A stretch of 64,000 nucleotides of DNA. Source: a virus (lineage: Duplodnaviria; Caudoviricetes). A model generated the notes under the pieces. It was not told the origin of the DNA and did not search any database. It saw nothing but the letters and a program-made list of their open reading frames with translations. Made by a program: the position numbers and the translations under genes. How positions within the stretch are numbered: position 1 is the first letter of the stretch; each line of letters begins with the position of its first letter. The stretch is taken from positions 1 through 64,000 of the IMG/VR virus record IMGVR_UViG_3300033066_000581, one strand, 5' to 3'. This document shows, piece after piece, positions 1 to 64,000 of this stretch.

Positions 1-183
1 TAATTCCATAGAGAAATAGAACGGCGATGCCAATGGGGAGGAGCATGGGGAGATATTCTGCGATATTCATATTCTTAGTAGTCCAGTTCGTCGATTAGAA
101 TTCGCTTAATTCCATAGAGAAATAGAACGGCGATGCCAATGGGGAGGAGCATGGGGAGATATTCTGCGATATTCATATTCTTA
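1..183. repeat. 77-bp exact direct repeat (1-77 = 107-183), period 106 bp
   Basis: taattccatagagaaatagaacggcg...attcatattctta occurs at 1 and again at 107. Confidence 0.95.
75..176 (-). CDS. 33-aa single-TM peptide (MNIAEYLPMLLPIGIAVLFLYGIKRILIDELDY); a second copy begins at 70 and runs off the window
   Basis: Hand-translated; ATG lies 6 nt below the -10 box of the conserved early promoter; hydrophobic core. Confidence 0.6.
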   Translation of the reverse strand: MNIAEYLPMLLPIGIAVLFLYGIKRILIDELDY

Positions 184-211
184 TCATATCACATCTGCCA
201 AATAAGTACAT
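183..211 (-). promoter_or_regulatory. Early promoter ATGTAC-N17-TATGAT, leaderless spacing
   Basis: Same motif and spacing as 5 other copies; resembles the T4 early consensus GTTTAC-N17-TAnnAT. Confidence 0.75.
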
Positions 212-1608
212 CAAGAAAATGAGCCAAAGTCTCTTTTTTTAGTTTTCTTTGAGCGCTCAAAGTCTTCATGGCCGAACCCTGTATTATCCATCACAGGGCC
301 ATCCATAAGATCCCGTTGGGCTTCAGGGTCGACGTCATAGAGTCTCATCCGAGCCTTGTCCACACCAACAATGAACCGTTTGTATTTGTTGATATCGCCA
401 TAACGGCTCTTGAGTTGTTTGAACATGAATTGGTTCAAGGCAGCCATATCCTCATCCTGCATAACGGCACACATGAAATCGACTGTTGAGTTCAGACCAT
501 AAGACTCAGACGTCTCTGATAGTTCGAGGTCAGAGTTCCCATAACCGGTTCGGTTGGTCTGGGTAGCTGACTCGATGGGGATACCAAGCTCCGTAGCTAG
601 GCCTCGGATTTCTTCAGCGATGGCCTTGACGTAGGTGTTGGTGTTGACCGATCCGCCCATCTTGATCCTCGAGGACGTACAGAGGTTCAGATAGTCGATA
701 TAGATGATGTCCGGGATGAACTTTTTCTTGAGCCTCAGCTCATTGATCATATGGCGGAAGTGGCCAACGTGCGCACCGGCCGCTGGATATTCCTTGATGA
801 TCAGTTTACCCTGAGTCTTGGCTCTTAGGCGATCGCCCTTCTTGAGATACGTGGATTTATCCAGCATCTCTAGTTCATCCAACGGGATATTCAGGAGGTT
901 GGCATCGATCCGTTCAGCGATCCGTTCCTCGGCCATCTCTAGGGTGATATAGAGAACGTTCAACCCCTGGAGAAGATCATGGGCTGCATTATTGCACATG
1001 ATCAGGCTCTTTCCGATACCGGTCGGAGCTAGCCAGAGATTGAGAGTCTTGGGCAGGCGGCCACCACGAGTAATTCGGTTCAGCATCTCAATACCATACG
1101 GGATTCTGTTGAGAACCTCATGGTTGGTATCAAACCTACCCTCAAAAGATTCGAGGTAGTCATGCCCGATGTTGGTATCGAAGGTGACAGCCAAAGCATC
1201 TGACATAATCTTGGGGATCATCCCTCGGCCGACGCCCGTATCACCCTTGTCGTCGATGATCTTGATGGCGGCCATAATGGCGTTATACATCGCCTTGTCC
1301 TGACACCACTTCTCGGTGGTATCCAGCAACCATGATTCCTCAGTTAATTCATCAGCCTCAAACCCGATGACTGCCTTCTTACAGGTTTCGAACTCATCAC
1401 TAGAAAGATTGTCCAGGTTAGATAGATCGATCAGCAACGCTTCCTTGGTAGGAATGCTGTTGTATTTCTTTACGTAGTTGTCGATCGCAGTAAAGAGTGT
1501 CTGGTCTTCTTTATTACCAAAGTATTCAAGTTGCAAGAACGGTAGCACCTTCCTGGCAAAATCTTCTTTTGCTAGGAGGTGCGCAAAGATGGTGTGTTCA
1601 ATCGACAA
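211..1608 (-). CDS. gp41: Replicative DnaB-like helicase, T4 gp41
   Basis: Walker A APTGIGKS, LYITLEMAEERIAERIDANL, YIDYL, SATQTNR, KQLKSRY. Confidence 0.96.
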   Translation of the reverse strand: MSIEHTIFAHLLAKEDFARKVLPFLQLEYFGNKEDQTLFTAIDNYVKKYNSIPTKEALLIDLSNLDNLSSDEFETCKKAVIGFEADELTEESWLLDTTEKWCQDKAMYNAIMAAIKIIDDKGDTGVGRGMIPKIMSDALAVTFDTNIGHDYLESFEGRFDTNHEVLNRIPYGIEMLNRITRGGRLPKTLNLWLAPTGIGKSLIMCNNAAHDLLQGLNVLYITLEMAEERIAERIDANLLNIPLDELEMLDKSTYLKKGDRLRAKTQGKLIIKEYPAAGAHVGHFRHMINELRLKKKFIPDIIYIDYLNLCTSSRIKMGGSVNTNTYVKAIAEEIRGLATELGIPIESATQTNRTGYGNSDLELSETSESYGLNSTVDFMCAVMQDEDMAALNQFMFKQLKSRYGDINKYKRFIVGVDKARMRLYDVDPEAQRDLMDGPVMDNTGFGHEDFERSKKTKKRDFGSFS

Positions 1609-1647
1609 GATTGACCATTCCTTTCAGGTGTGTGGTGGATGGTTTAG

Positions 1648-2724
1648 TTATTCGCCCAGAGCCTCGACTTCATCGGCAAAGTCGGTCTCATTCATGATAT
1701 TATTCTCGCTGAGGATGAATTCCTTCTTGATCCACGCAGAGAAGTCTGTAGTCCTGAACACCTTAAACCAAAAGTCGTTGTTGTTCTTGATATCAGCTTC
1801 TTTATAGATGATATCAGGTTCAGACGCTAGGGCATAGTTGCCTTTACTTGGCTTGATGACATACTTACCTTCTACTGCAAGGTCAAGCATCCCGGACCAG
1901 CGACGAATACCACCATCGAATGAGACAGTGATAGGAAACTTGGACTTTTCCTTGACGTGACGAGACTTCTCAATGTTGATGATAAACTCATAACCGGCCA
2001 GTTCATCGCCATCCTTGTCTTGACGGCGGCCGATAGTCCAAATCTCGTTGGCAGAATAGTAGATGCCAGTCCCACCGGAGACAACGGTCTTCGAATACAT
2101 CTCTTGGGTCATATACGTGTGGTTGACCACCTTCATGGGAATGTCCTTGATGGTCAAGTGCGGGGTGACCATCCGGAACAGGGACTTGAGCTGCTTGGCT
2201 CTGGTCATGTCTGCAACGGATTTTCCTGCCAGGGCATCGTCAACTTCTTTCTTGGACGCCAGATTACCAACCGAGTCGACAACGATCATCACCTTATCCT
2301 TTCTGGTTAGTCCAGAAAGTTGAGCCATGATGTCCATCTTCAGCTCTTCGATGTCGGTGATCGGCGTATGGACGATCCGACCCATATCGATATTGAAGGC
2401 TGTGAAATACTCACCAGGTGTCCCGAATTCTGAGTCGTAGAACAGAACCATGCCTTCGGGTTCCTGGGCTAGATACGCCTGAATTTCCAGGACAGCGAAC
2501 AAGGACTTGAAGTGCTTGGATGGACCGGCGATCACGTGGAGGCCTGAGGAGAACCCTCCAGCCACGTCTCCAGAGTGGGCAATATTCAGCATGGGGATCT
2601 TGGTTCGATAATGCGTAGACTTACCAAAGATCACACTGTCTTGAATCATGGCAGTCAACTTGATAGTCGACTTGGCTAGCATTCGATCTTTCAAGGATAC
2701 TGCGGGTTCTTTACTCTTTGCCAT
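1648..2724 (-). CDS. uvsX: RecA-like recombinase UvsX
   Basis: AGPSKHFKS, FYDSEFG, DSVGNLASKKE, ADMTRAK, SGGTGIYYSA. Confidence 0.96.
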   Translation of the reverse strand: MAKSKEPAVSLKDRMLAKSTIKLTAMIQDSVIFGKSTHYRTKIPMLNIAHSGDVAGGFSSGLHVIAGPSKHFKSLFAVLEIQAYLAQEPEGMVLFYDSEFGTPGEYFTAFNIDMGRIVHTPITDIEELKMDIMAQLSGLTRKDKVMIVVDSVGNLASKKEVDDALAGKSVADMTRAKQLKSLFRMVTPHLTIKDIPMKVVNHTYMTQEMYSKTVVSGGTGIYYSANEIWTIGRRQDKDGDELAGYEFIINIEKSRHVKEKSKFPITVSFDGGIRRWSGMLDLAVEGKYVIKPSKGNYALASEPDIIYKEADIKNNNDFWFKVFRTTDFSAWIKKEFILSENNIMNETDFADEVEALGE

Positions 2725-3073
2725 ATGTTTCTGCTTCCTCTTTGATTAACGTTTGTAGGTCTTCACGGAACTGCCTGATGCGTTCCTGTCTGTTGGGCCA
2801 ATGGATATAGTCCTTATCCGGGTTATCTTCAAGCTTTTTAAGCAACGGATTGATCTTGTCGAAGATCTTGATCATACTCATCTTGACGTTCTTTGGGTTG
2901 GCTTCAATCACGGCAACAACATCTTCAGCATTTACTGCTGAGAACCCGAAATCATCATCTGCCATGGTTGCTTTTCCTTTTGCTCTCATTTCTTCAATAC
3001 ACTCTGGGCATAATGGATCAAATCCATGGGATTGCCCACCATGCCAATATTCTGATGCTCTATCATGGCTCAT
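2711..3073 (-). CDS. Conserved T4-like hypothetical protein (start may be the internal MADDDFGFS)
   Basis: DFGFSAV and NPDKDYIHWPNR motifs recalled from T4-like phages; overlaps neighbouring stop/start codons. Confidence 0.6.
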   Translation of the reverse strand: MSHDRASEYWHGGQSHGFDPLCPECIEEMRAKGKATMADDDFGFSAVNAEDVVAVIEANPKNVKMSMIKIFDKINPLLKKLEDNPDKDYIHWPNRQERIRQFREDLQTLIKEEAETYGKE

Positions 3074-4191
3074 GAGAAGAAATCCATGAGAGTAGAGCGC
3101 TTTTCAGTTTCCCAACCGATAGCTTTTGCGATGATTGTAATTGGGTCAAGGAATGCCTTCTCAAACTGTTTGTCATAATCAATGTAAGGCTCAAGCTCAA
3201 ACTCCTTGGGCAGAGTGCCAGGAGTAGATATCACGGTAGCCATGAACGGATTTGGGGTCTTGAGGTAGGCGTATTTGATCTTGTCGCCATCGAAGATCCC
3301 TTCATACTTATCTGTCAGACCGAGCTTTCCAAGGAAGTGGTTGAAATATAACGCACCTTTAACATTGATCGGGGTCCCAGACTTGTAGATGGTATATTTG
3401 TCCTGCCATTTCTTCAGGTCGTTAACGGACCTAGGAGATGCAACCTCGGCGTATGGCAAAGTCTTGAACTTCTCTCTGAAATCGACGATATATTTCTGGA
3501 AGTCCGCTTCGGTTCCGTTCATCATGATGCCCAAGGCTTCCTTGATGGACTTCTGACAGCCGATAGGAGTTGATGATTTTACTGCCTCGATGCCGGTGAT
3601 CTTGAGCTTGGGTTTGGCATATGCCACGCCCTCGGAGTTATAGACGTTCAGGATGTAACGCTTCTTAGCCGTCCAGATGCCGCGGTCGGCCAAGGACTCA
3701 CGTTTCATCTTCATCTTTTGAGCGAAGCCGTTCACATAGACACGGAACTCCTCATAGGATTTCTCGATGAACGGCTCCATGACCTTCTGACAGAAGGTGT
3801 CCAGATACTTGATCACCTTGTCTGTATTCTTCTGGTCTTCCTCAGACATAACGTCTTTGATTAACTGGTCAAAGCAGATATAGACAGAGTCTGTGTCGAC
3901 GGCAATAACGTAATCGACTGCTCCAGTCTTCAACGCCTTGTTCAGGTATACATTGATCTTATTCTCGATCCAACGGATAGCCAGTTGGCCAGACATAGTA
4001 ATGGCTTCAGCCAATCGATTATCAAACCAGCGGAAATAGCGGTTTGCGCATGCCCCATAGCCTGAATTCAGAAAGATCTTCTTGGCCATCTGCATGTTAT
4101 TATATCTTGCAATGTCTTTATTGTTTTGGTGATATAATTCCAACAATTCTTTGTCAGATAGCTTTTTTACGTCTGGGTTTTGGATTTCCAC
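3070..4191 (-). CDS. gp43: PolB DNA polymerase C-terminal subunit (gp43B)
   Basis: Motif B KKIFLNSGYG, motif C DTDS, KKRY, GIEAVKSSTP, clamp-binding C-terminus TLMDFF; GGAGA RBS before the GTG start. Confidence 0.93.
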   Translation of the reverse strand: MEIQNPDVKKLSDKELLELYHQNNKDIARYNNMQMAKKIFLNSGYGACANRYFRWFDNRLAEAITMSGQLAIRWIENKINVYLNKALKTGAVDYVIAVDTDSVYICFDQLIKDVMSEEDQKNTDKVIKYLDTFCQKVMEPFIEKSYEEFRVYVNGFAQKMKMKRESLADRGIWTAKKRYILNVYNSEGVAYAKPKLKITGIEAVKSSTPIGCQKSIKEALGIMMNGTEADFQKYIVDFREKFKTLPYAEVASPRSVNDLKKWQDKYTIYKSGTPINVKGALYFNHFLGKLGLTDKYEGIFDGDKIKYAYLKTPNPFMATVISTPGTLPKEFELEPYIDYDKQFEKAFLDPITIIAKAIGWETEKRSTLMDFFS

Positions 4192-4864
4192 GCTCTCCTA
4201 ATCCTTTGCAGGTTAAACTACAATATTTTTTATGTTTACTGGATGCTACAACATACATTGGAGTATTGCACGATTGACAATATAGTGTTATTCTATTACT
4301 CTTTCTGGGTCCGATAATTTTAGCTGTTTGTAGATGTTTAGGCTTTATTATCTTGTATTCACTGAGAATTTTCTTCATGTATACATCAGAAATACCAAAG
4401 TGATTTGCTAACTCCACTCTATCTTTGTTTTCGATTACGTAAAGCTGAAATAATTCATCATATGATGTTTGAATTTTTCGCCGGCTTTTGCAAAGCTTTC
4501 TATAGCTATCTTTGGTTTCTTGAGACCATGGTTTTTGTGTTCCCTTTATTCCACCAATTTGATCAGAAATATTTAAAAGTGGTCCACCGGAATTAAACGT
4601 TTTCAGCTCATTTATTAGTTCGTATTCAAAAACCAGCGCTTCGTTCTCTTCATCAAATTCCTTCAATTTGATGACAATTGGGGGATTTCCAGCTTCCATC
4701 AGTTCTTTTATTTTTCCATAAAAATAAGGATTAACCGTTTTGTGAGGAGATCTCCAAGCACTTGGTTTGGTGTGAGAATTCATTCTATATTCTTGACCCT
4801 TACCGATGTAAAAGGGTATTTTTGTGTTTGGATCAGAATACTGATATACGTAATATTTTTTCAT
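4154..4864 (-). mobile_element. Free-standing GIY-YIG homing endonuclease between gp43A and gp43B (probable start ATG 4864)
   Basis: YVYQY...FYIGKG..R..SH; C-terminal CxxC...CxxxC; AT-rich relative to flanks. Confidence 0.85.
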
Positions 4865-4899
4865 TTGTAGAACCTTGTTTATACCCACAAATATTTATA
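4863..4899 (-). promoter_or_regulatory. Late promoter TATAAATA (4892-4899) plus hairpin ATTTGTGG/CTACAAAT covering the HEG start codon
   Basis: Exact T4 late consensus overlapping the gp43A stop; 8-bp stem with one G:U. Confidence 0.75.
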
Positions 4900-6385
4900 C
4901 AGTATTTAATCCTCTAGAATGCATTTCTTCTAAAATGATTTCACGAATTTTCTCTGATTCTAGTTTCTTCTTTTTGAATTCACTCCGATCAGCATAAATT
5001 CTTTCCATGATTTCAGATAAAAACCCCTGGTGGTCTAACGTGTAATATGTCCCATTCCCGGCAATAGTAACGTTCTCTTCTTTCATGAAATCGGAATACT
5101 TAGACAGATCTCCGCTTAGAAGATCATCCACACTTAATGTTTCATTAATTCTACCTTTAAGTGTTTCCGGGGATATATTCATTTCCTGTACTAACATCGG
5201 GTAAAGCGAGTTCAGGTCAAAGCTAGCAACCCAGTTATACATCCCAGGGACTGGTTGCTTGACGTGGCCACCAACGATCGTATCAAAGTTGGTAGACTCC
5301 TTGAACTGGTGGACAACGATCCTACGATCCATCAAGAAGTTATGGATAAGAGCATCCCAAGGTCTGACCGTTGCTAGGGTATCGTTATAGTTCACCTTGG
5401 CGTCATAGGCCATGGCCATGACCAGCTCAATAAGCTTCATCTTGTCATCAAGCTTATCGACAAGCTCAACGTCGCGGATGTTGTATTCGGTATAAAGCTG
5501 GAAGTTCTGTTCGTAGAGATCCTGGAGGGTTGCGTACCCCTCTGAAGTATAGTCCAGCTTTCGCTCATCAAGTTCAATGAAGGCGATATGGTCTAGCTTA
5601 TAGGATTCTTGGTTGGTGTATGTGAATTTCTGGTAGAGTGCCAGATAGTCTAGGATGGAGATACCAACTAGCTCATAGACGCGTTGGGTACGACCACGGA
5701 TGCGTACTTCACGACTGTCGATCGTCCTCCATGGTGACATTCTGTTGGCATGTTCTTCACCCAGGATCCTGTTGATCCGGTTGACGAGCATGGGAATATC
5801 ATAGAAGTCGATGTTCCAGCCGGTCAGAATATCAGGATGCAGCTCGTTCCAGATCGTTAAGAATGACATGAGCATGGCGCGTTCGTCGACGCACCGGTAG
5901 TACTGGATATTGGGGGCATGAACCTTATATTCACCACACCCGAAGACGACCTTCTTGCCATTCTTCGAAAGGGTGATCAGGGTAATCTCGCCATCAGCAT
6001 TCTCAACTGATGCGAAGGATCCCTTGTCATTCTTGGCAACTTCGATATCGAGGCTGACTACAGATACCAGGGACGGATCATATTTGATCTCTCCATGATA
6101 CTTGTCATAGAGATAGACATACTCGAAACGGTCTAGACCGAAGATCTCAAAGTTATCAACGCCTTCATACTTCTTGATGAACTGTCGTGCATCCCACATG
6201 GTGTTGAACCAACGCTGCTCAACGTTCCTGCCATCTAGGGTTCGAAACCCGGTTGGGTTCTCTGTGGGAAGGAAGAGATATGGTTCATACCTTTCCTTGT
6301 GAGAGAACGGTTTTCCGTTGTCGTATCCGGTTACTAGGAGGTCCTTGCCGTTTCTAGCTCTGTGCACATTTGTATAGAATTTCAA
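4895..6385 (-). CDS. gp43: PolB DNA polymerase N-terminal subunit (gp43A: exonuclease plus motif A)
   Basis: Exo motifs DIEV, TGWNIDFYD, SYKLDHIA, YNIRDV; motif A SFDLNSLYP; ends in the fingers helix. Confidence 0.94.
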   Translation of the reverse strand: MKFYTNVHRARNGKDLLVTGYDNGKPFSHKERYEPYLFLPTENPTGFRTLDGRNVEQRWFNTMWDARQFIKKYEGVDNFEIFGLDRFEYVYLYDKYHGEIKYDPSLVSVVSLDIEVAKNDKGSFASVENADGEITLITLSKNGKKVVFGCGEYKVHAPNIQYYRCVDERAMLMSFLTIWNELHPDILTGWNIDFYDIPMLVNRINRILGEEHANRMSPWRTIDSREVRIRGRTQRVYELVGISILDYLALYQKFTYTNQESYKLDHIAFIELDERKLDYTSEGYATLQDLYEQNFQLYTEYNIRDVELVDKLDDKMKLIELVMAMAYDAKVNYNDTLATVRPWDALIHNFLMDRRIVVHQFKESTNFDTIVGGHVKQPVPGMYNWVASFDLNSLYPMLVQEMNISPETLKGRINETLSVDDLLSGDLSKYSDFMKEENVTIAGNGTYYTLDHQGFLSEIMERIYADRSEFKKKKLESEKIREIILEEMHSRGLNTV

Positions 6386-6409
6386 ACAGTTAGCTCCAAT
6401 TGCATGATC

Positions 6410-6439
6410 ATTATATCATAGATATGAGACCAAGTACAC
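6410..6439 (-). promoter_or_regulatory. Early promoter GTGTAC-N18-TATAAT upstream of gp43A (leadered, GGAG RBS)
   Basis: Same -35 hexamer and TGn extended -10 as the other copies. Confidence 0.75.
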
Positions 6440-6441
6440 AG

Positions 6442-6472
6442 AAAAAAGCGGCCAGGATCGCTCCCAGCCGCT
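6442..6472 (-). terminator. Rho-independent terminator
   Basis: AGCGGCTGGGA-GCGA-TCCTGGCCGC followed by TTTTTT on the minus strand. Confidence 0.85.
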
Positions 6473-6526
6473 GACCTACTAAATATAGTAGTCTTGGCCC
6501 TTAAAATACATAGGCCTTTCGAAAAT

Positions 6527-7099
6527 TTAATTCAGAGTCCAACGAAAATCAATCACGGACGTAAGAGACACTTGGCCGCGTATAACCGTAGCCAGATCCC
6601 CTACGATACGCGTATAAACCCTGCCGCCATCGATATACGTATTTCCGCCTCCACGGAAGGCCCTGAAATCGTGATTTGATTGAGAGATGATCACTTCGGC
6701 GGTGCTTGGGTTCATGATGCCAGCCATCGGCAATTCAAATGCCGATTTTCCATTAATGATATAGATCTCTTCGGGTCTGCCAGCATAATCAATAGGGCCA
6801 ATGGCTATACCAAAGAAGTGTGAATGGCCTAGGGCGACATTCGGTTCAGGTTGGAAGAAGATGCGGCATGCTGAACCATTCGCGAGTTCCCAAACCCCCA
6901 TATAGAAGGCCTTATAGCGCTCTTCAACCTTACGTTCGAAGGGCCCGGCTTTATCCAACATTAGCCATGGACGGCCGGCCCGAATAGAGTTTTCAATTCT
7001 ATGCGGATCATCATAGTATGACATCATCAAATCATAGGCGACGCCATCAGCTGATTGATATACCATGATCAACGGCGAAGCAGTTTTATTAGACATCAA
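6527..7099 (-). CDS. Hypothetical protein
   Basis: 190-aa ORF coupled to the upstream ORF; C-terminal HDFR...YIDGGR motif. Confidence 0.6.
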   Translation of the reverse strand: MMSNKTASPLIMVYQSADGVAYDLMMSYYDDPHRIENSIRAGRPWLMLDKAGPFERKVEERYKAFYMGVWELANGSACRIFFQPEPNVALGHSHFFGIAIGPIDYAGRPEEIYIINGKSAFELPMAGIMNPSTAEVIISQSNHDFRAFRGGGNTYIDGGRVYTRIVGDLATVIRGQVSLTSVIDFRWTLN

Positions 7100-7320
7100 A
7101 AATGCTCTTCAGCATCGTCATCAGGAGTGTGGTTGAATTCGGCGTCCCACTCCTCGGCAGTCACACCAGTCATAATAAATTCACGTTCATCTGGAGTCAG
7201 GTGCGGCATGGCATCCTGAATCATGGTTCCGGTTCGCCATGCATACAGCTGCGCTTCCGTGACATCGATGTCACGAGTGTGAACCTTGCCGGTGAACATC
7301 GATTCCTTGGTGATAAGCAT
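7096..7320 (-). CDS. Conserved small phage hypothetical protein
   Basis: SMFTGKVHTRDIDVT...IQDAMPHLTPDEREFIMTG.T.EEW, recalled as a widespread phage family. Confidence 0.7.
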   Translation of the reverse strand: MLITKESMFTGKVHTRDIDVTEAQLYAWRTGTMIQDAMPHLTPDEREFIMTGVTAEEWDAEFNHTPDDDAEEHF

Positions 7321-7397
7321 TATTATAGCCTCTTAACAATTTGGATTAGGATTACTACAGCAACACAGCCAGCGGCGATGTAGAACAGAAATGTCAT

Positions 7398-7571
7398 CTA
7401 GAACCAGCCAGAGCACCATGCGCCCATGGCTACAAAGATGATGATGCTAGTCGTAAACAGGAGGGCAAGGATAATATCAAACAAGGCCCAGCGCAAGAAT
7501 GCCATGATATCCTTACTAACTGCTTTCAGTTCGTCGGTCGACATCGACGCCAATTGATGAATAAATTCCAT
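7398..7571 (-). CDS. Small membrane protein (57 aa)
   Basis: Hand-translated MEFIHQ...ALFDIILALLFTTSIIIFVAMGAW; fills the operon gap; followed by a 24-codon hydrophobic ORF at 7323-7397. Confidence 0.5.
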   Translation of the reverse strand: MEFIHQLASMSTDELKAVSKDIMAFLRWALFDIILALLFTTSIIIFVAMGAWCSGWF

Positions 7572-7580
7572 TTTGTTTTC

Positions 7581-7781
7581 CTAGGTCCATTCATACCAAA
7601 AATCTGCCCGACGGTCATAGTGATCGCGGAAATTCTCATATTTAATAGCCAGCCATTGCTGATCGCGTTTCTCAGCCAACCAGGCCTTCCGGTTATACTT
7701 CCGAGCGCGGTTCATATAGGAATACTTCCGTGGAACACGATCAGGCTTAATTTGGGAGGCGTAGTAGTTTTCGGTTTGCAT
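7581..7781 (-). CDS. Hypothetical protein
   Basis: GGAG-like RBS and operon position. Confidence 0.5.
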   Translation of the reverse strand: MQTENYYASQIKPDRVPRKYSYMNRARKYNRKAWLAEKRDQQWLAIKYENFRDHYDRRADFWYEWT

Positions 7782-7792
7782 TTTGATTTCTC

Positions 7793-8281
7793 TTAAGGAA
7801 GAAGCTTCTTGAGTAGCGCGCCGCCGGCTGCATATTCAGCAGCCTTAGCCTTCAGGATGGTATAGAACTTGGCATACTTGGCCAGACGGTCAAGATCCTT
7901 TTGTTCCACACCCTTGAGGCGCCGGAAGTCTGAGTTGTGAGTCAGGTCGGCGAGCTTGACCCGAACAGCATCATAGTTGGCCAGAACCTTCTCTTGATAC
8001 TCTTCGTAGGTTTCACCTTCGATCTTCGTCAGGGCGACGATGGCGTTAACCACCCTGGCCGAGAACCCAGCCACGATCAAATGTGCGGCCGTGATATGGG
8101 TGTCTTCGACCAGATCATGGCCGACAGCAACACAGTTGAGTTCTTCGTCCTCAGAATCGAGGATCCTCATCACGGCTAGCGGATGGAGAAAATACGGATG
8201 ACCGCCCTTATCATATTGGTTCGCATGGGCATCAGCCGCAATCTGAATCATACAGGCTAGTTTAGTTTGGTTCTTGGTCAT
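7793..8281 (-). CDS. HD-domain RelA/SpoT-type hydrolase (small alarmone hydrolase-like)
   Basis: AH..Q.DKGG.PY..HP, GHDLVEDT, VKLADLTHN. Confidence 0.85.
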   Translation of the reverse strand: MTKNQTKLACMIQIAADAHANQYDKGGHPYFLHPLAVMRILDSEDEELNCVAVGHDLVEDTHITAAHLIVAGFSARVVNAIVALTKIEGETYEEYQEKVLANYDAVRVKLADLTHNSDFRRLKGVEQKDLDRLAKYAKFYTILKAKAAEYAAGGALLKKLLP

Positions 8282-8287
8282 ATTCTT

Positions 8288-8316
8288 ATCATATCATAAC
8301 CGGCAAATAAGTACAC
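8288..8316 (-). promoter_or_regulatory. Early promoter GTGTAC-N17-TATGAT-N6-ATG (leaderless)
   Basis: Repeated motif; ATG at 8281. Confidence 0.85.
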
Positions 8317-8320
8317 CACT

Positions 8321-8719
8321 TTATGAAAAAACTCCATAGCCACCGATATCTAGCCATGGACTTGTATCTTGAACCAAGTACCATTCCATGGTTGGTTCAC
8401 CGGCATGGGCGATCATCATCCAAAGTCTGACATATTCTTCTGGGCCAATATAAGCTTCTTCGCCATCCTCGCTTGGATTGACATACATGGGATCGACGAT
8501 AATTCCATGATTCTTTAAAGTTTCGATGTGCCATGAAGAAAGACAATTCTCTTCATATCCTCCGCAGAGCGCTTCAATATTAACGCCGATCTTTTCAACA
8601 CCTTTGGAATAAGCAGCTGATAAATTTGGAACCGGTTCCTTAATCTCTACGACGTAGGTTTCACTTTTACCATGGCCATCATCTGACCAATCACCAACAC
8701 ACAATCTAACCTTGGTCAT
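8321..8719 (-). CDS. Hypothetical protein
   Basis: GDWSDDGHGK...IGGYG phage-type motifs; RBS present. Confidence 0.65.
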   Translation of the reverse strand: MTKVRLCVGDWSDDGHGKSETYVVEIKEPVPNLSAAYSKGVEKIGVNIEALCGGYEENCLSSWHIETLKNHGIIVDPMYVNPSEDGEEAYIGPEEYVRLWMMIAHAGEPTMEWYLVQDTSPWLDIGGYGVFS

Positions 8720-8722
8720 TTT

Positions 8723-9727
8723 CTATTCTCCTACCTTATAATGAAACATCGGTTGTTCCAGTTGCATCTTACGGTCTTCACCAACTGATTCTACTGTGGC
8801 TTGGATGAAATCTTCCCATTCGGCGGCCCGGATATCCCAGCTATAGAAGATCTTGGCGTACGCTGCCTGAGACATGAGCTTTTGAGCCATCGGCTCTGAT
8901 TTGGTTCTAATGGCCACGATGGCCATCTCGAGAGCTCTCATAAAGATCCCAGCATGCTCGCGAATGTCCTCCTGGAACTGGTACATCAAAGTCCAGTTCG
9001 CTGCAGTCTCTGGGAGCGCTCCCAGATTAGGATGGACACACAGGAGGCCGGCGGCCATCGATTCCATAAGAACTAGGCATGAGGTTTCCAGCCAGGTGCA
9101 TGGGTAGGCCAGGATATGGCTTCGCTTCAGGGCTTCACGGATCTCATCATTCGAGACCGACCCATGATAATTGACTCCCGGAGTATTTCGGGCTTGGTCG
9201 AAGAGGGCCTCGTAATCCTTGTCCCGATCATCCCAACCATAGAGGCTGAAGGACGAATAGATGTCCAGCTCGATATCGTCGTATTTCTCAACGAGCTTGG
9301 CAAACACTGCCAACAGGATATTCAGACCACGGTGTGGAGTGGAGAAGTAGATAAGACGAATCTTATCGGTCGGCTTCTCGTGATCTGGGAACCGCTGGAT
9401 GGCGTTCTTCATCACCTCACAGACTCCCCATGGAATCTTGTAGTATGAAATGTATGCCTGGAGTTGCCAGTTCGACACAAAGACTAGCTTATGGAACTTC
9501 TTCCAGCCGCCATCCTTCAGGAAGTCTGACTCCGGATCTCCAGGTAGATCATGCGCCCAGAAGATACGAACCTTGTCATCTTCCAGTTCTCGCAGGCGAG
9601 ATACGGTGATCTGTGTTTGGTCGTAGATATCTGGAACCGCACCCCTGAGGTGATTATCCAGAGCATATTTCATCAGCTCTGTTCCTCCCATGGCGTTCTT
9701 GGATAGGTTGTCTGTTGTTACTGCCAT
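8723..9727 (-). CDS. Glycosyltransferase, GT-B (GT4-like)
   Basis: GGTE, WAHD, YFSTPHRGL, YPCTWLETSCLVLMESMAAG, GALPET. Confidence 0.88.
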   Translation of the reverse strand: MAVTTDNLSKNAMGGTELMKYALDNHLRGAVPDIYDQTQITVSRLRELEDDKVRIFWAHDLPGDPESDFLKDGGWKKFHKLVFVSNWQLQAYISYYKIPWGVCEVMKNAIQRFPDHEKPTDKIRLIYFSTPHRGLNILLAVFAKLVEKYDDIELDIYSSFSLYGWDDRDKDYEALFDQARNTPGVNYHGSVSNDEIREALKRSHILAYPCTWLETSCLVLMESMAAGLLCVHPNLGALPETAANWTLMYQFQEDIREHAGIFMRALEMAIVAIRTKSEPMAQKLMSQAAYAKIFYSWDIRAAEWEDFIQATVESVGEDRKMQLEQPMFHYKVGE

Positions 9728-9736
9728 TTGTGTTCC

Positions 9737-9946
9737 TTAATTATAGTTTTCTTTGGGGCGATATAACCACCCCGTCGCCATATACGACTGCCCCACTGTC
9801 CATCCAAATTTTTGTCTTAGGAGCTCAAAAAGGTCATCATGCTTGCCTTTGGCAGATTCCCAAAGATCCCATATTTGTTGGCCCATCTCATCAGAATCTG
9901 ATGGCCTAGAGCATAATGCGTATGGGTATTTCTTCTTCCAAGACAC
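9737..9946 (-). CDS. Hypothetical protein
   Basis: Stop/start coupling with flanking ORFs. Confidence 0.5.
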   Translation of the reverse strand: MSWKKKYPYALCSRPSDSDEMGQQIWDLWESAKGKHDDLFELLRQKFGWTVGQSYMATGWLYRPKENYN

Positions 9947-10317
9947 TAGGCTTGCCTAATCAAGATAGTCGGAGAAATCCGCTCTGGGGAGAAATAGCTA
10001 TTAACGATATCAATCGCTACGTCGTAATCAAACTTCTTGCACGAGAAGATGTCGATATACCCCTCTTGTGTGTTATCACAGAAGTGGGCCATGATATTTG
10101 ACGTCTCGATGAATTGAAGAACCGTCCAACCGGACAGATGTTCCTCACCATGGCCGAAGTGTAGGATCTGTGGTTCACCATATGGAACCATATCGATAGC
10201 CAGGACGAGATCTTTCACCCAGGTCTCGAGATATTTGGGATCAGTGATGGCTTCTTTGTCGCACTTGCTGCAATCGAGACACAAATGATATCCCCAGTAG
10301 TGTGGTTTTTCCATCAA
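9946..10317 (-). CDS. speD: S-adenosylmethionine decarboxylase proenzyme
   Basis: WGYHL.LD, G.TVLQFIETSNI.AHF, YIDIFSCK; pyruvoyl self-cleavage Ser. Confidence 0.8.
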   Translation of the reverse strand: MMEKPHYWGYHLCLDCSKCDKEAITDPKYLETWVKDLVLAIDMVPYGEPQILHFGHGEEHLSGWTVLQFIETSNIMAHFCDNTQEGYIDIFSCKKFDYDVAIDIVNSYFSPERISPTILIRQA

Positions 10318-10592
10318 AGTTCCTTTTCACACGGGGTAAACGACGTAACCTGAATGATCGAGTCCCACCTGAATGAACGCCAACCAGCATTAGGAATATC
10401 CCAAACAGCCTGGACATCCGGATTTTCAGCTCGCTTAGTTTCATGTTCTGGCTGCACTGTTTCAATCCAATCCGGATGAAGTGTGCATTTCATTGTCCGA
10501 ATAGAACCATCAGCTTTAGTGAACTGCAGCGTGATGATATAATTCCCCAAGAACGGGGCGATTTGCCTCTTAAATTCTTCAACCTTGCTCAT
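10314..10592 (-). CDS. WYL_2/SH3-barrel-like conserved T4-like protein
   Basis: FTKADGSIRTMKCTL...VWD....GWRSFR. Confidence 0.75.
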   Translation of the reverse strand: MSKVEEFKRQIAPFLGNYIITLQFTKADGSIRTMKCTLHPDWIETVQPEHETKRAENPDVQAVWDIPNAGWRSFRWDSIIQVTSFTPCEKEL

Positions 10593-10842
10593 TCAGTTCA
10601 CCCCAATTATTAACCCATGTTTCCAGTTCGTTATAGCCACCGATCAGATACCCACGCTCGGCGATCTCGATGATCGGAAAGCTCTTAGCGTCTGGGAACT
10701 TTTCCTTCAGCTGTTCGATAGTGAAATCACGATCCAACTTCTGTTCTGTATACGTGATACCTTTGGCTGTCATCAAGTTCTTAGCCCTGGTACAATACTG
10801 GCAATTGTCCTTTGAATAGATCATAAGCAGAGGAAATTTCAT
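10579..10842 (-). CDS. nrdC: Glutaredoxin (NrdC-like)
   Basis: YSKDNCQYC, SFPII, IGGYNEL. Confidence 0.9.
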   Translation of the reverse strand: MKFPLLMIYSKDNCQYCTRAKNLMTAKGITYTEQKLDRDFTIEQLKEKFPDAKSFPIIEIAERGYLIGGYNELETWVNNWGELNEQG

Positions 10843-11114
10843 TACGCCTCAGCTCCTGGTAGCTTATTCTCCTTGGCCTTCCAGTACCCGAGGTAGTCGT
10901 TGGCCTTAACCTTGATCCAAGGTTTATTGGTCTGAGACTTATCGGGGTTGGCAATAGTCAGCCAGGGGTTTTGCCCTCGGGCCCAAGATTCAATCTTAAT
11001 AAGACTAGTCTCCAGCGCACTGCGACCATCCTTCACGGCTCTAGACATGAGAGAGCTAACCTTCCGGCGAAGACCCTTTGATGTTAGCTTTTTACGCAGT
11101 TTCTTCTTGCCCAA
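10842..11114 (-). CDS. Basic conserved T4-like hypothetical protein
   Basis: SKG.RR...W..GQNPWLTI.NP...TNKPWIKVKAN. Confidence 0.65.
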   Translation of the reverse strand: MGKKKLRKKLTSKGLRRKVSSLMSRAVKDGRSALETSLIKIESWARGQNPWLTIANPDKSQTNKPWIKVKANDYLGYWKAKENKLPGAEA

Positions 11115-11283
11115 TTGGTGTTTCTCCTTTACCTATAATACGTTTAGTTGGTTTAGACAGTCCAGCCTGAGCATGAAGGAAGACTGCAAATCTATAAAGC
11201 TCATCAAAATCATCGTCTGAAAGAATATCGTATATGTCTTTCAGAAGCTTTTCACGTTGATATCTAACGCCATATGTGGTCAT
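11092..11283 (-). CDS. Hypothetical protein
   Basis: ATGA overlap with the upstream ORF. Confidence 0.5.
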   Translation of the reverse strand: MTTYGVRYQREKLLKDIYDILSDDDFDELYRFAVFLHAQAGLSKPTKRIIGKGETPIGQEETA

Positions 11284-11573
11284 GATAGCTTCACAACATG
11301 AATCTGGTCGTCGCTAATCGTGACGGTCTCTTTCAAGAGTTTCTCGAGCTGCCGGTGTTGCTCATCAATGCTGGGGAATGTATCACAAATTTCATACCAA
11401 GATGGATATTCTTCACTAGCATAGGCAAACTTGGCCAGTTCCTTGCAGAAGGCGATAAACTCCGGAGTCTTGGCAGCAAAGTCGGATTGGCAATATACGC
11501 CAACAACGGCTACGCCCTTATTCGCTGTAGACTTGTCTGAATGTGTATAAGTTTCAATGCGGCCGGCAGTCAT
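11280..11573 (-). CDS. Mini EF-Ts-like protein (97 aa; true start about 11573, not 11705)
   Basis: AGRIETYTH...GVAVVGVYCQSDFAAKTPEFIAFCKELAKFAYA matches the EF-Ts core pattern EG.I.SY.H...G..VE.NCETDFVA....F..L...IA; GAGG RBS 6 nt upstream. Confidence 0.7.
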   Translation of the reverse strand: MTAGRIETYTHSDKSTANKGVAVVGVYCQSDFAAKTPEFIAFCKELAKFAYASEEYPSWYEICDTFPSIDEQHRQLEKLLKETVTISDDQIHVVKLS

Positions 11574-11593
11574 AATCATCCTCAATAATAAAT

Positions 11594-11669
11594 TGGCCAG
11601 GATACTAGGATTCGAACCTAGAACATGGGAGTAGAAATCCCAGGTGATGTCCAGTTTCACCATACCCCG
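11594..11669 (-). tRNA. tRNA-Arg(TCT), 76 nt, encoded CCA
   Basis: Cloverleaf: CGGGGTA/TATCCTG acceptor, GTGA/TCAC D stem, TGGGA-TTTCTAC-TCCCA, CTAGG-TTCGAAT-CCTAG. Confidence 0.9.
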
Positions 11670-11675
11670 ATTGTT

Positions 11676-11751
11676 TGGCAGCGATAGTAGGACTCGAACC
11701 CACAATTTCTCCTTCGTAGGGAGTGGTGATGTCCAGTTTCACCATATCGCT
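11676..11751 (-). tRNA. tRNA-Arg(ACG), 76 nt, encoded CCA
   Basis: AGCGATA/TATCGCT acceptor, CTCC-CTACGAA-GGAG anticodon arm, GTGGG-TTCGAGT-CCTAC T arm. Confidence 0.9.
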
Positions 11752-11761
11752 ATATTATTCT

Positions 11762-11791
11762 ATCATAACACGTCCGGATTAAATTGTACAC
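11762..11791 (-). promoter_or_regulatory. Early promoter GTGTAC-N18-TATGAT driving the tRNA pair
   Basis: Same motif, about 10 nt upstream of the tRNA 5' end. Confidence 0.75.
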
Positions 11792-12194
11792 CACTTTTTG
11801 CGATATGTGAGCGATGAATCCTGCAATATATATTCTCGTTGTAAAAAAGATCTGGCTGCTCTAAGACTCTTAGCTGGAACTGAAGAGCAGCTTCAATGTA
11901 ATTACACTCACCACGAGTAGAGCACAAGTATAAAATCTTACGATCAAAGCACTCAGGACCTAGAGCTTCAACATCCTTAAGCAAGGCCGGAGAAGAACCA
12001 AAGTAATTCTCCCAATCTGATGGGAGCCTGATCTTCTTTCTCTTCTTATTGACCTGTTTTGATCCCGCCTTGGTGAAGAGCTTCTTACCGATATATCTCT
12101 TACCGGAGACCTTGTTGGTTATAATGTAGACGAAGCCCATAGCTGACCCTGGATCAGTGAATTCTTTACCTTCGTACAACCATCCATCAACCAT
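11763..12194 (-). CDS. GIY-YIG endonuclease (EndoII/DenA-like)
   Basis: GFVYIITNKVSGKRYIGKK, SDW..YFGSS, FYNENI. Confidence 0.8.
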   Translation of the reverse strand: MVDGWLYEGKEFTDPGSAMGFVYIITNKVSGKRYIGKKLFTKAGSKQVNKKRKKIRLPSDWENYFGSSPALLKDVEALGPECFDRKILYLCSTRGECNYIEAALQFQLRVLEQPDLFYNENIYCRIHRSHIAKSGVQFNPDVL

Positions 12195-12197
12195 ATT

Positions 12198-12222
12198 ATA
12201 CCTCTTTTCAGAGGTATTTATC
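12198..12222 (-). promoter_or_regulatory. Late promoter GATAAATA plus hairpin ATACCTC/GAGGTAT sequestering the RBS of the GIY-YIG gene
   Basis: Perfect 7-bp stem containing GAGG, 6 nt from the ATG. Confidence 0.7.
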
Positions 12223-12511
12223 CCTTATCAAAATAAGAAGATGCTAGAGGATCTTCTGGATATTCATCGTCTTCATCTTCATACTCCCAATCCTCCTGTT
12301 CGTCTGGATAGAAGTTGGCGTACGCTTTATCAAATGCAGGATCGATGTCGCAGCATTCGTCTAGGGTGTCACAATCAGCGTCTTGGAATGCCTCGATCAG
12401 GATCCCGTATAAGGCCTGACGCACGTCATCCTTAATCTCATCTGCTAGTCCAGTATCTCTGATGTTCATGACGATATCACTCATCACGCCTGATCCGCTT
12501 GCCCAACTCAT
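12218..12511 (-). CDS. Acidic hypothetical protein
   Basis: GGAG RBS; MSWASGS...F.D.DCD.L.EC...DPAFD. Confidence 0.65.
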   Translation of the reverse strand: MSWASGSGVMSDIVMNIRDTGLADEIKDDVRQALYGILIEAFQDADCDTLDECCDIDPAFDKAYANFYPDEQEDWEYEDEDDEYPEDPLASSYFDKG

Positions 12512-12521
12512 ATAGTTCTCC

Positions 12522-13541
12522 TTAAATTTTCAATTTGCTTAGGAAGTCAGAAGTGACATCCTGTTCAATGCCACCAACGACATACATCGTATTTTCCACT
12601 TCTTGCGGAGCATTTTGCACCTCAACCCCCCCGATCCACCGTTGTGTCCACGGAAGAGGATTCTCTCTTACCTTGGGAATATTGGGGAGAGTGATACCAA
12701 TAGCCGTTGCTCGCTTCCACCCGATATAGTAAACATATTCCTTAAGGATATCAGCGTTCAGCCCAAGCATCCCGCCATCCTTGAAGAGATACTCTGCCCA
12801 GGCTACTTCCTGGTTGATGACGTCCTCGAAGATCTGAGGACCAACGGTCTTGATATATTCCTTGGGGTAGAACCCATGGTTAGGCGCGTACATGGCCAAA
12901 ACCTTGATGGCCTGTTGGGTGAATGCAAGATGGAGGTTCTCATCTCTGGCGATCAATTTGATGATCTTGGCGTTGCCTTCCATCTGCTTCTGTTCAGCAA
13001 AAGCCCATGAGCACGCGAATGACACATAGAACCTGATACCTTCCAAAGCGTTGACTGCTAGCATCGCTCCTAGAAGGGTCTCTGGCGAAGGGTTCTCAAT
13101 GAGATCGTCATACCATCTGCTGATGTCATCCTTACACGCCACGATCTCCGGAATGTCTAGAACCTTATCCAAGACTACAGATGGGTCTGGGTAGATGTTT
13201 TGGATGATATGGGTATACGACTCTGAATGGATAGTCTCAAAGAATGTCCAGGTGATGATGAATTGTTCTAATTCGGGGACAGAAGCAATTGGCAAGAAAG
13301 CAATCGCCGGGTCTCTACCCTGTTTGGTATCGAGGAGGATCTGTCGCTGAAGGTTGGATGTAAAGATGTGCTGCTTATGCTCATCCAAGGCCTTGAATTG
13401 TTTTGGGTCTTTGGCCAGGTCGATCTCTTCCGGTTGCCAAAAGAACCCACGCTGCTTTTTGGTGAGCTTGGAAATCCATGGATATTCTATCTTGTCGAAC
13501 CTGGCAATCTCAGGTGTTGGTCCGAAGAATAGGTCAGTCAT
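12522..13541 (-). CDS. nrdB: Ribonucleotide reductase class Ia beta subunit
   Basis: FFWQPEEIDL, ETIHSESY, LEGIRFYVSFAC, RDENLH, APQEVE. Confidence 0.96.
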   Translation of the reverse strand: MTDLFFGPTPEIARFDKIEYPWISKLTKKQRGFFWQPEEIDLAKDPKQFKALDEHKQHIFTSNLQRQILLDTKQGRDPAIAFLPIASVPELEQFIITWTFFETIHSESYTHIIQNIYPDPSVVLDKVLDIPEIVACKDDISRWYDDLIENPSPETLLGAMLAVNALEGIRFYVSFACSWAFAEQKQMEGNAKIIKLIARDENLHLAFTQQAIKVLAMYAPNHGFYPKEYIKTVGPQIFEDVINQEVAWAEYLFKDGGMLGLNADILKEYVYYIGWKRATAIGITLPNIPKVRENPLPWTQRWIGGVEVQNAPQEVENTMYVVGGIEQDVTSDFLSKLKI

Positions 13542-14611
13542 ATTGCACAGCTTTCACAAATTTCATCATCGGTTGCTTCATCATCCAGGCCAGGTAGATC
13601 TTCATCGCCGGAGTGGTCGTCTTGGTTGAAGTAGTATAGTTGTTTCCCACCGTATCGATAGAAATATACAACATCTTCCATCATGACGGACATCGGTATC
13701 TTGTTATTCTCAAAGAAGTCTGAGTTATACGTAGTATTCACTGAGATACCTTGGTCCATCCACTTCTGAAATACTAGGGTGATGGATAGATATCCTTTAG
13801 GAGACTTCTGGTTATACTTAAGTTCGTATTTGTTTCCTAGCTTCTTGGACTCTGGGACGATCTGCTTATAGATACCGTCCTTGGATTGCTTGGACGTGAT
13901 GATGGCCGGGACCGGTTCGAAGCCGTTCGTCGAATTGGAGATCAAGGCCGACGTCTCACACGGCATGCCCGCCATCAGGGTTGAGTTATAAACGCCATGG
14001 ACAAGGATATCAGATCTGAGCGTTTCCCAATCCATCTTAGGATTGTGCGGCACCAGCTCATCCATGGTCTTCTTATATGTATCTACCGGCAGAAGCCCCT
14101 TGGACCATTTGGTCTCCAAAAATTTAGGGCATGGTTCTCCAAGTTCTTTTGCCAACTCCATGGAGGCTTTGATCAGATAATAGGAATATGCTTCAGCATA
14201 CTCATCGATAAATTCAAGATCAGGTTCTGAGTAGGTGATATTATTCTTGGCCAACCAGTATGCCAAGTTGGTGATGCCGATACCAAGAGGTCGACGTCCC
14301 ATGGTTGCCAGCTGCGCAGCTAGGACCGGATAATCCTGGTAATCCAGGATCTCGTTGAGGGCCCTGACGGCCAGGGTTGCAACGCGTTCATAGTCTGATG
14401 GGTGTTTGATCTTGCCTTGGTTGATAGCCATCAGTGTGCACAAGGCAATCTCACCATCCGGGTCATCCAGGCTATTTAGCGGCTTTGTTGTGAGGCAGAT
14501 CTCTACGCAATTATGCACTAGAATACCATTGGCAAAGAAGTTATGATTATCTTCAACTGTGATATCATATACATCCTCACGATAGGAAAGCTTTGTAATT
14601 TTAATTCCCAT
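13538..14611 (-). CDS. nrdA: NrdA C-terminal part preceded by a 34-aa split-intein C fragment (14510-14611)
   Basis: VYDITVEDNHNFFANGILVHN|CVEI; IALCTL, RRPLGIG, YY, C-terminal CESC. Confidence 0.95.
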   Translation of the reverse strand: MGIKITKLSYREDVYDITVEDNHNFFANGILVHNCVEICLTTKPLNSLDDPDGEIALCTLMAINQGKIKHPSDYERVATLAVRALNEILDYQDYPVLAAQLATMGRRPLGIGITNLAYWLAKNNITYSEPDLEFIDEYAEAYSYYLIKASMELAKELGEPCPKFLETKWSKGLLPVDTYKKTMDELVPHNPKMDWETLRSDILVHGVYNSTLMAGMPCETSALISNSTNGFEPVPAIITSKQSKDGIYKQIVPESKKLGNKYELKYNQKSPKGYLSITLVFQKWMDQGISVNTTYNSDFFENNKIPMSVMMEDVVYFYRYGGKQLYYFNQDDHSGDEDLPGLDDEATDDEICESCAI

Positions 14612-15296
14612 GATACCTCTTTTGTAGACCTAGTTTGATGTTTTTCTTGTGTTCTTCAGTTAATTTTTTGCCCTTAAAACTATCACTGAGTAATTTTCGA
14701 TGTTCTGGTGATCTAAAATACGGATTATATTTCAGTTCAGTAAGTTCTTCAATAATATTGACAAGATTATGATAGCGGCCGTTAAATCTAAACTTAGTAA
14801 AGTGTTTAGGTATTTTAACTCCAACACTAATTCCATACGCAATCAATGTTTCATGAGACGGAATCTTTCCATGCACCTTTGTGCATTCTAATGCAACGTT
14901 TACTATATCCGTATCTGTTAGGCCTGAATAATTTGCATTCCCGGCTCCAGAGAACCGTTCTGATAATTTGGCTTTCCATGATTCTAGTTTGTCTTTTGGC
15001 ACAATGTGTCCTCCGCACCCACCCGGTTTGGCGTTATATCCAACATTCAAATAATCTCGTTCCAATATGAGAGTTTCTTCCATTACCTTAGCGGCGTCAA
15101 TAGAGTCAAATTCGTATAGAACTTGGATTGAAAAGTTTTCATGGCCGTGTTTTCTAATGGCCGAATGAAATCTAAATGGAGATCCTTGATTAGCACTGGA
15201 TATGTGAGAACTCCACCGTTGTTTAAGTGTTCTTCCAGAATAGCCAATATATCCTTTATTGTTTATGTTGTTAATAATTTCGTATACTATGAACAT
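14601..15296 (-). mobile_element. Free-standing GIY-YIG homing endonuclease with NUMOD3-like repeats between the nrdA halves
   Basis: IVYEIINNINNKGYIGYS...RW..H, GYN...GG, SPEHRKLLS..FKGKKLTEEHKKNI. Confidence 0.9.
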
Positions 15297-15361
15297 TCCA
15301 ACTCCTTGAAATCAATTTTCCTACTCTAGTTATGAAAATTGAAATCTTAGAAATTGATTTA

Positions 15362-16990
15362 CTAACTAAACACTAACACATCATCTTCAACCAAATCCTT
15401 AGCCATTATATATCCACGATTTTTGGTGAATATTTGGTGTTCGGGGGTGCATCTAATAACTCTACCAGTAACTTCATCTTCAATTTCTAATAGTTCGGCA
15501 TTGATCTTTGTAAGTGCTGCAGCGGTTATGGGTTTATATTCAACAGTTTCGGTATCTGTATTATATGAGGATGTTTTTACATCATGCCCAGATCTAACAT
15601 ATCCTACAACATCCACCAACGAAACCCCCCAAAGCGGGGTTTGATCAAGTATAATGTCTAGTTTGGAGTCACCAGTAAGACAAAGGTTCGTCATGGTGAT
15701 AGGCGCGACGTCTGGAAGGAATGGTCCTTGTTGGTTGACATTATCAACGTTCTGGATGTAGACCCGGCCGGTCTCCTTACGTTCTGTCAGGATCTGCTCC
15801 ATGAGTTCCTTAGAGCCCATGGTCTTCCGGCGGATCTTAGTGTTCCGTTCAGCCTTTTCGTAGATCTCCTTGAACTTAGCCTCATCGGCGAAGAAGGCTT
15901 CATATAGCCCTGGAACTTCTGATGGAGAGAAGAGTGAGACGTCTTGGCCGCTGATTAGTCGTTCATAAAGTAGCCGGTTGAGTTGGACGCAATAGTCCAT
16001 CTGACGAAGACGATTGTCATGAGTTCCCTTGTTGTTCTTCAGGACGATCATCTCTTCAAACTCAAGATGCCACCATTGGAAGCAAAGATTTGCTGAACCC
16101 CCACGCACCCCACCCTGAGAACAACTCTTGACTGCTGACTGCAAATATCGATAGAACGGGGTAACCCCAGTATGGGAAGTATCTCCTGCTCTAACAGCTG
16201 ATCCGGCAGCACGAATTCGCCCACCATTGATGCCTATTCCCGCCCTCTGGGAAACGTATTTGACGATTGCTGATGCAGAGGCATTAATTGAATCCAAAGA
16301 ATCGCCGGTGTCAATCAAGACACAGGACGAGAATTGGCGTTGTGGAGTCCGGACCCCGGCCATAATCGGCGTCGGCAGAGATAGGTCAAACTGAGATACT
16401 GCATCATAGAAATTCTTCACCCACTTGAGGCGGGTGTTCACCGGATAGTTCGAGAAAATCGTGGCCGCGATTAACATCATGGCGATCTGGGGGGTCTCGT
16501 AATATTCGTCAGTGACTCGGTTCTTGATCAGATACTTACCTCGGAACTGCTCCATGGCTGCATAGGTCAGGGTGAAATCCCTGTCATGATCGATGAAGGA
16601 ATTGATCCGATCCCATTCCCTTTCGGTATAGAGACCTTCCAGTTCCTTGTCATAGTACCCCAACTTAGCCACCTTCTTGAGTTGTTCCAAGATATGTGGT
16701 GGCTCAGGTTGATTATAGATCATCTTTCGTAGATGATAATTTACCAAACGACCAGCAACAAACTGGTAGTTGGGGGTATCTTCAGTGATCAGTTCTACAG
16801 CAGCTTTGATCAAGGTCTCTTGGATATCTGAGGTCTTGATGTTGTTATAGAATTGCAGTTGTGATTTTAGTTCAATCTCAGAAACGTTAACTCCGGAGAT
16901 CCCGTCACACGCCCAAACAACTACCTTGTTGAGCTTAGATATATCGAGGGCTTCTTTTGTCCCATCACGTTTTGTTACGGTAATCGGCAT
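15362..16990 (-). CDS. nrdA: NrdA N-terminal part followed by a 106-aa split-intein N fragment (15365-15682)
   Basis: ATP cone VTKRDG, PTPIMAGVRTP.RQFSSCVL, SQGGVRGG, TNL|CLTGDS, intein block B CTPEH. Confidence 0.95.
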   Translation of the reverse strand: MPITVTKRDGTKEALDISKLNKVVVWACDGISGVNVSEIELKSQLQFYNNIKTSDIQETLIKAAVELITEDTPNYQFVAGRLVNYHLRKMIYNQPEPPHILEQLKKVAKLGYYDKELEGLYTEREWDRINSFIDHDRDFTLTYAAMEQFRGKYLIKNRVTDEYYETPQIAMMLIAATIFSNYPVNTRLKWVKNFYDAVSQFDLSLPTPIMAGVRTPQRQFSSCVLIDTGDSLDSINASASAIVKYVSQRAGIGINGGRIRAAGSAVRAGDTSHTGVTPFYRYLQSAVKSCSQGGVRGGSANLCFQWWHLEFEEMIVLKNNKGTHDNRLRQMDYCVQLNRLLYERLISGQDVSLFSPSEVPGLYEAFFADEAKFKEIYEKAERNTKIRRKTMGSKELMEQILTERKETGRVYIQNVDNVNQQGPFLPDVAPITMTNLCLTGDSKLDIILDQTPLWGVSLVDVVGYVRSGHDVKTSSYNTDTETVEYKPITAAALTKINAELLEIEDEVTGRVIRCTPEHQIFTKNRGYIMAKDLVEDDVLVFS

Positions 16991-17007
16991 ATCTTATTGG
17001 GTTACTC

Positions 17008-17127
17008 CTAGTAAAAAATTGCTGTGGCAGAGAATGATCCGAATGCAACTAGTATGGCGAAGACGATCCATACCCCCACCATGACTAGCAGCATCCAACG
17101 TTCAATCTTGTGTCGTCTTAGTTCCAT
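17008..17127 (-). CDS. Small membrane protein (39 aa)
   Basis: Hand-translated MELRRHKIERWMLLVMVGVWIVFAILVAFGSFSATAIFY. Confidence 0.4.
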   Translation of the reverse strand: MELRRHKIERWMLLVMVGVWIVFAILVAFGSFSATAIFY

Positions 17128-17797
17128 CTTGTAGTTCCTTGGTTAAAAAGTCTTTGAGGTCAGGATAATAGTTGCAGATCTGTTTAAAGATCTCAACTGC
17201 AATTTCCCGATGCTCTTTTTGTGTGCTTGGGTGAGCCCGGATAGCACAATAGTGAAGCCATGATCTTAGTGTTCCGTTCATGGCAACGGTTGAAACGGTG
17301 CAGCCTTCAGGAAGAACTGCGCGGGCCTGTTCCTTGGCGATACCCTTCTCCAGGGCGCGTTTATACAGAGATCCGGCAAGGTCGATCACCTGTCTTTGAG
17401 CATCTTCAAACCATGCCTGAAGTTCCGGGGCATCACCAACCTTCAGCTCGATCGAGTTTTGGCGGTTCTTGGTATCCTGGAGTCGAGTTTCACGGACCGT
17501 GAACTGGGTGGCTTCAGCATAACGTTGAGAATATTCTTGGAAGGAGAAGCTTCTATGGCGAAGCATCTGTCTGGCAATATCCCTGGTGGTTGTGACCTCA
17601 ACCACGATATTAACCATCTCGAACGGAGACCAATGTTTTTCATTCATTAGGTATCTCAGGAGTTTGGGGCCAGTAGCCTCATTCATCCTATTGTTCGGAT
17701 TAGAGATCCTGGCCAGATAGGCAACCAGACCATGGTCTGAGACTCCATCAACATGGGACTGTGTTGTCCCCACAATATCAACGTTGAAAAAGCTCAA
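17102..17797 (-). CDS. thyX: Flavin-dependent thymidylate synthase
   Basis: HWSPFEM, RHRSFSFQEYSQRY, AKEQARAVLP, GTLRSWLHY, TQKEHR. Confidence 0.96.
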   Translation of the reverse strand: MSFFNVDIVGTTQSHVDGVSDHGLVAYLARISNPNNRMNEATGPKLLRYLMNEKHWSPFEMVNIVVEVTTTRDIARQMLRHRSFSFQEYSQRYAEATQFTVRETRLQDTKNRQNSIELKVGDAPELQAWFEDAQRQVIDLAGSLYKRALEKGIAKEQARAVLPEGCTVSTVAMNGTLRSWLHYCAIRAHPSTQKEHREIAVEIFKQICNYYPDLKDFLTKELQDGTKTTQD

Positions 17798-18444
17798 ATA
17801 GATCTCCTGTCAGAAGCAAAACGCCTGTTTAGATATGATCGATAATGTTCCCAGGTTCCAGTAAGGGTGTTGAGAAACCCCCATTCCCTTACTTTAGGAC
17901 CACGGATGAATAGTGTCCAGGCCGGCCTAAAATCCATGTCTCGGCCATGTCGATTTAGGTATACCATGTGGGTGTTCTCAGCCTTGGCAAATATAATGCT
18001 TCCGGCCGGCCGAAATTTTACATCTAAATCTACTCGTTGTGCGAACGCCCAGGATCCATATTTGTCCGTAGGTGACCAGATATGCTCAGTATACCCACCC
18101 CAAAGGATGACGCTCATATAGCTCCATGGGTGGTCGTGCGGATCACCAATATCGGATTGTACAATATTGTGGACGAACACATTGAATTTGGGGTCAACCC
18201 CATCCTTCGGTTTATGTAGAAGGTAATATCGGTACATGTACGGAAGGTTATTGTCTGACCGATAGATGACGCGCTCTCTACCAAACTTTCTCATGAGCTT
18301 GGCAAACCAATTCTGAGTAAGTTGTGGTGTTGAGCTTAGTTCAACCGTCTCCATCACTGAGGACCACGGAGTGTCTTTGGCGGCCTCAGCATAATAGAAA
18401 TTGCCATCCTCAGTGGGGATCTTGACTAGCTTATCACCATCCAT
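17794..18444 (-). CDS. Cupin-like protein
   Basis: PHDHPWSY.S.ILWGGY.E, H.V, AWTLFI.GP..REWGF. Confidence 0.7.
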   Translation of the reverse strand: MDGDKLVKIPTEDGNFYYAEAAKDTPWSSVMETVELSSTPQLTQNWFAKLMRKFGRERVIYRSDNNLPYMYRYYLLHKPKDGVDPKFNVFVHNIVQSDIGDPHDHPWSYMSVILWGGYTEHIWSPTDKYGSWAFAQRVDLDVKFRPAGSIIFAKAENTHMVYLNRHGRDMDFRPAWTLFIRGPKVREWGFLNTLTGTWEHYRSYLNRRFASDRRSI

Positions 18445-18445
18445 A

Positions 18446-18670
18446 TTAGATAGCAGCCGCCTTAGGCATCTCGGTGATCAGATAAGAGCGGCCTTCCCAA
18501 ACGTGAAGCTCACTGGCCTCTTGTTCTGGGAGCAAATAGACTACGTTGGTAATCACTCCCTTATCGATTGTCTCCACCTTGATATCATGAGGCCGGTCGA
18601 AGCCTTCCGCAATTCGTGAATCGTTCTTGATCTTAATTTTGGTTGTCATGTTATACCTTCTTCCACTCAT
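18446..18670 (-). CDS. Hypothetical protein
   Basis: Operon position; probable start at MTTKIK. Confidence 0.5.
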   Translation of the reverse strand: MSGRRYNMTTKIKIKNDSRIAEGFDRPHDIKVETIDKGVITNVVYLLPEQEASELHVWEGRSYLITEMPKAAAI

Positions 18671-19694
18671 TAAATCTTGCTAGTGCGTGTAACCCTATGT
18701 ATAGGTTCTTATCTATGATCTCTTTAGGGTCCAGACCAGCCAAGACCATGTCATTTACGTCCTTGTAATCTAAATTATCTGGCCAGATGCAAACCCTGTA
18801 ACCCAGACCAATAGCCTTCTTGATATGAGACACCGTGTCCTTGTTCCTGTTCTCGTTATCATAGACGATAACCTTGTCATCCTGTTCAGGAGGTCCAAGC
18901 GATCGAAGTTCTGATGTCAGAACCCCGCCAGCCGATGCCAAGGAGTTGGGGATGAACATGGCATCGATCGGACCTTCGAAGACGTAAACACGTTTGCTTA
19001 GGTCGACAGTATCCAACCCGTACAGCTTAGGCTTCTTGTCATCGATGATGATCGTGATATATCGAACCTTGTCAGCCGGGTCGAACGATCTTCCTTGGTA
19101 ACCAAAGAACCTACCATCTTGGTCGATGAACGGAATCACCAGCCTGGGGGTATCCTTGGCCAAGGCCTTCTCATCAAACTTACCGGAAACCAACGTATTG
19201 GTCCAGGCCATGAACTTGGAAACATAGAAAAGCTTGTGGTGAACGTGAGAAGGGATCTTCCGTTTCTCAACATACAACTTAGCTGGATGTGTCGGGTACA
19301 GTTGGGAGATCTTCTTGAGACCCAGAGACTTCAACGTCTTGTCGACGTATGGTTCTTCAGGCGTCTCATCCTGTTCCACTGCAGTAGTATACCGTTCCCT
19401 CAGGAGTTCTTCCATGAACTGATTATAGAGGGCTGGGTCTAGGAACTTCAGAAACTGATGGAAATTGATATTCTTCCCAGACGGCCCAACGATATTGCAG
19501 TTGTGACAATAATATGTATGAGATGCCCCAGACTTGGATCGTAGAAGGAACCCACGCTTCTTCGTCTTTGATTTCTTTGAGTCACCACAGTACGGACAAC
19601 GAAAGTTATACGTTCCGTTACGCTTCACCAATCCCTGCAGCTTATACCCGACTAAGCCGATGTATTTTTCTTCAAGCCACAGCACTGTATGCAA
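18651..19694 (-). CDS. gp61: DNA primase, T4 gp61
   Basis: FRCPYCGDS...YCHNC zinc finger, RLVIPF, GYQGRS, VFEGPIDAMF, YDNE.RN, KDVNDM. Confidence 0.95.
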   Translation of the reverse strand: MHTVLWLEEKYIGLVGYKLQGLVKRNGTYNFRCPYCGDSKKSKTKKRGFLLRSKSGASHTYYCHNCNIVGPSGKNINFHQFLKFLDPALYNQFMEELLRERYTTAVEQDETPEEPYVDKTLKSLGLKKISQLYPTHPAKLYVEKRKIPSHVHHKLFYVSKFMAWTNTLVSGKFDEKALAKDTPRLVIPFIDQDGRFFGYQGRSFDPADKVRYITIIIDDKKPKLYGLDTVDLSKRVYVFEGPIDAMFIPNSLASAGGVLTSELRSLGPPEQDDKVIVYDNENRNKDTVSHIKKAIGLGYRVCIWPDNLDYKDVNDMVLAGLDPKEIIDKNLYIGLHALARFNEWKKV

Positions 19695-19749
19695 GCCTAT
19701 TCATTATGGACAATATGCCCATTATACAGTGGTCAGGCTATTTTGTACA

Positions 19750-20274
19750 TCAAAAAATGCGCGCCAGAAGCGCATTTATGTCGATTTTTTGCAGGATGAA
19801 AAATATTACGATTCCGCCTCCGATCAGGATCCACATCCACTTCTCCAAATTTTTGAGTCTGGTGTTATGAGTTCCTAATAGGCGAGTAACTTTTATGTGA
19901 TTAGCGTTTTGGTTTTCCACCACAGTTGCCATGACGGTGTCAATCTTTTGCCCAAGTTCAGTTTCGGTATCGTTGAGATCTAAGCTTACGTTGGTACGAA
20001 GCTCTTCGATTTTTTTATCTGATGCTTTTTTCACGGCCGAAATTTTAAGGCCCAGATCTTTCATCTGATCTTGGGTTTGGGTGATTTTTTGGTCGTGCAC
20101 CGCAATTACTCCAGAAACTGACGTTACAGCTGTGGACATTTTATCGATGACGGTTTCAAACCTATCAAAGATAGTTTTGAAATTAATTTCAAACCTATCA
20201 AAGATAGTTTTGAAATTCTCAGATTGTTGGTTCAGGAGGGCTAATTTTACTCTTGTATCAGATTCGTCGCTCAT
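19750..20274 (-). CDS. Coiled-coil protein with a C-terminal TM helix (possibly lysis-associated)
   Basis: Heptad pattern; C-terminal LEKWMWILIGGGIVIFFIL; follows the holin. Confidence 0.6.
   Translation of the reverse strand: MSDESDTRVKLALLNQQSENFKTIFDRFEINFKTIFDRFETVIDKMSTAVTSVSGVIAVHDQKITQTQDQMKDLGLKISAVKKASDKKIEELRTNVSLDLNDTETELGQKIDTVMATVVENQNANHIKVTRLLGTHNTRLKNLEKWMWILIGGGIVIFFILQKIDINALLARIF
20154..20217. repeat. In-frame 33-bp-period tandem duplication (NFKTIFDRFE x2)
   Basis: tttcaaacctatcaaagatagttttgaaatt at 20154 and 20187. Confidence 0.9.
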
Positions 20275-20558
20275 CCCTGTTCTCCCGTTGGTGGTGGTTG
20301 AACTACTTCAGTCTGATCTTCTGCTCTACCCCTGGTGAGCTCATACGTCCGGGAGATATAGATGGCAGCAACTGCAGTCACTAGGAGGGAAAGCCCCGTC
20401 AGGTCAGCAACCGTCCAAGTAACTAGAGGGATTAGGAGGCCATTAACGAACAGGATGGCGATCGCTGTGAACGCAAATAGGGGCCTCCACCATTTGCGGG
20501 CGGCGCACAGTAATACTTCTTGTATATGCAATACGGTTGACCTGACCTTGTTGCTCAT
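20271..20558 (-). CDS. Holin-like membrane protein
   Basis: WRP motif, two TM helices, SRTYE; next to the spanins. Confidence 0.65.
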   Translation of the reverse strand: MSNKVRSTVLHIQEVLLCAARKWWRPLFAFTAIAILFVNGLLIPLVTWTVADLTGLSLLVTAVAAIYISRTYELTRGRAEDQTEVVQPPPTGEQG

Positions 20559-20631
20559 ATTATCCCTTTGAGAATACTTAGAATTTCAAGGTATATTTAT
20601 TGATTTACGAAATGGAACTACTTTAAGTTGT

Positions 20632-20802
20632 TTATTGAGTAGTTGCTGGAACAGGAATTGTTTTTGGCGGAGTTGCTGGTTCCATTAGCTTGGCTGGAGG
20701 CTCAGGCATGACATTATTGATAATTACATCGGGTTTGGGCGGAGTTCCACACCCGGCCAAGAACAAGGCGAACACTATAGCTGCGAATGTTGAGATCTTC
20801 AT
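20632..20802 (-). CDS. o-spanin (Rz1-like lipoprotein), absent from the ORF track
   Basis: MKISTFAAIVFALFLAG|CGTPPKP...: lipobox LAGC, Pro-rich, ATGA overlap with the upstream i-spanin. Confidence 0.8.
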   Translation of the reverse strand: MKISTFAAIVFALFLAGCGTPPKPDVIINNVMPEPPAKLMEPATPPKTIPVPATTQ

Positions 20803-21344
20803 TTATTTGCTCCATCTATAGCAGCCTTAGTTTCTCTGACCCAGCTTTGTAAGGCAGTAAGCTGTTCTCGACATGCCTGAGCCGATGAATTGTTATCCAC
20901 GATCGTAGTTAGCGCAGCCGTGTCAGTGACACCGGAAGTTTCTGGTTTGGATGCTAGAGCTGGGTCAGACGGTTGACCCGTGGCAGATTGGTTATATACG
21001 TAAACCCATCCTTGAGATAGCTCAAACTGTGTGGGGACAACAGTATTGGCCTGGTTGACATATTCAGTTCGAACCCTGTCAACGTAACGAATTCTGTCCA
21101 CGTATTGGGTTACTACCCTATCAGAAACCTGTGACGAGGCTGTCCGGGCCCGTGACTCAGCATTAGCTAGCGCCAGTTTAATAGCTCCGACGCGTTTCTC
21201 ACATTGTACTTGTGCAGCCGCGACTCGTTTATCTCCATCTTTGATACCAGCAACGTAACCTGTACCACCAGCAGCCCCGATCACTAGTACTGCAGCCAAT
21301 CCCATGGCTGCATACTTATACGGGTTCGTAATATTTTCAAACAT
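20799..21344 (-). CDS. i-spanin (Rz-like)
   Basis: N-terminal TM, VVTQYVDRI, C-terminal C...LTALQSWV. Confidence 0.8.
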   Translation of the reverse strand: MFENITNPYKYAAMGLAAVLVIGAAGGTGYVAGIKDGDKRVAAAQVQCEKRVGAIKLALANAESRARTASSQVSDRVVTQYVDRIRYVDRVRTEYVNQANTVVPTQFELSQGWVYVYNQSATGQPSDPALASKPETSGVTDTAALTTIVDNNSSAQACREQLTALQSWVRETKAAIDGANK

Positions 21345-22015
21345 CAGTGTTCTCCACCATCTTTCTTCTTCATATATCCCTTCACAAAGTGCTTGGGGAT
21401 CTCTTTGTTGAACCGAAGTTCAGACAACGCATAGTACTCATGATCACCGGCGCTGGGGTTTTTCTTTTTCCAGCTCTCGTATTCTTCCTTATGAGCCATC
21501 CGCTTTCGCGACTCACCTACGTTTCCACCTAGGTTGTGGTCCATATGCTTCTCGGCCCAATCCTTTGGGATATGGAGTTTCACCACAGCTCGATGTTCGT
21601 GTGGGGTATTAACAGCCCCACCACCAGCAGATCTGAAGTTCGCTTCGCCACCGGACCCTGACATCGCAGCATATCCATGGGCAGTGTGGGGGTCGACGGC
21701 AACAGAGATATGACCTGTCTTCGGGTCCTTATGGGCCAGGCCATGTTTCAGGACAGAATGCAGATTTCGTTCATGTGTCCCGTGATAGGCTACGATATGA
21801 TCCTTGTCCTTATACCATCCAATATGTGGGTTCTTCTCGAACGGAACTTTATGCGCCTTGATGTCTTCTGATTCAACTAGACGTCTTCTCAGGATCTTCG
21901 GCTTCTTTTTCCTAGGCGGTTCACCGGATGGACCTACCCCGATACCTGCGACGGCTCCACCACCAGCCGCATTAGCTGGAGCATCTTCGTTAACGAAAGA
22001 CTTAAACTTCAGCAT
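21344..22015 (-). CDS. ADP-ribosyltransferase-like protein with a capsid-targeting-like leader
   Basis: YHGT...NL.SVLKHGL, S...TAHGYA, late Glu (SELRF); N-terminus MLKFKSFVNE. Confidence 0.6.
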   Translation of the reverse strand: MLKFKSFVNEDAPANAAGGGAVAGIGVGPSGEPPRKKKPKILRRRLVESEDIKAHKVPFEKNPHIGWYKDKDHIVAYHGTHERNLHSVLKHGLAHKDPKTGHISVAVDPHTAHGYAAMSGSGGEANFRSAGGGAVNTPHEHRAVVKLHIPKDWAEKHMDHNLGGNVGESRKRMAHKEEYESWKKKNPSAGDHEYYALSELRFNKEIPKHFVKGYMKKKDGGEH

Positions 22016-22418
22016 CTCGTATTCCTCTAAGTCTATCGATGATCAATTGATCCATTACGATGTCAGAAGAGATGATGGTGTTCCCAGACTTTCCGACGTT
22101 CTTTATTGTCTCTGGCATGTAATTCAACAGAACTAGAAACGGCTTCAGGTATTTATGATATCCATCAAGCTTCTGAAATAGTAATCGGGTGGTTGCCGGG
22201 ATCCCGAACACGTTATATAGGATGATAATATGATTGAGGATCAACCGTTCTTTGAGATCCCCAGTATCATGGTAACGCTTGAACAGCTTTTTGACGTACT
22301 TGAACCTCTTGATGTCTTCGTAAAACTCCTGGGTATCTGAGCATCCAGGGTTATCATAATGTTGGGCTGCATAAATTACAAAATTTTCATCGGTCAAAAC
22401 TTCACTAATCATGTTCAA
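22002..22418 (-). CDS. Conserved T4-like hypothetical protein
   Basis: HYDNP.C...EFYEDIKRFKY, LKERLILNHIIILYNVFG. Confidence 0.75.
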   Translation of the reverse strand: MNMISEVLTDENFVIYAAQHYDNPGCSDTQEFYEDIKRFKYVKKLFKRYHDTGDLKERLILNHIIILYNVFGIPATTRLLFQKLDGYHKYLKPFLVLLNYMPETIKNVGKSGNTIISSDIVMDQLIIDRLRGIRDAEV

Positions 22419-22687
22419 AACGCTGTTAGACTTACTCGCTTCAGTGTATTATTTGCAACAGCAATATAGAGGTAGGAAGCATCGTATAAAATGACTCCAG
22501 CCGCCACGTTAATTGTGGAGTTTGCTGGAGTTTGTGTTCTAATTGCCACGTTGGCAGCGCTGTTACCCAGAAGTGTGGCAACCGTCACCTTCTGGGTTCC
22601 ATCTGCAGATTCTATGATCAGTAACGAGTTGGCAGATGGCCCAGTGTTGGCATCCAATTCCGTTATCTTTCTAGCGCGTGTCGACAT
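22415..22687 (-). CDS. Small virion/fibre-associated protein
   Basis: KITELD...; YDASYLYIAVANNTLKRVSL fibre-type motif. Confidence 0.55.
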   Translation of the reverse strand: MSTRARKITELDANTGPSANSLLIIESADGTQKVTVATLLGNSAANVAIRTQTPANSTINVAAGVILYDASYLYIAVANNTLKRVSLTAF

Positions 22688-22704
22688 TATCTAAACCTTC
22701 AATA

Positions 22705-23523
22705 TTAGGAGTCTGGAAGCACTACGTCTTCGTTGTCGGCCGTCATCGACCCCATTGCAACTAGGGTTTCATATTGGACCCGACCTGCCCGACCGCCAGA
22801 ACCAACGGTGCGTAAGTTCCAACCGGCATGCGCAATCCCACGATTTCGACCACCAGAAACCACACCAACGGCCGTGGCGGTCTCACCGGTCAACGAATGG
22901 CCGGACTCATCAGCTACAACGATGACCAAGTTGGCAGGGGTTCCGCCCTTGGTTGTAGATAGCTTGATGCCAGTTGAGTTGGCAGACACAACGTAATACG
23001 ATGTGTTGTTCGTCAACGGAGTGATGGCGGTATTGCCAGCCGCGACCAGATACTTGATATAGTCATTGTTTTGATACTTGTTGGATGATACCAAGATAAA
23101 GTCATTAGCTTCGTCGACGCCCTGGGTATTGGCATTGAACGTCTTAGCAGCAGGAGCAGCAATCGTGATCCCGGGGGCAGTCGTATATGCGGAACCGGCG
23201 TCAGTAATGTTTACGGCACCAATGCGACCTGTAGAATTTGCCTGGGCGTTGCCCGTGGCGTTCCCGGTGATCGTGGCGGCCGCGTTGGCATGATACCCTG
23301 AACCACCAGATGTGATAATTGTCTGGATTAGAGACCCTGTGGCCACCGTGGCTTCGGTAGCATCCACACCAAACTGACCGACGGTTTGGCCAGTTACGAA
23401 GGCATCCGGAGTAACGTTGCCAAACAGATCAGTTTGGTTACCAACGTTTACAGTCTTATTGAACTGAGCAGGTAGGTAAAATACCGAGTTTGCTGCAGTG
23501 TCGTCCTTTTTCCACAATGACAT
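22705..23523 (-). CDS. Virion structural protein
   Basis: MSLW...HAGWNLRT.GSGGRAGRVQYETLVAM; GSGY/GSAYT.AP repeats; late promoter CATAAATA at 23566-23573. Confidence 0.7.
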   Translation of the reverse strand: MSLWKKDDTAANSVFYLPAQFNKTVNVGNQTDLFGNVTPDAFVTGQTVGQFGVDATEATVATGSLIQTIITSGGSGYHANAAATITGNATGNAQANSTGRIGAVNITDAGSAYTTAPGITIAAPAAKTFNANTQGVDEANDFILVSSNKYQNNDYIKYLVAAGNTAITPLTNNTSYYVVSANSTGIKLSTTKGGTPANLVIVVADESGHSLTGETATAVGVVSGGRNRGIAHAGWNLRTVGSGGRAGRVQYETLVAMGSMTADNEDVVLPDS

Positions 23524-23568
23524 AGTGGTGTTCTCCTAGAAGTTTCTTAGATGTTGTTTTCGTTTTAT

Positions 23569-25647
23569 TTATGAAGGCTTAGTTTTAGCTTTAGCTCTAC
23601 GCGCCTCAACGGCATCGTTGTGCTGACCTACTGTAAATGGCTTGGGCTTATCTGTGGATTTCAATCGCATTCTGTAATTTTTTCCAGCCTTCTTCCAGAC
23701 ATCATCCAGAGAAGCTTCTCCAATCTGTTCTTTCATAGCATAGGCAATGTGAACTTTAGGAACAAACAGTCTTCCGCGCTTACCTTTGCCATCCATATCG
23801 TAGCTTACATTATGGCCCCAAGCCTTAGTTGAGTGATCATTGGGGTTATGCTTGGTTGGCCCATGGCCCGAAACTGTACCGTAAACCTCATGATCTTCTA
23901 CTCGACCTTCTTTCCAACCTCCATCTGGGTGCTTAAATTTCACCCTTTGGTTTGGGCGAAAGCTAGGAGCCGTTGTATTTTCTTCCAGCTGTTCGTCTTC
24001 CTTGAAGAAACCCTTCTTGTTTTTGGCGTCGTCATTCAGCTTTTCGCGAGCTTTGGTACGCTTATCGCTGTTTTCTAGGTATTTGCTTAGATTGAAGGCC
24101 TTCTTCGGCTTCTTTCCTGGCCATTCCTGATAGTGAAAATCTGGTTTGGCCTCATCAATCTGTGTGTCCTCAGCGTTCATTACTGGGGATTTGGTTAATT
24201 TTCCATTAGGATAACCAGAGGAAGTTCTGCGCTTAAGTTCCTTGTCAACCAATTTATGATGATCAGCTGCCCCGGTTTTATTGCGGGGCTTTTGTTTATC
24301 ATAATAGTCTTGATATCCTCTCAACGTTGTTGTTGAATCGTTCTTTGTTCTGGTGATTAAATCTCTAGCCGATTCACTGCCATTACTATAGCGTTTGAAA
24401 TCACGTTTCAGCTCATCGATTTGTTCTTCTTCCAGCTTACCCTTGGCTTTAAGCCCAACAACTCTTCCTCGTTTGTTTCTATATCCTGTTTCAGAATCAT
24501 TATCTTGACGAATAGCGATGATGTCGCCGGCTTTTAATGCCCCAGACCATCTTTTATCAAACCCCCTTCCTGCCTCTCCGGATGGGTTTCTACCTGGTTT
24601 ACGGTTTGGATCACTATTCATTCTAGCGTGCAAATCTGCGTGTGCTTTAGCTTTATACGATTTTAATGTGTTGGTAGAGAGCTCGTCTAATTGTTCTTCA
24701 TCCAGTTTACCCTTGGCTCTGAGGCGATCTACGGCCGGCAGAGTGACCTTGGACTTCTTTTCTTCCTCAGAACCACCTGATTTGATGGTTGAACCGATAT
24801 GGCGCTTGAAATCGGCATGAGATTTAGAAATCTTGTTCTCGAAGTTGCCCTTCTCGATGGACGTTCTCATCATTCCATGCATTCTGATAGCCTTCAGAGC
24901 ATCAGCCATATGGACAGTGTGCTTCGATCCATCGCGGAAGGAAACAGGCTTGGCCCCACGGAGGGATTGAACCTTACGCATCTGCATGATGATGTTTTGA
25001 TCTGGCTCGTTACCTTCTTCCTCACCGGCTGCTAGAGGAGTCTTGCGTGGACGACCGCGGCCTTCATCAAGGGTTTCTTCGACTAAGTGGCCATTCTTCT
25101 TGATGGCATCCTTAAGGTTGGCGTGATATGCTTGGCTTGATGCTCCTGGCTTACCAGAATAGAAAGAATATTTCTTAGAATTGTTGCCGCGTTCAGCGTA
25201 GATTTCATGACCGTCCGGATGTCTGTACAGCGTTGTCGAGGTCTGACCAGAATTCACGTGGTTAACATGCTTATACCCTGCCGCATCTAGCTCATGGGCT
25301 TTGTATCCACGACCTTCATCAAGAATTGTCTTTGATTTTGCAAGTACAGCTCGAGCTGATTCGATCAGATCATCTGATAGTCCATAGTTCTTTTCTGCAG
25401 TCATGTCTTCATCTTCTCCGATAGATCTTGATCTCTTCAGTGCTTTACTGAAATATTTGGAACGGTTCTTGTATTTACGCTTGTCGGCTTCAGTAGCATC
25501 AGGTGTATAGATCTTACCCTGTAGCTCTCTGGCCTGTGACGTAGAAGCCTTCAGGTATTCTCTAGCTCTATTCGACGACATCTCACAAATCTCTGTCACC
25601 TTACTGATAAGGGAGTCAGATAATCCATAGTTCTTGGGAGATGACAT
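23569..25647 (-). CDS. Modular basic polyprotein, candidate internal head protein precursor
   Basis: Repeated acidic linkers (ILDEG, TLDEG, EEQLDELS, EEQIDELK, TQIDEA, EQLEEN, EQIGEA) separating K/R/H-rich modules; late promoter GATAAATA at 25678-25685. Confidence 0.65.
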   Translation of the reverse strand: MSSPKNYGLSDSLISKVTEICEMSSNRAREYLKASTSQARELQGKIYTPDATEADKRKYKNRSKYFSKALKRSRSIGEDEDMTAEKNYGLSDDLIESARAVLAKSKTILDEGRGYKAHELDAAGYKHVNHVNSGQTSTTLYRHPDGHEIYAERGNNSKKYSFYSGKPGASSQAYHANLKDAIKKNGHLVEETLDEGRGRPRKTPLAAGEEEGNEPDQNIIMQMRKVQSLRGAKPVSFRDGSKHTVHMADALKAIRMHGMMRTSIEKGNFENKISKSHADFKRHIGSTIKSGGSEEEKKSKVTLPAVDRLRAKGKLDEEQLDELSTNTLKSYKAKAHADLHARMNSDPNRKPGRNPSGEAGRGFDKRWSGALKAGDIIAIRQDNDSETGYRNKRGRVVGLKAKGKLEEEQIDELKRDFKRYSNGSESARDLITRTKNDSTTTLRGYQDYYDKQKPRNKTGAADHHKLVDKELKRRTSSGYPNGKLTKSPVMNAEDTQIDEAKPDFHYQEWPGKKPKKAFNLSKYLENSDKRTKAREKLNDDAKNKKGFFKEDEQLEENTTAPSFRPNQRVKFKHPDGGWKEGRVEDHEVYGTVSGHGPTKHNPNDHSTKAWGHNVSYDMDGKGKRGRLFVPKVHIAYAMKEQIGEASLDDVWKKAGKNYRMRLKSTDKPKPFTVGQHNDAVEARRAKAKTKPS

Positions 25648-25680
25648 AGCGTTATTGGCCTTTTCTAGTATTCTCTGTAT

Positions 25681-26637
25681 TTATCTACGTGGTCTTCCAC
25701 GCTGATCAGACAGATAACGGCCAATACGATCAGATTGTGTGAATGGCTTTTCTTTAGCCATACCAGACTCGGTGACCGCCTTCAAGGCCTTATGGAAGTG
25801 GGCAGCCAACCCATCAGAGATCCCGGAGTGATCAGCCATCTTCAAGGCGTTTGGAACCCGGTTGTGCGGGTGCTTGTCGACAAATTCCTTGACCTTAGCA
25901 ATCTGTTCCTTAGTCCCGCGGTATTTGTCAAAATGCCCGGCCGGGTGCTTTTCTCCCATCTCAGCAGACGTCTTGATTGTGTGATCGATATCAGAATTCC
26001 ATTTGGCGTGGGCATCATCGATGGCCTTATGTTTGTAGTTCACTTCCGTCGACTCTGTCACAGCCCTCTTCAGCTTCTGGCCGGCCAGGATCGCACCAGC
26101 CATACGCTTGTCGAACTTCTTCCCAATCTTTGGTCGATCAAACTTATCACCAACCATAGCCTTTCGATCAGCATAATTATCGTCCAGATATTTGTTCAAA
26201 GCCCCCTTTGAAAGCTCGTGGATCGTAGTGGTTTCTTCCTTGATCTTCTTTTTGCTTGGGTTCATACCCTTCGTGGCTAGGCGCCGGGCAACAGTCATTA
26301 GTTGATCATCGCCAGTTGAGAGTTGAAGCAAAGCCAATGCGGCCAATAGATAGTTTGTGTTCACTGGGTTCGAACCATCTACGACGCGGTTCAGAGCCCC
26401 GGCGATCATGATCGCCAGGCTCTTTTTGGATGTGGTTGGGTCTGATGGATCTCCAGGAGGAGTGGCATCTTCGGTGATATCAGATAGAGTAGCAACCATA
26501 CCAGACGACATTTCATGAACGGCTAGGACTCCGGCACTAAACTTTGGTGGGTGCATTGGAGAAACGGGGGTGATATCAGTTGCTATCAGATGGTCCATAT
26601 ACCTGGACTTGATGGAACGTTCGAGTGATTTGGTCAT
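25681..26637 (-). CDS. Modular protein, candidate internal head protein
   Basis: VHEMS, ITED, IKEE, IHELS, AVTES x2 linkers; ELS..L..Y module. Confidence 0.6.
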   Translation of the reverse strand: MTKSLERSIKSRYMDHLIATDITPVSPMHPPKFSAGVLAVHEMSSGMVATLSDITEDATPPGDPSDPTTSKKSLAIMIAGALNRVVDGSNPVNTNYLLAALALLQLSTGDDQLMTVARRLATKGMNPSKKKIKEETTTIHELSKGALNKYLDDNYADRKAMVGDKFDRPKIGKKFDKRMAGAILAGQKLKRAVTESTEVNYKHKAIDDAHAKWNSDIDHTIKTSAEMGEKHPAGHFDKYRGTKEQIAKVKEFVDKHPHNRVPNALKMADHSGISDGLAAHFHKALKAVTESGMAKEKPFTQSDRIGRYLSDQRGRPRR

Positions 26638-27335
26638 TTTTTCGGCTCCGTAATGCCTCTTCGTTTGGCTTCTTCAGCTTTCCATTGTTTGGCCAACTGA
26701 GATTGTGGGGGTTTGGAAGCCCACGCCCTGATTTTTCTGTGAGTATGATCTAGGTTGTCAACATCCTCAGTATCGTTGTTAACTACGTGAAGGTGCTCAG
26801 GCCCGAAGATACGTTGGTATTTACCTAAGTTATTTTGGACACCTTCCCAGGACTTCTGAACGATATTTCTAGGAATGACCCTAGGTCTGCGTTCATTTCT
26901 GGCGTGTGCCGTCGAGGCCTTGGTATTTACGAAGACCATCTTGGTGTCATATCCTAGAGACTTGAAGTGACTATGGAGTTTGGCCAGCTTCTCGTAGTCC
27001 TTACCGGTTCCATCGATGACAACCCCCTGACGCCCGTGGATGGCTAACTTCTGCTTTACTTCGATAGTCTTCTTGGCTCTCTGCCGGACGGCATCTCTAG
27101 CCTTAGCTTCTCTGTCTGGCATTTTTGGATCTAATCCATGTTTAGCCATCATATGTTCGAATGCGATGTCAGAGTTGATCTCAGTTAGCCCCAGGGTCTT
27201 CAAGGCAAGTTTCTTGGCCACGTACGACTTTCCTGACCCAGGGCCGCCAGCTAGAAATACAGCCTTGAACTTAGCAGGGTCATGAATGCCCTCCGTGATC
27301 AATTCTGGGTCATAGGTCTCTAGGAAGGATTTCAT
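26634..27335 (-). CDS. Zeta-toxin-like P-loop kinase
   Basis: KAVFLAGGPGSGKS, INSD, VIDGTG, ARN.RR.R; leader MKSFLE...LITEG. Confidence 0.75.
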   Translation of the reverse strand: MKSFLETYDPELITEGIHDPAKFKAVFLAGGPGSGKSYVAKKLALKTLGLTEINSDIAFEHMMAKHGLDPKMPDREAKARDAVRQRAKKTIEVKQKLAIHGRQGVVIDGTGKDYEKLAKLHSHFKSLGYDTKMVFVNTKASTAHARNERRPRVIPRNIVQKSWEGVQNNLGKYQRIFGPEHLHVVNNDTEDVDNLDHTHRKIRAWASKPPQSQLAKQWKAEEAKRRGITEPKK

Positions 27336-28246
27336 TACTTTTTGACTTCGCTGACCTTATGTGCACCGATACTATTCAGATATTCCCGGCCGGCGTTGTT
27401 GAATGCGTGGTTGGTACGAAACTTACCAGCCTTGGTTCTATAGATGTGGACGGATGCATCTGGGTTTCTGTCTTTATCGAGACTCTTTTTTGCGCTAGCT
27501 TCAGCCTCGGCCGGAGAATCGTAGTCCAGAGATTCTGAAACGTTAACGTGTGTATGGAGTTGATTGTGGTCGGCATAGGATCCTAGTCGAGCGCCAGAAA
27601 TTCCAGCAGCTCGAAGTCGATCGATGATCTTAGCACCCGTTCTGGTGTGGGTATTATAGACATCACTTTGCCGATCACTAGCATTTCCAATTTCTGATTG
27701 GATATGAATCTTGCTTCCGGCATGGCCTACAATGCGATGTTCGGGGCCCAAGGCCTTTTGTAATTTACGCACGTCAACCGCCTCAGAGACAGCTGCCGGT
27801 CCTTTCAGGACACTCGCCAGGCGCTTCTGCTCAGCCTGTTTGATCCTTGGGTAGAGCTTCTTTGCTAAATTGCGAATGGCCTTGATTCTCTTTTCGGTCA
27901 TCTGATCAATCTGGATCTTTTCTGATGATGATAGTTCCTGGTAACGCAATCCGCGATCACCTGCCACCTTTCGTCTGACGATTTCTCTGGCCGCAGCCGC
28001 CGATCTCTTTTTGAGATTCTTGTCACCAGCCATTCGGCGTCTGGCAACCTCGCGTGATCTCTTGAGCTTGGGTTCAATCCGACGAATAGCCATTGCTCTC
28101 TTCATGCGCTGTGGAATCGTCAGGACTGCTTCGTACACGGTCCCATCGGTGGTAGGACTGAAGTCGATCTTATCCTTCTTCGTACTTTTGCCAAGAGTTG
28201 CCTTCTTCTTGGCTGGATTCTTCTTTGTTAGGTCTTCATCAGCCAT
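27335..28246 (-). CDS. Basic modular protein, candidate head core protein
   Basis: YEAVLT..QR.KRA...RR helical basic domain, then VSEA/VSES linkers; late promoter GATAAATA at 28280-28287. Confidence 0.6.
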   Translation of the reverse strand: MADEDLTKKNPAKKKATLGKSTKKDKIDFSPTTDGTVYEAVLTIPQRMKRAMAIRRIEPKLKRSREVARRRMAGDKNLKKRSAAAAREIVRRKVAGDRGLRYQELSSSEKIQIDQMTEKRIKAIRNLAKKLYPRIKQAEQKRLASVLKGPAAVSEAVDVRKLQKALGPEHRIVGHAGSKIHIQSEIGNASDRQSDVYNTHTRTGAKIIDRLRAAGISGARLGSYADHNQLHTHVNVSESLDYDSPAEAEASAKKSLDKDRNPDASVHIYRTKAGKFRTNHAFNNAGREYLNSIGAHKVSEVKK

Positions 28247-28278
28247 CTATTGCGTCCTTCAAGATATAATTCAATTGC

Positions 28279-28716
28279 TTATTTATCCCAACCAGTAGAA
28301 AAATGAATAACCAATGACCCATACTGGGGAAGGTCTTTTGTCCGGATGGTATACGGTAGTTTGGTTCCAGGAATTAGGGTGACCCTAAACTCAACACTAC
28401 CTAGCATGAAATAAACCTTGGTCTCTACGTCAATTTTATCATACGGCACCGAGACATAGTATACACCATCAAGCCCAGGAGTTTCTAGAACTCTATAGAT
28501 AACGTCATACGTTGTTCGATCATGATCCCATTGTGGTTTAGGAACTGGGTTAATATTCTTTAATACCCAGTCGTATGAGGATGAGATCTTCTTGAACTGT
28601 TCCTCACCATCAGGATTGAGATCCGGATGGTATTTCATGGCTAGCTTTCGGTATGCCGACTTGACTTCAGTTATTGTTGCTGAGCGGTCGACCCCAAGTA
28701 TATCAAAATGATTCAT
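28279..28716 (-). CDS. DnaJ-domain protein
   Basis: FDILGV...[18 protein letters not shown]...FKKI. Confidence 0.85.
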
Positions 28717-29350
28717 GGACGTAAATGGTATCGGCGGCCACTTGATTGATTGACCTATAACCAAGTGTGCTTAGGAACTGATGCACCTCAGAATGTTCAC
28801 CGCAGTTCTCGCCGACAATACATGGCTTGTATCTCTTGATCGTCTCGATAGCACCCTTCAGGACGTTTATCTCATAGCCTTCGACGTCAAGTTGGATCAA
28901 ATCACATGACTTCAGATCCATGGAGTCGATCGTCATGATAGGGATAAAGGCATCAGGTTCATCGATGACCTTGTGCATCCCGACGTTGTCATCACCAGAT
29001 CTAAGAACGCTGATGAACCCGTTATGATCACCCAGGGCAGTATTGTATTTGATCACGTGATCGAAGGGATTATTCAGGACTAAGCAATGGAAGTTGATAC
29101 CGTCGGGTTCAAACGTATAGACGTGCTTGAAGATATCTGCATAAAATCTAGTATACATTCCGCAGTTACCACCGGCAGTGATCACCGTATTGAAATCTTT
29201 GACGTAGTTAAACATCCGTTGTTTATGTTGGGTCTCCCAATCATTCTTGGGACCTTCCCAGGCGCCGTTATCACCTACAGCCCACCACCAACCCTTGATG
29301 CCGTTGGCCTCGGCATCCTCACGATATTCAATTCTCTCTAGGAAGTTCAT
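28703..29350 (-). CDS. FkbM-family methyltransferase
   Basis: [27 protein letters not shown]. Confidence 0.85.
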
Positions 29351-29934
29351 TCTGATCCTTTTCTCACATCATCGTAAAGTTCCTTGGCGTGTTGATCTGA
29401 CACGTGGCCAGGGACGCCTTTTCGGAACGACTTAAAATCACCGGACTTGGCATGGTCACGCATCTTGGATGCTGACATGCCGGCAGTTCCCTCAGCATCA
29501 GGGTCTCTGTGCCCAGCAGACACGACCTTGATGTGCTTGAAGTTGAACTCCTTGCCGTTGTACTTGTGTAATAATTTATGCATCTCCTCAACCCTATCTG
29601 ACCCTGCAACCATGGTCAGATGAGTATACCCTGCTGCGTTGAGCCGCTTTGCGTGGTGGATGAACGACGGGTGTTCTTTGGATGATGCGTGGATATTAGC
29701 TCCAGGAAAAAACCGCTTGGCGTGCTTAAGTTTTTGAGCCGCGGTTAACGGGTTCTTTTTAGCATCTTGGGTATGTGAAACTACGATCTCATGATCGGCA
29801 TGTTGTTTCTTGGCTTCGGACTTCACCTTCTCCACAAGCTTTTCATGCCCAGTAGTTGGGGGATTCATCCGGCCAAATGCGAATACAACGTGCTTGTCGG
29901 TTGACTCCGCAATGAATGTGGTGAAAGTCTTCAT
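29347..29934 (-). CDS. HIGH-class (cytidylyltransferase-like) nucleotidyltransferase with a capsid-targeting-like leader
   Basis: FGRMNPPTTGH, KNPL, VAGSDR, SAG.RDPD, MSASKMR; N-terminus MKTFTTFIAE. Confidence 0.85.
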   Translation of the reverse strand: MKTFTTFIAESTDKHVVFAFGRMNPPTTGHEKLVEKVKSEAKKQHADHEIVVSHTQDAKKNPLTAAQKLKHAKRFFPGANIHASSKEHPSFIHHAKRLNAAGYTHLTMVAGSDRVEEMHKLLHKYNGKEFNFKHIKVVSAGHRDPDAEGTAGMSASKMRDHAKSGDFKSFRKGVPGHVSDQHAKELYDDVRKGSE

Positions 29935-29936
29935 GG

Positions 29937-31019
29937 TTAATCCCTTATGAAATTTTGTCTGGAGAACTCATGACGATTTACTAGTTTTGTGGGTTGGTTT
30001 CCCTTAGAGATTACAAATCCCTCAGGCTTGGCCTTCTTTCCGCGGATACTGTGTTCAAATTCAGAGGTGTGTGACAGCGAATCAACTAATGCATTTTTTG
30101 CTTGTTGGAGATGGTGGTGCACCTTCAAGATTTGGTTAAATCCAGAGTGGTGTGCCTCAACGTGGCTAAGACGCTTTTCAAGCTCGGCACGCTTACGGTC
30201 TTTGGCTGCTGCAGTAGAAACCTTATCGATTTCCTTCAGGCCTTTGTTCAGCAAAAATTGGTGATATCCGGTTGCTGATGGTTTCGATTCGTCTCTGATT
30301 GTGGAGTTGATGTACGTTGGAAGCGTTGTGGAATGATCCTCCAAGGCCTTAAAAGTCTTTGAATCCACCTTATTTCCATGGAACTTAGCAGCCATGAGAT
30401 TCTTCTTGAATTTATTCTCCAACCTATCTGGCATCTTGTGCGATGACAGATCTAAATCTGCTGGAATGTTGTGCACATCATGGCTATCCTTGAAATTGCC
30501 ATGATCTACGTTGAAGCCTGCCGACATGTCTTCTAAATCTTTACCGTGATACTTAGTATGGACTACGATACCGAGTTTAGCCTTAGCAACCTTTTGCCCT
30601 TGCTTAGTTTCCATGGGTGTTGAATATGTAATTGTGTTGGGCTTAAAGTGATACTTACCATCAGATGTGGTGACGTCATCGTGCGTATACATAAGATCCC
30701 CCTGATATACCCCCTTCTTCGGAGCAATCTTGGGTAGATGCTTCAGGGCAGACTGAAGCTTGTATACAAGACCTGGCGCATGGCCATGATTCTTCTCAAC
30801 GTCGTCATCTGTATAGTTGATCTTCGGTGTTTTATTGAATGCAGATTTGGAAGCCACGAAGAACTTACCGGTTTTTGGGTGGTGGCCAAAAACGACACTT
30901 GGCGAATTATGAACTAATGCGGCCGAATCTCCAAGCACTATGAAAAAATTCTCGGCGGCGGTTGTAATATCATATGAGGTTTCCGGCTCAGAATGCCGAA
31001 TGTTTGTGACCTTCATCAA
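29937..31019 (-). CDS. C-terminal part of a KxDG ligase-like protein (DUF6267-like, from recall), preceded by a 37-38-aa split-intein C fragment (30906-31019)
   Basis: SYDITTAAENFF...LVHN|SPSVVFG; QGDLM, F.PNTITY, EGFV, KLVNRHEFS (ligase motifs III/IV/V-like). Confidence 0.85.
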   Translation of the reverse strand: MMKVTNIRHSEPETSYDITTAAENFFIVLGDSAALVHNSPSVVFGHHPKTGKFFVASKSAFNKTPKINYTDDDVEKNHGHAPGLVYKLQSALKHLPKIAPKKGVYQGDLMYTHDDVTTSDGKYHFKPNTITYSTPMETKQGQKVAKAKLGIVVHTKYHGKDLEDMSAGFNVDHGNFKDSHDVHNIPADLDLSSHKMPDRLENKFKKNLMAAKFHGNKVDSKTFKALEDHSTTLPTYINSTIRDESKPSATGYHQFLLNKGLKEIDKVSTAAAKDRKRAELEKRLSHVEAHHSGFNQILKVHHHLQQAKNALVDSLSHTSEFEHSIRGKKAKPEGFVISKGNQPTKLVNRHEFSRQNFIRD

Positions 31020-31686
31020 TTAACCTTTCGCGAATATTTGAGCATATCTTTAGGAAAGCGGGGTCATCCGCATTGCTGTTGCCTTTTATGGTATTTATAT
31101 ACCTCAAACAAAATACTATATTACTTGGATTTGACAGCTCCTCAGGAGATATGTTGAAATGATAACCATATACTACTGAAATTTTATGATCCACACAACG
31201 TTTAAGGTAATCATTCGGGTTTGGGGTATTTAATAATTCATCGATGAATTCAATTCCAGTATAGTAGCAATATTTTGGCTTAACTAGCTTTCTAGTCATT
31301 TGCTTTGTGTAAAAATATACTTGCTTTCTATAGTTATTAAGATCTTCTATATAATGCAATTCAGTTTTGGGTATGGAATTCCAGGCTTTGATTTCAGCCG
31401 TTCTAAGAGAAGAATTGTTTTCCACACCGTATTTTGCCAGCATTGTTTTCTTAATACCAGCCTGACGATGATCAGATATTGCTTTGGATTTGGCATTATA
31501 TACACCAGAATCTTTTAGAAACTGTCTTAGTCGGCCTGTTGAAACCCCAAACTGTTTCGATATCGTTGGTATATGTTCAGATATTGCCCAAGCCGAAAGC
31601 AATTCTTCTTTTTGGTTGGCAAAAACCGCTTTATTCTTTTCTCGTCTATCAATAATTAACTTTTGGTCTGGGTTTAAATTAGCCAA
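30988..31686 (-). mobile_element. Free-standing HNH-type endonuclease between the intein halves
   Basis: CYYTG...VDHKISV...SNIVFCLRYINTIKG; KYGVEN; AT-rich. Confidence 0.75.
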
Positions 31687-31696
31687 TTTGAATCCT

Positions 31697-31731
31697 AATA
31701 AGATGGTGGGTTACCAGCAATCTTATTTATC
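31697..31731 (-). promoter_or_regulatory. Late promoter GATAAATA (31724-31731) plus hairpin AATAAGAT/ATCTTATT abutting the HEG RBS
   Basis: 8-bp perfect stem; promoter overlaps the upstream stop codon. Confidence 0.65.
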
Positions 31732-32241
31732 AAGTAATGAAATTCCAAATATATCATCACCAATGTTAAGATCTTTTGCCTCAATCCATTGCCCAGATGA
31801 CAACATAACCTGATGATCATCAGTCACTTTGATAATATGTTGTGCATCTAATTCAATTTCAACCCAGGCCTTATCCCCAAGATACGCCAGCTTATCTAGA
31901 ACTTGAGTGAATTCTATTTCTCCAGCCTTGTTATACCCCAGAACCTTTAAATTTGAAGACGTAGACCAATTTTCAAATATCTCTTTAATAGACATAACTC
32001 CGTGTGTCTCAGTCAGCAATTCTGTGTTGCCTGAGACACACCCATCCCACTTGGTGCTGATCTTATGCCCAGTGTCTTCACCTGCCATAGTTTTCTTGGC
32101 GTGTTCTAAAGTATTGATTGCATGCTTCAGGCCGGCAGCACCAGCATTAATGGGGTGATCTTCTAAATGCTCAAGATGTTTAAGCTTAGAAGTCTCAAGG
32201 CCGGTGGATTCTGTCAAGTATTCTTTGAATGTCAATGTCAT
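31723..32241 (-). CDS. N-terminal 67 aa of the KxDG protein plus a 105-aa split-intein N fragment (31726-32040)
   Basis: HLEHLED...STKWDG|CVSGNT; block B VTDDH; WIEAKDL.IGD; leader MTLTFKEYLTE. Confidence 0.88.
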   Translation of the reverse strand: MTLTFKEYLTESTGLETSKLKHLEHLEDHPINAGAAGLKHAINTLEHAKKTMAGEDTGHKISTKWDGCVSGNTELLTETHGVMSIKEIFENWSTSSNLKVLGYNKAGEIEFTQVLDKLAYLGDKAWVEIELDAQHIIKVTDDHQVMLSSGQWIEAKDLNIGDDIFGISLLDK

Positions 32242-32260
32242 GATGATATTTATTACCTTA

Positions 32261-33340
32261 TCAATTCTTCCTGAACCTGTAATCGGCCATAATCATGTTC
32301 GGATATGATCCTCCGACTTTATTGCGGAAATTTAGGTTGATCAGCAATTCTGGTGTCTTTATGAAGACGGAAACTTTCTTGGCAGCACCTGGATTTGGGT
32401 ATCTAACCACAACATCCTGAATGGTGGTGAAACGTTCAAGCATAGCTGGGGTCATGGGAAAGGAATGAATGTGGCCACGATCCTTGTGCACCAGATGAAA
32501 CCCATAGCCGATACCGGTCTTCAAGAATTTCTGAAGTCTACGTTTATCTATCTTGGATGTGACGTTGATATCCTCGAACCCGCCCCTAGTTGCCTGTCTT
32601 CCGCCATAGGAATTGAACGTGGAACAGAACCTGGCGTTATCCACCCCCACCATATCTAGGAGAATTTTACCCTGTGGGTTGGTGATAATGCCTTGTTTTA
32701 TTTCAGCCTGAGGGATCATCTTGGCCACACCGATGTTGAAGAATGTGACAGTCGGGCCAAATTTAAGAGACATATGCACAACACCTTTGTCGTGTATCAC
32801 GTCGACGTCCGTAACAGTCTTTCCAACATCATGATCATTCAAACTGCCGATATACGGTTGATTGCCGGAAACTCCCATAGGTCTTCGTTGATTCAATGCC
32901 CCCATCGCCTTAACGTGTAGCCCAGATTTATTTTCCAACCCATATTTTTGGAATAGCCCCATGACAAACCCGCGATGTTCAATCTTAGGATCCTCAGAGT
33001 CGGCGATGTACCGATTGATATCGTCGATCAATTCACCCTCAAAAAGATTTCCACGGTTGTTGGTACCTAGGTTTCCCCTGGATCCGTTTCCCCAAGCAAA
33101 ACTTAAGCTCTTGAATTGAGACTTGAGATCTTGAAGCTTGATCGGCCCGTTAAGCTGTCTCAGTACTTTTATCTTTTGAGGAGCCTTGGGATCCATAGAA
33201 AAAGGTCCCTGCGCTTCTGACGAAGGGACCTTTTTTATAACATACGAATACGCCTTAACCAGATCCTCTGAGATCTGTGGCTTGGAGGTTTTGATGACGA
33301 TTACGTCATGGAGGTTTTTCGGAATAAGATTATAAGCCAT
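32261..33340 (-). CDS. PD-(D/E)xK-like nuclease-fold protein
   Basis: GNLFE...KTVTDVDV...MSLKFG; late promoter CATAAATA at 33345-33352. Confidence 0.5.
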   Translation of the reverse strand: MAYNLIPKNLHDVIVIKTSKPQISEDLVKAYSYVIKKVPSSEAQGPFSMDPKAPQKIKVLRQLNGPIKLQDLKSQFKSLSFAWGNGSRGNLGTNNRGNLFEGELIDDINRYIADSEDPKIEHRGFVMGLFQKYGLENKSGLHVKAMGALNQRRPMGVSGNQPYIGSLNDHDVGKTVTDVDVIHDKGVVHMSLKFGPTVTFFNIGVAKMIPQAEIKQGIITNPQGKILLDMVGVDNARFCSTFNSYGGRQATRGGFEDINVTSKIDKRRLQKFLKTGIGYGFHLVHKDRGHIHSFPMTPAMLERFTTIQDVVVRYPNPGAAKKVSVFIKTPELLINLNFRNKVGGSYPNMIMADYRFRKN

Positions 33341-33354
33341 TCATTATTTATGGC

Positions 33355-33762
33355 TTATAGGTTCTCCCATGTTTGTTCATCGGTAGTATAAACGACGTCA
33401 CAGATGCCGAATGTGGCTAGAGCCCTCTGACAGCCGAGGCACGGCTTGGCCATGCCCATCATCATTGAATGATCATGTGTGGACACCTTCTTGGCCCGGG
33501 CGATATAGATGGTCGCCTTCTGAAGTTCGTCCGGATGATCGAAATACTTGAGAGCGTTCAGGATCGCATCAGTCTCAGCGTGGAGATATATCGATTGTTC
33601 ATTCTTGCCGTACTTGGCTGCGAATGGGTGGCTCTTGTTCTTGTTGACCCCGTACCGAATGATCTTATCACGAACAGCGATAAGCGCTGCAACCCTGGCG
33701 TTTCCAACCGGTTGCAGCGCTTCAGCTAGTTCGTAGGTCTGGCTCTTTAGATAGTCTGACAT
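33355..33762 (-). CDS. Zn-dependent cytidine/dCMP deaminase-family protein
   Basis: LHAETDAI and AKPCLGC motifs. Confidence 0.85.
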   Translation of the reverse strand: MSDYLKSQTYELAEALQPVGNARVAALIAVRDKIIRYGVNKNKSHPFAAKYGKNEQSIYLHAETDAILNALKYFDHPDELQKATIYIARAKKVSTHDHSMMMGMAKPCLGCQRALATFGICDVVYTTDEQTWENL

Positions 33763-34140
33763 CTACTTGGTCAGTTCATAGACGGCATTATGGAAGCCGT
33801 AGCGATAGGAAGGCCGCTTCCCGTTCAGAAGTTCCAGGCCACCGTTCTTGCCGATGACGATATGACGATAGTTACGGCAGAAAGCTTCGGCGAGAGTGTC
33901 CTCATCGCCGACCATACCAACTTCAATGATCATATAGACCGGGGCGGCATCACCATACTGATACGCCTCGAACTTCTTCAGCTCATAAGCTTTGAAGCCG
34001 TGCTTTTGACGATACTCGGTGTTGAGAAGGGTTTGCTTGATCCGTTCGATCCGAGCGGTCTGCTTAGCGTTGCCGGTCGACCAGTGCTTCCTGGCTTCCA
34101 TTTCGGCGAGGATATCGTCAACGGTTTGGTCATTGCTCAT
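33763..34140 (-). CDS. Hypothetical early protein (leaderless)
   Basis: ATG 6 nt below the promoter -10 box. Confidence 0.7.
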   Translation of the reverse strand: MSNDQTVDDILAEMEARKHWSTGNAKQTARIERIKQTLLNTEYRQKHGFKAYELKKFEAYQYGDAAPVYMIIEVGMVGDEDTLAEAFCRNYRHIVIGKNGGLELLNGKRPSYRYGFHNAVYELTK

Positions 34141-34146
34141 ATTCTT

Positions 34147-34175
34147 ATCATATCACAGTGGCCAATTAAGTACAC
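34147..34175 (-). promoter_or_regulatory. Early promoter GTGTAC-N17-TATGAT-N6-ATG
   Basis: Repeated motif. Confidence 0.85.
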
Positions 34176-34181
34176 AGCTAA

Positions 34182-34397
34182 TTACGGTGCCCGCGAAAAT
34201 TCTCCACAGTACCAGAAACTGTTAACGATGGGCCATTCTGTTCTTCCAGACGTATATGTGCCGGCATTCATGCCGTTAGATTTGACGTTTCCGATCACGG
34301 TTGGCGGGTATCTACGACACTGATATTGATCTTCTCCCAAGATATACACCTTGGAATGTCTACAATTCAGACAATTTGAAATCGGAATACTCATCAT
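34182..34397 (-). CDS. Small Cys-rich phage protein
   Basis: CLNC...CRRYPP...WPIV...WYCGEF. Confidence 0.6.
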   Translation of the reverse strand: MMSIPISNCLNCRHSKVYILGEDQYQCRRYPPTVIGNVKSNGMNAGTYTSGRTEWPIVNSFWYCGEFSRAP

Positions 34398-34571
34398 CCA
34401 CCACTCAAGAAAATGCCGACGGCGTACAAACACGCACCCAAAGCAAAGCATATCCATGCCCATGGGATCTCGGCTGGGTGTCTAGTCCTGCCCCTAACTC
34501 CCATTGGCCCGATCAAAATCGTGCACGCAGCCCACAAACATGTGGCCAGGAAGCCTATTGCGCTGATCATC

Positions 34572-35603
34572 CTATTCTCCGTTCTTTAAGAGCCACGCGT
34601 TAGAAATCACCTTGAAGCTCTTGTTGGGGTCGTCAAGATTCTTGAAGACCACACCTTCACGTAGCTTGGCATTGATAGAAGGACCATCAGCATACTCCAG
34701 AGCTTCTTCCATAGTCATATCAAAGGCCAGGCCAATATCAATCACTGGCGCATGCTTTAATTCTAGAAGTTCGATGATAAGACGCCGATCAAATGCATTT
34801 ACATATCCACGAGATTCATCGAAGATATCAAAGACGAAGAACTCAAGCTCCTTCAGGCCTTCCTTGTTGCCTTGGACACCAGGACCCATCAGTTCGCCTT
34901 GGATAGCGACGTTGTCATAACCGTTCTCGATCATCATTTCTTCGATCTTAAGGGCCCTGGCCACGCGCCAGAAGGAATTATCCTCAGTCTCGATCAGGTC
35001 AAGGTTCCGTGAACAAACACCAAACCGGCCTTCATGTCGGTAAACGGTCATCGATGAACCATCAAGCTTCATCGTCACCTCGTAGTAGCCATGGAGCTTG
35101 TCGACATCCAGGTTCTGGATACGTTCTTGGTCCGTCTTCCGAAGGAATGACGGGAAGTTGCCACGGACCTTGCCAGCAAGATTGGCAGGAATCACGGGTT
35201 CCCACTTCTCGACACCACAAATCTCGGTCAGGTCCTCTTCAGCCTCGTAGGCCCGAAGCACCCATTCAAAGAAAGCTACCTCTTTAGACTCAGCAGCGAA
35301 AACGTTGATCGGATGAAGCGCCAAGCCTTGTGAAAGCTGGCCGCGGAGCTTGATCGTTTTGATCCGAGCGCCTTCCTTGCCGTTCCATGTGATCTTGTTC
35401 TTCACCAGGAATTTGAACGGTTCCTGATCGACTGGCACGAAGGAGTCGATCTCGAAATAGACGCAGATGTCACCTTCTTGGAATTCATTCTTCTTAACAA
35501 CCGCTTGCCATCCACCGATCTTGGCTAGTTCGATGGCATCAGCGCCTTCGATAGGAAGGATCTCGTCAATACGACGAAGGGTAACTAGTTTACGTTCTGA
35601 CAT
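34572..35603 (-). CDS. RNA ligase, DRB0094/Rnl5-like (N-terminal OB domain)
   Basis: PIEGAD.IE, YFEIDS, LRGQLSQGL, KTDQERIQN, KLDGSS, QGELMGPG.Q.N, REGVVFK, SFKVISN. Confidence 0.9.
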   Translation of the reverse strand: MSERKLVTLRRIDEILPIEGADAIELAKIGGWQAVVKKNEFQEGDICVYFEIDSFVPVDQEPFKFLVKNKITWNGKEGARIKTIKLRGQLSQGLALHPINVFAAESKEVAFFEWVLRAYEAEEDLTEICGVEKWEPVIPANLAGKVRGNFPSFLRKTDQERIQNLDVDKLHGYYEVTMKLDGSSMTVYRHEGRFGVCSRNLDLIETEDNSFWRVARALKIEEMMIENGYDNVAIQGELMGPGVQGNKEGLKELEFFVFDIFDESRGYVNAFDRRLIIELLELKHAPVIDIGLAFDMTMEEALEYADGPSINAKLREGVVFKNLDDPNKSFKVISNAWLLKNGE

Positions 35604-35609
35604 ATTTCC

Positions 35610-35955
35610 TCAGGCAGCTAGACGGTTAAGAGTTTCAGTGTTCGCTTGCATCTGGGCGATCACACAGGCGGAAGGTGTTGCATCTGACACGAACGGAACG
35701 GTATAATACAGGTCCACTCGTTCATCATCAACCACATACATTCGTTGGAACATAAGGACGTCACCGGTGCAGTTGACGAACTCGATATCCATGATGGTTT
35801 TGAGTTCAGCTCGAGTCAGAGCCCCATCGATAATTAGCGTCACCTCGAAGGCCTTTGCATCAAGCCGAAGTGGATCGTCACATGTTGGGTTGAGTAGATT
35901 TAGGGAAAGGGCTTCGGCCGGAGTGACGTCCGTAAGCCAGTAACGACGTTGCATC
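35610..35955 (-). CDS. Hypothetical protein (probable start MQRRYW)
   Basis: Fills the operon between the kinase and the ligase. Confidence 0.5.
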
Positions 35956-36459
35956 TTAGTTGTTTTCATCATAGGGGATAATAACGATGTAGTTAAAACC
36001 TTCATCGAAGGTCGGGGCGACGTAGGTGTTCCGCATCGAACTGATGATATGCGGAGGAATGGTTTTGCCAGGTCGGCCGGCAAGACGTTCATTCAGAACG
36101 TCTTCAGGCACCTCGAAGACGATAGCGACCTTGCGATACTCAGGAGGGAAACGAGCCAGCTTCTTACGACGAGAGTTAACGGTCAGGTTCGTCTGATCCC
36201 AGATGACATCGCGCCTCGACTTGATAGCTTCGGCTAGAAATAGGTTCATGACAGCCGTAGCATCTTTGATATTGTCCTCAAAGACGTCATCATACGTGAG
36301 ACCATGGTCTTTAGCGATCCGATCGATATGATAGTCAGTGCTGTAATAGAAGAAATCCCGGGCCCGCTGGAGGGCTGGCCCGAGGTTCTTTTCTGAATAC
36401 GTCGACTTACCGGAACCAGGAAGCCCAACGAACATATAGAGGACAGGTGGATTTTTCAT
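35956..36459 (-). CDS. P-loop polynucleotide kinase-like protein (kinase domain only)
   Basis: VGLPGSGKST, STD, WDQTNL...SRRKKL, R..RPGK.IP, PTFDEGF. Confidence 0.8.
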   Translation of the reverse strand: MKNPPVLYMFVGLPGSGKSTYSEKNLGPALQRARDFFYYSTDYHIDRIAKDHGLTYDDVFEDNIKDATAVMNLFLAEAIKSRRDVIWDQTNLTVNSRRKKLARFPPEYRKVAIVFEVPEDVLNERLAGRPGKTIPPHIISSMRNTYVAPTFDEGFNYIVIIPYDENN

Positions 36460-36465
36460 ATTACC

Positions 36466-36494
36466 ATCATATCATAGTGCACAGAAAAGTACAC
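36466..36494 (-). promoter_or_regulatory. Early promoter GTGTAC-N17-TATGAT-N6-ATG
   Basis: Repeated motif. Confidence 0.85.
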
Positions 36495-36496
36495 AA

Positions 36497-36874
36497 CTAT
36501 TTTTCGAAGCGGACGATCAAATCCTTCTTCAAGATCTTAACAGGGTTGTCCATAGCAAACTCAACGAAGGCCCAAGTTTCCGTAACCCCCCGGACATATC
36601 CTACCAGTGCACGTCGGCCGTATTTAGTAAACGCATCACGATCAGAAACTGCAGCGCCGATCGTTACCGGTAGTTCCGGAAGGGGCGGAATAGCTTTAAT
36701 CTCGTCATAGGCAAAACTAAGCTCAGCCCCAATACCGGTATTATTATCGACAACAATCACAACCTTGGTTTGGTTTGGAACAACTCTCTGGATTTCGGCT
36801 TCAACCAGGATCTTATCACCCGGTTGAAGTGCCTCGATTTCCTTGCTGCTGAAAATGAATCTACGTTCAGTCAT
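36497..36874 (-). CDS. Hypothetical protein (probable start MTERRF)
   Basis: Overlaps the rnlA stop. Confidence 0.5.
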   Translation of the reverse strand: MTERRFIFSSKEIEALQPGDKILVEAEIQRVVPNQTKVVIVVDNNTGIGAELSFAYDEIKAIPPLPELPVTIGAAVSDRDAFTKYGRRALVGYVRGVTETWAFVEFAMDNPVKILKKDLIVRFEK

Positions 36875-38090
36875 CGATATTAACTCCATAGTTATAGGCC
36901 GACTTCGAGAAGAAAGCCGCCTTCGCTTCATCAAAACTTTTGTTGTTCGAGGTGGACATCTTGATCTTCTTGATTAGGTCGTCACACACCAGAGCATACG
37001 CAACAGACTCGTTGAACTTGGTAGGATCAGAACGGCCATCGGCCTCAAACAGGTTGAAGATAAACTTAGCCCAAGTGGGATAATCCTTCATGTATTTAAC
37101 CGCAAAGGTCTTACGATCCATGTTTCCACGAATTTGGTACCAATAAAGGCTGTAAATATCGCCGGCTGATTGATAGATATCGGCCATCACTTGGGTTTCG
37201 TAACGGACCACAGAGTTAAAGTCATCTTCTTCCATCAACGGCTTCAGGTCATCGATACTCCCATTAAGGATCAGGTCGAGAACCTTACGTTCCGAAGAGA
37301 TGGCATCCTTGGTCTTATGCAGACGCACATACCAATCGCTCTTGATCTTGGCCATATGACCATCATCGAAGGTGATTACAACACCCTCTTCATCTTCCCA
37401 CTGTCGGATATGAGTCAGCAGCTCGCCAGAATTGGATTGAACAGGAATGACCTTCACCACAGGAATATTGAAACGACGAGCTTCAACTTCCATGTCGGCG
37501 CGCCCAACATATTCGCCGGTAACGTTCTCACGGATGGCAAGCAAAACCAGGTTATCCTCTTCATGGTTAACCACGATACGTTGCTTGTTCGAGCACCATT
37601 CAAAGATCGGCGTATAGCCCAGATCGGTGATGTGTTTGGCGAACATCTGATAGTTGGGCTTATCGGCCACAAACTCTTCGGCTTGCATCGAGACGTCGGT
37701 GATGCCCATCTTCGTGCCCCAGCGAATGCCGGTAGCAAGAGGAATCGGGGTGATCATCGATCCGTCAAGTTTGATCGGAAGGGTGTGCTTCCGAGTCAGG
37801 TCAATATGTTCAAGCGCCATATCTTCACGTTCACCAACGTTGAAGAACTTATGGAGGCGGCGAGCAATGATCCGGCCAGTTTCGTTGTCGAAGATAATAC
37901 CACGACATTCGCGAAGAATAGCCGCGTTTTCATCAGCGTTGATGGAAGGGAACGTATCGTTGCCGGCCACAACATAGTTGATGACCGTATAACCGTCCTT
38001 CACGGCGACGATGAACTCCTTACGATCCTTGATCGCAGGAAGAACATCGCTGATGTTGCGAATGATGGGAAATTGATAGTGAAGAGTCAT
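36867..38090 (-). CDS. rnlA: RNA ligase 1 (T4 RnlA-like)
   Basis: ECRGIIF, HKFFNVGE, KLDGSMI, FEW...QRIVV, EGVV, KIKSDWY. Confidence 0.9.
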   Translation of the reverse strand: MTLHYQFPIIRNISDVLPAIKDRKEFIVAVKDGYTVINYVVAGNDTFPSINADENAAILRECRGIIFDNETGRIIARRLHKFFNVGEREDMALEHIDLTRKHTLPIKLDGSMITPIPLATGIRWGTKMGITDVSMQAEEFVADKPNYQMFAKHITDLGYTPIFEWCSNKQRIVVNHEEDNLVLLAIRENVTGEYVGRADMEVEARRFNIPVVKVIPVQSNSGELLTHIRQWEDEEGVVITFDDGHMAKIKSDWYVRLHKTKDAISSERKVLDLILNGSIDDLKPLMEEDDFNSVVRYETQVMADIYQSAGDIYSLYWYQIRGNMDRKTFAVKYMKDYPTWAKFIFNLFEADGRSDPTKFNESVAYALVCDDLIKKIKMSTSNNKSFDEAKAAFFSKSAYNYGVNIDD

Positions 38091-38091
38091 C

Positions 38092-38289
38092 TTAAATTTC
38101 CTGTAAGCTGGGGTGCGTACCATCAGCTAGCGTTTGCATATTAGACCAAGTCAGGGCGCCCATGACGTCCATAGGGTGGACATTGAGCACTCCGGCAACA
38201 ATTTGTGCTACCATTGTTGCTTCTAGCTTAAATCCAGCATCCTTAGAAACTCGGACAAACAATTCGCCAATAAGTTTTCTGTCGGTCAT
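38092..38289 (-). CDS. Hypothetical early protein (leaderless)
   Basis: ATG 6 nt below the -10 box. Confidence 0.65.
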   Translation of the reverse strand: MTDRKLIGELFVRVSKDAGFKLEATMVAQIVAGVLNVHPMDVMGALTWSNMQTLADGTHPSLQEI

Positions 38290-38295
38290 ATTCTT

Positions 38296-38324
38296 ATCAT
38301 ATCATAACCGACAGAAAAGTACAC
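38296..38324 (-). promoter_or_regulatory. Early promoter GTGTAC-N17-TATGAT-N6-ATG
   Basis: Repeated motif. Confidence 0.85.
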
Positions 38325-38411
38325 TAGAAAATGCGATATCGCCCGAAATTAAACGACGTTCGCCGATAGATACCTACCATAATTCTTGCCATCCGGCTGG
38401 ATGGCACTTTT

Positions 38412-38687
38412 CTAATACTCGGCGTCATCTTCGTTCTCATCGTTACCAGGATTATAGTTGACCAGGTCAACGTATTCGCCGAACTCGTCGTCGAAGATCT
38501 TGATCAGATTGTCGTAATCACCTTCCATCATACGGGTAGTGATTCCCTTGATCTCTTCCTTGGTTAACCCAAGTTGCTTGCCGAAGGTCGACACATAGCC
38601 CATCAGAACAAATGCGTTACCTTCAGGTCCACTAAGATCGATCTCACGGCGCCGATATCGCATATCATTGATTGTCTTGATAGCCAT
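38412..38687 (-). CDS. Conserved phage hypothetical protein
   Basis: IDLSGPEGNAF.LMG...GDYDNL...FD.EFG. Confidence 0.7.
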   Translation of the reverse strand: MAIKTINDMRYRRREIDLSGPEGNAFVLMGYVSTFGKQLGLTKEEIKGITTRMMEGDYDNLIKIFDDEFGEYVDLVNYNPGNDENEDDAEY

Positions 38688-38691
38688 TTCT

Positions 38692-39234
38692 TTATCCTTC
38701 CCAGATATGTCCGTTAGGTCCACCCGGGACCAAGCTGCGTTCAAGTTGATAGACGTTGATCGTCTTGACTGGTTTGCCGTTGAGGCCACCCTTGTAGATT
38801 TCCAGGTTGTCATTATCGAAATCTACCACATAGGACCATTCACAGCTGAACCCCATAGATGGCTCTTTGCCGAACGACAACGAATCTTGAAGCATCAGGC
38901 CCTTTGGTTCATCCAGGATGAGTTGGAAGATCTTGGCGCTTGTCTCCCGATCGAAAGGCTCCATGATCCGAGAATATTCTCGAGAATATTCTTCGTGATC
39001 AGTTTTACTGAGAATCTCCAACTTATCGATTAGTTCATTAGCCAATTCTTTAGTCAAGAACCGGCATCGCTTTACCCGATCCCTGAGATCCTTATATTGG
39101 CCGGTGTTGATGGCTGAGACAAGGATGTTGGCGATGTCACGGCCTTGGCCAGAAGGATATCCATCCCATTGGCCATATTGGGCGACCTTGTATTCGCCAT
39201 CGACGATTGCACAGATAAGATGCCGTGTTCCCAT
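38692..39234 (-). CDS. Conserved phage hypothetical protein
   Basis: MGTR...QYGQWDGYP.GQG...CEWSYVVD.D. Confidence 0.7.
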   Translation of the reverse strand: MGTRHLICAIVDGEYKVAQYGQWDGYPSGQGRDIANILVSAINTGQYKDLRDRVKRCRFLTKELANELIDKLEILSKTDHEEYSREYSRIMEPFDRETSAKIFQLILDEPKGLMLQDSLSFGKEPSMGFSCEWSYVVDFDNDNLEIYKGGLNGKPVKTINVYQLERSLVPGGPNGHIWEG

Positions 39235-39403
39235 TACATTACCTCCAACGGTTCATCACGAATAACTTCTAAATTCTTCTTATGGTCTGGAAGAAGCTCA
39301 CAGGCTTCTACGTAGGCCTTGTAGTACGAATCGCACCCATCAATGATGCCTAATTGCTTCTTAGACTTCTCATCGATGATGAGCCAAACCGGCAACCTTT
39401 TCA

Positions 39404-39607
39404 TTATTCTTCGTTCTCTTCAATATATTCAATAGTGACACCAAGGACTTTGGCAATATTTTGAAACATATCACGGACGGCTTCTTGCCCACTTGAGCCA
39501 AGTTCATCGTAATTTGCATATCCTACTTGAATACCATTCACGTAAAAACACTCGGATTCATCTCTGGTGTATGGCTCATTACAACTAAAGACTGGCTTAT
39601 CAGACAT
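39404..39607 (-). CDS. Hypothetical protein
   Basis: Operon coupling. Confidence 0.5.
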   Translation of the reverse strand: MSDKPVFSCNEPYTRDESECFYVNGIQVGYANYDELGSSGQEAVRDMFQNIAKVLGVTIEYIEENEE

Positions 39608-39821
39608 TAATCACCTTAAAAACAACATCCAGATCATACGCATTAGCCCATGACCATGTCATGGGAATGGCCGATTGCTCACAGATATCATTGGCGATCA
39701 GTTCGGCGTCCGCATCTTCGAAATCTTCTGCATTTTCCATGAGATCATCGACACAATCGACGTACCAGGCATGAGCAGCAGCGAAGTGGGCTTCGATTTT
39801 TTCAGCGGTGTATTTGGTCAT
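39600..39821 (-). CDS. Acidic hypothetical early protein (leaderless)
   Basis: ATG 6 nt below the -10 box. Confidence 0.6.
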   Translation of the reverse strand: MTKYTAEKIEAHFAAAHAWYVDCVDDLMENAEDFEDADAELIANDICEQSAIPMTWSWANAYDLDVVFKVINV

Positions 39822-39827
39822 AATCCT

Positions 39828-39856
39828 ATAATATCACAACCACCAAATAAGTACAC
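39828..39856 (-). promoter_or_regulatory. Early promoter GTGTAC-N17-TATTAT-N6-ATG
   Basis: Repeated motif. Confidence 0.8.
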
Positions 39857-39858
39857 AA

Positions 39859-42800
39859 CTATTTTCGGATAAAGTGATAATCCGCATCATGGAGTTCGGT
39901 ATTGATGACGTCCTTAAGTCTAAATCCATTTTGGTCCAACCAAATCATCACTTCCGCCCCCATTGGAGCCCCTGTATTATATTCGGTATGCTGCAACTCC
40001 AGGATCAAATGGTTGCAACTCTTAAGAATATTGACTGCTCCCTTCAGGATCGCGAGCTCTGACCCCTGGACGTCCATCTTGATCAGATCTGGCTTAAGAA
40101 TATCTCCACAAAGCCAATCAAGAGTCACCATTTTCATCATGCACATTGAATTGTCTGGGAAATAGTCCTCGGCCTCTGGATTTACGTTGATGTTTTCTCG
40201 ATACCTTGAGTTTCCACCCGGGTGTGCTAGGTTCTTCCAGAATGGCACATTCGACCTGGCCTCTTCGCCCAGAAGTTTCCCAGTAAAATATCCACTGACT
40301 CTTATATTTTCATCATAGATGGGATTCACTTCGTTCATGGCCTCGAAAGCATAGAATTCTGCATCTGGCCAAACTCTTGCGGCTTCATTAGTCCAATGGA
40401 GGACACAAGCCCCGATATCAAAGATCGTCTTGATATCGGGGTACTGTTCCTTCATCTTCTCCAAATACAACCGATGGTTGTTGGGAAGAAGTCTCTGATT
40501 TCCAAGTTCGATCAAACGTTCAAGCACCGCTGGGTCACTGGTGTGCGGTATAATTGCAGGAGTAGGCTTCGTAGGACGATATACCTTAGCCCCATGGTGA
40601 TCGCAGACAATTCGGGTATCTAGTACTATTTGCCACCCGGCAGCCCGAAGCTTTTGGCAGAAGTCAGCGTCCTCAGAGATTGTGTTGGCATGGTCGATGG
40701 CTGGATGATATTCAAACCATGGATATTTAATGGACTTTACCGCATTGACATCCACCAAGCAACATCCAAACCCAAGCCAATCCATATCTCTATAGACGCC
40801 AGGCTCTGCACTGAACGAAAATCTATTACCCCCTCGGCCGGCCTCAACCTGGTTCTCTTCATTCCTTTGGACATAGAGTCCACCTATTGCTCCGGTATAA
40901 TCATCCAAACCGGCGATCAACCGAATCAATGTATCCGGTGGGAACGAGATATCAGAATCCACAAAGAAGATGTAATCATATTGGTCTATACTATGAGATG
41001 CAATGAGATTTCTAACTTGGTCCACACGATATCCGAAGAAGTACTGAAAATCGGCCTTATACCCGGTCGGGATCTTCAAATCATAGATTGATTTGAACGT
41101 TTCTGGTTCAATGTACTTGGCTGTTGGAATGGCGATAAGGATACGTTCATCTGGTACTGATGTCTGCCCAATTGATTTGTCTCTTACCAAATTCTGTTCC
41201 ACTGGGTTCACCTTATAATCATTGAGGGGGTTGAGGTCGTTGTAGTATGTTGTAATATGTGGGTAGGCTCTGATCTTATATGGATCGGCCTGTTCTAGCA
41301 ACTGATAGAACAATTCAACGTCTCCGCCGACCATAGGATATTTCTTGTCTATCTTGAGATGCTCTTTATTAATACGGTCGTATAGGTCGACCGTAAAAAC
41401 TCTCAGATGGGTATAAGGTATACCCCAGGCGTGTTGATATCTTCTGTAGCTACAATCTTCTTTAACATCGTTTGGATATTCCTGAGCAACCAGTGGTACC
41501 TTATCTGCTAAAGACCAACAAGACCCGTATGAAAACTCAAGTTTATCTTCATGGAAGTCTGTGTTATACCTGTTGAATATTTGATTATCTGGGATAAGCT
41601 TATCATCACCGTCCAGAAGCATGATCAATCCACCGTAACACTCATACATCATATAAACCTGATTGTCTAAGCTGCCTCTACGCGTGTCATTGACTTCAAA
41701 TTTGAATCTATTTTGAAGATCTTCAGGCAGAGACGCGATAGTGTCTTTTATGATCTCTGCTGTACCATCATCGGATGCGTCATCGGTTATGAACATCTTC
41801 CAGTTATCATAGTCCTGGGTAGCAACTGACATGATGCAATCAGCAATATAATCACGGGCATTACGAACGGCACAGACCACGTTGATCATAGTCTCTTCTT
41901 TACGATAATGTTCTAGCCGTGATGAAGGTTCAGAAATCCTACGTTCGAACACCTTATCAACCAGAACAGAAGTCCGTTGCAATCTGCGATATTCATCGAC
42001 CGGTAGATATCTGTCCAGTTCCTTATATAAGAAGGCCTTCCACTCCAGGGCGATCTTGTCCCATTCTACCAGTCCCTTGATCTGGCTACAGGCTCCTACC
42101 TTCAATTTCCAACCGTATATATCGTCATAGGCTCGATAGACCGTATCAATGAACTTTTGAACCTGCCATCCCTTTCTGATATGTGGAAAGAGGTCATTTG
42201 GCACGACTGGATAGTCGATCATATAGGATCCTGCCTTTAGCGCAGTTTCGCCCAAGGCCCCGAACCGACACGTGATCACGGGCGTGTTATAGTATAACGA
42301 TTCTAGGGTTGATATCCCCGACGTTTCAGGGAATGCACACGGATAAATTGTGAATCCAGCAGTCTTAAGGATCCTGGCTATCTCATATTGGGTGATGACT
42401 CCGGTAAAGTTAACCGCCAACTTTTGATAACGGGAATCGGTACTATACAGAACCCATTGTTTTTCCTGCTCGTCAGGTTGGCCCATATTATAGTATCCGC
42501 CTATAACCGTCAAATAGGCATCAGGGATGAGTTCCTTAACCCGAGGCCAAATATCCTCAAGAAGAACCCCTAGGCCCTTCGACACAGAAGCATTGTACAC
42601 GAAATGGTTACGATCCTTCTCTACATCATCCAACGTATCATGGGGGTTAACACCATTTCGTGTCTGCCAGATGGAATTCTTAAGTACCTCATAGTTCCGA
42701 CGCTGGCCATGTGTGCTGTTGGTGACGTACGTAGTATGAAAATCTGACAGGGTGAAGATACGATCGATATGCTTTTCAACGACCAACTCTTCAAGAAACT

Positions 42801-43212
42801 GTTCAGCGACACAGAAGGTATCATGAAGCCAGACTGCCTTGAACTTGGAGTTCTCGACTATGTCATTGAATAAGCCCACCTCGTATTCAACCCCGTTCCA
42901 TGTCATCTTGGACGGATGGCCTAGATCATTCCTAAGAAACGGAATGCAGGTTCTTGATGAGATGACAACGTCGAAAACCTTTTCCTTGATATCTTCGATT
43001 GTTTTCCATGGCGCATATACCACGGATGTCTCACCAGTTTCGTCTAGCCATGGCTCTTTTACGTTATTGAAGACTGTGACGTTGCATCCAATCTTCGATA
43101 ATTCCTTAGAAAGATATACTACAGCTGATTCTGACCCGCCAAGGCCTTTATGCTGTACAGTTGATCCGTCATACTCAAGACCAATTAGATCGATAATCGC
43201 TATATTCATCAT
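39859..43212 (-). CDS. Giant multi-domain enzyme: GT-B (GT4-like) + GT-A (GT2) + second GT-A-like domain + FkbM methyltransferase
   Basis: GLGGSE, WLHD, YPCAFPETSGISTLES; DDASDD, LDGDD; FFVDSD, GFGCCL, SEDADFC; DIGACVLHW, DLIKMDVQGSE. Start probably at MMNIAII rather than 43266. Confidence 0.88.
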   Translation of the reverse strand: MMNIAIIDLIGLEYDGSTVQHKGLGGSESAVVYLSKELSKIGCNVTVFNNVKEPWLDETGETSVVYAPWKTIEDIKEKVFDVVISSRTCIPFLRNDLGHPSKMTWNGVEYEVGLFNDIVENSKFKAVWLHDTFCVAEQFLEELVVEKHIDRIFTLSDFHTTYVTNSTHGQRRNYEVLKNSIWQTRNGVNPHDTLDDVEKDRNHFVYNASVSKGLGVLLEDIWPRVKELIPDAYLTVIGGYYNMGQPDEQEKQWVLYSTDSRYQKLAVNFTGVITQYEIARILKTAGFTIYPCAFPETSGISTLESLYYNTPVITCRFGALGETALKAGSYMIDYPVVPNDLFPHIRKGWQVQKFIDTVYRAYDDIYGWKLKVGACSQIKGLVEWDKIALEWKAFLYKELDRYLPVDEYRRLQRTSVLVDKVFERRISEPSSRLEHYRKEETMINVVCAVRNARDYIADCIMSVATQDYDNWKMFITDDASDDGTAEIIKDTIASLPEDLQNRFKFEVNDTRRGSLDNQVYMMYECYGGLIMLLDGDDKLIPDNQIFNRYNTDFHEDKLEFSYGSCWSLADKVPLVAQEYPNDVKEDCSYRRYQHAWGIPYTHLRVFTVDLYDRINKEHLKIDKKYPMVGGDVELFYQLLEQADPYKIRAYPHITTYYNDLNPLNDYKVNPVEQNLVRDKSIGQTSVPDERILIAIPTAKYIEPETFKSIYDLKIPTGYKADFQYFFGYRVDQVRNLIASHSIDQYDYIFFVDSDISFPPDTLIRLIAGLDDYTGAIGGLYVQRNEENQVEAGRGGNRFSFSAEPGVYRDMDWLGFGCCLVDVNAVKSIKYPWFEYHPAIDHANTISEDADFCQKLRAAGWQIVLDTRIVCDHHGAKVYRPTKPTPAIIPHTSDPAVLERLIELGNQRLLPNNHRLYLEKMKEQYPDIKTIFDIGACVLHWTNEAARVWPDAEFYAFEAMNEVNPIYDENIRVSGYFTGKLLGEEARSNVPFWKNLAHPGGNSRYRENINVNPEAEDYFPDNSMCMMKMVTLDWLCGDILKPDLIKMDVQGSELAILKGAVNILKSCNHLILELQHTEYNTGAPMGAEVMIWLDQNGFRLKDVINTELHDADYHFIRK

Positions 43213-43223
43213 CTTCTCACTTC

Positions 43224-43231
43224 TATAAATA
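43224..43231 (+). promoter_or_regulatory. T4-type late promoter TATAAATA
   Basis: Exact consensus upstream of the tail-fibre operon. Confidence 0.85.
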
Positions 43232-43268
43232 CCAAATAAGATTCCATTAGAAGGACAGCTCGCCAATT

Positions 43269-45128
43269 ATGGCAAATACCGTGAACGCAAGGATCATCCT
43301 AAAAACTAATGGTGTAACTGGGGCAAGGCCATCAACTAGCGACCTACACGACGGTGAGATCGCAATCAACACGTTTGATGGTAAGCTATTTATCAAGAAA
43401 ACCCAGGGTGTTGCCCAGACCATCGAAGAACTGGGTTACACAGGATCGCAGGGTTACACCGGGTCTCGCGGTGATACCGGTTACGCCGGATCGCAGGGGG
43501 TTCAAGGCCTGATTGGTTACACTGGCTCTCAAGGAATTCAGGGTATACAAGGTGTAACCGGTTACACTGGGTCAAAGGGCGACCAAGGAATTCAAGGAGT
43601 TCAGGGTTACACCGGATCTCAGGGCATTCAAGGTATCCAAGGAGTTCAGGGTTACACTGGGTCAAAAGGTGACGTCGGTTATACTGGGTCTTTTGGTTAC
43701 ACCGGTTCACAAGGACCTATCGGTTATACAGGTTCTCAAGGAGTTACCGGATACACAGGATCGCTTGGTGGTTTGGGGTATACAGGATCGAAAGGTGACC
43801 CCGGAAATTTTGGTGGCGCAACCTTCTATTATGATTTCTCCACCAACACGTCCGATACCGATCCAACTACCGGTGTTCTGAAATTCAACAACGCTGACAT
43901 CTCTCTGGCAACCCAGCTGTATATCGACGATGAGGATATCCATGCTACGGATATCCAACAGTTCCTGAGAACCATTGACGACAGCACCTCTGCTGTCAAA
44001 GGCCATTTCAAGATCTCGAACTCGATCGACCCTACCGATTTCGCTATCTTTACAATCAGTGGGCTAACCGAGGCTACCGGGTATTTCAAGGTAGATTGTT
44101 CGTTCGTCTCGGGCCCGGCCTCATCGTTCTCTGCCGGCGAAGACATCGTCATCACCTTTGCAAGAACCGGAGATAAGGGGGACACAGGATACACTGGTTC
44201 GATCGGCGGACTAGGATACACTGGGTCTGCCGGGACGAACGGTGCGCAAGGTTACACCGGTTCACAAGGACCTATCGGTTATACTGGTTCTCAAGGTGAT
44301 GTAGGGTCTCAAGGCCCGTTAGGTTACACCGGGTCTAAAGGTGACCAGGGTATCCAGGGTGTAATCGGTTACACTGGGTCAAAAGGTGCTGATGGTGCAG
44401 CCGGAGCAACCGGATACACTGGATCTCAAGGTGATCAAGGTATTCAAGGGGTCATCGGATATACAGGATCGAAAGGTGATCAGGGGAACCAAGGTCCAAT
44501 CGGCTATACCGGTTCTCAGGGAGCAACGGGTTACACTGGCTCGAAAGGTGACCAAGGAACTCAAGGCGTAACAGGCTATACGGGATCTCAAGGTGCCATC
44601 GGTTACACTGGATCTCAAGGGCCTATAGGTTATACGGGATCTCAAGGAGCGATCGGATACACAGGATCTCAAGGAGCTATCGGATACACAGGGTCTGCCG
44701 GTTCCCAGGGGGCTATCGGTTACACAGGATCAAAAGGTGATCTAGGTTATACCGGATCTGTCGGAGTTGCGACGGTTTCAATTCCGTTCGTCATCGAAGG
44801 GGGCGGAGCGGTGATCGCAACAGGGATCAAAGGAGACCTTCCCATCCCGTTCAACTGTCAGATCAACTCAGTGACACTTTTAGCAGACCAAAACGGGTCC
44901 ATCGTGATCGATATCTGGAAAGATACCTATGCCAACTATCCACCAACCGCTGCAGACTCTATCGTAGCCTCAGCAAAACCAACGATCTCGGCATCCAATA
45001 AATCGTTGGATTCGACATTGACCGGGTGGTCTAATACTGTCACAGCCGGTAGCACACTAAGATTTAACGTAGATTCAGCGTCGACAATTACCAGATGCAC
45101 AGTCTCACTTGGAGTAACTAAAACATAA
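43269..45128 (+). CDS. Collagen-like tail fibre protein (GYTGSQG/GYTGSKG Gly-X-Y repeats)
   Basis: GEIAINTFDGKLFIK N-domain; two long G-X-Y tracts. Confidence 0.85.
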   Translation: MANTVNARIILKTNGVTGARPSTSDLHDGEIAINTFDGKLFIKKTQGVAQTIEELGYTGSQGYTGSRGDTGYAGSQGVQGLIGYTGSQGIQGIQGVTGYTGSKGDQGIQGVQGYTGSQGIQGIQGVQGYTGSKGDVGYTGSFGYTGSQGPIGYTGSQGVTGYTGSLGGLGYTGSKGDPGNFGGATFYYDFSTNTSDTDPTTGVLKFNNADISLATQLYIDDEDIHATDIQQFLRTIDDSTSAVKGHFKISNSIDPTDFAIFTISGLTEATGYFKVDCSFVSGPASSFSAGEDIVITFARTGDKGDTGYTGSIGGLGYTGSAGTNGAQGYTGSQGPIGYTGSQGDVGSQGPLGYTGSKGDQGIQGVIGYTGSKGADGAAGATGYTGSQGDQGIQGVIGYTGSKGDQGNQGPIGYTGSQGATGYTGSKGDQGTQGVTGYTGSQGAIGYTGSQGPIGYTGSQGAIGYTGSQGAIGYTGSAGSQGAIGYTGSKGDLGYTGSVGVATVSIPFVIEGGGAVIATGIKGDLPIPFNCQINSVTLLADQNGSIVIDIWKDTYANYPPTAADSIVASAKPTISASNKSLDSTLTGWSNTVTAGSTLRFNVDSASTITRCTVSLGVTKT

Positions 45129-47692
45129 TGACAGTTCTAGCAGCGATCGCTAACGGAAACTTTACATCGGCTTCAACTTGGGGGATCGTCGATTCCACAT
45201 CATACCTGGATTCTGAGGCCTCTTCAACGGCTCTGACAACATCATATGTCTCTTCGGCCAACGTCACACCTGGCGCCATCACTGTTGATGGTGTTGGTGT
45301 TAAGATTGGAGCCAGAAACACAACTACCGGTACTATGACAGTCCAATTGTATAACTCAACTGGGGCTGTTGATGTTGCAAACGTCACCATTAATACTGCA
45401 GATATTCCGCTGTCGAGTACGTCTGATCAGGCCGGCGGGTGGGTATTCTTTAAGTTTGCTTCCCCAGTGCTTCTGCTGGCCGCAACCAACTATCAAGTAA
45501 GAGCTTTGGTTTCATCGGCTTCTTCTATCACGCTTTTCAGAAATGCTACTGCAGGAAACTGGTCTAGATACCTGCGCAGAACTACAACCCAAGCTCCAGC
45601 AGCCGGTGATGACGTTATTATCACGGCGGAACATACTGGGACAGGAACTAAAATCGTCAGATCAGTAACCATGGATTCTACGGCTGCTACTGATTACGGC
45701 TCTGCAGCAACTGCAAACACATCAGCTGCAGTTCATATCTCAACTGGCGGAATTCTATCGTATGGAACAACAGCATCTACGAACTATGTGATGCGGATCT
45801 CCGGAAACCTGCAGGTTTACGCCAACGGTATCTTCAATATGGGATCTGTTGGAGCTGAGATCCCCAGAAACTCTACCGCAATTCTGGAATTCGACTGCGC
45901 TGCCGACGGTGACTTTGGGTTGATCATGAGAAACCTGGCCAACGTATCTATTCAGGGGTTGTCTAGAACGTCCGGAAAATCAGCTACTTGGTGTTATCTT
46001 AACACGGACGAAGCAATTGCTTCAACATCACTTGGTGTCGACACCGACACGGGATGGCTGGATAACGACGTCATCGTTGTGACCACGACAACAAGAACTG
46101 TTGCTCAGAGCGAAGCCGGCGCACTCAATGGTGCTGCTGGAGCATCAACACTAACCGTCGATGGGTTTGCTGGGGCCGGAGGTGGATTAGCATTTGCACA
46201 CTCCGGAACTACACCATTTGCTGCTGAAGTTGGCCTGATTACCAGAAATGTGATCGTCAGAGCTGTTACGTCGACGTTCACTACGTTTGTCATGGGGTCT
46301 GCAACGTGTACGTTTGATGCAGACTGGGCTCAATTTCAATACATGGGATCTAGTGGTGGAACCAACAAATACGGAATAAACTTGGTGCCAGGTGCTGGAG
46401 GAGTTAACTCGGTTAACTATTGTTCTATTACCGACTTTGAATACTCTGCCATCTATATTTCACCAACGTCTACAGGTGTCGTGGATGTTTCAAATAACGT
46501 AATTTGGAAGGGAACAAGTGGAACTTCGGGAAGCTATGGAATATTCATTTTCTCGGCCATAACGTCAACTAATACGTATAACAACAACCTTATCATCGGC
46601 TGGACAGGAGGACCAACATATGGCATCTTCGTCTCTGGCACCAAGGGCCCTATTACCAACTCAGCTATTGTTGGATGCCAATATGGTTTGTTCTGGTCAA
46701 GCAAGACAGAAGTAGTTTCAGGCACCGCTAATGCAGTATCTAACGTTGTAATTCACGGTGGATGTAGCCGGGCGTTTTATACAAACCTTATTCCGGCGAA
46801 TATCGTAATTCACAACCTACGAACGATCAGAAATAGTATCGGTATATCAATGGTTGACGTCACATCACAATCAGCCGGTATGGTCATGGCCAATGGGGTA
46901 TTCTCAGATTTCCTCTCTCTAGGAGATACAACCGGCATTCAATATGCCGGCACAAACGGGATGTTTGCTAGATATTTCTTCCGAAACCCTATCGTCTCAG
47001 GCGATACGACATTTTCTATGACCGATGCCCTGAACTTTGATTCTGGGCATGCCGAGATGATCTTCGAGAACCCCAAATTCAGCTTGGCCACCGGATACTA
47101 TACGATCGCCACTAACAGGGACATCATGATCGGAAACGGTGGATTCTTCTCGTATCGACTTATGCCACAGATCACCATGAGAAACCCGACCCTAGGAGCA
47201 ACTACTACCATGGCCGGTAACCTAGATCTTATGGCTCTTGGGTCGTATATCAAACTTCATACGATTGCCGGAAACACGTACAACTACAAAACAACGTGGG
47301 GTGGGAACAACATCTCACAGTCGAACACGTCTGTTGCGTATGGGTCAGAAAACGTTTCTGAACAACTAATTCCCCAGTCAGCAAACGTTAAGTTCGAGAG
47401 CTCACCGTGTAAAGTTCAAGTGAATTCTGGAACAACTGCCAACATCTCAGTCAGAATCTATAAGCTGAACACGTACAACGGCAACGAACCTAGACTGATC
47501 CTGAAATCCAACTACCTGATGACAGGGAATGCTTCAGACTTGGTAATGAATACGTTCTCCGGATCTACTAACACATGGGTGGAAGTGACCTGTACGACTC
47601 CTACTGCTGGGGAGAATGGCGTCTTTACCTTCGTTGTCGATATCGACGGAACAGCAGGTAGCGTTAACATTGGAAGGTGGGCAGTGTCATGA
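45128..47692 (+). CDS. Tail fibre/spike, beta-helix-rich receptor-binding candidate
   Basis: Ser/Thr/Gly/Asn-rich; AEVGLITRNV motif; late operon. Confidence 0.65.
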   Translation: MTVLAAIANGNFTSASTWGIVDSTSYLDSEASSTALTTSYVSSANVTPGAITVDGVGVKIGARNTTTGTMTVQLYNSTGAVDVANVTINTADIPLSSTSDQAGGWVFFKFASPVLLLAATNYQVRALVSSASSITLFRNATAGNWSRYLRRTTTQAPAAGDDVIITAEHTGTGTKIVRSVTMDSTAATDYGSAATANTSAAVHISTGGILSYGTTASTNYVMRISGNLQVYANGIFNMGSVGAEIPRNSTAILEFDCAADGDFGLIMRNLANVSIQGLSRTSGKSATWCYLNTDEAIASTSLGVDTDTGWLDNDVIVVTTTTRTVAQSEAGALNGAAGASTLTVDGFAGAGGGLAFAHSGTTPFAAEVGLITRNVIVRAVTSTFTTFVMGSATCTFDADWAQFQYMGSSGGTNKYGINLVPGAGGVNSVNYCSITDFEYSAIYISPTSTGVVDVSNNVIWKGTSGTSGSYGIFIFSAITSTNTYNNNLIIGWTGGPTYGIFVSGTKGPITNSAIVGCQYGLFWSSKTEVVSGTANAVSNVVIHGGCSRAFYTNLIPANIVIHNLRTIRNSIGISMVDVTSQSAGMVMANGVFSDFLSLGDTTGIQYAGTNGMFARYFFRNPIVSGDTTFSMTDALNFDSGHAEMIFENPKFSLATGYYTIATNRDIMIGNGGFFSYRLMPQITMRNPTLGATTTMAGNLDLMALGSYIKLHTIAGNTYNYKTTWGGNNISQSNTSVAYGSENVSEQLIPQSANVKFESSPCKVQVNSGTTANISVRIYKLNTYNGNEPRLILKSNYLMTGNASDLVMNTFSGSTNTWVEVTCTTPTAGENGVFTFVVDIDGTAGSVNIGRWAVS

Positions 47693-47847
47693 GTTATGGA
47701 AGCTTACGATACTTCGAAGATGGTCGCCCACATCTGTATTATATCAGTACAGAATCCATGAAATACATATCAGATGCTAGTCCATTTGTGTTGTTGAGGA
47801 AGCTTATTACTAGAATCGGCAACGCTTTTGCTTTCTTGTCTGGATAA
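47689..47847 (+). CDS. Small hypothetical protein (52 aa)
   Basis: ATGA overlap; stop lies inside the GATAAATA late promoter (47843-47850). Confidence 0.45.
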   Translation: MSYGSLRYFEDGRPHLYYISTESMKYISDASPFVLLRKLITRIGNAFAFLSG

Positions 47848-47882
47848 ATATAAGAAAAGATTGAGGGAAAGGGAACTCAACG

Positions 47883-49583
47883 ATGGCAACTAGCCGCGAC
47901 TTTGTAGTCAAAAATGGCCTTGTGGTCAATAACCAGATCAACGTAGCCACCGGTGTGTACGTTGGGGCAAACGTTACGATCAACACGACAGCTATCGTGA
48001 TCGGTAACTCAACCGTTAACACCGTCATCAACTCATCCTCGATCACTGCCCCAGCCCAAGCTTATACCAACATCAGCGTTTCAGATACCGCTAACGTTGG
48101 GTCTAACGTTTCCGTCAACACCTCTGCCCTTTTCATCGGCAACTCGACCGTCAACACGACAGCCAATTCGTCGACAGTCTCCACCGGGGCTGGGTCATTT
48201 TCTGCCAACATCTCCGTGGGGTCTAACGTTAAGATCTCCACAGTTGGTACGTCGTGGGGTAACGCAACAGTCAACGTTGTGGCCAACTCGGTTGCATTGA
48301 AGCTTTCGAACTCAACATCCAACATCACGATCTCTGTCCCTGCAGCAGCAGACGTCTCAGCAACGAACGTCTTCTTGCATGCCAACGGTTCGTACGTCGC
48401 AGTAACGTCAGGTGGGGGATCCGGAACTCCAGGTGGATCAAACACGTACGTACAGTTCAACGATTCTGGTGCGTTTGGCGCTACTGCGGGACTAGTATTC
48501 AACAAGACTACGAATACGGTATCCTTTGGCAATACTACGGTTAACTCAACCGTCAACTCAACAGCTGTTGCCTACACAAACTCCACAATAACAGCGTCAT
48601 ATAGCACCCTAGGATTCAGCTTTGGTAATACTACAGCCAACGCCATAATGAATACAACTTCCTTGGTGTTTGGCAACACAACAGTAAATGCCTCGATGAA
48701 TACCTCAGTTCTTACTATAGGAACTGCTGCAGTTACGACAAATAGCGCTGTAGGAGCCAACGTCTATTCAAACACGACTGCCAGCTTTATTGGCAACTCA
48801 ACAGTCAATACAGTACTTACTAGCACGGGATTGGTTATCTCCGGAAACCTGAGCGTCAACTCCACTACGTTTACCGTCGGTAACTCAACAGTCAATACAA
48901 CTGCCAACTCATCATCGCTGTCGATCATCACTATTGCGGCTTCGAACACGGTTTCTGTTGGAGCGAACGTTGTCATCACCACATCAACCATAAACCTAGG
49001 TAACTCCACGGTTAATGCCGTAATCAACTCCACTGGATATTCTCTGCCGGCCGTTGGGGTTATGGCCATCGGTAACTCCACGGTTAACGTGTCTTCCAAC
49101 TCTACGGTGTTGTCTGCTGCAGCCTTATCAATCGCCGCTAACGTATCGGTCGGAGCCAACTTATCGGTCAATACATCGACCATTACTATAGGCAACTCCA
49201 CCATCAATTCTACCGCCAACTCCACGGTAATCAAGAGCGGAGAAATCCGGGCTACTGGTGAATTGATCTCCTCATATTCTGATATTAGATTAAAGAAGGA
49301 CATCGAGCTAATCGACAACGCCTTGGAAAAGGTGAAAAGTCTCAGAGGCGTTTATTTCAGACCAAACGATTTGGCGGTTTCATATGGATATGAAGACATC
49401 AGACATGTGGGATTAATTGCCCAAGAGGTCCAGGCAATTCTTCCAGAAGTCATCCGCCAGGCCCCCATCGATGGTGACTATATCACCATTCTATACGCAA
49501 ACCTTGTAGCACTGTTGGTGGAATCAGTTAAAGAGCTTGCTGAAAAGATCGAAAATAAGTCATGTGCGTGTGGGTGTAACTAA
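47883..49583 (+). CDS. Tail fibre with GNSTVN repeats and a C-terminal intramolecular chaperone (peptidase S74-like)
   Basis: DFVVKNGL, VQFNDSG, YSDIRLKKDI...GLIAQEV..ILPEV...Y..LVALLVESVKEL. Confidence 0.85.
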   Translation: MATSRDFVVKNGLVVNNQINVATGVYVGANVTINTTAIVIGNSTVNTVINSSSITAPAQAYTNISVSDTANVGSNVSVNTSALFIGNSTVNTTANSSTVSTGAGSFSANISVGSNVKISTVGTSWGNATVNVVANSVALKLSNSTSNITISVPAAADVSATNVFLHANGSYVAVTSGGGSGTPGGSNTYVQFNDSGAFGATAGLVFNKTTNTVSFGNTTVNSTVNSTAVAYTNSTITASYSTLGFSFGNTTANAIMNTTSLVFGNTTVNASMNTSVLTIGTAAVTTNSAVGANVYSNTTASFIGNSTVNTVLTSTGLVISGNLSVNSTTFTVGNSTVNTTANSSSLSIITIAASNTVSVGANVVITTSTINLGNSTVNAVINSTGYSLPAVGVMAIGNSTVNVSSNSTVLSAAALSIAANVSVGANLSVNTSTITIGNSTINSTANSTVIKSGEIRATGELISSYSDIRLKKDIELIDNALEKVKSLRGVYFRPNDLAVSYGYEDIRHVGLIAQEVQAILPEVIRQAPIDGDYITILYANLVALLVESVKELAEKIENKSCACGCN

Positions 49584-50239
49584 TGGTTCTTCAGGCTAGT
49601 GGCCAAATAAGCATGGGAGACATCGTTGCCGAGTTTGGCGGAGTTGCCCAGCATGCCTTATCAGAATACTATAAGGGTGGAGCTTACGTTCAAAATATTG
49701 CGCAAAACGCAGCAGTACCTACGTCTGGCCAGATCAAACTATCAGATTTCTATGGCGCCGGTAATATTTCTGATCACACTAACACTATAGAAATGTACGC
49801 CGAATCTGAAAGCTATGCGATCCCCATAGGTGGTGGTGAGGGCGTGCCGGTGGAATATGGAACACATACCGATGCCGGATATGCCAACTCGGTTATCGGG
49901 ACACTACCACACTCAGCAGTAACTCCTAACCCCTACACCTACGCTGGTGGTACCGGCGGAGCCCAAACTATCACAGTTCAATCTATCGTCTATTCAGGCA
50001 GTGAGATCGAAGCGTATACACTTCAGCTTCAACTAACATGCCCAACCACGATGAACACCGCTTCGAATACCATCTTCAAATCCTTCTTGGATAGAGCATC
50101 AGGCGTTGTTTATGACAGAACTAGTACTGGTTTCACGATTTCACCAAACGGGACAACCGTGTATATCTCTTGGGACTCAAACAACACATTCTACGCCAAC
50201 AATACGTTCTATCACCCCGTGATCACCAACACATACTAA
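49583..50239 (+). CDS. Tail-fibre-associated protein
   Basis: SGQISMGDI..EFGG....LSEYY...VPTSGQI.LSDFYG. Confidence 0.65.
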   Translation: MVLQASGQISMGDIVAEFGGVAQHALSEYYKGGAYVQNIAQNAAVPTSGQIKLSDFYGAGNISDHTNTIEMYAESESYAIPIGGGEGVPVEYGTHTDAGYANSVIGTLPHSAVTPNPYTYAGGTGGAQTITVQSIVYSGSEIEAYTLQLQLTCPTTMNTASNTIFKSFLDRASGVVYDRTSTGFTISPNGTTVYISWDSNNTFYANNTFYHPVITNTY

Positions 50240-50251
50240 GGAGAGTGACAA

Positions 50252-50995
50252 ATGGCAGTGCCAACCACACGGGATGAGTTTAGGGCTTTTTGCTTACGCA
50301 AATTGGGATTTCCTGTCATCGAAATCAATGTGGACGCAGATCAGGTAGAGGATCGCATCGACGAAGCCCTGAAGTACTATTATGACTACCATTTCGACGG
50401 TGCTGAGATGACGTATTACAAACATCAGATCACCACCACAGACATTACGAACAAATATATCACGCTCCCTGAGAATATCATCGGGGCGGTGAGGATCTTT
50501 CCATTGGGCGTTGGTGGCGGCGCCGGAAACGTGTTCTCTATGGAATACCAGATCTCGTTGGATGCCTGGGCTCAGATGTATGTCGGGGGCGGATTAGTTT
50601 CGTATTTCCTTAACAGACAAAACCTGGCGCTCGTACAGGAACTCCTGGTCGGCCAAAAGCCCATCAGATACACCAGACACAAAGATCGAGTCTACGTCGA
50701 TATGAATTGGGATGCATCCCTGGAAAATCAATGGCTGATCGTTGAGGCGTATGAAATCGTTGACCCAGACGTGTATACAGATGCTTGGGGCGACCGTTGG
50801 TTGGCCAATTATACCACAGCTTTGATCAAGCGGCAGTGGGGGTCAAATTTGACCAAATTCGTTGGCATGCAACTTCCTGGTGGAGTTACGTACAACGGCG
50901 AGAAGATTCTCGATGATGCGGTCAACGAGATCCGAGATCTAGAGCAACGCATGGCCATGGAATTCAGTTTGCCGCCATTAGACAGAACTGGATAA
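50252..50995 (+). CDS. gp13: Neck protein gp13
   Basis: CLRKLG.PVIEINVD..QVEDRIDEAL, KRQWG.NL.KF.G.QLPGG. Confidence 0.93.
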   Translation: MAVPTTRDEFRAFCLRKLGFPVIEINVDADQVEDRIDEALKYYYDYHFDGAEMTYYKHQITTTDITNKYITLPENIIGAVRIFPLGVGGGAGNVFSMEYQISLDAWAQMYVGGGLVSYFLNRQNLALVQELLVGQKPIRYTRHKDRVYVDMNWDASLENQWLIVEAYEIVDPDVYTDAWGDRWLANYTTALIKRQWGSNLTKFVGMQLPGGVTYNGEKILDDAVNEIRDLEQRMAMEFSLPPLDRTG

Positions 50996-51000
50996 TCATC

Positions 51001-51735
51001 ATCGTTACGTCAGTCTATTTTTCTAATTTTCAGAACTCACAAGAGCAACAACTCATTGAAGACCTAGTGGTGGAGTCAATTTCCCACTACGGTCACGATG
51101 TATACTATATTCCTAAAACTATAGTTGAGTTTGATGCAGTATACGGTGAAGACCCACTTTCAGTATACTCAAATCCGTGTCTTGTAGACATGTATATCAA
51201 GAACGTTGAAGGATTTGCCGGAGATGGTGACTTTCTCTCCAAGTTTAATATTCAGATCCGTGACCAAATTACATTTACTGTTGCTCGTCGTAAATTTCAA
51301 GAAGACGTGGGTGCTTACGTAGACATCTCAAGACCCAGAGAAGGTGACTTGATCTATTTTCCGTTGAATGGAAAGCTTTTCCAAATCAAGTTTGTTGAGC
51401 ATGAAGCCATCTTTTATCAGATGGGGTCTTTACAGACCTATGATATTCGATGCGAGCTGTTCGAATATTCTGGCGAACGACTTGAGACCGGCATCGATAT
51501 CATCGATAACCTTGAAAAGAAGTATTCGACTTCCATGGATGTCTATGATATATTGACCGACGATGATCTAGTAATTACTGACTCTGATGGGTTTGCTATC
51601 ATCCAATCAGCTTATGACCTTGAGACTCAGGTCGGAGATTCTTTCTCCGATACTGATGAACTACAGGCCGAGGCCGATGCGATCATTGATTGGACAGATG
51701 TCGACGTTTTCTCAGAAGGTGAGGCAGGTATCTAA
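51001..51735 (+). CDS. gp14: Neck protein gp14 (conserved N-terminus extends upstream of the first GTG at 51067)
   Basis: YFSNF.NSQEQ.LIEDL..ESI..YG.DVYY, RPREGDLIYFP, FVEHE..FYQ.G. Confidence 0.9.
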   Translation: MVTSVYFSNFQNSQEQQLIEDLVVESISHYGHDVYYIPKTIVEFDAVYGEDPLSVYSNPCLVDMYIKNVEGFAGDGDFLSKFNIQIRDQITFTVARRKFQEDVGAYVDISRPREGDLIYFPLNGKLFQIKFVEHEAIFYQMGSLQTYDIRCELFEYSGERLETGIDIIDNLEKKYSTSMDVYDILTDDDLVITDSDGFAIIQSAYDLETQVGDSFSDTDELQAEADAIIDWTDVDVFSEGEAGI

Positions 51736-52566
51736 ATGTTTACTGAAACCTTTTTCCACAACACCATCAGAAAATACGTAGCCCTTTTTGGCACACTGTT
51801 CAACGGGATCTATATCAACCGAGTTGACTCCAATGACGAAACTATCCAAAGCCTTAAGGTACCGTTAACATATGGACCCAAAGAAAAGATGCTGGCCAGG
51901 CTGTACGGTGACCCTGAACTCAACCGGGCTCCTGCTATAGTTCTTCCTATCATCTCATTTGAGATGGGGGCGTTAACCTACGATGGCAGCCGCAAAGCAA
52001 CGACTCGTGGAAAATTTTACTCCGTTGCAGATTCAGCCAAATCCAGGAAGCTTTATCAGTACAACCCTGTACCATATAACATTGACTTCACCGTATCCAT
52101 CCTGGCGAAGAACCAGGCTGACGCCACGCGCATCGTAGAGCAAATTCTTCCGTACTTTACCCCAGAATTTACACTATCTGCGACACTCATTCCTGAACTC
52201 GGCGTAGTACAGGACGTCCCAGTTGTGCTTACGGGCGTCTCACAGGAGGATGTGTACGAGGGAGATTTTGATGGCCGCAGAACTATTACGTGGACACTCC
52301 AATTCACTCTGAAGGGATACCTTTACGGGCCCACGAAAAGAATTGAAGCAATCAAGACTGCCATCGTCAATCTATTTCCAGTTTCTGGTGATATCGATGA
52401 TGCTATCGGCAACGGGGTCGAATATGAAACCATCACAACAACTCCCGGATTAACAGCCAACGGCGAACCCACCTCTAATTCATCTGCGTCTATTGGGGTG
52501 GCAAACATTGATGCAGATGATAACTATGGGTATATAATAGAGTTTGATGAGGAATTTGATGCGTAA
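51736..52566 (+). CDS. gp15: Tail sheath stabiliser gp15
   Basis: IRKYVALFGTLFN, VPLTYGPKEK, PVPYN, EQILPYF.P. Confidence 0.93.
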   Translation: MFTETFFHNTIRKYVALFGTLFNGIYINRVDSNDETIQSLKVPLTYGPKEKMLARLYGDPELNRAPAIVLPIISFEMGALTYDGSRKATTRGKFYSVADSAKSRKLYQYNPVPYNIDFTVSILAKNQADATRIVEQILPYFTPEFTLSATLIPELGVVQDVPVVLTGVSQEDVYEGDFDGRRTITWTLQFTLKGYLYGPTKRIEAIKTAIVNLFPVSGDIDDAIGNGVEYETITTTPGLTANGEPTSNSSASIGVANIDADDNYGYIIEFDEEFDA

Positions 52567-52984
52567 TAGTATGGCGAAGGTCTTGAATGTGACACCAGTA
52601 GTAATTACCACCAAAGATGATAGACAACTACCTGATATCCCAGCAATCAAGCTAACCGGGGAAAAACAGGAAGCCGTTGATATCATCGACGGGGCTAAGG
52701 AGTCCATCTTTGAGGTGATCAAGACTGGGGAAGGCGCTTTAGAAGCTGCAGCTGAAATTGCCGGCCAGTCCCAGAATGCTAAGGATCTTGAGGTTGTTGG
52801 TAAATTGATGGACAGCATCGTGAATGCCAACAAAGTTCTGGTTGATATCAGTAAGCGTAAAGTGGATATGCATAAGCAGGAAGCCAACAACTCAACTGGC
52901 CCCATCGCCAACAATATCTTCGTTGGGTCGACAGCAGATCTATATAAGATGCTGCAAAAGATGGATGAAGATAGTGCTGGATAA
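52559..52984 (+). CDS. gp16: Terminase small subunit gp16
   Basis: EVVGKL, NNIFVGSTADL.KML; position before gp17. Confidence 0.85.
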   Translation: MRNSMAKVLNVTPVVITTKDDRQLPDIPAIKLTGEKQEAVDIIDGAKESIFEVIKTGEGALEAAAEIAGQSQNAKDLEVVGKLMDSIVNANKVLVDISKRKVDMHKQEANNSTGPIANNIFVGSTADLYKMLQKMDEDSAG

Positions 52985-53876
52985 GCCTACAACCTATAAC
53001 GGCAATATCAACCTCAAAAGATCAAACGTTGAGCAGACCTTTACTGCTGAAGAGATCTTTGAGCTGGCTAAATGTCGTAAAGATCCAATCTACTTCATCA
53101 GAAAGTACTGTAAGATCATCAACGTCGATGCCGGGTTGATCCTGTTCGAACTTTGGGATTTCCAAGAAGAGATGATCCTCAGTTTCGACGCCAATAGGTT
53201 CAATATAGCCAAGATGCCACGTCAGGTGGGAAAGACGACTACCGTGGCTGCGTATTTCATGTGGAAGGTTCTATTCTCTGAAAACTATTCGATCGCCATC
53301 CTGGCCCACAAGGCTGCTCAGGCCCGAGAGATCCTCGGTCGTATCCAACTGATGTATGAAAACCTCCCCAAATATATGCAAGTAGGGGTCGTTATCTGGA
53401 ACAAAGGATCGATCGAACTGGAGAACGGTTCCAAGATCATGACCGCCGCCACGTCCAACAACGGACTTCGTGGTGGGTCATATAACTGCATCTACCTCGA
53501 CGAGTTTGCGTTCGTACCCAACAACATCCAGGAGGAATTCTGGGCTTCTGTGTATCCAACCATCTCGTCTGGTACGACAACCAAGATCATCATCACATCA
53601 ACCCCGAATGGCCTCAACCTTTTCTATAAGATCTGGGTAGACTCGGAAGAGGACAGAAACAGCTACGTTAGAGTTTCTGTGCACTGGTCTAACGTTCCAG
53701 GAAGAACCCAGGAATGGGCTAAAGAACAGATCCGGAACACCTCTCAGGAACAGTTCAACCAAGAGTTCGAATGTGTTGATGGGTCAACACTATTAACCAT
53801 TTTAGATCGTGATACCGGAGTAATAATGGAGATTAGAGCAGATGAACTATGGGAATTTCTTAGTGTGAATTCATAG
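52965..53876 (+). CDS. gp17: Terminase large subunit N part (ATPase) plus a short 34-aa split-intein N fragment (53772-53873)
   Basis: PRQVGKTT, YLDEFAFV, ITSTPNG, QEFE|CVDGST. Confidence 0.95.
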   Translation: MKIVLDKPTTYNGNINLKRSNVEQTFTAEEIFELAKCRKDPIYFIRKYCKIINVDAGLILFELWDFQEEMILSFDANRFNIAKMPRQVGKTTTVAAYFMWKVLFSENYSIAILAHKAAQAREILGRIQLMYENLPKYMQVGVVIWNKGSIELENGSKIMTAATSNNGLRGGSYNCIYLDEFAFVPNNIQEEFWASVYPTISSGTTTKIIITSTPNGLNLFYKIWVDSEEDRNSYVRVSVHWSNVPGRTQEWAKEQIRNTSQEQFNQEFECVDGSTLLTILDRDTGVIMEIRADELWEFLSVNS

Positions 53877-53880
53877 GATT

Positions 53881-53910
53881 TATAAATATTCTCTGTTGGA
53901 GGAGAATATG
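53881..53910 (+). promoter_or_regulatory. Late promoter TATAAATA plus hairpin ATATTCTC/GAGAATAT covering the RBS and ATG of the HEG
   Basis: Perfect 8-bp stem 53886-53893/53902-53909. Confidence 0.85.
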
Positions 53911-54510
53911 CCAGTAGTATACAAAATTACAAGAACAGACGGGCTTGAATATATTGGAATTGCAATATCATTTAAAAATAGGTTGGCGACCCATAGATTA
54001 AGTACTAGATTTTCTTCCGGAATACTAGAAAGCAAGATCTTGTATGAAGGAACATATCAAGAATGTTGGGATAAAGAAGAAGAGTATATCAAAGAATATG
54101 ACACATACAACAACGGTCTCAATCTAACTATTAACGGTAAGGGGATGAATCCTAAATCAACACTAGGATTCAAATTTTCGGCTGAAAGTAGACAGCGTAT
54201 GTCTGAAGCTAAGAAAAATTACATCCCATGGAATGTTGGGAAAAAATATTCAATGTCAGAGGACGTTCGAGCCCGTCGAAAAGGAAAACGCTGCTCTTCA
54301 AAATTATCGATCGATGATGTGAAAAGTATCCGAGCTGAATATGAATTGCGCAATGATATCGAGTTGCTCAGTGCTGTTGGGACCATTGCAAAAAACGGAA
54401 TTCCAATAACATATGAAATTGCATTCATCAATAAACACCACAAACGATATAATCTAACAACAACCGGAATGAAGAATATCTTAAGAAGAAAGTCCTGGGC
54501 AGATGTATAG
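53908..54510 (+). mobile_element. Free-standing GIY-YIG homing endonuclease (NUMOD3-like) between the gp17 halves
   Basis: VVYKITRTDGLEYIG...RL..H, EE.YI, GLN.T..G, SAESRQRMSEAKK..IPWN.G. Confidence 0.88.
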
Positions 54511-55645
54511 ACGTAATAATCGATTTTCAATATTGACGCCTGATGGCTGGTCTGATTTTTCTGGGCTACAAAAGACCACTAAGCAACTTTCATATGTTGT
54601 AAAAACCAATGAATCTTCGCTTATTTGTAGTCAAAAACACCAATTATCGACGACGACTGGGTGGAAATTAGCAAAGGACTTGGTCATTGGTGATTTTGTT
54701 TATGGACAAGATAGTATTCAAGAAGTAAAATCTATAGATTTGGTTCATGGTAATAATGAATTCTATGAATGCATCGATGTAGAAAAGCAAAAACAATATT
54801 ACACCAACGGATTACTATCACACAACTGCGAGTTCCTAGGCAGCTCGATGACTCTGATCAGCGCCGTTGTGTTAAGACGACTAGTTCACAGGAACCCGGT
54901 CGGGAACTTCAACACCATCAAGATCTACAAAGAGCCAGACCCAGCCGGAACCTATATAATTGTCGCTGACGTGGCCAGAGGTGTTGGCGGTGACTATTCA
55001 GCCTTCGTGGTCTTTGACGTAACCAAGTTCCCGTACCAGCAGGTGGCAGTCTATCGAAGTAACCTGGTCTCACCGCTGATCTTCCCCAACTTCATCTTTT
55101 CTGCGGCCAAGCATTACAACAATGCACTGGTTCTGATCGAGACCAACGATATTGGTGGTCAGGTGGCAGATATCCTCCATTACGACCTGGAATACGAGGG
55201 AGTTATTTCATCAACTAACTCAGGAAGAGATGGACAGGTAGTAGGCGGTGGGTTCTCTGGTGGATTTCACTTTGGGGTTAGGACAACAAAGTCAGTCAAG
55301 CGAATCGGGTGTGCCAACTTCAAATCGTTGGTCGAAGGCGATCAGCTTATCATTAACGACTACCAAACCATCTACGAGATGTCCAGATTTTCCCAGAAGG
55401 GCCAATCATACGAAGCCGAGGAAGGCCATGATGATATGGTTATGTGTTGTGTTCTGTTCTCATGGTTAACAAATCAGGCGTATTTCAAGGCTATTACTGA
55501 GAATGACGTCAGATTGTCGTTGTATGAGAAGAACGTCCAAATGATTGAAGAAGAGATGATTCCGTTTGGAATATTCGATGACGGTAATGAGCCGGCGGAG
55601 AACATTGAACCTATGCCTGTTTATAAAGATGAATTCTCTTGGTGA
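54503..55645 (+). CDS. gp17: 108-aa split-intein C fragment (54503-54826) plus terminase large subunit C part (nuclease)
   Basis: ILTPDGW..F.G, CSQKH, YYTNGLLSHN|CEFLGS; DVARGVGGDYSAF, IETND.G, HDDMVM. Confidence 0.95.
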   Translation: MYRRNNRFSILTPDGWSDFSGLQKTTKQLSYVVKTNESSLICSQKHQLSTTTGWKLAKDLVIGDFVYGQDSIQEVKSIDLVHGNNEFYECIDVEKQKQYYTNGLLSHNCEFLGSSMTLISAVVLRRLVHRNPVGNFNTIKIYKEPDPAGTYIIVADVARGVGGDYSAFVVFDVTKFPYQQVAVYRSNLVSPLIFPNFIFSAAKHYNNALVLIETNDIGGQVADILHYDLEYEGVISSTNSGRDGQVVGGGFSGGFHFGVRTTKSVKRIGCANFKSLVEGDQLIINDYQTIYEMSRFSQKGQSYEAEEGHDDMVMCCVLFSWLTNQAYFKAITENDVRLSLYEKNVQMIEEEMIPFGIFDDGNEPAENIEPMPVYKDEFSW

Positions 55646-55668
55646 CAATTACCTAAGTTCTTGCATTC

Positions 55669-55676
55669 TATAAATA
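55669..55676 (+). promoter_or_regulatory. Late promoter TATAAATA
   Basis: Exact consensus before gp18. Confidence 0.85.
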
Positions 55677-55713
55677 TCGGTAGAATATTCTACTCATATA
55701 GGAGCTCCATAAT

Positions 55714-57804
55714 ATGGCCTTTCCAGTGTCCGCAGGCGTAAACACTACAGAAATTGATCTTACAACAGTTCCGGCTGCAGTATCTACCACAGAAGGCGCA
55801 ATCGCCGGGGTATTTCGTTGGGGCCCAATTGATAAGCTTGTCCTTATCGATCGTGAAGACACTCTAGTTAATCGCTTCGGAAAGCCTACTAACCATAACC
55901 CAGAAACTTGGTTTGTTGCAGCCAACTTCCTATCATATTCAGATGGCATTTTCGTATCCCGTGCAGCCAACACATCAGACGCTACCGGAGCAAATGGTGT
56001 ACTTTCTGCGATGGCCAACACTTCAGCCATCACTTCAAACCTGGTGCACCTGGTGAAGAATGAAGACGATTATCTAACCAAGGAAGCTACGTTCGAATCA
56101 GGCGTTCAATATATCGCCCGTTGCCCTGGTGAGCTTGGCAACTCGCTGAAGATCTCGGTGTGTGATGCGGCTAACCAATACAGCTCAAATATCTCACTTA
56201 TATTCACCGTATCATATACAAACTCAACCGCTTCTATCATTACATTCACCGTAGGCTCAAATACGGCAAACGTTGTTCTGGTTGCATGCAACACAACCAT
56301 CACCAACACAGACATGGCTGCAGCCGCAACGACCGTGCAATCACAGCTGGTTGTTGGTGATATTTTGCAAGCCGGTAACTCTAGCGTTGGTAAACAATTC
56401 GTTCGCATCACTAGCTTGGGTACAGTTGGTAACTCAGTCGTTAATTCAGTAGCCAGAGGGTTCTTCACTCTAGGGTTCGAGTCACTATATTCATTGTCAG
56501 CCAACGTGACAGACACTACAATCTATCGTAACTGGGAATATTATAACGCAGTCGACTCAGCTCCTGGACAATCCAGCTACGTGGCCCAATTCGGTAATAC
56601 GGTAGCCAACGATGAAGTCCATATTGTTGTTTCCGACGAAGATGGTAAGTTCACAGGCGTTCCAGGTACGATCCTAGAGGTCTATAAGGGGCTATCTCGT
56701 GCTTCTGATGCTAAAACTTCAGATGGTGCAGTTAACTACTACAAGACGGTTATCAACAACAATTCACGTTACATTTGGTACTCAAAGGATCGCACCAACG
56801 CGGTTTCAAACACCTCAGCCAAAATCGCATCGTCAACCAACTCCAAGCCCCTAACGGTATCATTCATCAACGGTTCTGATGGTGACAATGAAACCAACGT
56901 TTCTGTTGGGGTCATCGCCACTGCATATGATAAATTCAGATCAGCTGAAGATATCGACGTGTCTCTACTCATGGCTGGTAAGGCCAAGGGTGGTACCAAT
57001 GGCGAACAAATGGCCAACTATCTGATCGACAACCTGGCCGAAGTCCGCAAGGATCTCGTCGTGTTCGTGTCTCCTGATAAGGATGATGTGGTAAACAACT
57101 CAGGTCGTGACGAATACAACGACGTTGGCGTGTTTAAGCAATCTCTGCGTTCGTCATCATATTACGTGATGGACTCTGGATACAAGTACCAATACGATAA
57201 GTACAACGACGTTTATCGCTATATTCCACTGAATGGCGATATCGCTGGCCTGGCGGCCCGTACGGATCAAACCAATGATCCATGGTTCTCTCCAGGCGGT
57301 TTCAACCGTGGACAGATCAAGAACGTTGTGCGTCTGGCTTGGAACCCCAACAAGACCGATCGTGACTATCTCTACAAGCTGAACATCAACCCAGTCGTGA
57401 CCTTCCCAGGTCAAGGAACTGTCCTGTACGGTGACAAGACTGGGCTATCTAAGCCATCCGCCTTTGATCGCATCAACGTGCGTAGACTTTTCATCACCCT
57501 TAGAAAGGCCATCAGCCGCGCGGCAAACTTCACCCTATTCGAGTTCAACGATGAATTCACTAGAGCGCAGTTCCGTAGCATCGTTGAGCCGTTCCTGAGA
57601 GACGTTAAAGGTCGTAGAGGTATCACGGACTTTAGAGTGGTCTGCGACGAAACAAACAACACGGCCCAGGTTATTGATGCCAACCAATTCGTTGGTGATA
57701 TTTACGTTAAGCCAAACCGTTCGATCAACTTTGTGCAACTCAACTTCGTAGCAGTCCGCTCTGGGGTAGAATTCTCAGAAGTTGTCGGCTCTTTCAACGG
57801 CTAA
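55714..57804 (+). CDS. gp18: Tail sheath protein gp18
   Basis: EIDLT, F.WGP, YDKYND.YR, PWFSPGG.NRG, GDKT, FDRINVRRLF, FEFND.FTR. Confidence 0.96.
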   Translation: MAFPVSAGVNTTEIDLTTVPAAVSTTEGAIAGVFRWGPIDKLVLIDREDTLVNRFGKPTNHNPETWFVAANFLSYSDGIFVSRAANTSDATGANGVLSAMANTSAITSNLVHLVKNEDDYLTKEATFESGVQYIARCPGELGNSLKISVCDAANQYSSNISLIFTVSYTNSTASIITFTVGSNTANVVLVACNTTITNTDMAAAATTVQSQLVVGDILQAGNSSVGKQFVRITSLGTVGNSVVNSVARGFFTLGFESLYSLSANVTDTTIYRNWEYYNAVDSAPGQSSYVAQFGNTVANDEVHIVVSDEDGKFTGVPGTILEVYKGLSRASDAKTSDGAVNYYKTVINNNSRYIWYSKDRTNAVSNTSAKIASSTNSKPLTVSFINGSDGDNETNVSVGVIATAYDKFRSAEDIDVSLLMAGKAKGGTNGEQMANYLIDNLAEVRKDLVVFVSPDKDDVVNNSGRDEYNDVGVFKQSLRSSSYYVMDSGYKYQYDKYNDVYRYIPLNGDIAGLAARTDQTNDPWFSPGGFNRGQIKNVVRLAWNPNKTDRDYLYKLNINPVVTFPGQGTVLYGDKTGLSKPSAFDRINVRRLFITLRKAISRAANFTLFEFNDEFTRAQFRSIVEPFLRDVKGRRGITDFRVVCDETNNTAQVIDANQFVGDIYVKPNRSINFVQLNFVAVRSGVEFSEVVGSFNG

Positions 57805-57832
57805 TATATAGAATACTAAAGGAGAAACGCGT

Positions 57833-58384
57833 TTGAGCTTCAACGTCAACGAGATCAAATCTCAACTTACTTACGGTGGTGCTAGACCTACACAATTCTA
57901 TGTGCAGTTTAGCAACCCCTCAGACTCGAGCGCCGATCTGAAGGTTCCCTTCATGGTCCAGGCTGCATCAATCCCGCCGAGCACGTTGGGACAGATCAAT
58001 GTTCCGTACTTCGGAAGAACGATCCCAGTCCCAGGTGATAGAACCTATTCGGCCTGGAACGTTAATGTCATGAACGACGAGGATTTCCTCGTACGTAACT
58101 CCATTGAAAAGTGGTCTCATGACATCAATTCCCCAGAAGGAAATATCAGACGATTCCCCGGGGCTTCTGCACTATTGACGCAAGGGACTGCCCTGGTTAC
58201 CCAAATGGGGAAGAATGGCCAAGCGCTTAGAACCTATAAATTCCACGGAATTTGGCCTCAAGAAGTTGGAGAGATTCAACTAGCCTGGGATGCAACCGAT
58301 CAAATTGAGTTGTTCCCGGTAACATTTGCATATGATTTCTGGACCGTGGTTCCTGGTCCAACTGGCGATGGTGGTGGGGAATAA
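57833..58384 (+). CDS. gp19: Tail tube protein gp19
   Basis: GGARP..F, VPYFGR...PGDRT...W, NDEDF..R...E.W. Confidence 0.93.
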   Translation: MSFNVNEIKSQLTYGGARPTQFYVQFSNPSDSSADLKVPFMVQAASIPPSTLGQINVPYFGRTIPVPGDRTYSAWNVNVMNDEDFLVRNSIEKWSHDINSPEGNIRRFPGASALLTQGTALVTQMGKNGQALRTYKFHGIWPQEVGEIQLAWDATDQIELFPVTFAYDFWTVVPGPTGDGGGE

Positions 58385-58403
58385 CCTTCCCACCACTAAT
58401 TTT
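58371..58403 (+). terminator. Rho-independent terminator after gp19
   Basis: GTGGTGGGGA-N6-TTCCCACCAC then TAATTTT. Confidence 0.65.
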
Positions 58404-58419
58404 ATGATAGGGTATTGAT

Positions 58420-60138
58420 TTGGCACAACTTTTTGGGTTTGAGATCTCCCGTATTTCCGATAAGGAAAAGGAAAAATTAGTTTCCTTTGTTCCTAAGCAG
58501 GAAGACGATGGTGCTACAACTATTCAAGCCGGGGGCGTGTATGGAACGTACGTAGACCTTGACGGGTCGATTAAAAATGAAGCGGAACTAGTTACTAAGT
58601 ATCGGGATGCTGCCCAGCAGCCAGAGATGGATATGGCCATTGATAACGTCATCAATGATGCTATCGTCCAAGAAGATGATAAGCCGATTGTCGAATTGGT
58701 TCTAGATGACGTTAAAGTTACTGCCAATATCAAGAAATTAATTCTGGATGAATTCCAAAATATTCTTAATCTGTTAGAATTCAACCAATATGCATATGAA
58801 ATCTTCCGTAGATGGTATATTGATGGAAGACTATACTATCACGTAATCGTTGATAAGGATAACGTTGCTGATGGGATTAAGGAGCTTCGTTACGTAGACT
58901 CCAGAAAAATGCGCAAGGTTGTAGAAACCCGTAAACGTAAGGTTAACACCAACGTTTCTGTGACAGAAACGTCATCAGAGTACTATATCTACTCTGATAG
59001 AGGGTTTAAGGGAAAATCATCCGGATATGGGGGTGGTAACACCACTCAGGGAAATACACTTCGCATTGCCAAGGACAGCATCGTCTTCGTTTCCTCTGGG
59101 TTAACCAATACCGAGGGAGACATGATCCTTTCGTATCTTCACAAGGCCCTGAAGGTCCTAAATCAGCTTAGAGCCCTTGAGGACTCGCTGATCATCTATC
59201 GTATCTCGAGAGCCCCAGAACGTCGAGTATTTTATATCGACGTCGGCAATTTGCCCAAAGCCAAGGCTGAACAGTACGTCCAGAGCGTCATGGCCAACTT
59301 CAAAAACAAATTAGTCTACGATTCTGCGACCGGCGAAATCCGTGATGATCGCAAGTTCATGACCATGCTGGAGGATTTCTGGCTTCCGAGACGTGAAGGT
59401 GGTCGTGGAACTGAAATCACCACCCTACCTGGCGGGCAGAACCTCTCACAGATCGATGATATCGAGTATTTCCAACAGAACCTATACAAGGCTCTGAACG
59501 TTCCAATCTCTAGACTACAGCCTGAGTCGACCTTCTCCTTCGGTAGAGCTACCGAAATATCGCGAGATGAAGTAAAATTCTCCAAATTCATTACCCGGCT
59601 GCGTGGGAAATTCTCAGTTCTGTTCCTAAAGCTACTTGAAACTCAACTGATCCTTAAGAATATCATCACGTCTGAGGATTGGGAAGAGTTCAAGCACCAA
59701 ATTAGATTTAAGTTTGCTACCGATAACTATTTTGACGAGCTCAAGGAAACTGAAGTTCTTCGTGATCGAATTGCAATGCTTAGAGATGTTGATGATTATG
59801 CTGGAAAGTACTATTCACATAGTTGGATCCGTAGAACAGTTCTACGTCAAACTGAAGAAGAAATTGACGAGATCGATAAAGAAATCAAAGAAGAGCTCGA
59901 CAACGAACAGTATAATCCTCCAGCAGACATGTCTGGTGAGCCCGATGGTGGGGCCCCGGAGAACCCAGGGGTAGGTGATGGTGGATCGGGCTCGGATTCA
60001 AATGATCCAGGAAACCAGCAGATCGACCTATCTTCTGAACCCCCACAAATTCTAGGAAAATTGGCCAACAGACAAGATGCAATAGGTCTCGCCGCCAAGC
60101 AAGAGATAGCATCAAGGCGTTCCGGAACAAAGTCTTAA
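58420..60138 (+). CDS. gp20: Portal protein gp20
   Basis: IYRISRAPERRVFYIDVGNLPK.KAEQY, EDFWLPRREGGRGTEITTLPGG. Confidence 0.97.
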   Translation: MAQLFGFEISRISDKEKEKLVSFVPKQEDDGATTIQAGGVYGTYVDLDGSIKNEAELVTKYRDAAQQPEMDMAIDNVINDAIVQEDDKPIVELVLDDVKVTANIKKLILDEFQNILNLLEFNQYAYEIFRRWYIDGRLYYHVIVDKDNVADGIKELRYVDSRKMRKVVETRKRKVNTNVSVTETSSEYYIYSDRGFKGKSSGYGGGNTTQGNTLRIAKDSIVFVSSGLTNTEGDMILSYLHKALKVLNQLRALEDSLIIYRISRAPERRVFYIDVGNLPKAKAEQYVQSVMANFKNKLVYDSATGEIRDDRKFMTMLEDFWLPRREGGRGTEITTLPGGQNLSQIDDIEYFQQNLYKALNVPISRLQPESTFSFGRATEISRDEVKFSKFITRLRGKFSVLFLKLLETQLILKNIITSEDWEEFKHQIRFKFATDNYFDELKETEVLRDRIAMLRDVDDYAGKYYSHSWIRRTVLRQTEEEIDEIDKEIKEELDNEQYNPPADMSGEPDGGAPENPGVGDGGSGSDSNDPGNQQIDLSSEPPQILGKLANRQDAIGLAAKQEIASRRSGTKS

Positions 60139-60141
60139 TAG

Positions 60142-60149
60142 TATAAATA
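60142..60149 (+). promoter_or_regulatory. Late promoter TATAAATA
   Basis: Exact consensus. Confidence 0.85.
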
Positions 60150-60174
60150 CTACATAATATTCTAGGAGAAGCAT

Positions 60175-60477
60175 ATGACCTACCAAATTTCAGATCTGAT
60201 TGTAGAATCATTGAATGATTCGCCAGTTGATGTTGAGAAAATCTTCGATGAACTAATGGAAGATCGTATCGCCGAAGCCATTCTTCTACGTAAGCAAACC
60301 CTGGCTAGCGCGCTAGTTTCTGAGTCTGCTGAACCAGATGAAGATGAAGATGATGACGTCGAATTTGACGATACCGACTTTGATGTTGACGATGACGACG
60401 ATACAGACTTTGGTGAGATCGATCTCGATGACATCGACTTTGACGACATCGAAGGGTTCGATGAAGATGACGACTAA
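60175..60477 (+). CDS. Acidic prohead core protein (gp67-like position)
   Basis: Directly after the portal; Asp-rich tail. Confidence 0.65.
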   Translation: MTYQISDLIVESLNDSPVDVEKIFDELMEDRIAEAILLRKQTLASALVSESAEPDEDEDDDVEFDDTDFDVDDDDDTDFGEIDLDDIDFDDIEGFDEDDD

Positions 60478-61243
60478 GACTCCAGACGAAGAAAAGAAAT
60501 TCGTCAAGGTTAACGACCCAAGTCTAAAGCACCGCCTGAAGCACGTGATCGTTAAACACCCAGACCGCAACGGTAACGGCGATGACGTATTCAATGCTGC
60601 AAACATCAAAACTATCGATAGAGCCAAGGAACGACATGGATATAATCCAGGCGAAGATGCTGAGATCTACGAAGATGACTCGGGAGAAGAAGCTGTGACA
60701 GAACAGACCCCCATCAACGAACTTTCAAAGCCTTTGCTAGGACGTTACATCAAAAGAGCCACAACAGATGTAGCCTTCCATGCCAATATGGCCGGCAAGA
60801 GCAAAACCAAGGCTGCCGTTGGCCACAATCGAGAACGCGTCGGGGCTAGAGCAATTGGAATTTCTAAGGCTACTGACCGTTTAACCAAAGAAGACCTTGA
60901 CGAAGCGCTCCAAGAGGCCTATGACTCTGGGTTTGTTGGTGCTGTTAACCACCATACCCCTGAAGGTAAGGCCAAGATCAAGCAAATTCAAAACATGGTC
61001 AAGGACCACAACAAGAAGATGCGGGCTGAAGGAAAGCATCATGAGCAACTCAAAGTGGCTGCTTACGGGCGTCTAGGAAAGAACAACCCCAACGCAGCGA
61101 AATATTCTCCGAACAACGAAAAGAGAATTGCGGCCGGCGGGAACAAGAATAACAGACCGCCAAAGATCTCTCCGCAGGATGCATCGCATGTTCGCATCCA
61201 CGTCACAAAGAAACGAAAAAATTGGGAAGGAAAGTGGGTCTAA
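60461..61243 (+). CDS. Prohead core/internal head protein with an ELS..L..Y module
   Basis: VTEQTPINELSKPLLGRYIKRA, DLDEALQEA linkers; lies between gp20 and gp21. Confidence 0.6.
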   Translation: MKMTTKTPDEEKKFVKVNDPSLKHRLKHVIVKHPDRNGNGDDVFNAANIKTIDRAKERHGYNPGEDAEIYEDDSGEEAVTEQTPINELSKPLLGRYIKRATTDVAFHANMAGKSKTKAAVGHNRERVGARAIGISKATDRLTKEDLDEALQEAYDSGFVGAVNHHTPEGKAKIKQIQNMVKDHNKKMRAEGKHHEQLKVAAYGRLGKNNPNAAKYSPNNEKRIAAGGNKNNRPPKISPQDASHVRIHVTKKRKNWEGKWV

Positions 61244-61809
61244 TGGCTATCACAACAGAACACAAAGCAATCATGGAACAGTTGATCACAGAGCTTTCTG
61301 ATGATACTCTGAAGTCATATCAAAAGAAGGCTAAAGCTCAGGTAGATGCTCTAGGGCACAAGCGCGGACCAAAGTCTAAAGCTGAAAAGGCAACTATTAG
61401 TAAAAGACAGGCTGGGTCATATAAGGCTACTAAAACCATTGGTGACCGAGCTGCTGTAGCATACGAAAAGCGCAGTGCAGACAATACTAAAGCCTTTCAT
61501 GAAGCAATTCACGACAGTCTGGCAGCACATGGGTTTAAGCACGCAAACGAAGGACCCAAACATGACGTTTGGGTGAAACACCACAAGTCGGGCGTTTCAA
61601 TCTTCGCAAAGCATAAACACCCATCTGATCATCACCGCGACGGTGAACTTTCAATGATTTCTTCTGATGGACATTCAACCCACGTTCAAAGACCATGGGG
61701 GTTGAATAAACCAACAGAAGCAGTAAAGACCGACACGCATGACGAAATTAAGAAATTCCACGATCGCGTCATCAAAGACAGAACCGAAGATAACGAGTAC
61801 GGTAGATAA
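61243..61809 (+). CDS. Internal head protein candidate with an ELS..TL..Y module
   Basis: LITELSDDTLKSYQKKA...KRQAGSYKA. Confidence 0.6.
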   Translation: MAITTEHKAIMEQLITELSDDTLKSYQKKAKAQVDALGHKRGPKSKAEKATISKRQAGSYKATKTIGDRAAVAYEKRSADNTKAFHEAIHDSLAAHGFKHANEGPKHDVWVKHHKSGVSIFAKHKHPSDHHRDGELSMISSDGHSTHVQRPWGLNKPTEAVKTDTHDEIKKFHDRVIKDRTEDNEYGR

Positions 61810-61812
61810 TTC

Positions 61813-62205
61813 ATGGCATATACAATCACATCCAACAAGAAAAACGCATCGATAGTTATTCACGCTTCAGCGAATTCTGGAAATGTGATCGTTGTCGGTA
61901 ATTCAACTGTATCCAATATCGCATCTGGCAATGAGATTGTCACTGGGGCATACATTTCTCAGATCATTGCGGGTTCTCCATCTGGCAACGCGGCGTATTG
62001 GGTCATCAAACGCGGAGCCAACGTAGTGTCAGTCGTAGATTCATCAACGATGATCGACTATGCTGGATCTGGAATGAGTCTTAATGTCGATGCTGCTGCA
62101 AATGTTGTGATAGAACTCGTCGGAGCCACGAACGGAGCCATCATGATTGAACTCCAGAAGCAAACCAGTACCTCAGATTACTACACTCAACCATTGGTGC
62201 CATAA
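61813..62205 (+). CDS. Hypothetical virion protein
   Basis: Beta-rich; coupled to gp21. Confidence 0.6.
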   Translation: MAYTITSNKKNASIVIHASANSGNVIVVGNSTVSNIASGNEIVTGAYISQIIAGSPSGNAAYWVIKRGANVVSVVDSSTMIDYAGSGMSLNVDAAANVVIELVGATNGAIMIELQKQTSTSDYYTQPLVP

Positions 62206-62885
62206 TGAAGCTGATCACTGAAACTATCGAGAACGTAGGCGTAATTGAAGAGGCTGTTGATAGTACAGGCAAGAAGAGCCTGTTTATTGAAGGCGTATTC
62301 CTACAGGCCGGAGTAAAGAACCGCAACGGCAGAATTTATCCTCCGGAGATCCTCTCTAGAGAAGTTAACCGATACGTTACTGAGAATATTAATCCAGGCC
62401 GAGCTTACGGTGAACTTGGACACCCAGCTGGCCCAACTATCAATCTCGATCGCGTCTCCCACATGATCAAATCGATCAAGCAGGAAGGCAACAATTTTAT
62501 TGGTAAGGCCAAGATCCTTGATACCCCGATGGGGAACATCGTTCGCAACCTAATCGCTGAAGGCGCCCAATTGGGAGTTTCTTCGCGTGGTATGGGTACA
62601 CTAAAGATGAATAGTCAAGGCATCAACGAAGTCCAAAACGATTTCCATATTGCCACCGCTGCCGATATCGTTGCTGATCCTTCGGCTCCTGATGCGTTTG
62701 TGAACGGGATTATGGAATCAAAGGAATGGGTATGGAGTAATGGCCAGTTCATTCCAGCAAAACTAGAAGAAATTAGAGAAGATATTGAAACTGCAGCTAG
62801 ATCTCGTCAATTAACCGAGCAAGCCAAGTTCAAGGCCTTCACTAAGTTTATTCAAAACATCTCAAATTCACAATCTTATAAATAA
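62205..62885 (+). CDS. gp21: Prohead protease gp21
   Basis: MKLITE, NRNGRIYP, GELGHP, GVSSRGMG, DIVADPSAPDA. Confidence 0.96.
   Translation: MKLITETIENVGVIEEAVDSTGKKSLFIEGVFLQAGVKNRNGRIYPPEILSREVNRYVTENINPGRAYGELGHPAGPTINLDRVSHMIKSIKQEGNNFIGKAKILDTPMGNIVRNLIAEGAQLGVSSRGMGTLKMNSQGINEVQNDFHIATAADIVADPSAPDAFVNGIMESKEWVWSNGQFIPAKLEEIREDIETAARSRQLTEQAKFKAFTKFIQNISNSQSYK
62877..62884 (+). promoter_or_regulatory. Late promoter TATAAATA
   Basis: Exact consensus overlapping the gp21 stop. Confidence 0.8.
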
Positions 62886-62910
62886 TTCAAAACCTAAGGA
62901 GTCTCAGATA

Positions 62911-63879
62911 ATGGCCGTTAACGAAACAGTGGAACTTGACGAAACTGCAGCTGCAGATACTCTGAAGCCAGGCAGCAAGACCGAGCTACTTCAGAACGCT
63001 CTTTCAAAGATGGCCGGAATGTCATCTGAAGATTTGTCACATTTCCTAAATGATTCTCTGGCACAAGTCGGAAATTCATCGGCCGGCGTGCCTGAAGGCG
63101 CTGCAGCAAAGAACAAGGCTTCTATCGCAATGAAGGAGTCTATCAAGGAAGACATTGACAGCATGTTTGGTGAGGATCTCTCTGAGGACCTTAAGGACAG
63201 AGCCACAATGATCTTCGAAGCAGCCGTCAGTGCTCAAGTCGAAATTGGTCTGGCCTCTCTAGCAGAAGAATTCCAAGAAGCCCTGGATGAAGAACTAGAA
63301 AATCAAGCAGCTGAGCTTGTTGAGAAGGTAGATCGCTATCTTTCGTACGTCACTGAACAGTGGATGGAAAAGAACGAAGTAGCCATCAACGGTGCACTAC
63401 GTCTTGAAATTGCTGAGGACTTCATCGGTGGTCTGAAAACCCTATTTGAAGATCATTATATCGACGTTCCTGACGACAAGTACGACGTGGTTGATGAACT
63501 AACCCAAACCGTCGAAGATCTTGAAGCCCGCCTGAACGAAAGTACTGCTCTAGCACTAGAGCTCATCGCTGAAAGAGAAGATCGTATCTCTAGTGATATC
63601 GTTCTAGAAGTTGCTGAAGGTCTTTCTGCAACTCAGGTTGAAAAGCTGAAGACTCTGTCTGAAGGTGTATCGTTCGACACCGAAGATGATTTCCGCAATA
63701 AAGTTCAAACCCTGCGCGAAAGTCTAATCGAAAAGAAGCCAGTCGCCGGTAAAACAGGTCTAATTGTCGAAGAATCTGCTGGTAAGACAGTAGATGAGCT
63801 TGATGAAGAAGATAAGAAAGTAATCAGCCCTCAAATGAGACGTTATGCTGATGCTATTTCTAGAACAGTTGCCCACTAA
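62911..63879 (+). CDS. gp22: Prohead scaffold gp22
   Basis: IFEAAV, VD.YL.YV.E.W...N, EDFI.GLK.LF..HYIDVP, M..Y..AI. Confidence 0.93.
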   Translation: MAVNETVELDETAAADTLKPGSKTELLQNALSKMAGMSSEDLSHFLNDSLAQVGNSSAGVPEGAAAKNKASIAMKESIKEDIDSMFGEDLSEDLKDRATMIFEAAVSAQVEIGLASLAEEFQEALDEELENQAAELVEKVDRYLSYVTEQWMEKNEVAINGALRLEIAEDFIGGLKTLFEDHYIDVPDDKYDVVDELTQTVEDLEARLNESTALALELIAEREDRISSDIVLEVAEGLSATQVEKLKTLSEGVSFDTEDDFRNKVQTLRESLIEKKPVAGKTGLIVEESAGKTVDELDEEDKKVISPQMRRYADAISRTVAH

Positions 63880-63898
63880 TACTTCAAAACTACAAACT

Positions 63899-63906
63899 TA
63901 TAAATA
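63899..63906 (+). promoter_or_regulatory. Late promoter TATAAATA
   Basis: Exact consensus before gp23. Confidence 0.85.
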
Positions 63907-63934
63907 AAACAAAAGCCTAAACAGGGAGAAAACA

Positions 63935-64000
63935 ATGAGCCAAGCGTATGATGCCGAACAGATTCTAGGTAAGTGGGGAGACATTCTAGATCACAATGAC
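63935..64000 (+). CDS. gp23: Major capsid protein gp23, 5' fragment
   Basis: GGAG RBS; MSQAYDAEQILGKWGDILDH matches the L..KW..IL.H start; synteny after gp22. Confidence 0.8.
   Translation, partial: MSQAYDAEQILGKWGDILDHND

Follow-up and report, generated by a model that had tools for sequence, protein, structure and literature searches.

Several enzymes encoded between positions 21344 and 32241 of the 64,000-nt window, the whole stretch of DNA analysed here, begin with short, similar peptides, which raises the question whether they are loaded into the phage head and delivered with the DNA. The window is part of the 93-kb genome of a T4-like myovirus, a distant aquatic relative of T4 whose portal protein shares 51–55% identity with the portals of the nearest relatives listed (Stenotrophomonas phage DLP_6 and cyanomyophages). 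A preliminary description had proposed that four enzymes in this block share a capsid-targeting leader, and the ORFs and N-termini that it named are present as described.

The leader tag and its conservation

A loose rule, hydrophobic-x-Glu within residues 1–16, is satisfied by 26 of the 126 ORFs and is by itself no evidence for a shared leader. The strict pattern [FY]xx[FY][LIVM]xE, beginning at residue 4 or 5, is found at the N-termini of the proteins encoded at 21344-22015, 29347-29934 and 31723-32241, and of a fourth at genome positions 87408-88001, outside the window, which starts MVQSFKSFLTE. By our own arithmetic about 0.04 such N-termini would be expected, and only five further matches occur elsewhere in 29,440 residues. 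The leader consensus, M-[KLI]-[STK]-F-x-x-[FY]-[LI]-x-E, is of the T4 IPII/IPIII type. Using a PWM trained only on 182 leaders of non-self, aquatic homologues, we obtained 15.3–22.0 bits for the four tagged ORFs and 6.5 bits for the next ORF, with a maximum of 13.3 over 25,408 internal positions. When all possible starts in the genome were scanned in six frames, none beyond these four reached 10 bits, and the four lie more than 8 bits above every other start. As a positive control, the PWM applied to 36 kb of T4 DNA picked ipII and ipIII only, with no false hits. The leader is thus borne out for three of the four enzymes said to share it (MKTFTTFIAE/S, MTLTFKEYLTE/S and MLKFKSFVNE/D, where the slash marks the leader end; 15–22 bits), but not for the kinase. 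The codons differ between leaders while the peptide pattern holds, so the constraint acts on the peptide. Furthermore, the tagged proteins are the most His- and Lys-rich of the genome, with pI values of 9.4–9.7 against a median of 6.3.

The tag is conserved across families, and in three of them most metagenomic homologues have it. At least 10 bits are reached by 72 of 119, 48 of 76 and 88 of 119 homologues in these three families, and by 43 of 150 in the 197-aa family, which was not in the PWM training. In homologues, the tag always ends in an [LI]-x-E cleavage context directly ahead of the conserved core. Tag-bearing proteins of cyanophage S-CREM2 were detected by mass spectrometry of CsCl-purified virions, the detections including the ORF154 cytidylyltransferase, the ORF14 kinase, ORF136, ORF6, ORF12 and ORF13 (PMC10665884). 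ORF154, ORF14 and ORF136 begin MKNFSSFLTE, VKRFDAFLTE and MQTFSMFFSE, respectively, and all three annotated S-CREM2 starts scoring at least 10 bits fall in the virion list, which holds 52 of 221 proteins (hypergeometric p ~0.012, own arithmetic). The S-CRM01 kinase g130, with the N-terminus MISFDQFLSE, was detected in S-CRM01 virions according to the same paper (PMC10665884). Leaderless cyanophage homologues, e.g. of P-HM2, are equally basic and cytidylyltransferases are reportedly frequent in cyanophage virions, suggesting that the tag may not be the sole route into the head; PA5oct, which has the protease too, carries a leaderless homologue.

The tagged enzymes and the kinase

The protein encoded at 21344..22015 on the complementary strand (223 aa; leader MLKFKSFVNE/D, 15.3 bits) continues after the leader with a disordered, basic Gly/Ala-rich stretch up to LVE/S (residues 46–49), followed by a folded domain (residues 49–223). 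Its AF2 model (mean pLDDT 84) predicts an ADP-ribosyltransferase (ART) fold, with KptA as the best match in VIA (Z 9.1, rmsd 2.1 over 86 residues; 50/50 rows were ART folds) and Tpt1 as the best in Foldseek (E 6e-4). Residues H78, G79, T80, S104, Y115, R142, E199 and R201 are invariant in the family. The injected T4 Alt resembles it in having an ART fold and an N-terminal propeptide, and both belong to T4-type phages. The two differ in size (223 versus 682 aa) and in leader, IP-type here versus Alt-type in Alt, and the nearest structure to our protein is the NAD lobe of Tpt1/KptA.

The HIGH-motif nucleotidyltransferase of the CTP_transf_like family (29347..29934, complementary strand; 195 aa; leader MKTFTTFIAE/S, 18.9 bits) scores 22.5 bits against PF01467, whose cut-off is 21, and matches phrog_3041 (E 9e-69). 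It is composed of 9.2% His and 12.8% Lys, with a pI of 9.7, and its family invariants are T27, G29 and H30 of the HIGH motif together with S154, K157 and R159.

The third enzyme had been described as a KxDG ligase-like protein at 31723-32241. Leader and KWDG are there, but the ORF comprises only the N-extein and the N-intein, and the remainder lies at 29937-31019: a split intein directly after KWDG divides a DUF6267 gene on the complementary strand, with an endonuclease ORF between the halves. The N-half (31723..32241; Pfam DUF6267 positions 2-48 plus Intein_splicing; 20.0 bits) consists of the N-extein (residues 1–67, 32041-32241), which includes the leader MTLTFKEYLTE/S (32209-32241) and ends KWDG, and the N-intein (residues 68–172, 31726-32040; Pfam Intein_splicing), which starts CVSGNT and contains a TDDH block B; their junction was mapped against unsplit homologues. 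The C-half (29937..31019; DUF6267 positions 48-372 of 376, E 2e-82), whose true start is likely the ATG at 31016, carries a 38-residue C-intein ending VHN (30906-31019) and a C-extein starting SPSVVFGHHP (29937-30905). Across the junction, intact homologues read TK[WY]DG/SPS[IV]VFGHHP; once the exteins are joined, the product has 389 aa and shares 87% identity with unsplit P0205. The free-standing 232-aa ORF (30988..31686, complementary strand) matches phrog_1035 'endonuclease VII' (E 2e-5), gave nothing in a Pfam search even at E 0.1, overlaps the start of the C-half and has GATAAATA 37 nt upstream. The order of N-extein plus N-intein, endonuclease ORF, and C-intein plus C-extein is that of the fractured genes of Dassa et al. 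2009 (PMC2677866), here in a T4-like phage. DUF6267 lies outside the eight enzyme types of that study, and our gene differs further in that the insertion is right behind the lysine motif KxDG and a capsid targeting tag is borne by the N-half. In the same genome NrdA is fractured likewise, with a C-intein, and the genes for DNA polymerase and terminase are also in pieces with an ORF lying between them, the intein signal of the terminase being only weak.

The invariants of DUF6267 are K64, D66 and G67 of KxDG. A fold search with its predicted structure suggested a ligase-type nucleotidyltransferase fold, the best matches (Z 9.0 to 7.2) being RNA ligases of the covalent nucleotidyltransferase superfamily, namely NgrRnl (Naegleria), REL1 (T. 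brucei), T4 Rnl2 and fungal Trl1. The C-terminal helical part gave no match in this search. With these four ligases DUF6267 has in common a KxDG motif whose Lys is invariant, and its sequence similarity to them was not detectable. The structure prediction and fold search that the preliminary description had suggested thus support the ART and the ligase-type nucleotidyltransferase folds, by modest matches (Z 9.0–9.1).

The P-loop kinase (26634..27335, complementary strand; 233 aa, pI 9.9) is zeta/AAA_33/Pnk-like, matching Pfam Zeta_toxin (E 3.7e-15), phrog_505 polynucleotide kinase (E 1.7e-11) and the T4 Pnk kinase domain (E 0.025). In the PWM ranking the N-peptide of the kinase, MKSFLETYDPELITE/G, does not come among the top 25, and we rejected it as an IP-type leader. 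The peptide is short and conserved and ends in Glu, with an Alt-like ELITE, and homologues begin MKTFAELQE/GVYDP or MIPFILKE/GLYDP. The case for counting the kinase among the cargo is therefore weak.

Late boxes and head-assembly genes

As had been claimed, NATAAATA is found at 32247, 28280, 25678 and 23566. ATAAATA occurs 19 times versus 9.9 expected, and the late-box motif is also found ahead of the genes for sheath, scaffold and capsid. Each operon has a late box upstream; those that follow are on the complementary strand. CATAAATA (23566..23573) is 42 nt upstream of a same-strand run (22705-23523, 22415-22687, 22002-22418, 21344-22015) that ends in the ART-fold gene; the late-promoter-like TATAAATA (31092..31099) sits 72 nt ahead of the C-half of DUF6267, with the nucleotidyltransferase gene following on the same strand; and AATAAATA (32247..32254) precedes the N-half ATG by just 5 nt. 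At 32247 and 33345 the distance from box to ATG is only 4–5 nt, an unusual spacing for a -10 element. The GATAAATA box at 28280..28287, on the same strand, is 33 nt upstream of the genes for a 303-aa basic protein, the kinase and a 318-aa protein, which overlap by 1–4 nt.

For head assembly the genome has a protease of the gp21 type, a scaffold of the gp22 type and the capsid protein gp23 (Pfam Peptidase_S77, T4_CASP and Gp23). The prohead core serine protease (62205..62885, forward strand; E 6.3e-36; phrog_207 E 5e-80) is expected to cleave the leader off behind its Glu, and the scaffolding core protein (62911..63879, forward strand; E 1.6e-59) to be the docking partner of the leader. The capsid protein has its predicted maturation site at residue 62, where ALLTE/S is similar to YLTE/S and FLTE/K at the ends of leaders. 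In the portal-protease interval, the position of T4 gp67/68, sequence reading identified a protein (61222..61809, forward strand) that ranks third in the genome in His+Lys content and had no match in Pfam or PHROG searches. An internal Met gives MEQLITE/L, like MELITE/L of T4 Alt, whose (E)LITE motif is similar in this protein and in the kinase.

Probable enzyme cargo and its counterparts

Taken as a whole, the data are in our judgement likely to be explained by an IP-type tag that directs head loading, trimming and ejection with the DNA, and the ART-fold, ligase-like and nucleotidyltransferase proteins are probably capsid-targeted, protease-trimmed enzyme cargo. The packaging proposed earlier is well backed, though indirectly, by the tag and its match to the validated IPII/IPIII sequence, the protease, scaffold and Gp23 genes, the conservation in homologues and the S-CREM2 detections. 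The details first given do not all hold, as the kinase lacks the shared leader and the ligase-like gene is fractured. The tagged genes would be made late, and the tag would carry the proteins into the prohead scaffolding core, where the gp21-type protease would clip it after Glu, probably with a second cut after LVE48 in the ART-fold protein. As the DUF6267 tag sits on the 172-residue N-fragment, protein trans-splicing would have to join the C-extein to the tagged N-extein before the enzyme bulk could load. The mature enzymes, basic and rich in His and Lys, would remain beside the DNA in the head and exit with it at infection, as T4 IPI–III and Alt do. The likeliest chemistry would couple nucleic-acid end joining (RNA-ligase-like fold, KxDG lysine) to a nucleotidyl transfer step, along with an NAD+-using ART-fold enzyme, and a role against host defences is conceivable. 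That the enzymes act together, as had been proposed, is shown by fusions and synteny only for DUF6267 with the nucleotidyltransferase.

A much less probable reading is that the tag loads the proteins but that they work in the head, or chiefly help to form the core or balance the DNA charge as basic counter-ions, rather than acting as delivered effectors. The extreme His/Lys content would fit, as would three basic enzyme-less proteins in the block (692, 318 and 303 aa) and the fact that T4 IPs are small basic proteins. However, the signatures K64-D66-G67, T27-G29-H30 and ART H78/Y115/E199 are invariant family-wide, suggesting selection on enzyme activity, and T4 Alt and IPI act after injection (PMC12373910). 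It is more doubtful still that the N-peptide has another role (translation initiation context, folding, turnover or membrane contact), with a convergent likeness to T4 and contamination behind the relatives' virion detections. The authors of the S-CREM2 study consider it possible that the enzymes are abundant contaminants of the CsCl preparation (PMC10665884), and the leaderless homologues of P-HM2 and protease-bearing PA5oct point the same way; yet the peptide is kept despite differing codons, in T4 the PWM picks out the validated tags and nothing else, the [LI]-x-E end consistently abuts the conserved core and every PWM-positive annotated S-CREM2 start is in the virion list. Chance likeness of short sequences, which the loose rule would allow, is very improbable given the excess of strict matches, the PWM gap and the pattern on hundreds of homologues, and is refuted for three of the four proteins first proposed; for the kinase alone it may hold.

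Mullaney and Black reportedly described the capsid targeting sequence of the T4 internal proteins in 1996. This sequence, MKTYQEFIAE in IPII and IPIII, has counterparts in IPI and Alt and is removed by the gp21 prohead protease (PMC3012670, PMC9026906). The tag of our phage has the same pattern in ten to eleven N-terminal residues, MKTFTTFIAE being identical at 7 of 10 positions, and the [LI]-x-E end, the gp21/gp22/gp23-type proteins and the basic cargo are all common to both systems. The cargo differs in consisting of mid-size enzymes from families unknown in T4 (DUF6267, CTP_transf_like, an unclassified ART-fold family and the 197-aa family), with one gene intein-split. The S-CREM2 kinase is of the APH type, versus the P-loop type here. 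The virion-associated cytidylyltransferase and kinases of the T4-like cyanophages S-CREM2 and S-CRM01, which the S-CREM2 paper reports without naming a targeting signal (PMC10665884), carry the same tag, and the nucleotidyltransferase family is the same as here.

Leaders, head machinery and late-promoter-like boxes

The preliminary description had assigned a T4-like leader, a capsid targeting sequence (CTS) of about ten residues, to four enzymes encoded on the minus strand of the block 21344–32241, whose reading frames and N-termini we confirmed as written. The T4 tags in NC_000866 read MKTYQEFIAE in IPII and IPIII, MKTFKEFTST...ITE in IPI and MELITELFDE in Alt. A strict pattern, [FY]xx[FY][LIVM]xE from residue 4 or 5, was found in the ADP-ribosyltransferase (ART)-like protein (21344–22015), the nucleotidyltransferase (29347–29934), the N-terminal half of the DUF6267 ligase-like protein (31723–32241) and a fourth ORF further along the genome (87408–88001, +), which starts MVQSFKSFLTE. 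The same pattern occurs elsewhere five times in 29,440 residues of predicted proteins, so that the four N-terminal matches compare with about 0.04 expected by our arithmetic. A position weight matrix (PWM) built from 182 distinct homologue leaders, excluding sequences of this genome and its close relatives, scored the four ORFs at 15.3–22.0 bits, against 6.5 bits for the next ORF and a maximum of 13.3 bits over 25,408 internal positions. In a six-frame scan of every ATG, GTG and TTG in the genome, no start beyond these four reached 10 bits. A positive control on 36 kb of T4 returned exactly ipII and ipIII, at 16.2 bits each, and nothing else. All four tags end in the gp21 cleavage context (L/I)-x-E (IAE↓S, LTE↓S, VNE↓D and LTE↓K, the arrow marking the predicted cut), and codon choice varies among them, so that the constraint acts on the peptide. 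The tag thus holds for three of the four proteins described initially, and one protein elsewhere in the genome joins them.

The exception is the zeta/AAA_33 P-loop kinase (26634–27335, −), which fails the PWM test that the four tagged ORFs passed; the looser rule that had included it is satisfied by 26 of 126 ORFs. Kinase homologues do carry a short N-terminal peptide whose final Glu directly adjoins the conserved core (Melnitz, MKTFAELQE↓GVYDP; HTVC008M, MIPFILKE↓GLYDP), and ELITE↓ in the kinase recalls MELITE↓ of T4 Alt. Judged from its N-terminus, the kinase is a doubtful member of the cargo set. Its nearest solved sequence is the kinase domain of T4 Pnk (E 0.025).

The window is the first 64 kb of a single 93,271-bp phage contig whose portal protein shares 51–55% identity with its counterparts in Stenotrophomonas phage DLP_6 and in T4-like cyanomyophages, and the block gave no Megablast match among 50,697 phage records. 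A gp21-type prohead protease (Peptidase_S77, 62205–62885, +, E 6e-36), a gp22-type T4 scaffold (T4_CASP, 62911–63879, +, E 2e-59) and a Gp23 capsid protein (from 63935) are encoded in succession, and therefore the machinery that reads the T4 CTS is present. The genome also encodes a tail sheath and a gp20-type portal, and the predicted capsid maturation site is LTE↓S, at residue 62. Peptidase_S77 as such is no marker of tagging: all five phages tested have it, whether their homologues are tagged or untagged. Between portal and protease, in the interval that T4 fills with its core proteins gp67 and gp68, lie two basic proteins lacking family matches (60338–61809, +), the second of which (61222–61809) has an internal Met that would open MEQLITE↓L, like the Alt propeptide.

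The late boxes noted initially were borne out and extended: those at 23566, 25678, 28280, 31092, 31724 and 32247 head operons that hold all four of the enzyme genes first described. Genome counts exceed expectation for both TATAAATA (8 observed, 1.9 expected) and ATAAATA (19 observed, 9.9 expected), and NATAAATA is enriched. By our count, 16 of its 25 sites in the genome lie 3–42 nt upstream of a same-strand start, including those of tail-fibre, sheath, scaffold and capsid genes. This placement, as motif evidence, is compatible with late expression. The boxes at 32247 and 33345 are 4–5 nt from an ATG. Four NATAAATA boxes (4892–4899, 32247–32254, 33345–33352 and 53881–53888) sit 3–7 nt before a start codon, where a ribosome-binding site is expected; possible explanations are that these late mRNAs are leaderless and that the motif has another role besides.

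The tag in homologues and in the virions of relatives

Conservation of the tag was followed family by family. The nucleotidyltransferase has more than 1,800 homologue matches at E 1e-10 or better, and in 72 of 119 homologues among those listed a tag of at least 10 bits directly precedes the FGRxNPPTxGH core; a cyanophage-type subgroup starts MAKDKKIVTA and has no tag. The tag is present in 88 of 119 DUF6267 homologues and in 48 of 76 ART-like homologues, one of which starts MKTYQEFILE. The family of the fourth tagged protein, which was outside the PWM training set, comprises 458 representative clusters, and 43 of 150 members score at least 10 bits.

A published proteome allowed the tag to be compared with virion content. 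Mass spectrometry of CsCl-purified virions of S-CREM2 found 52 of 221 proteins (PMC10665884). We read the whole S-CREM2 genome and scored its annotated starts with the PWM at a threshold of 10 bits. Three passed, namely the cytidylyltransferase ORF154 (MKNFSSFLTE, 20.4), the kinase ORF14 (VKRFDAFLTE, 13.5) and ORF136 (MQTFSMFFSE, 10.5), and all three are in the virion list (hypergeometric p ~0.012, our arithmetic). A looser form of the tag opens four more virion-detected proteins, the SAM hydrolase ORF6 (MKDFDSFLEE), ORF12 (..LRFASFMAE), ORF13 (MKDLHSFLTE) and ORF15 (MNFSEFNE), while their neighbours ORF8, ORF10 and ORF11, which have no tag, were undetected. The authors named no targeting signal, remarked that cyanophage virions frequently yield kinases and cytidylyltransferases, and allowed contamination as an alternative (PMC10665884). 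They also report the S-CRM01 kinase g130 from virions (PMC10665884); we find that g130 starts MISFDQFLSE and that the S-CRM01 cytidylyltransferase g127 starts MKLFNQFFKE. The tag offers a simple sequence-level reason why "cytidylyltransferases" and kinases recur in cyanophage virion proteomes. A search of a literature library found no paper mentioning DUF6267 and, apart from a T4 review, no link of capsid targeting to cyanophage cargo.

Composition was considered separately. The five ORFs richest in His and Lys are the fourth tagged protein, the nucleotidyltransferase, the protein at 61222–61809, the ART-fold protein and the DUF6267 C-terminal half, with pI values of 9.4–9.7 against a genome median of 6.3; the kinase and the block's three proteins of no assigned enzyme type come next. 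Within families, basic composition does not track the tag (pI 9.6 in both groups, p 0.09), and being independent of it, supports DNA association and not the tag itself. High His and Lys content suggests life next to nucleic acid and does not prove the role of the tag. Between the enzymes, 23569–28246 (−) encodes three K/R-rich proteins lacking family matches (692, 318 and 303 aa; pI 9.6–10.3), each behind or within a late-box operon, and these are likely to be further internal head proteins.

Enzymes carrying the leader

The preliminary description had read the product of 31723–32241 as a tagged ligase-fold adenylyltransferase with a KxDG motif. Tag and motif are indeed there, but this ORF is only the N-extein and N-intein of a fractured DUF6267 gene. 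It comprises the leader and N-extein (residues 1–67, ending TKWDG) and a 105-residue N-intein starting at G67↓CVSGNT, with TDDH at residues 140–143 and a Pfam Intein_splicing match (E 1e-5). An endonuclease ORF follows between the halves (30988–31686), with a weak match to phrog_1035 of the endonuclease VII family (E 2e-5). The C-terminal half (29937–31019) opens with a 38-residue C-intein ending VHN↓S39, and then reads SPSVVFGHHP. Intact homologues read TK[WY]DG↓SPS[IV]VFGHHP across the junction, and the joined exteins (67 + 322 = 389 aa) are 87% identical to P0205, an unsplit 389-aa orthologue from a close relative. Further C-halves, P0231 and P0314, have a similar C-intein-like N-terminus. 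The layout is that of the "fractured gene" of Dassa et al., and DUF6267 is not among the host genes listed there (PMC2677866). In this genome the genes for DNA polymerase (3070–6385), NrdA (13538–16990) and the large terminase (52824–55645) are split as well, each around a GIY-YIG-like ORF; the C-half of NrdA opens with a C-intein (Intein_splicing E 3e-9) and the terminase C-half gives a weak intein signal at residues 72–108.

The ligase-type fold itself is supported by modelling. KWDG (residues 64–67) corresponds to motif I of the covalent nucleotidyltransferases, and its K64, D66 and G67 are shared by all of 61 sequences. On the AF2 model of P0205 (pLDDT 92), VIA ranked RNA ligases highest: it aligned Naegleria NgrRnl (Z 9.0 over 183 residues), REL1 (8.0), T4 Rnl2 (7.7), Trl1 (7.5), T4 Rnl1 (7.0) and DNA ligases (6–6.9), and Foldseek placed archaeal DNA ligases first, weakly (E 6.5e-3).

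The nucleotidyltransferase matches PF01467 (CTP_transf_like) at 22.5 bits, against a gathering cut-off of 21, and has the HIGH-type motifs (T/H)xGH and SxxxxR, with T27-G29-H30 and S154-K157-R159 invariant. Searches of the PDB by single sequence and by profile gave no significant match (best MJ0951, E 0.045; PPAT, E 0.3), and for this reason we did not adopt the name NMNAT. The gene travels with DUF6267: the two adjoin in P-HM2, are one small ORF apart in Melnitz, are separated by a 170-aa ORF and the kinase in HTVC008M, and are merged in one PHROG profile, phrog_455. DUF6267 homologues of 583–602 residues are listed, by length long enough for fusions. A single pathway among the tagged enzymes is shown only for this pair; no comparable link was found for the ART-fold protein. 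The gene upstream of the DUF6267 N-half (32261–33340), which has no leader, proved homologous neither to P-HM2 gp161 nor to the tag-bearing gene that opens the Melnitz cluster. Just upstream of the block, 34572–38123 (−) encodes two leaderless RNA ligases, one with a PHA02142 OB domain and one resembling T4 Rnl1, together with a second AAA_33 kinase that has no leader either, so that an ordinary RNA-repair-like set is also present in this phage.

The ADP-ribosyltransferase assignment gained structural support. An AlphaFold model built with 67 homologues (mean pLDDT 84) has a disordered leader and linker (residues 1–48, with 9–28 disordered) and a domain at residues 49–223. Foldseek ranked Tpt1 first (E 6e-4), with KptA, DarT and the S1 subunit of pertussis toxin next; independently, VIA aligned KptA (Z 9.1, rmsd 2.1 over 86 residues, 21% identity), and all 50 of its listed rows are ADP-ribosyltransferase folds. 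H78, S104, Y115, R142 and E199, candidates for an H-Y-E or R-S-E catalytic triad, are invariant in the family, and Pfam PARP scores 17.8 bits, below its cut-off of 26.7. An RNA 2′-phosphotransferase of the Tpt1/KptA type was rejected, since the NAD lobe alone aligns (chain residues 93–180) and an RNA-binding lobe is lacking. The second cut site proposed at LVE↓S is plausible, as L-x-E↓S is kept at residues 46–49 in close relatives (LVE, LME, LTE). Residues 11–48 (21872–21985) comprise a disordered module, DAPANAAGGGAVAGIGVGPSGEPP, and then a basic stretch. An unrelated metagenomic protein of 126 aa, P0200, starts with nearly the same module (MTKTIKEDAPANAAGGGAVAGIGVGPQGEP), possibly a mobile N-terminal cassette. 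This Gly/Ala-rich module has no BLASTP similarity to S-CREM2 ORF160. In the 157-kb Vibrio phage K471 group (1879–5486 of record L015), the ART-fold homologue is itself leaderless and follows, in another frame, a 1026-aa protein starting MALFKQLVE↓S.

The fourth tagged protein (197 aa; 7408–8001 of record L004) gave no Pfam, PHROG or PDB match, and a language-model lead to GNAT (0.82) was too weak to keep. Its leader, MVQSFKSFLTE↓K, is the strongest in the genome at 22 bits, and its composition is 12.2% His and 13.7% Lys. The gene starts at a TTG that comes immediately behind the stop codon of its neighbour, a UPF0227 esterase gene, and in two metagenomic relatives the esterase and the 197-aa domain are fused.

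Probable delivery of the tagged enzymes

That the CTS directs loading into the prohead, that the gp21-type protease trims the proteins there and that they are delivered together with the DNA is, in our judgement, the best explanation and probably the correct one, given the leader sequences, their conservation and one relative's proteome, in which the tagged homologues stand as a proxy for the presence of this phage's proteins in its virions. The tagged proteins would enter the prohead via the CTS, the protease would remove the tag, and the enzymes would be ejected into the host with the DNA, by analogy with T4 IPI and Alt. Since only its N-fragment is tagged, the DUF6267 enzyme would have to be trans-spliced before it could reach the head, or else travel there as a non-covalent intein complex; in the former case loading of the ligase in this phage would depend on trans-splicing, and the split copy is a test case for whether splicing precedes capsid loading.

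What the enzymes would do in the host is a far more tentative matter. They might constitute a virion-delivered kit for healing and sealing nucleic-acid ends, with its own NAD+ chemistry, acting before phage gene expression, a proposal we hold unlikely as it stands; an RNA-repair or NAD+ reading is a reasonable guess, of similarly low confidence. If true, the kit would combine the RNA-ligase-like DUF6267, its coupled HIGH nucleotidyltransferase, a Tpt1-related ART-fold enzyme and possibly the Pnk-like kinase, one conceivable target being host defences that cut RNA or deplete NAD+.

The finding nominates DUF6267, an uncharacterised family in hundreds of cyanophage records, as a ligase-type enzyme delivered at infection, and the ten-residue tag could serve to predict the injected cargo of uncultured phages from sequence alone. 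To our knowledge, the T4 head-loading tag has been described chiefly for the small internal proteins of T-even coliphages. In the present genome it marks enzymes of a distant aquatic T4-like phage, and it is kept on hundreds of metagenomic homologues.

Follow-up and report, generated by a model that had tools for sequence, protein, structure and literature searches.

The modular ORF at 23569..25647 (minus strand, ATG start) raises the question of what a T4-like phage would do with a long basic chain that resembles no annotated family. It lies in the window, i.e. the whole stretch of 64,000 nt analysed here, and encodes 692 aa (78 kDa, pI 9.66) with an overall basic composition (K 12.7%, R 7.2%). 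Pfam and PHROG scans of this ORF gave no usable family; in Pfam at E<=0.1 nothing was found beyond a chance-level Docking match, and neither a peptidase nor a polyvalent marker domain was detected. A PDB sequence search with the ORF, tblastn with the complete ORF and with its module B (see below) against 50,697 records of cultured phages, and megablast of the 10-kb surroundings against cultured phages gave no match, and no description of this polyprotein was found in the searchable literature. We moderately favour the view that this T4-like phage expresses the gene late and that its product is a cargo polyprotein, in which an array of modules resembling internal proteins is carried by one chain.

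Organization of the 692-aa chain

Eight basic modules of small size (5-13.5 kDa, pI 9.2-10.4), with acidic linkers between them, make up the product. The initial annotation had described K/R/H-rich modules with acidic linkers; all the linkers that it listed were found, and they hold all 13 [LI]xE triplets of the protein. The chain (minus strand throughout) opens with an acidic leader (residues 1-22, MSSPKNYGLSDSLISKVTEICE, followed by a predicted cut; 25582..25647; pI 4.9) that ends in I-C-E; 25 or more of 152 family members begin with a leader of this type. It is followed by module D (residues 23-78; 25414..25581; 6.5 kDa, pI 10.3), a helical hairpin ending in I-G-E, and by an acidic spacer with a second leader copy that has its own Met (residues 79-111, DEDMTAEKNYGLSDDLIE/SARAVLAKSKTILDE; 25315..25413). 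This segment looks like the scar of a two-gene fusion, and two relatives, P0012 and P0013, begin with this type of leader. Next come module E (residues 112-190; 25078..25314; 8.7 kDa, pI 9.4), with five strands and a helix, and module B (residues 196-317; 24697..25062; 13.5 kDa, pI 10.2), in which an N-terminal AT-hook, GRGRPRK, precedes a 70-aa helix-hairpin-three-helix core and a disordered basic tail. Module S (residues 323-407; 24427..24681; 9.3 kDa, pI 10.3) starts with LS..TLKSY, which displays weak paralogy to ORFs 61222-61809 and 25681-26637. The remainder is formed by modules F (residues 413-499; 24151..24411; 10.0 kDa, pI 9.7), A (residues 500-556, AKPDFHYQEWPGKKPKK..; 23980..24150; 6.8 kDa, pI 9.2), G (residues 557-644; 23716..23979; 9.9 kDa, pI 9.5; strand-rich) and A' (residues 645-692, ASLDDVWKKAGKNYRMRLK..; 23572..23715; 5.4 kDa, pI 10.4).

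The middle modules had been thought to be more AT-rich than their flanks. The trend is numerically visible and is not significant, the per-module GC of 0.40-0.51 (S 0.44, F 0.40, B 0.51) falling entirely inside the 5-95% range of the contig (0.38-0.53 in 250-nt windows), and a foreign origin of these modules on GC grounds was thus rejected.

The predicted structure of the whole chain has the appearance of beads on a string (pTM 0.27; pLDDT below 50 in the linkers), and the ESM Atlas model of the ORF has a pTM of 0.19. A single large domain, which the initial annotation had set against its modular reading, was not predicted and was rejected on these grounds. Confidence is high for the core of module B (pLDDT about 95) and low for modules S, F and G, reflecting shallow alignment or disorder; two linker segments, 317-344 and 405-421, are predicted to be helical. 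Fold searches with the confident model of module B returned no credible match (Foldseek best E 1.1; VIA-align best Z 4.9, obtained with a portion of the AR9 RNA polymerase, and no fold assigned), and the structure neighbours in the ESM Atlas were unnamed viral clusters only.

Module B, with its AT-hook and its confident 70-aa domain, is also the most conserved module, occurring in at least 357 representative protein clusters (E<=0.001) for which there is no Pfam or PHROG family. By its R-G-R-P core and basic flanks, the segment at residues 196-202 is an AT-hook motif and a putative DNA-binding element. The core is kept in 111 of 156 retrieved proteins, the motif is nearly always found directly after E-[LI]-D-E-(A/G) among module B relatives, and the segment is predicted to be disordered, as AT-hooks generally are.

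Module turnover at the linkers

Direct repeats reported at the DNA level were all recovered. The 39-bp repeat at 24410-24448 and 24680-24718 is 34/39 identical and extends to 53 nt at 79%, with copy 1 at 24680..24732 (coding for ..RAKGKLDEEQLDEL..) and copy 2 at 24410..24462 (coding for ..KAKGKLEEEQIDEL..), both on the minus strand; the start-to-start distance of 270 nt corresponds to the 90 codons initially given. The duplicated start is likewise real (25373-25392 and 25616-25635, 20 nt at 90%), its copies being 243 nt (81 codons) apart and encoding MSSPKNYGLSDSLI and MTAEKNYGLSDDLI. In addition, module E (module 2 of the chain) is flanked by LDEGRG-coding repeats of 17 nt with 88% identity, one located downstream of the module (25055..25071, minus strand) and its partner at 25307-25323.

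Comparison with orthologues shows that modules are indeed exchanged at these joints. A relative differing at only three aligned residues is missing exactly the 90 codons located between the two DNA repeats. In L002, a contig 97-99% identical to this one, both breakpoints of the 270-nt indel fall within a 38-nt overlap in the repeat: the sequence aligns to gene positions 1-968 and 1201-2079, and the overlap lies inside the linker repeat. The indel corresponds to module S plus one linker copy, which are missing in P0001, P0003 and L002. In other syntenic orthologues, module E is lost (P0003 and P0004), a 92-aa module is added or the order is changed, always at [L/I]-x-E linkers, so that the architectures at the orthologous locus include DEBSFAGA', DEBFAGA', DBFAGA', DEBA'A, DETBGFA'AO, DBGAOA', PFBU and PVB. 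Individual modules travel in the same manner: module F also occurs in P0012 in a different order, module A is common to P0009-P0011 and P0016, module G directly follows module B in P0002 and P0004, and module A' is internal in P0002 and P0005. Recombination at linker repeats, initially proposed as the means by which modules come and go, is therefore borne out by whole-module indels, substitutions and reorderings in syntenic orthologues, which are not colinear, the opposite of what the initial annotation had named as contrary evidence. The ends of HSPs also lie closer to predicted cut sites than expected (median distance 9 vs 19 residues, P about 0.0006), a test that is noisy since biased composition gives long low-identity alignments; the conclusion is drawn instead from the breakpoints seen in the DNA and from the explicit alignment.

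A linker pattern kept merely through DNA homology was considered and rejected because both DNA and peptide differ except for [LI]-x-E, and because the pattern is kept across relatives clustered at <=50% identity. Since near-identical wild relatives add, lose and reorder modules at the linkers, the gene probably provides, as far as sequence comparison can tell, an exchangeable repertoire of small proteins that associate with DNA and are loaded into the capsid.

A prohead protease motif in every linker

The T4 prohead protease gp21 cuts after the Glu of an L/I-x-E motif (PMC9026906). This motif is present in every acidic linker of the chain, and all 13 of the [L/I]-x-E triplets occur at its nine junctions with none within modules, when 4.6 would be expected from composition (Poisson P 0.001). 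Among the 117 ORFs of the 93-kb contig, the 692-aa ORF ranks first for [LI]xE excess, with the scaffold protein (16 vs 6.9 expected) and the protease (8 vs 2.9) next in rank; in T4 both of the latter are known substrates cut by gp21 at multiple sites (PMC9026906). The proposed processing enzyme is encoded at 62205..62885 (plus strand; phrog_207, E 5e-80); it matches the T4 gp21 structure 5JBL (E 2e-23) and has kept the catalytic His (GELGHP) and Ser (GVSSRG).

The specificity extends to the family. In 155 family proteins, [LI]xE is enriched 1.55x over shuffled sequences, and the corresponding values are 0.90x for [LI]xD, 0.91x for [LI]E and 0.92x for [LI]..E. Residue order is also biased, with LDE occurring 284 times vs 24 for LED, LNE 73 vs 22 for LEN and LGE 67 vs 20 for LEG; in T4, an Asp in the P1 position prevents processing (PMC9026906). 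Ala is 2.8x enriched at P1' in the same proteins, and several P1' residues of the 692-aa ORF (L, E, N, M, D) differ from the small residues most enriched family-wide.

Part of these data could be accommodated by an uncleaved multidomain DNA-binding protein acting as a chromatin or nucleoid-remodelling factor of the phage in the infected cell. Its linkers would be flexible spacers or intramolecular masks of the basic modules, and [L/I]-x-E would stem from some structural preference, for instance helix capping. The AT-hook, the strongly basic modules, the two linkers predicted to be helical, the location of the gene outside the head cluster and an N-terminus devoid of a T4-type capsid targeting sequence (see below) would all suit such a factor. 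A spacer role, however, leaves unexplained the strict occurrence of Glu at position 3 seen in the LDE/LED bias and in the lack of [LI]xD excess, as well as the motif's absence inside modules, the T4-type leaders of relatives and the paralogous modules encoded beside the protease, and we hold this explanation to be quite unlikely.

Leaders, head gene slot and late-promoter-like box

The ORF does not start with a T4-like capsid targeting sequence (cf. MKTYQEFIAE) and has instead the different conserved leader MSSPKNYGLSDSLISKVTEICE. Such a sequence is nonetheless found nearby and in the family: at least 10 family members start with MKTF..L..E, which resembles it, and T4-like leaders (e.g. MKTFTTFIAE/S) occur on four other ORFs of the contig, including 29347-29934, 31723-32241 and 21344-22015. 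The capsid protein has an LLTE/S site about 21 residues ahead of its conserved VRR..ICGVQPM block. Upstream of the gene, the neighbouring ORF (25681..26637, minus strand, 318 aa) contains an acidic I-H-E linker followed by an LS..L.KY module, and has RGRPRR at its C-terminus; in its L003 orthologue the LS..L.KY module is missing.

A T4-type late-promoter-like box, GATAAATA (NATAAATA), is located at 25678..25685 (minus strand), 31 nt upstream of the ATG, with a spacing that matches the class (27-43 nt) found before sheath, scaffold, capsid and fibre genes. Exact TATAAATA occurs 8 times in the 64-kb window vs 1.9 expected; the box before the 692-aa ORF is GATAAATA and not TATAAATA and coincides in part with the stop codon of the gene upstream, and the 7-mer by itself is not uncommon.

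The 692-aa ORF is not located between the portal (gp20) and protease (gp21) genes, and some 35 kb separate it from the head gene cluster. The portal-protease interval, i.e. the gp67/gp68 slot, contains two ORFs (60338-61243 and 61222-61809; 60338..61809, plus strand) that share family modules, being related to 14 and 11 family proteins at E<=1e-5 (best 2e-15 and 4e-20). This situation, together with an [LI]xE excess like that of the scaffold, could also point to a prohead core or scaffold accessory comparable to T4 gp67, gp68 and gp22, which would be cut and whose fragments would mostly exit before packaging, with a role in assembly or head-size control and not as cargo. T4 core proteins are indeed substrates cut at many sites (PMC9026906). 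An essential assembly factor, however, is not expected to vary in modules between near-identical strains. Scaffold fragments of T4 are expelled, making room for DNA, whereas the products predicted here are basic and include an AT-hook and should for this reason remain on DNA. We regard an accessory of this kind as unlikely.

Comparison with known systems and proposed route

The cargo polyprotein that we favour finds its closest parallel in the T4 internal proteins, the classic phage proteins injected with DNA against host defences. To our knowledge, the diversification of such cargo sets is known solely as gene-by-gene replacement. T4 internal proteins are basic, of about 8, 10 and 20 kDa (PMC9026906), and the predicted modules resemble them in size and charge. 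IPI, IPII, IPIII and Alt have a capsid targeting sequence and are processed by gp21, and internal proteins are associated with DNA in the head and ejected with it (PMC9026906, PMC3012670). As would apply to the modules if they are released, they are small, basic and non-core, they vary greatly between related phages, and the prohead protease removes their propeptide, which has L/I-x-E at its end; the T4-type leader is shared with other family members and other ORFs of the contig. They differ in being encoded by separate genes, each with its own leader, whereas here eight modules form one chain with internal cut-site linkers, a leader of another type and no sequence similarity to IPI-III; tblastn, PHROG and Pfam searches found no homology to IPI, IPII, IPIII or Alt. 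Repoila and colleagues reportedly proposed in 1994 that conserved leader-coding DNA mediates the exchange of internal-protein genes, of which the linker repeats would be the in-frame equivalent.

Under this scheme, the N-terminal leader (M..KNYGLSDSLI..V..[LIV]xE) would take the chain into the prohead core, where the gp21 homologue (62205-62885) would cut after every linker Glu. The acidic peptides, from leader and linkers, would exit the head, and the basic modules would remain on the packaged DNA, neutralising its charge and binding the minor groove via the AT-hook, before entering the host with it; some may protect DNA or counter host defences, like T4 IPI. All the indirect tests run (motif specificity, relatives' leaders, gp21 homologue, late-promoter-like box and AT-hook) are consistent with the initial suggestion that the modules are set free by the prohead protease and injected as effectors or as peptides that condense DNA. 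Because each cassette would have its own cut site, any recombinant joint within a linker would still give correctly released products, which would allow rapid variation of the cargo set. The predicted cut sites are apparently also recombination joints, and otherwise almost identical strains already differ by whole modules. A broader proposition, to which we give not quite even weight, is that an uncultured T4-like clade fills its capsids from combinatorial cargo polyproteins in which protease-site DNA doubles as an in-frame recombination joint, populations continuously reshuffling injected DNA-coating or anti-defence proteins with a logic comparable to that of integrons or diversity-generating arrays.

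If cleavage and packaging occur, acidic [L/I]-x-E linkers spaced by ca. 80 residues would provide a rule for finding virion cargo in uncultured T4-like phages, the large unannotated pool of modules, in which the AT-hook module by itself accounts for at least 357 clusters, would supply candidates for DNA protection or anti-defence, and the gene would offer a natural one-gene model of how to load T4-type capsids with several proteins.

Other systems are more distant. The inner-body proteins of the phiKZ-like giant phages and, in T4, the core proteins gp22, gp67 and gp68 are also single polypeptides that undergo several Glu cuts in the prohead (PMC9026906, PMC5694885), as proposed here, and paralogous family modules occupy the gp67/68 gene slot; they are, however, conserved assembly or inner-body parts and not arrays of unrelated, exchangeable basic mini-domains, and no homology to them was detected. 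RNA-virus and retrovirus polyproteins share the principle of one translation product with short consensus sites for a virus protease between units, a cutting that would also apply here, but they comprise essential replication or structural proteins in a fixed order whereas the present units are accessory and strain-variable.

Finally, some relatives fuse family modules to enzymes, such as a HIGH nucleotidyltransferase in P0100 and others. The relative found in Stenotrophomonas phage DLP_6 is 722 aa long and carries a C-terminal DGHHRW motif, which we take, from the motif alone, to be ParB-like. These fusions and the mosaic, rapidly shuffled architecture recall the polyvalent proteins (Iyer et al. 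2017), which have many domains per polypeptide and extensive mosaicism and are predicted to be packaged and co-delivered with DNA (PMC5512222); several unrelated domains and mosaic architectures are indeed found among the relatives. On this reading the ORF product would be a polyvalent protein delivered intact, with any processing left to another protease or to a stage after host entry, which we judge very unlikely. Polyvalent proteins mostly consist of effector domains that are enzymes and often include a peptidase of their own (PMC5512222), whereas the chain described here is made of basic non-enzymatic modules of about 50-120 aa with trans-protease sites between them, the peptidase and marker domains are absent from the Pfam and PHROG results, and the linker motif fits the rule of the resident prohead protease.

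Modular anatomy of the polyprotein

The ORF at 23569-25647 (minus strand) encodes a 692-residue product that matched nothing in Pfam, PHROG or PDB sequences, nor in a tblastn search of 50,697 phage records. All the acidic linkers listed in the initial annotation are present, and the cleavage motif of the T4 prohead protease gp21, [LI]-x-E, is restricted to the joints: 13 of 13 triplets fall at nine junctions and none inside a module. Composition predicts 4.6 such triplets (P 0.001), and the excess ranks first among the 117 ORFs of the contig, followed by those of the scaffold (16 vs 6.9) and the protease (8 vs 2.9). The T4 counterparts of these two are both gp21 substrates, the scaffold gp22 being cut at many sites (PMC9026906).

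The predicted products of cutting after every [LI]-x-E are eight basic modules, named D, E, B, S, F, A, G and A' in order, which measure 48-122 residues (5.4-13.5 kDa, pI 9.2-10.4), together with a pair of acidic leader peptides and three pentapeptides that are likewise acidic (ETLDE, EQLDE and EQIDE). As modelled, the polyprotein is a string of beads rather than a single domain, AlphaFold2 confidence being good for modules D and E and best for the core of module B. A one-domain protein was rejected on the pTM of the full chain (0.27 with AlphaFold2, with linker confidence below 50, and 0.19 in the ESM Atlas model). In module B an N-terminal AT-hook (GRGRPRK) is followed, in the predicted structure, by a 70-residue helix-hairpin-three-helix core (pLDDT ~95) and a disordered basic tail; comparison of this fold with solved structures gave no convincing likeness.

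Repeats and module turnover

Both DNA duplications claimed in the initial annotation were recovered, namely a linker repeat at 24410-24462 and 24680-24732 (53 nt at 79%, copies spaced 270 nt, with 34 of the initial 39 nt matching when counted on the sequences) and a duplicated start at 25373-25392 and 25616-25635 (20 nt at 90%, spacing 81 codons). An additional LDEGRG-coding repeat lies on both sides of module E. The AT-richness ascribed to the middle modules carries no weight because per-module GC (0.40-0.51) falls within the contig's normal range (0.38-0.53).

Alignment with 11 relatives from a word-indexed search indicates that the polyprotein is almost certainly a cassette protein with turnover at its linkers. 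The related protein P0001, which has three differences from the window protein at aligned residues, lacks exactly the 90 residues between both linker repeats. Module E is absent from P0003 and P0004, with the joint inside the ..LDEG linker, while P0002 has a 92-residue additional module with EETLDE at each side, and modules G and A' sit elsewhere in P0002, P0004 and P0005. At the DNA level, a contig 97-99% identical (L002) aligns in two segments, covering gene positions 1-968 and 1201-2079, with a 38-nt overlap that puts both breakpoints within the linker repeat. The proposed gain and loss of modules by recombination at linker repeats is thus real, as judged from the aligned relatives and the L002 breakpoints, and the relatives, far from colinear, lose, add and reorder modules at linkers. 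The call of P0003 (496 aa, JGI contig) starts at Met23, the first residue past leader 1 (residues 1-22) and its I-C-E site; either the leader is absent or the start is miscalled.

When 17 family proteins were cut mechanically at each [LI]-x-E and the pieces clustered, homologous modules were found in different combinations: DEBSFAGA' (window), DEBFAGA', DBFAGA', DEBA'A, DETBGFA'AO, DBGAOA', PFBU and PVB, where T, O, P, U and V are modules of relatives. Judged by common neighbours, the polyprotein genes of L002 and three other comparison contigs (L003-L005) are orthologous loci, sharing upstream a methyltransferase, a DnaJ-like protein, a ~300-aa protein, a zeta-toxin-like kinase and a ~315-aa protein, and downstream a 272-aa protein, a 90-aa protein and a DUF7207 protein; the kinase was not recognisable at the L005 locus.

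Motif statistics in the wider family

Exhaustive searching with HMMER gave 357 representative clusters at E<=0.001, the majority matching module B, in proteins of 96 to 1188 residues. The RGRP core occurs in 111 of 156 retrieved proteins, nearly always with E-[LI]-D-E-(A/G) before it. A protein has on average 2.8 acidic [LI]-x-E linkers, and the median distance between linkers is 82 residues. In 155 family proteins, [LI]xE was 1.55 times as frequent as in shuffled sequences (926 vs 596), with ratios of 0.90 for [LI]xD, 0.91 for [LI]E and 0.92 for [LI]..E; Ala at P1' was enriched 2.8-fold and Asp at P2 4.4-fold, and LDE outnumbered LED by 284 to 24. These counts reflect selection on the family peptides for Glu at the third position, not for overall acidity, a preference that matches the gp21 rule, L/I-X-E, with Asp at P1 inhibiting processing (PMC9026906). 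Such motif specificity disfavours an uncut DNA-binding protein, which we consider quite unlikely.

Genome setting and links to the head

The IMG/VR viral contig is 93 kb long (completeness estimate ~52%), and the window, its initial 64 kb, encodes a T4-type portal (58420-60138), sheath (55714-57804), gp21-type protease (62205-62885) and scaffold (62911-63879). By portal protein, the closest cultured relatives, Stenotrophomonas phage DLP_6 and cyanomyophages, are only 51-55% identical. The protease matches the T4 gp21 structure 5JBL (E 2e-23), and its motifs GELGHP and GVSSRG (GELNAP and GVASRG in the crystallised T4 chain) retain a His and a Ser that are taken as the putative catalytic pair. 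In the major capsid protein, just past the window (63935-65284 of the contig), a candidate maturation site, LLTE/SAPTNA (slash, predicted cut), precedes the conserved VRR..ICGVQPM block by ~21 residues.

The T4 capsid targeting sequence is MKTYQEFIAE, and four other ORFs have T4-like leaders (MKTFTTFIAE/S, MTLTFKEYLTE/S, MLKFKSFVNE/D and MVQSFKSFLTE/K). The role of the T4 targeting sequence has been described (PMC9026906). At least 10 family members start with MKTF..L..E, and at least 25 have a polyprotein-type leader ending ~22 residues in with [LIV]-x-E. Two plus-strand ORFs between portal and protease, in the gp67/gp68 slot (60338-61243 and 61222-61809), have modules in common with the polyprotein family (e.g. 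..EQLITE/LSDDTLKSY..); their listed starts look doubtful, given a TTG and a long N-terminus rich in Met and Thr. The polyprotein ATG is preceded, at a distance of 31 nt, by a NATAAATA box, a spacing also seen before sheath, scaffold, capsid and fibre genes. Exact TATAAATA is enriched within the window; no ORF is listed as starting in the 80 nt downstream of the copy at 60142-60149.

Proposed processing

The polyprotein is a modular chain with the motif at each joint, repeats, and recombination at the joints. We propose that the leader would dock it in the prohead core, that the protease would cut behind each linker Glu, and that the acidic peptides would exit while the basic modules stay on the DNA and are delivered with it; this whole sequence of steps is somewhat favoured. 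The acidic linkers of the intact chain may additionally mask the basic modules, and recombinants would still be processable because every cassette brings its own cut site. A role as core or scaffold accessory, with expulsion of the fragments, is rather improbable, given that the products are basic with an AT-hook and that modules are lost at strain level. Mosaicism is shared with polyvalent proteins (PMC5512222), whereas their marker domains are all missing from the polyprotein; a polyvalent protein processed in another way is very improbable. The proposed processing resembles the working of T4 internal proteins, from which the polyprotein differs in both homology and leader type and to which it does not belong on either count. 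A literature search found no description of a T4-type internal-protein polyprotein.

Leader-bearing neighbours and fusions

The upstream neighbour (25681-26637, minus strand, 318 aa) is likewise modular, with an acidic I-H-E linker, then an LS..L.KY module and an RGRPRR C-terminus. Its orthologue has 303 aa in L002 and 244 aa in L003, the latter lacking the module that begins directly after the acidic linker. A zeta-toxin-like P-loop kinase (26634-27335, minus strand; Pfam E 4e-15) has the N-terminus MKSFLETYDPELITE/G, which resembles a targeting leader; the kinase may therefore be packaged too.

T4-like leaders ending in hydrophobic-x-Glu are carried by a HIGH-motif nucleotidyltransferase (29347-29934), a ligase-like fragment (31723-32241) and a protein with a weak PARP/ART match (21344-22015), all on the minus strand, and by a His-rich 197-aa protein (87408-88001 of the contig, plus strand). 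The nucleotidyltransferase, annotated as cytidylyltransferase in cultured phages, is fused in other phages with module B and a segment like 27335-28246 (family proteins P0100, P0083, P0107, P0127 and others). In Stenotrophomonas phage DLP_6 (KU682439.2; locus L006, 11815-13983) the homologue, annotated 'cytitidyltransferase', has 722 aa and several domains: an MKNIKDILE/A leader is accompanied by the nucleotidyltransferase and a basic segment, and a DGHHRW motif at the C-terminus is read as putatively ParB-like. In L002 (9366-10915), ORFs of 194 and 321 aa replace the 223-aa ART-like ORF of the window (21344-22015); this leader-bearing gene block likewise varies between strains.
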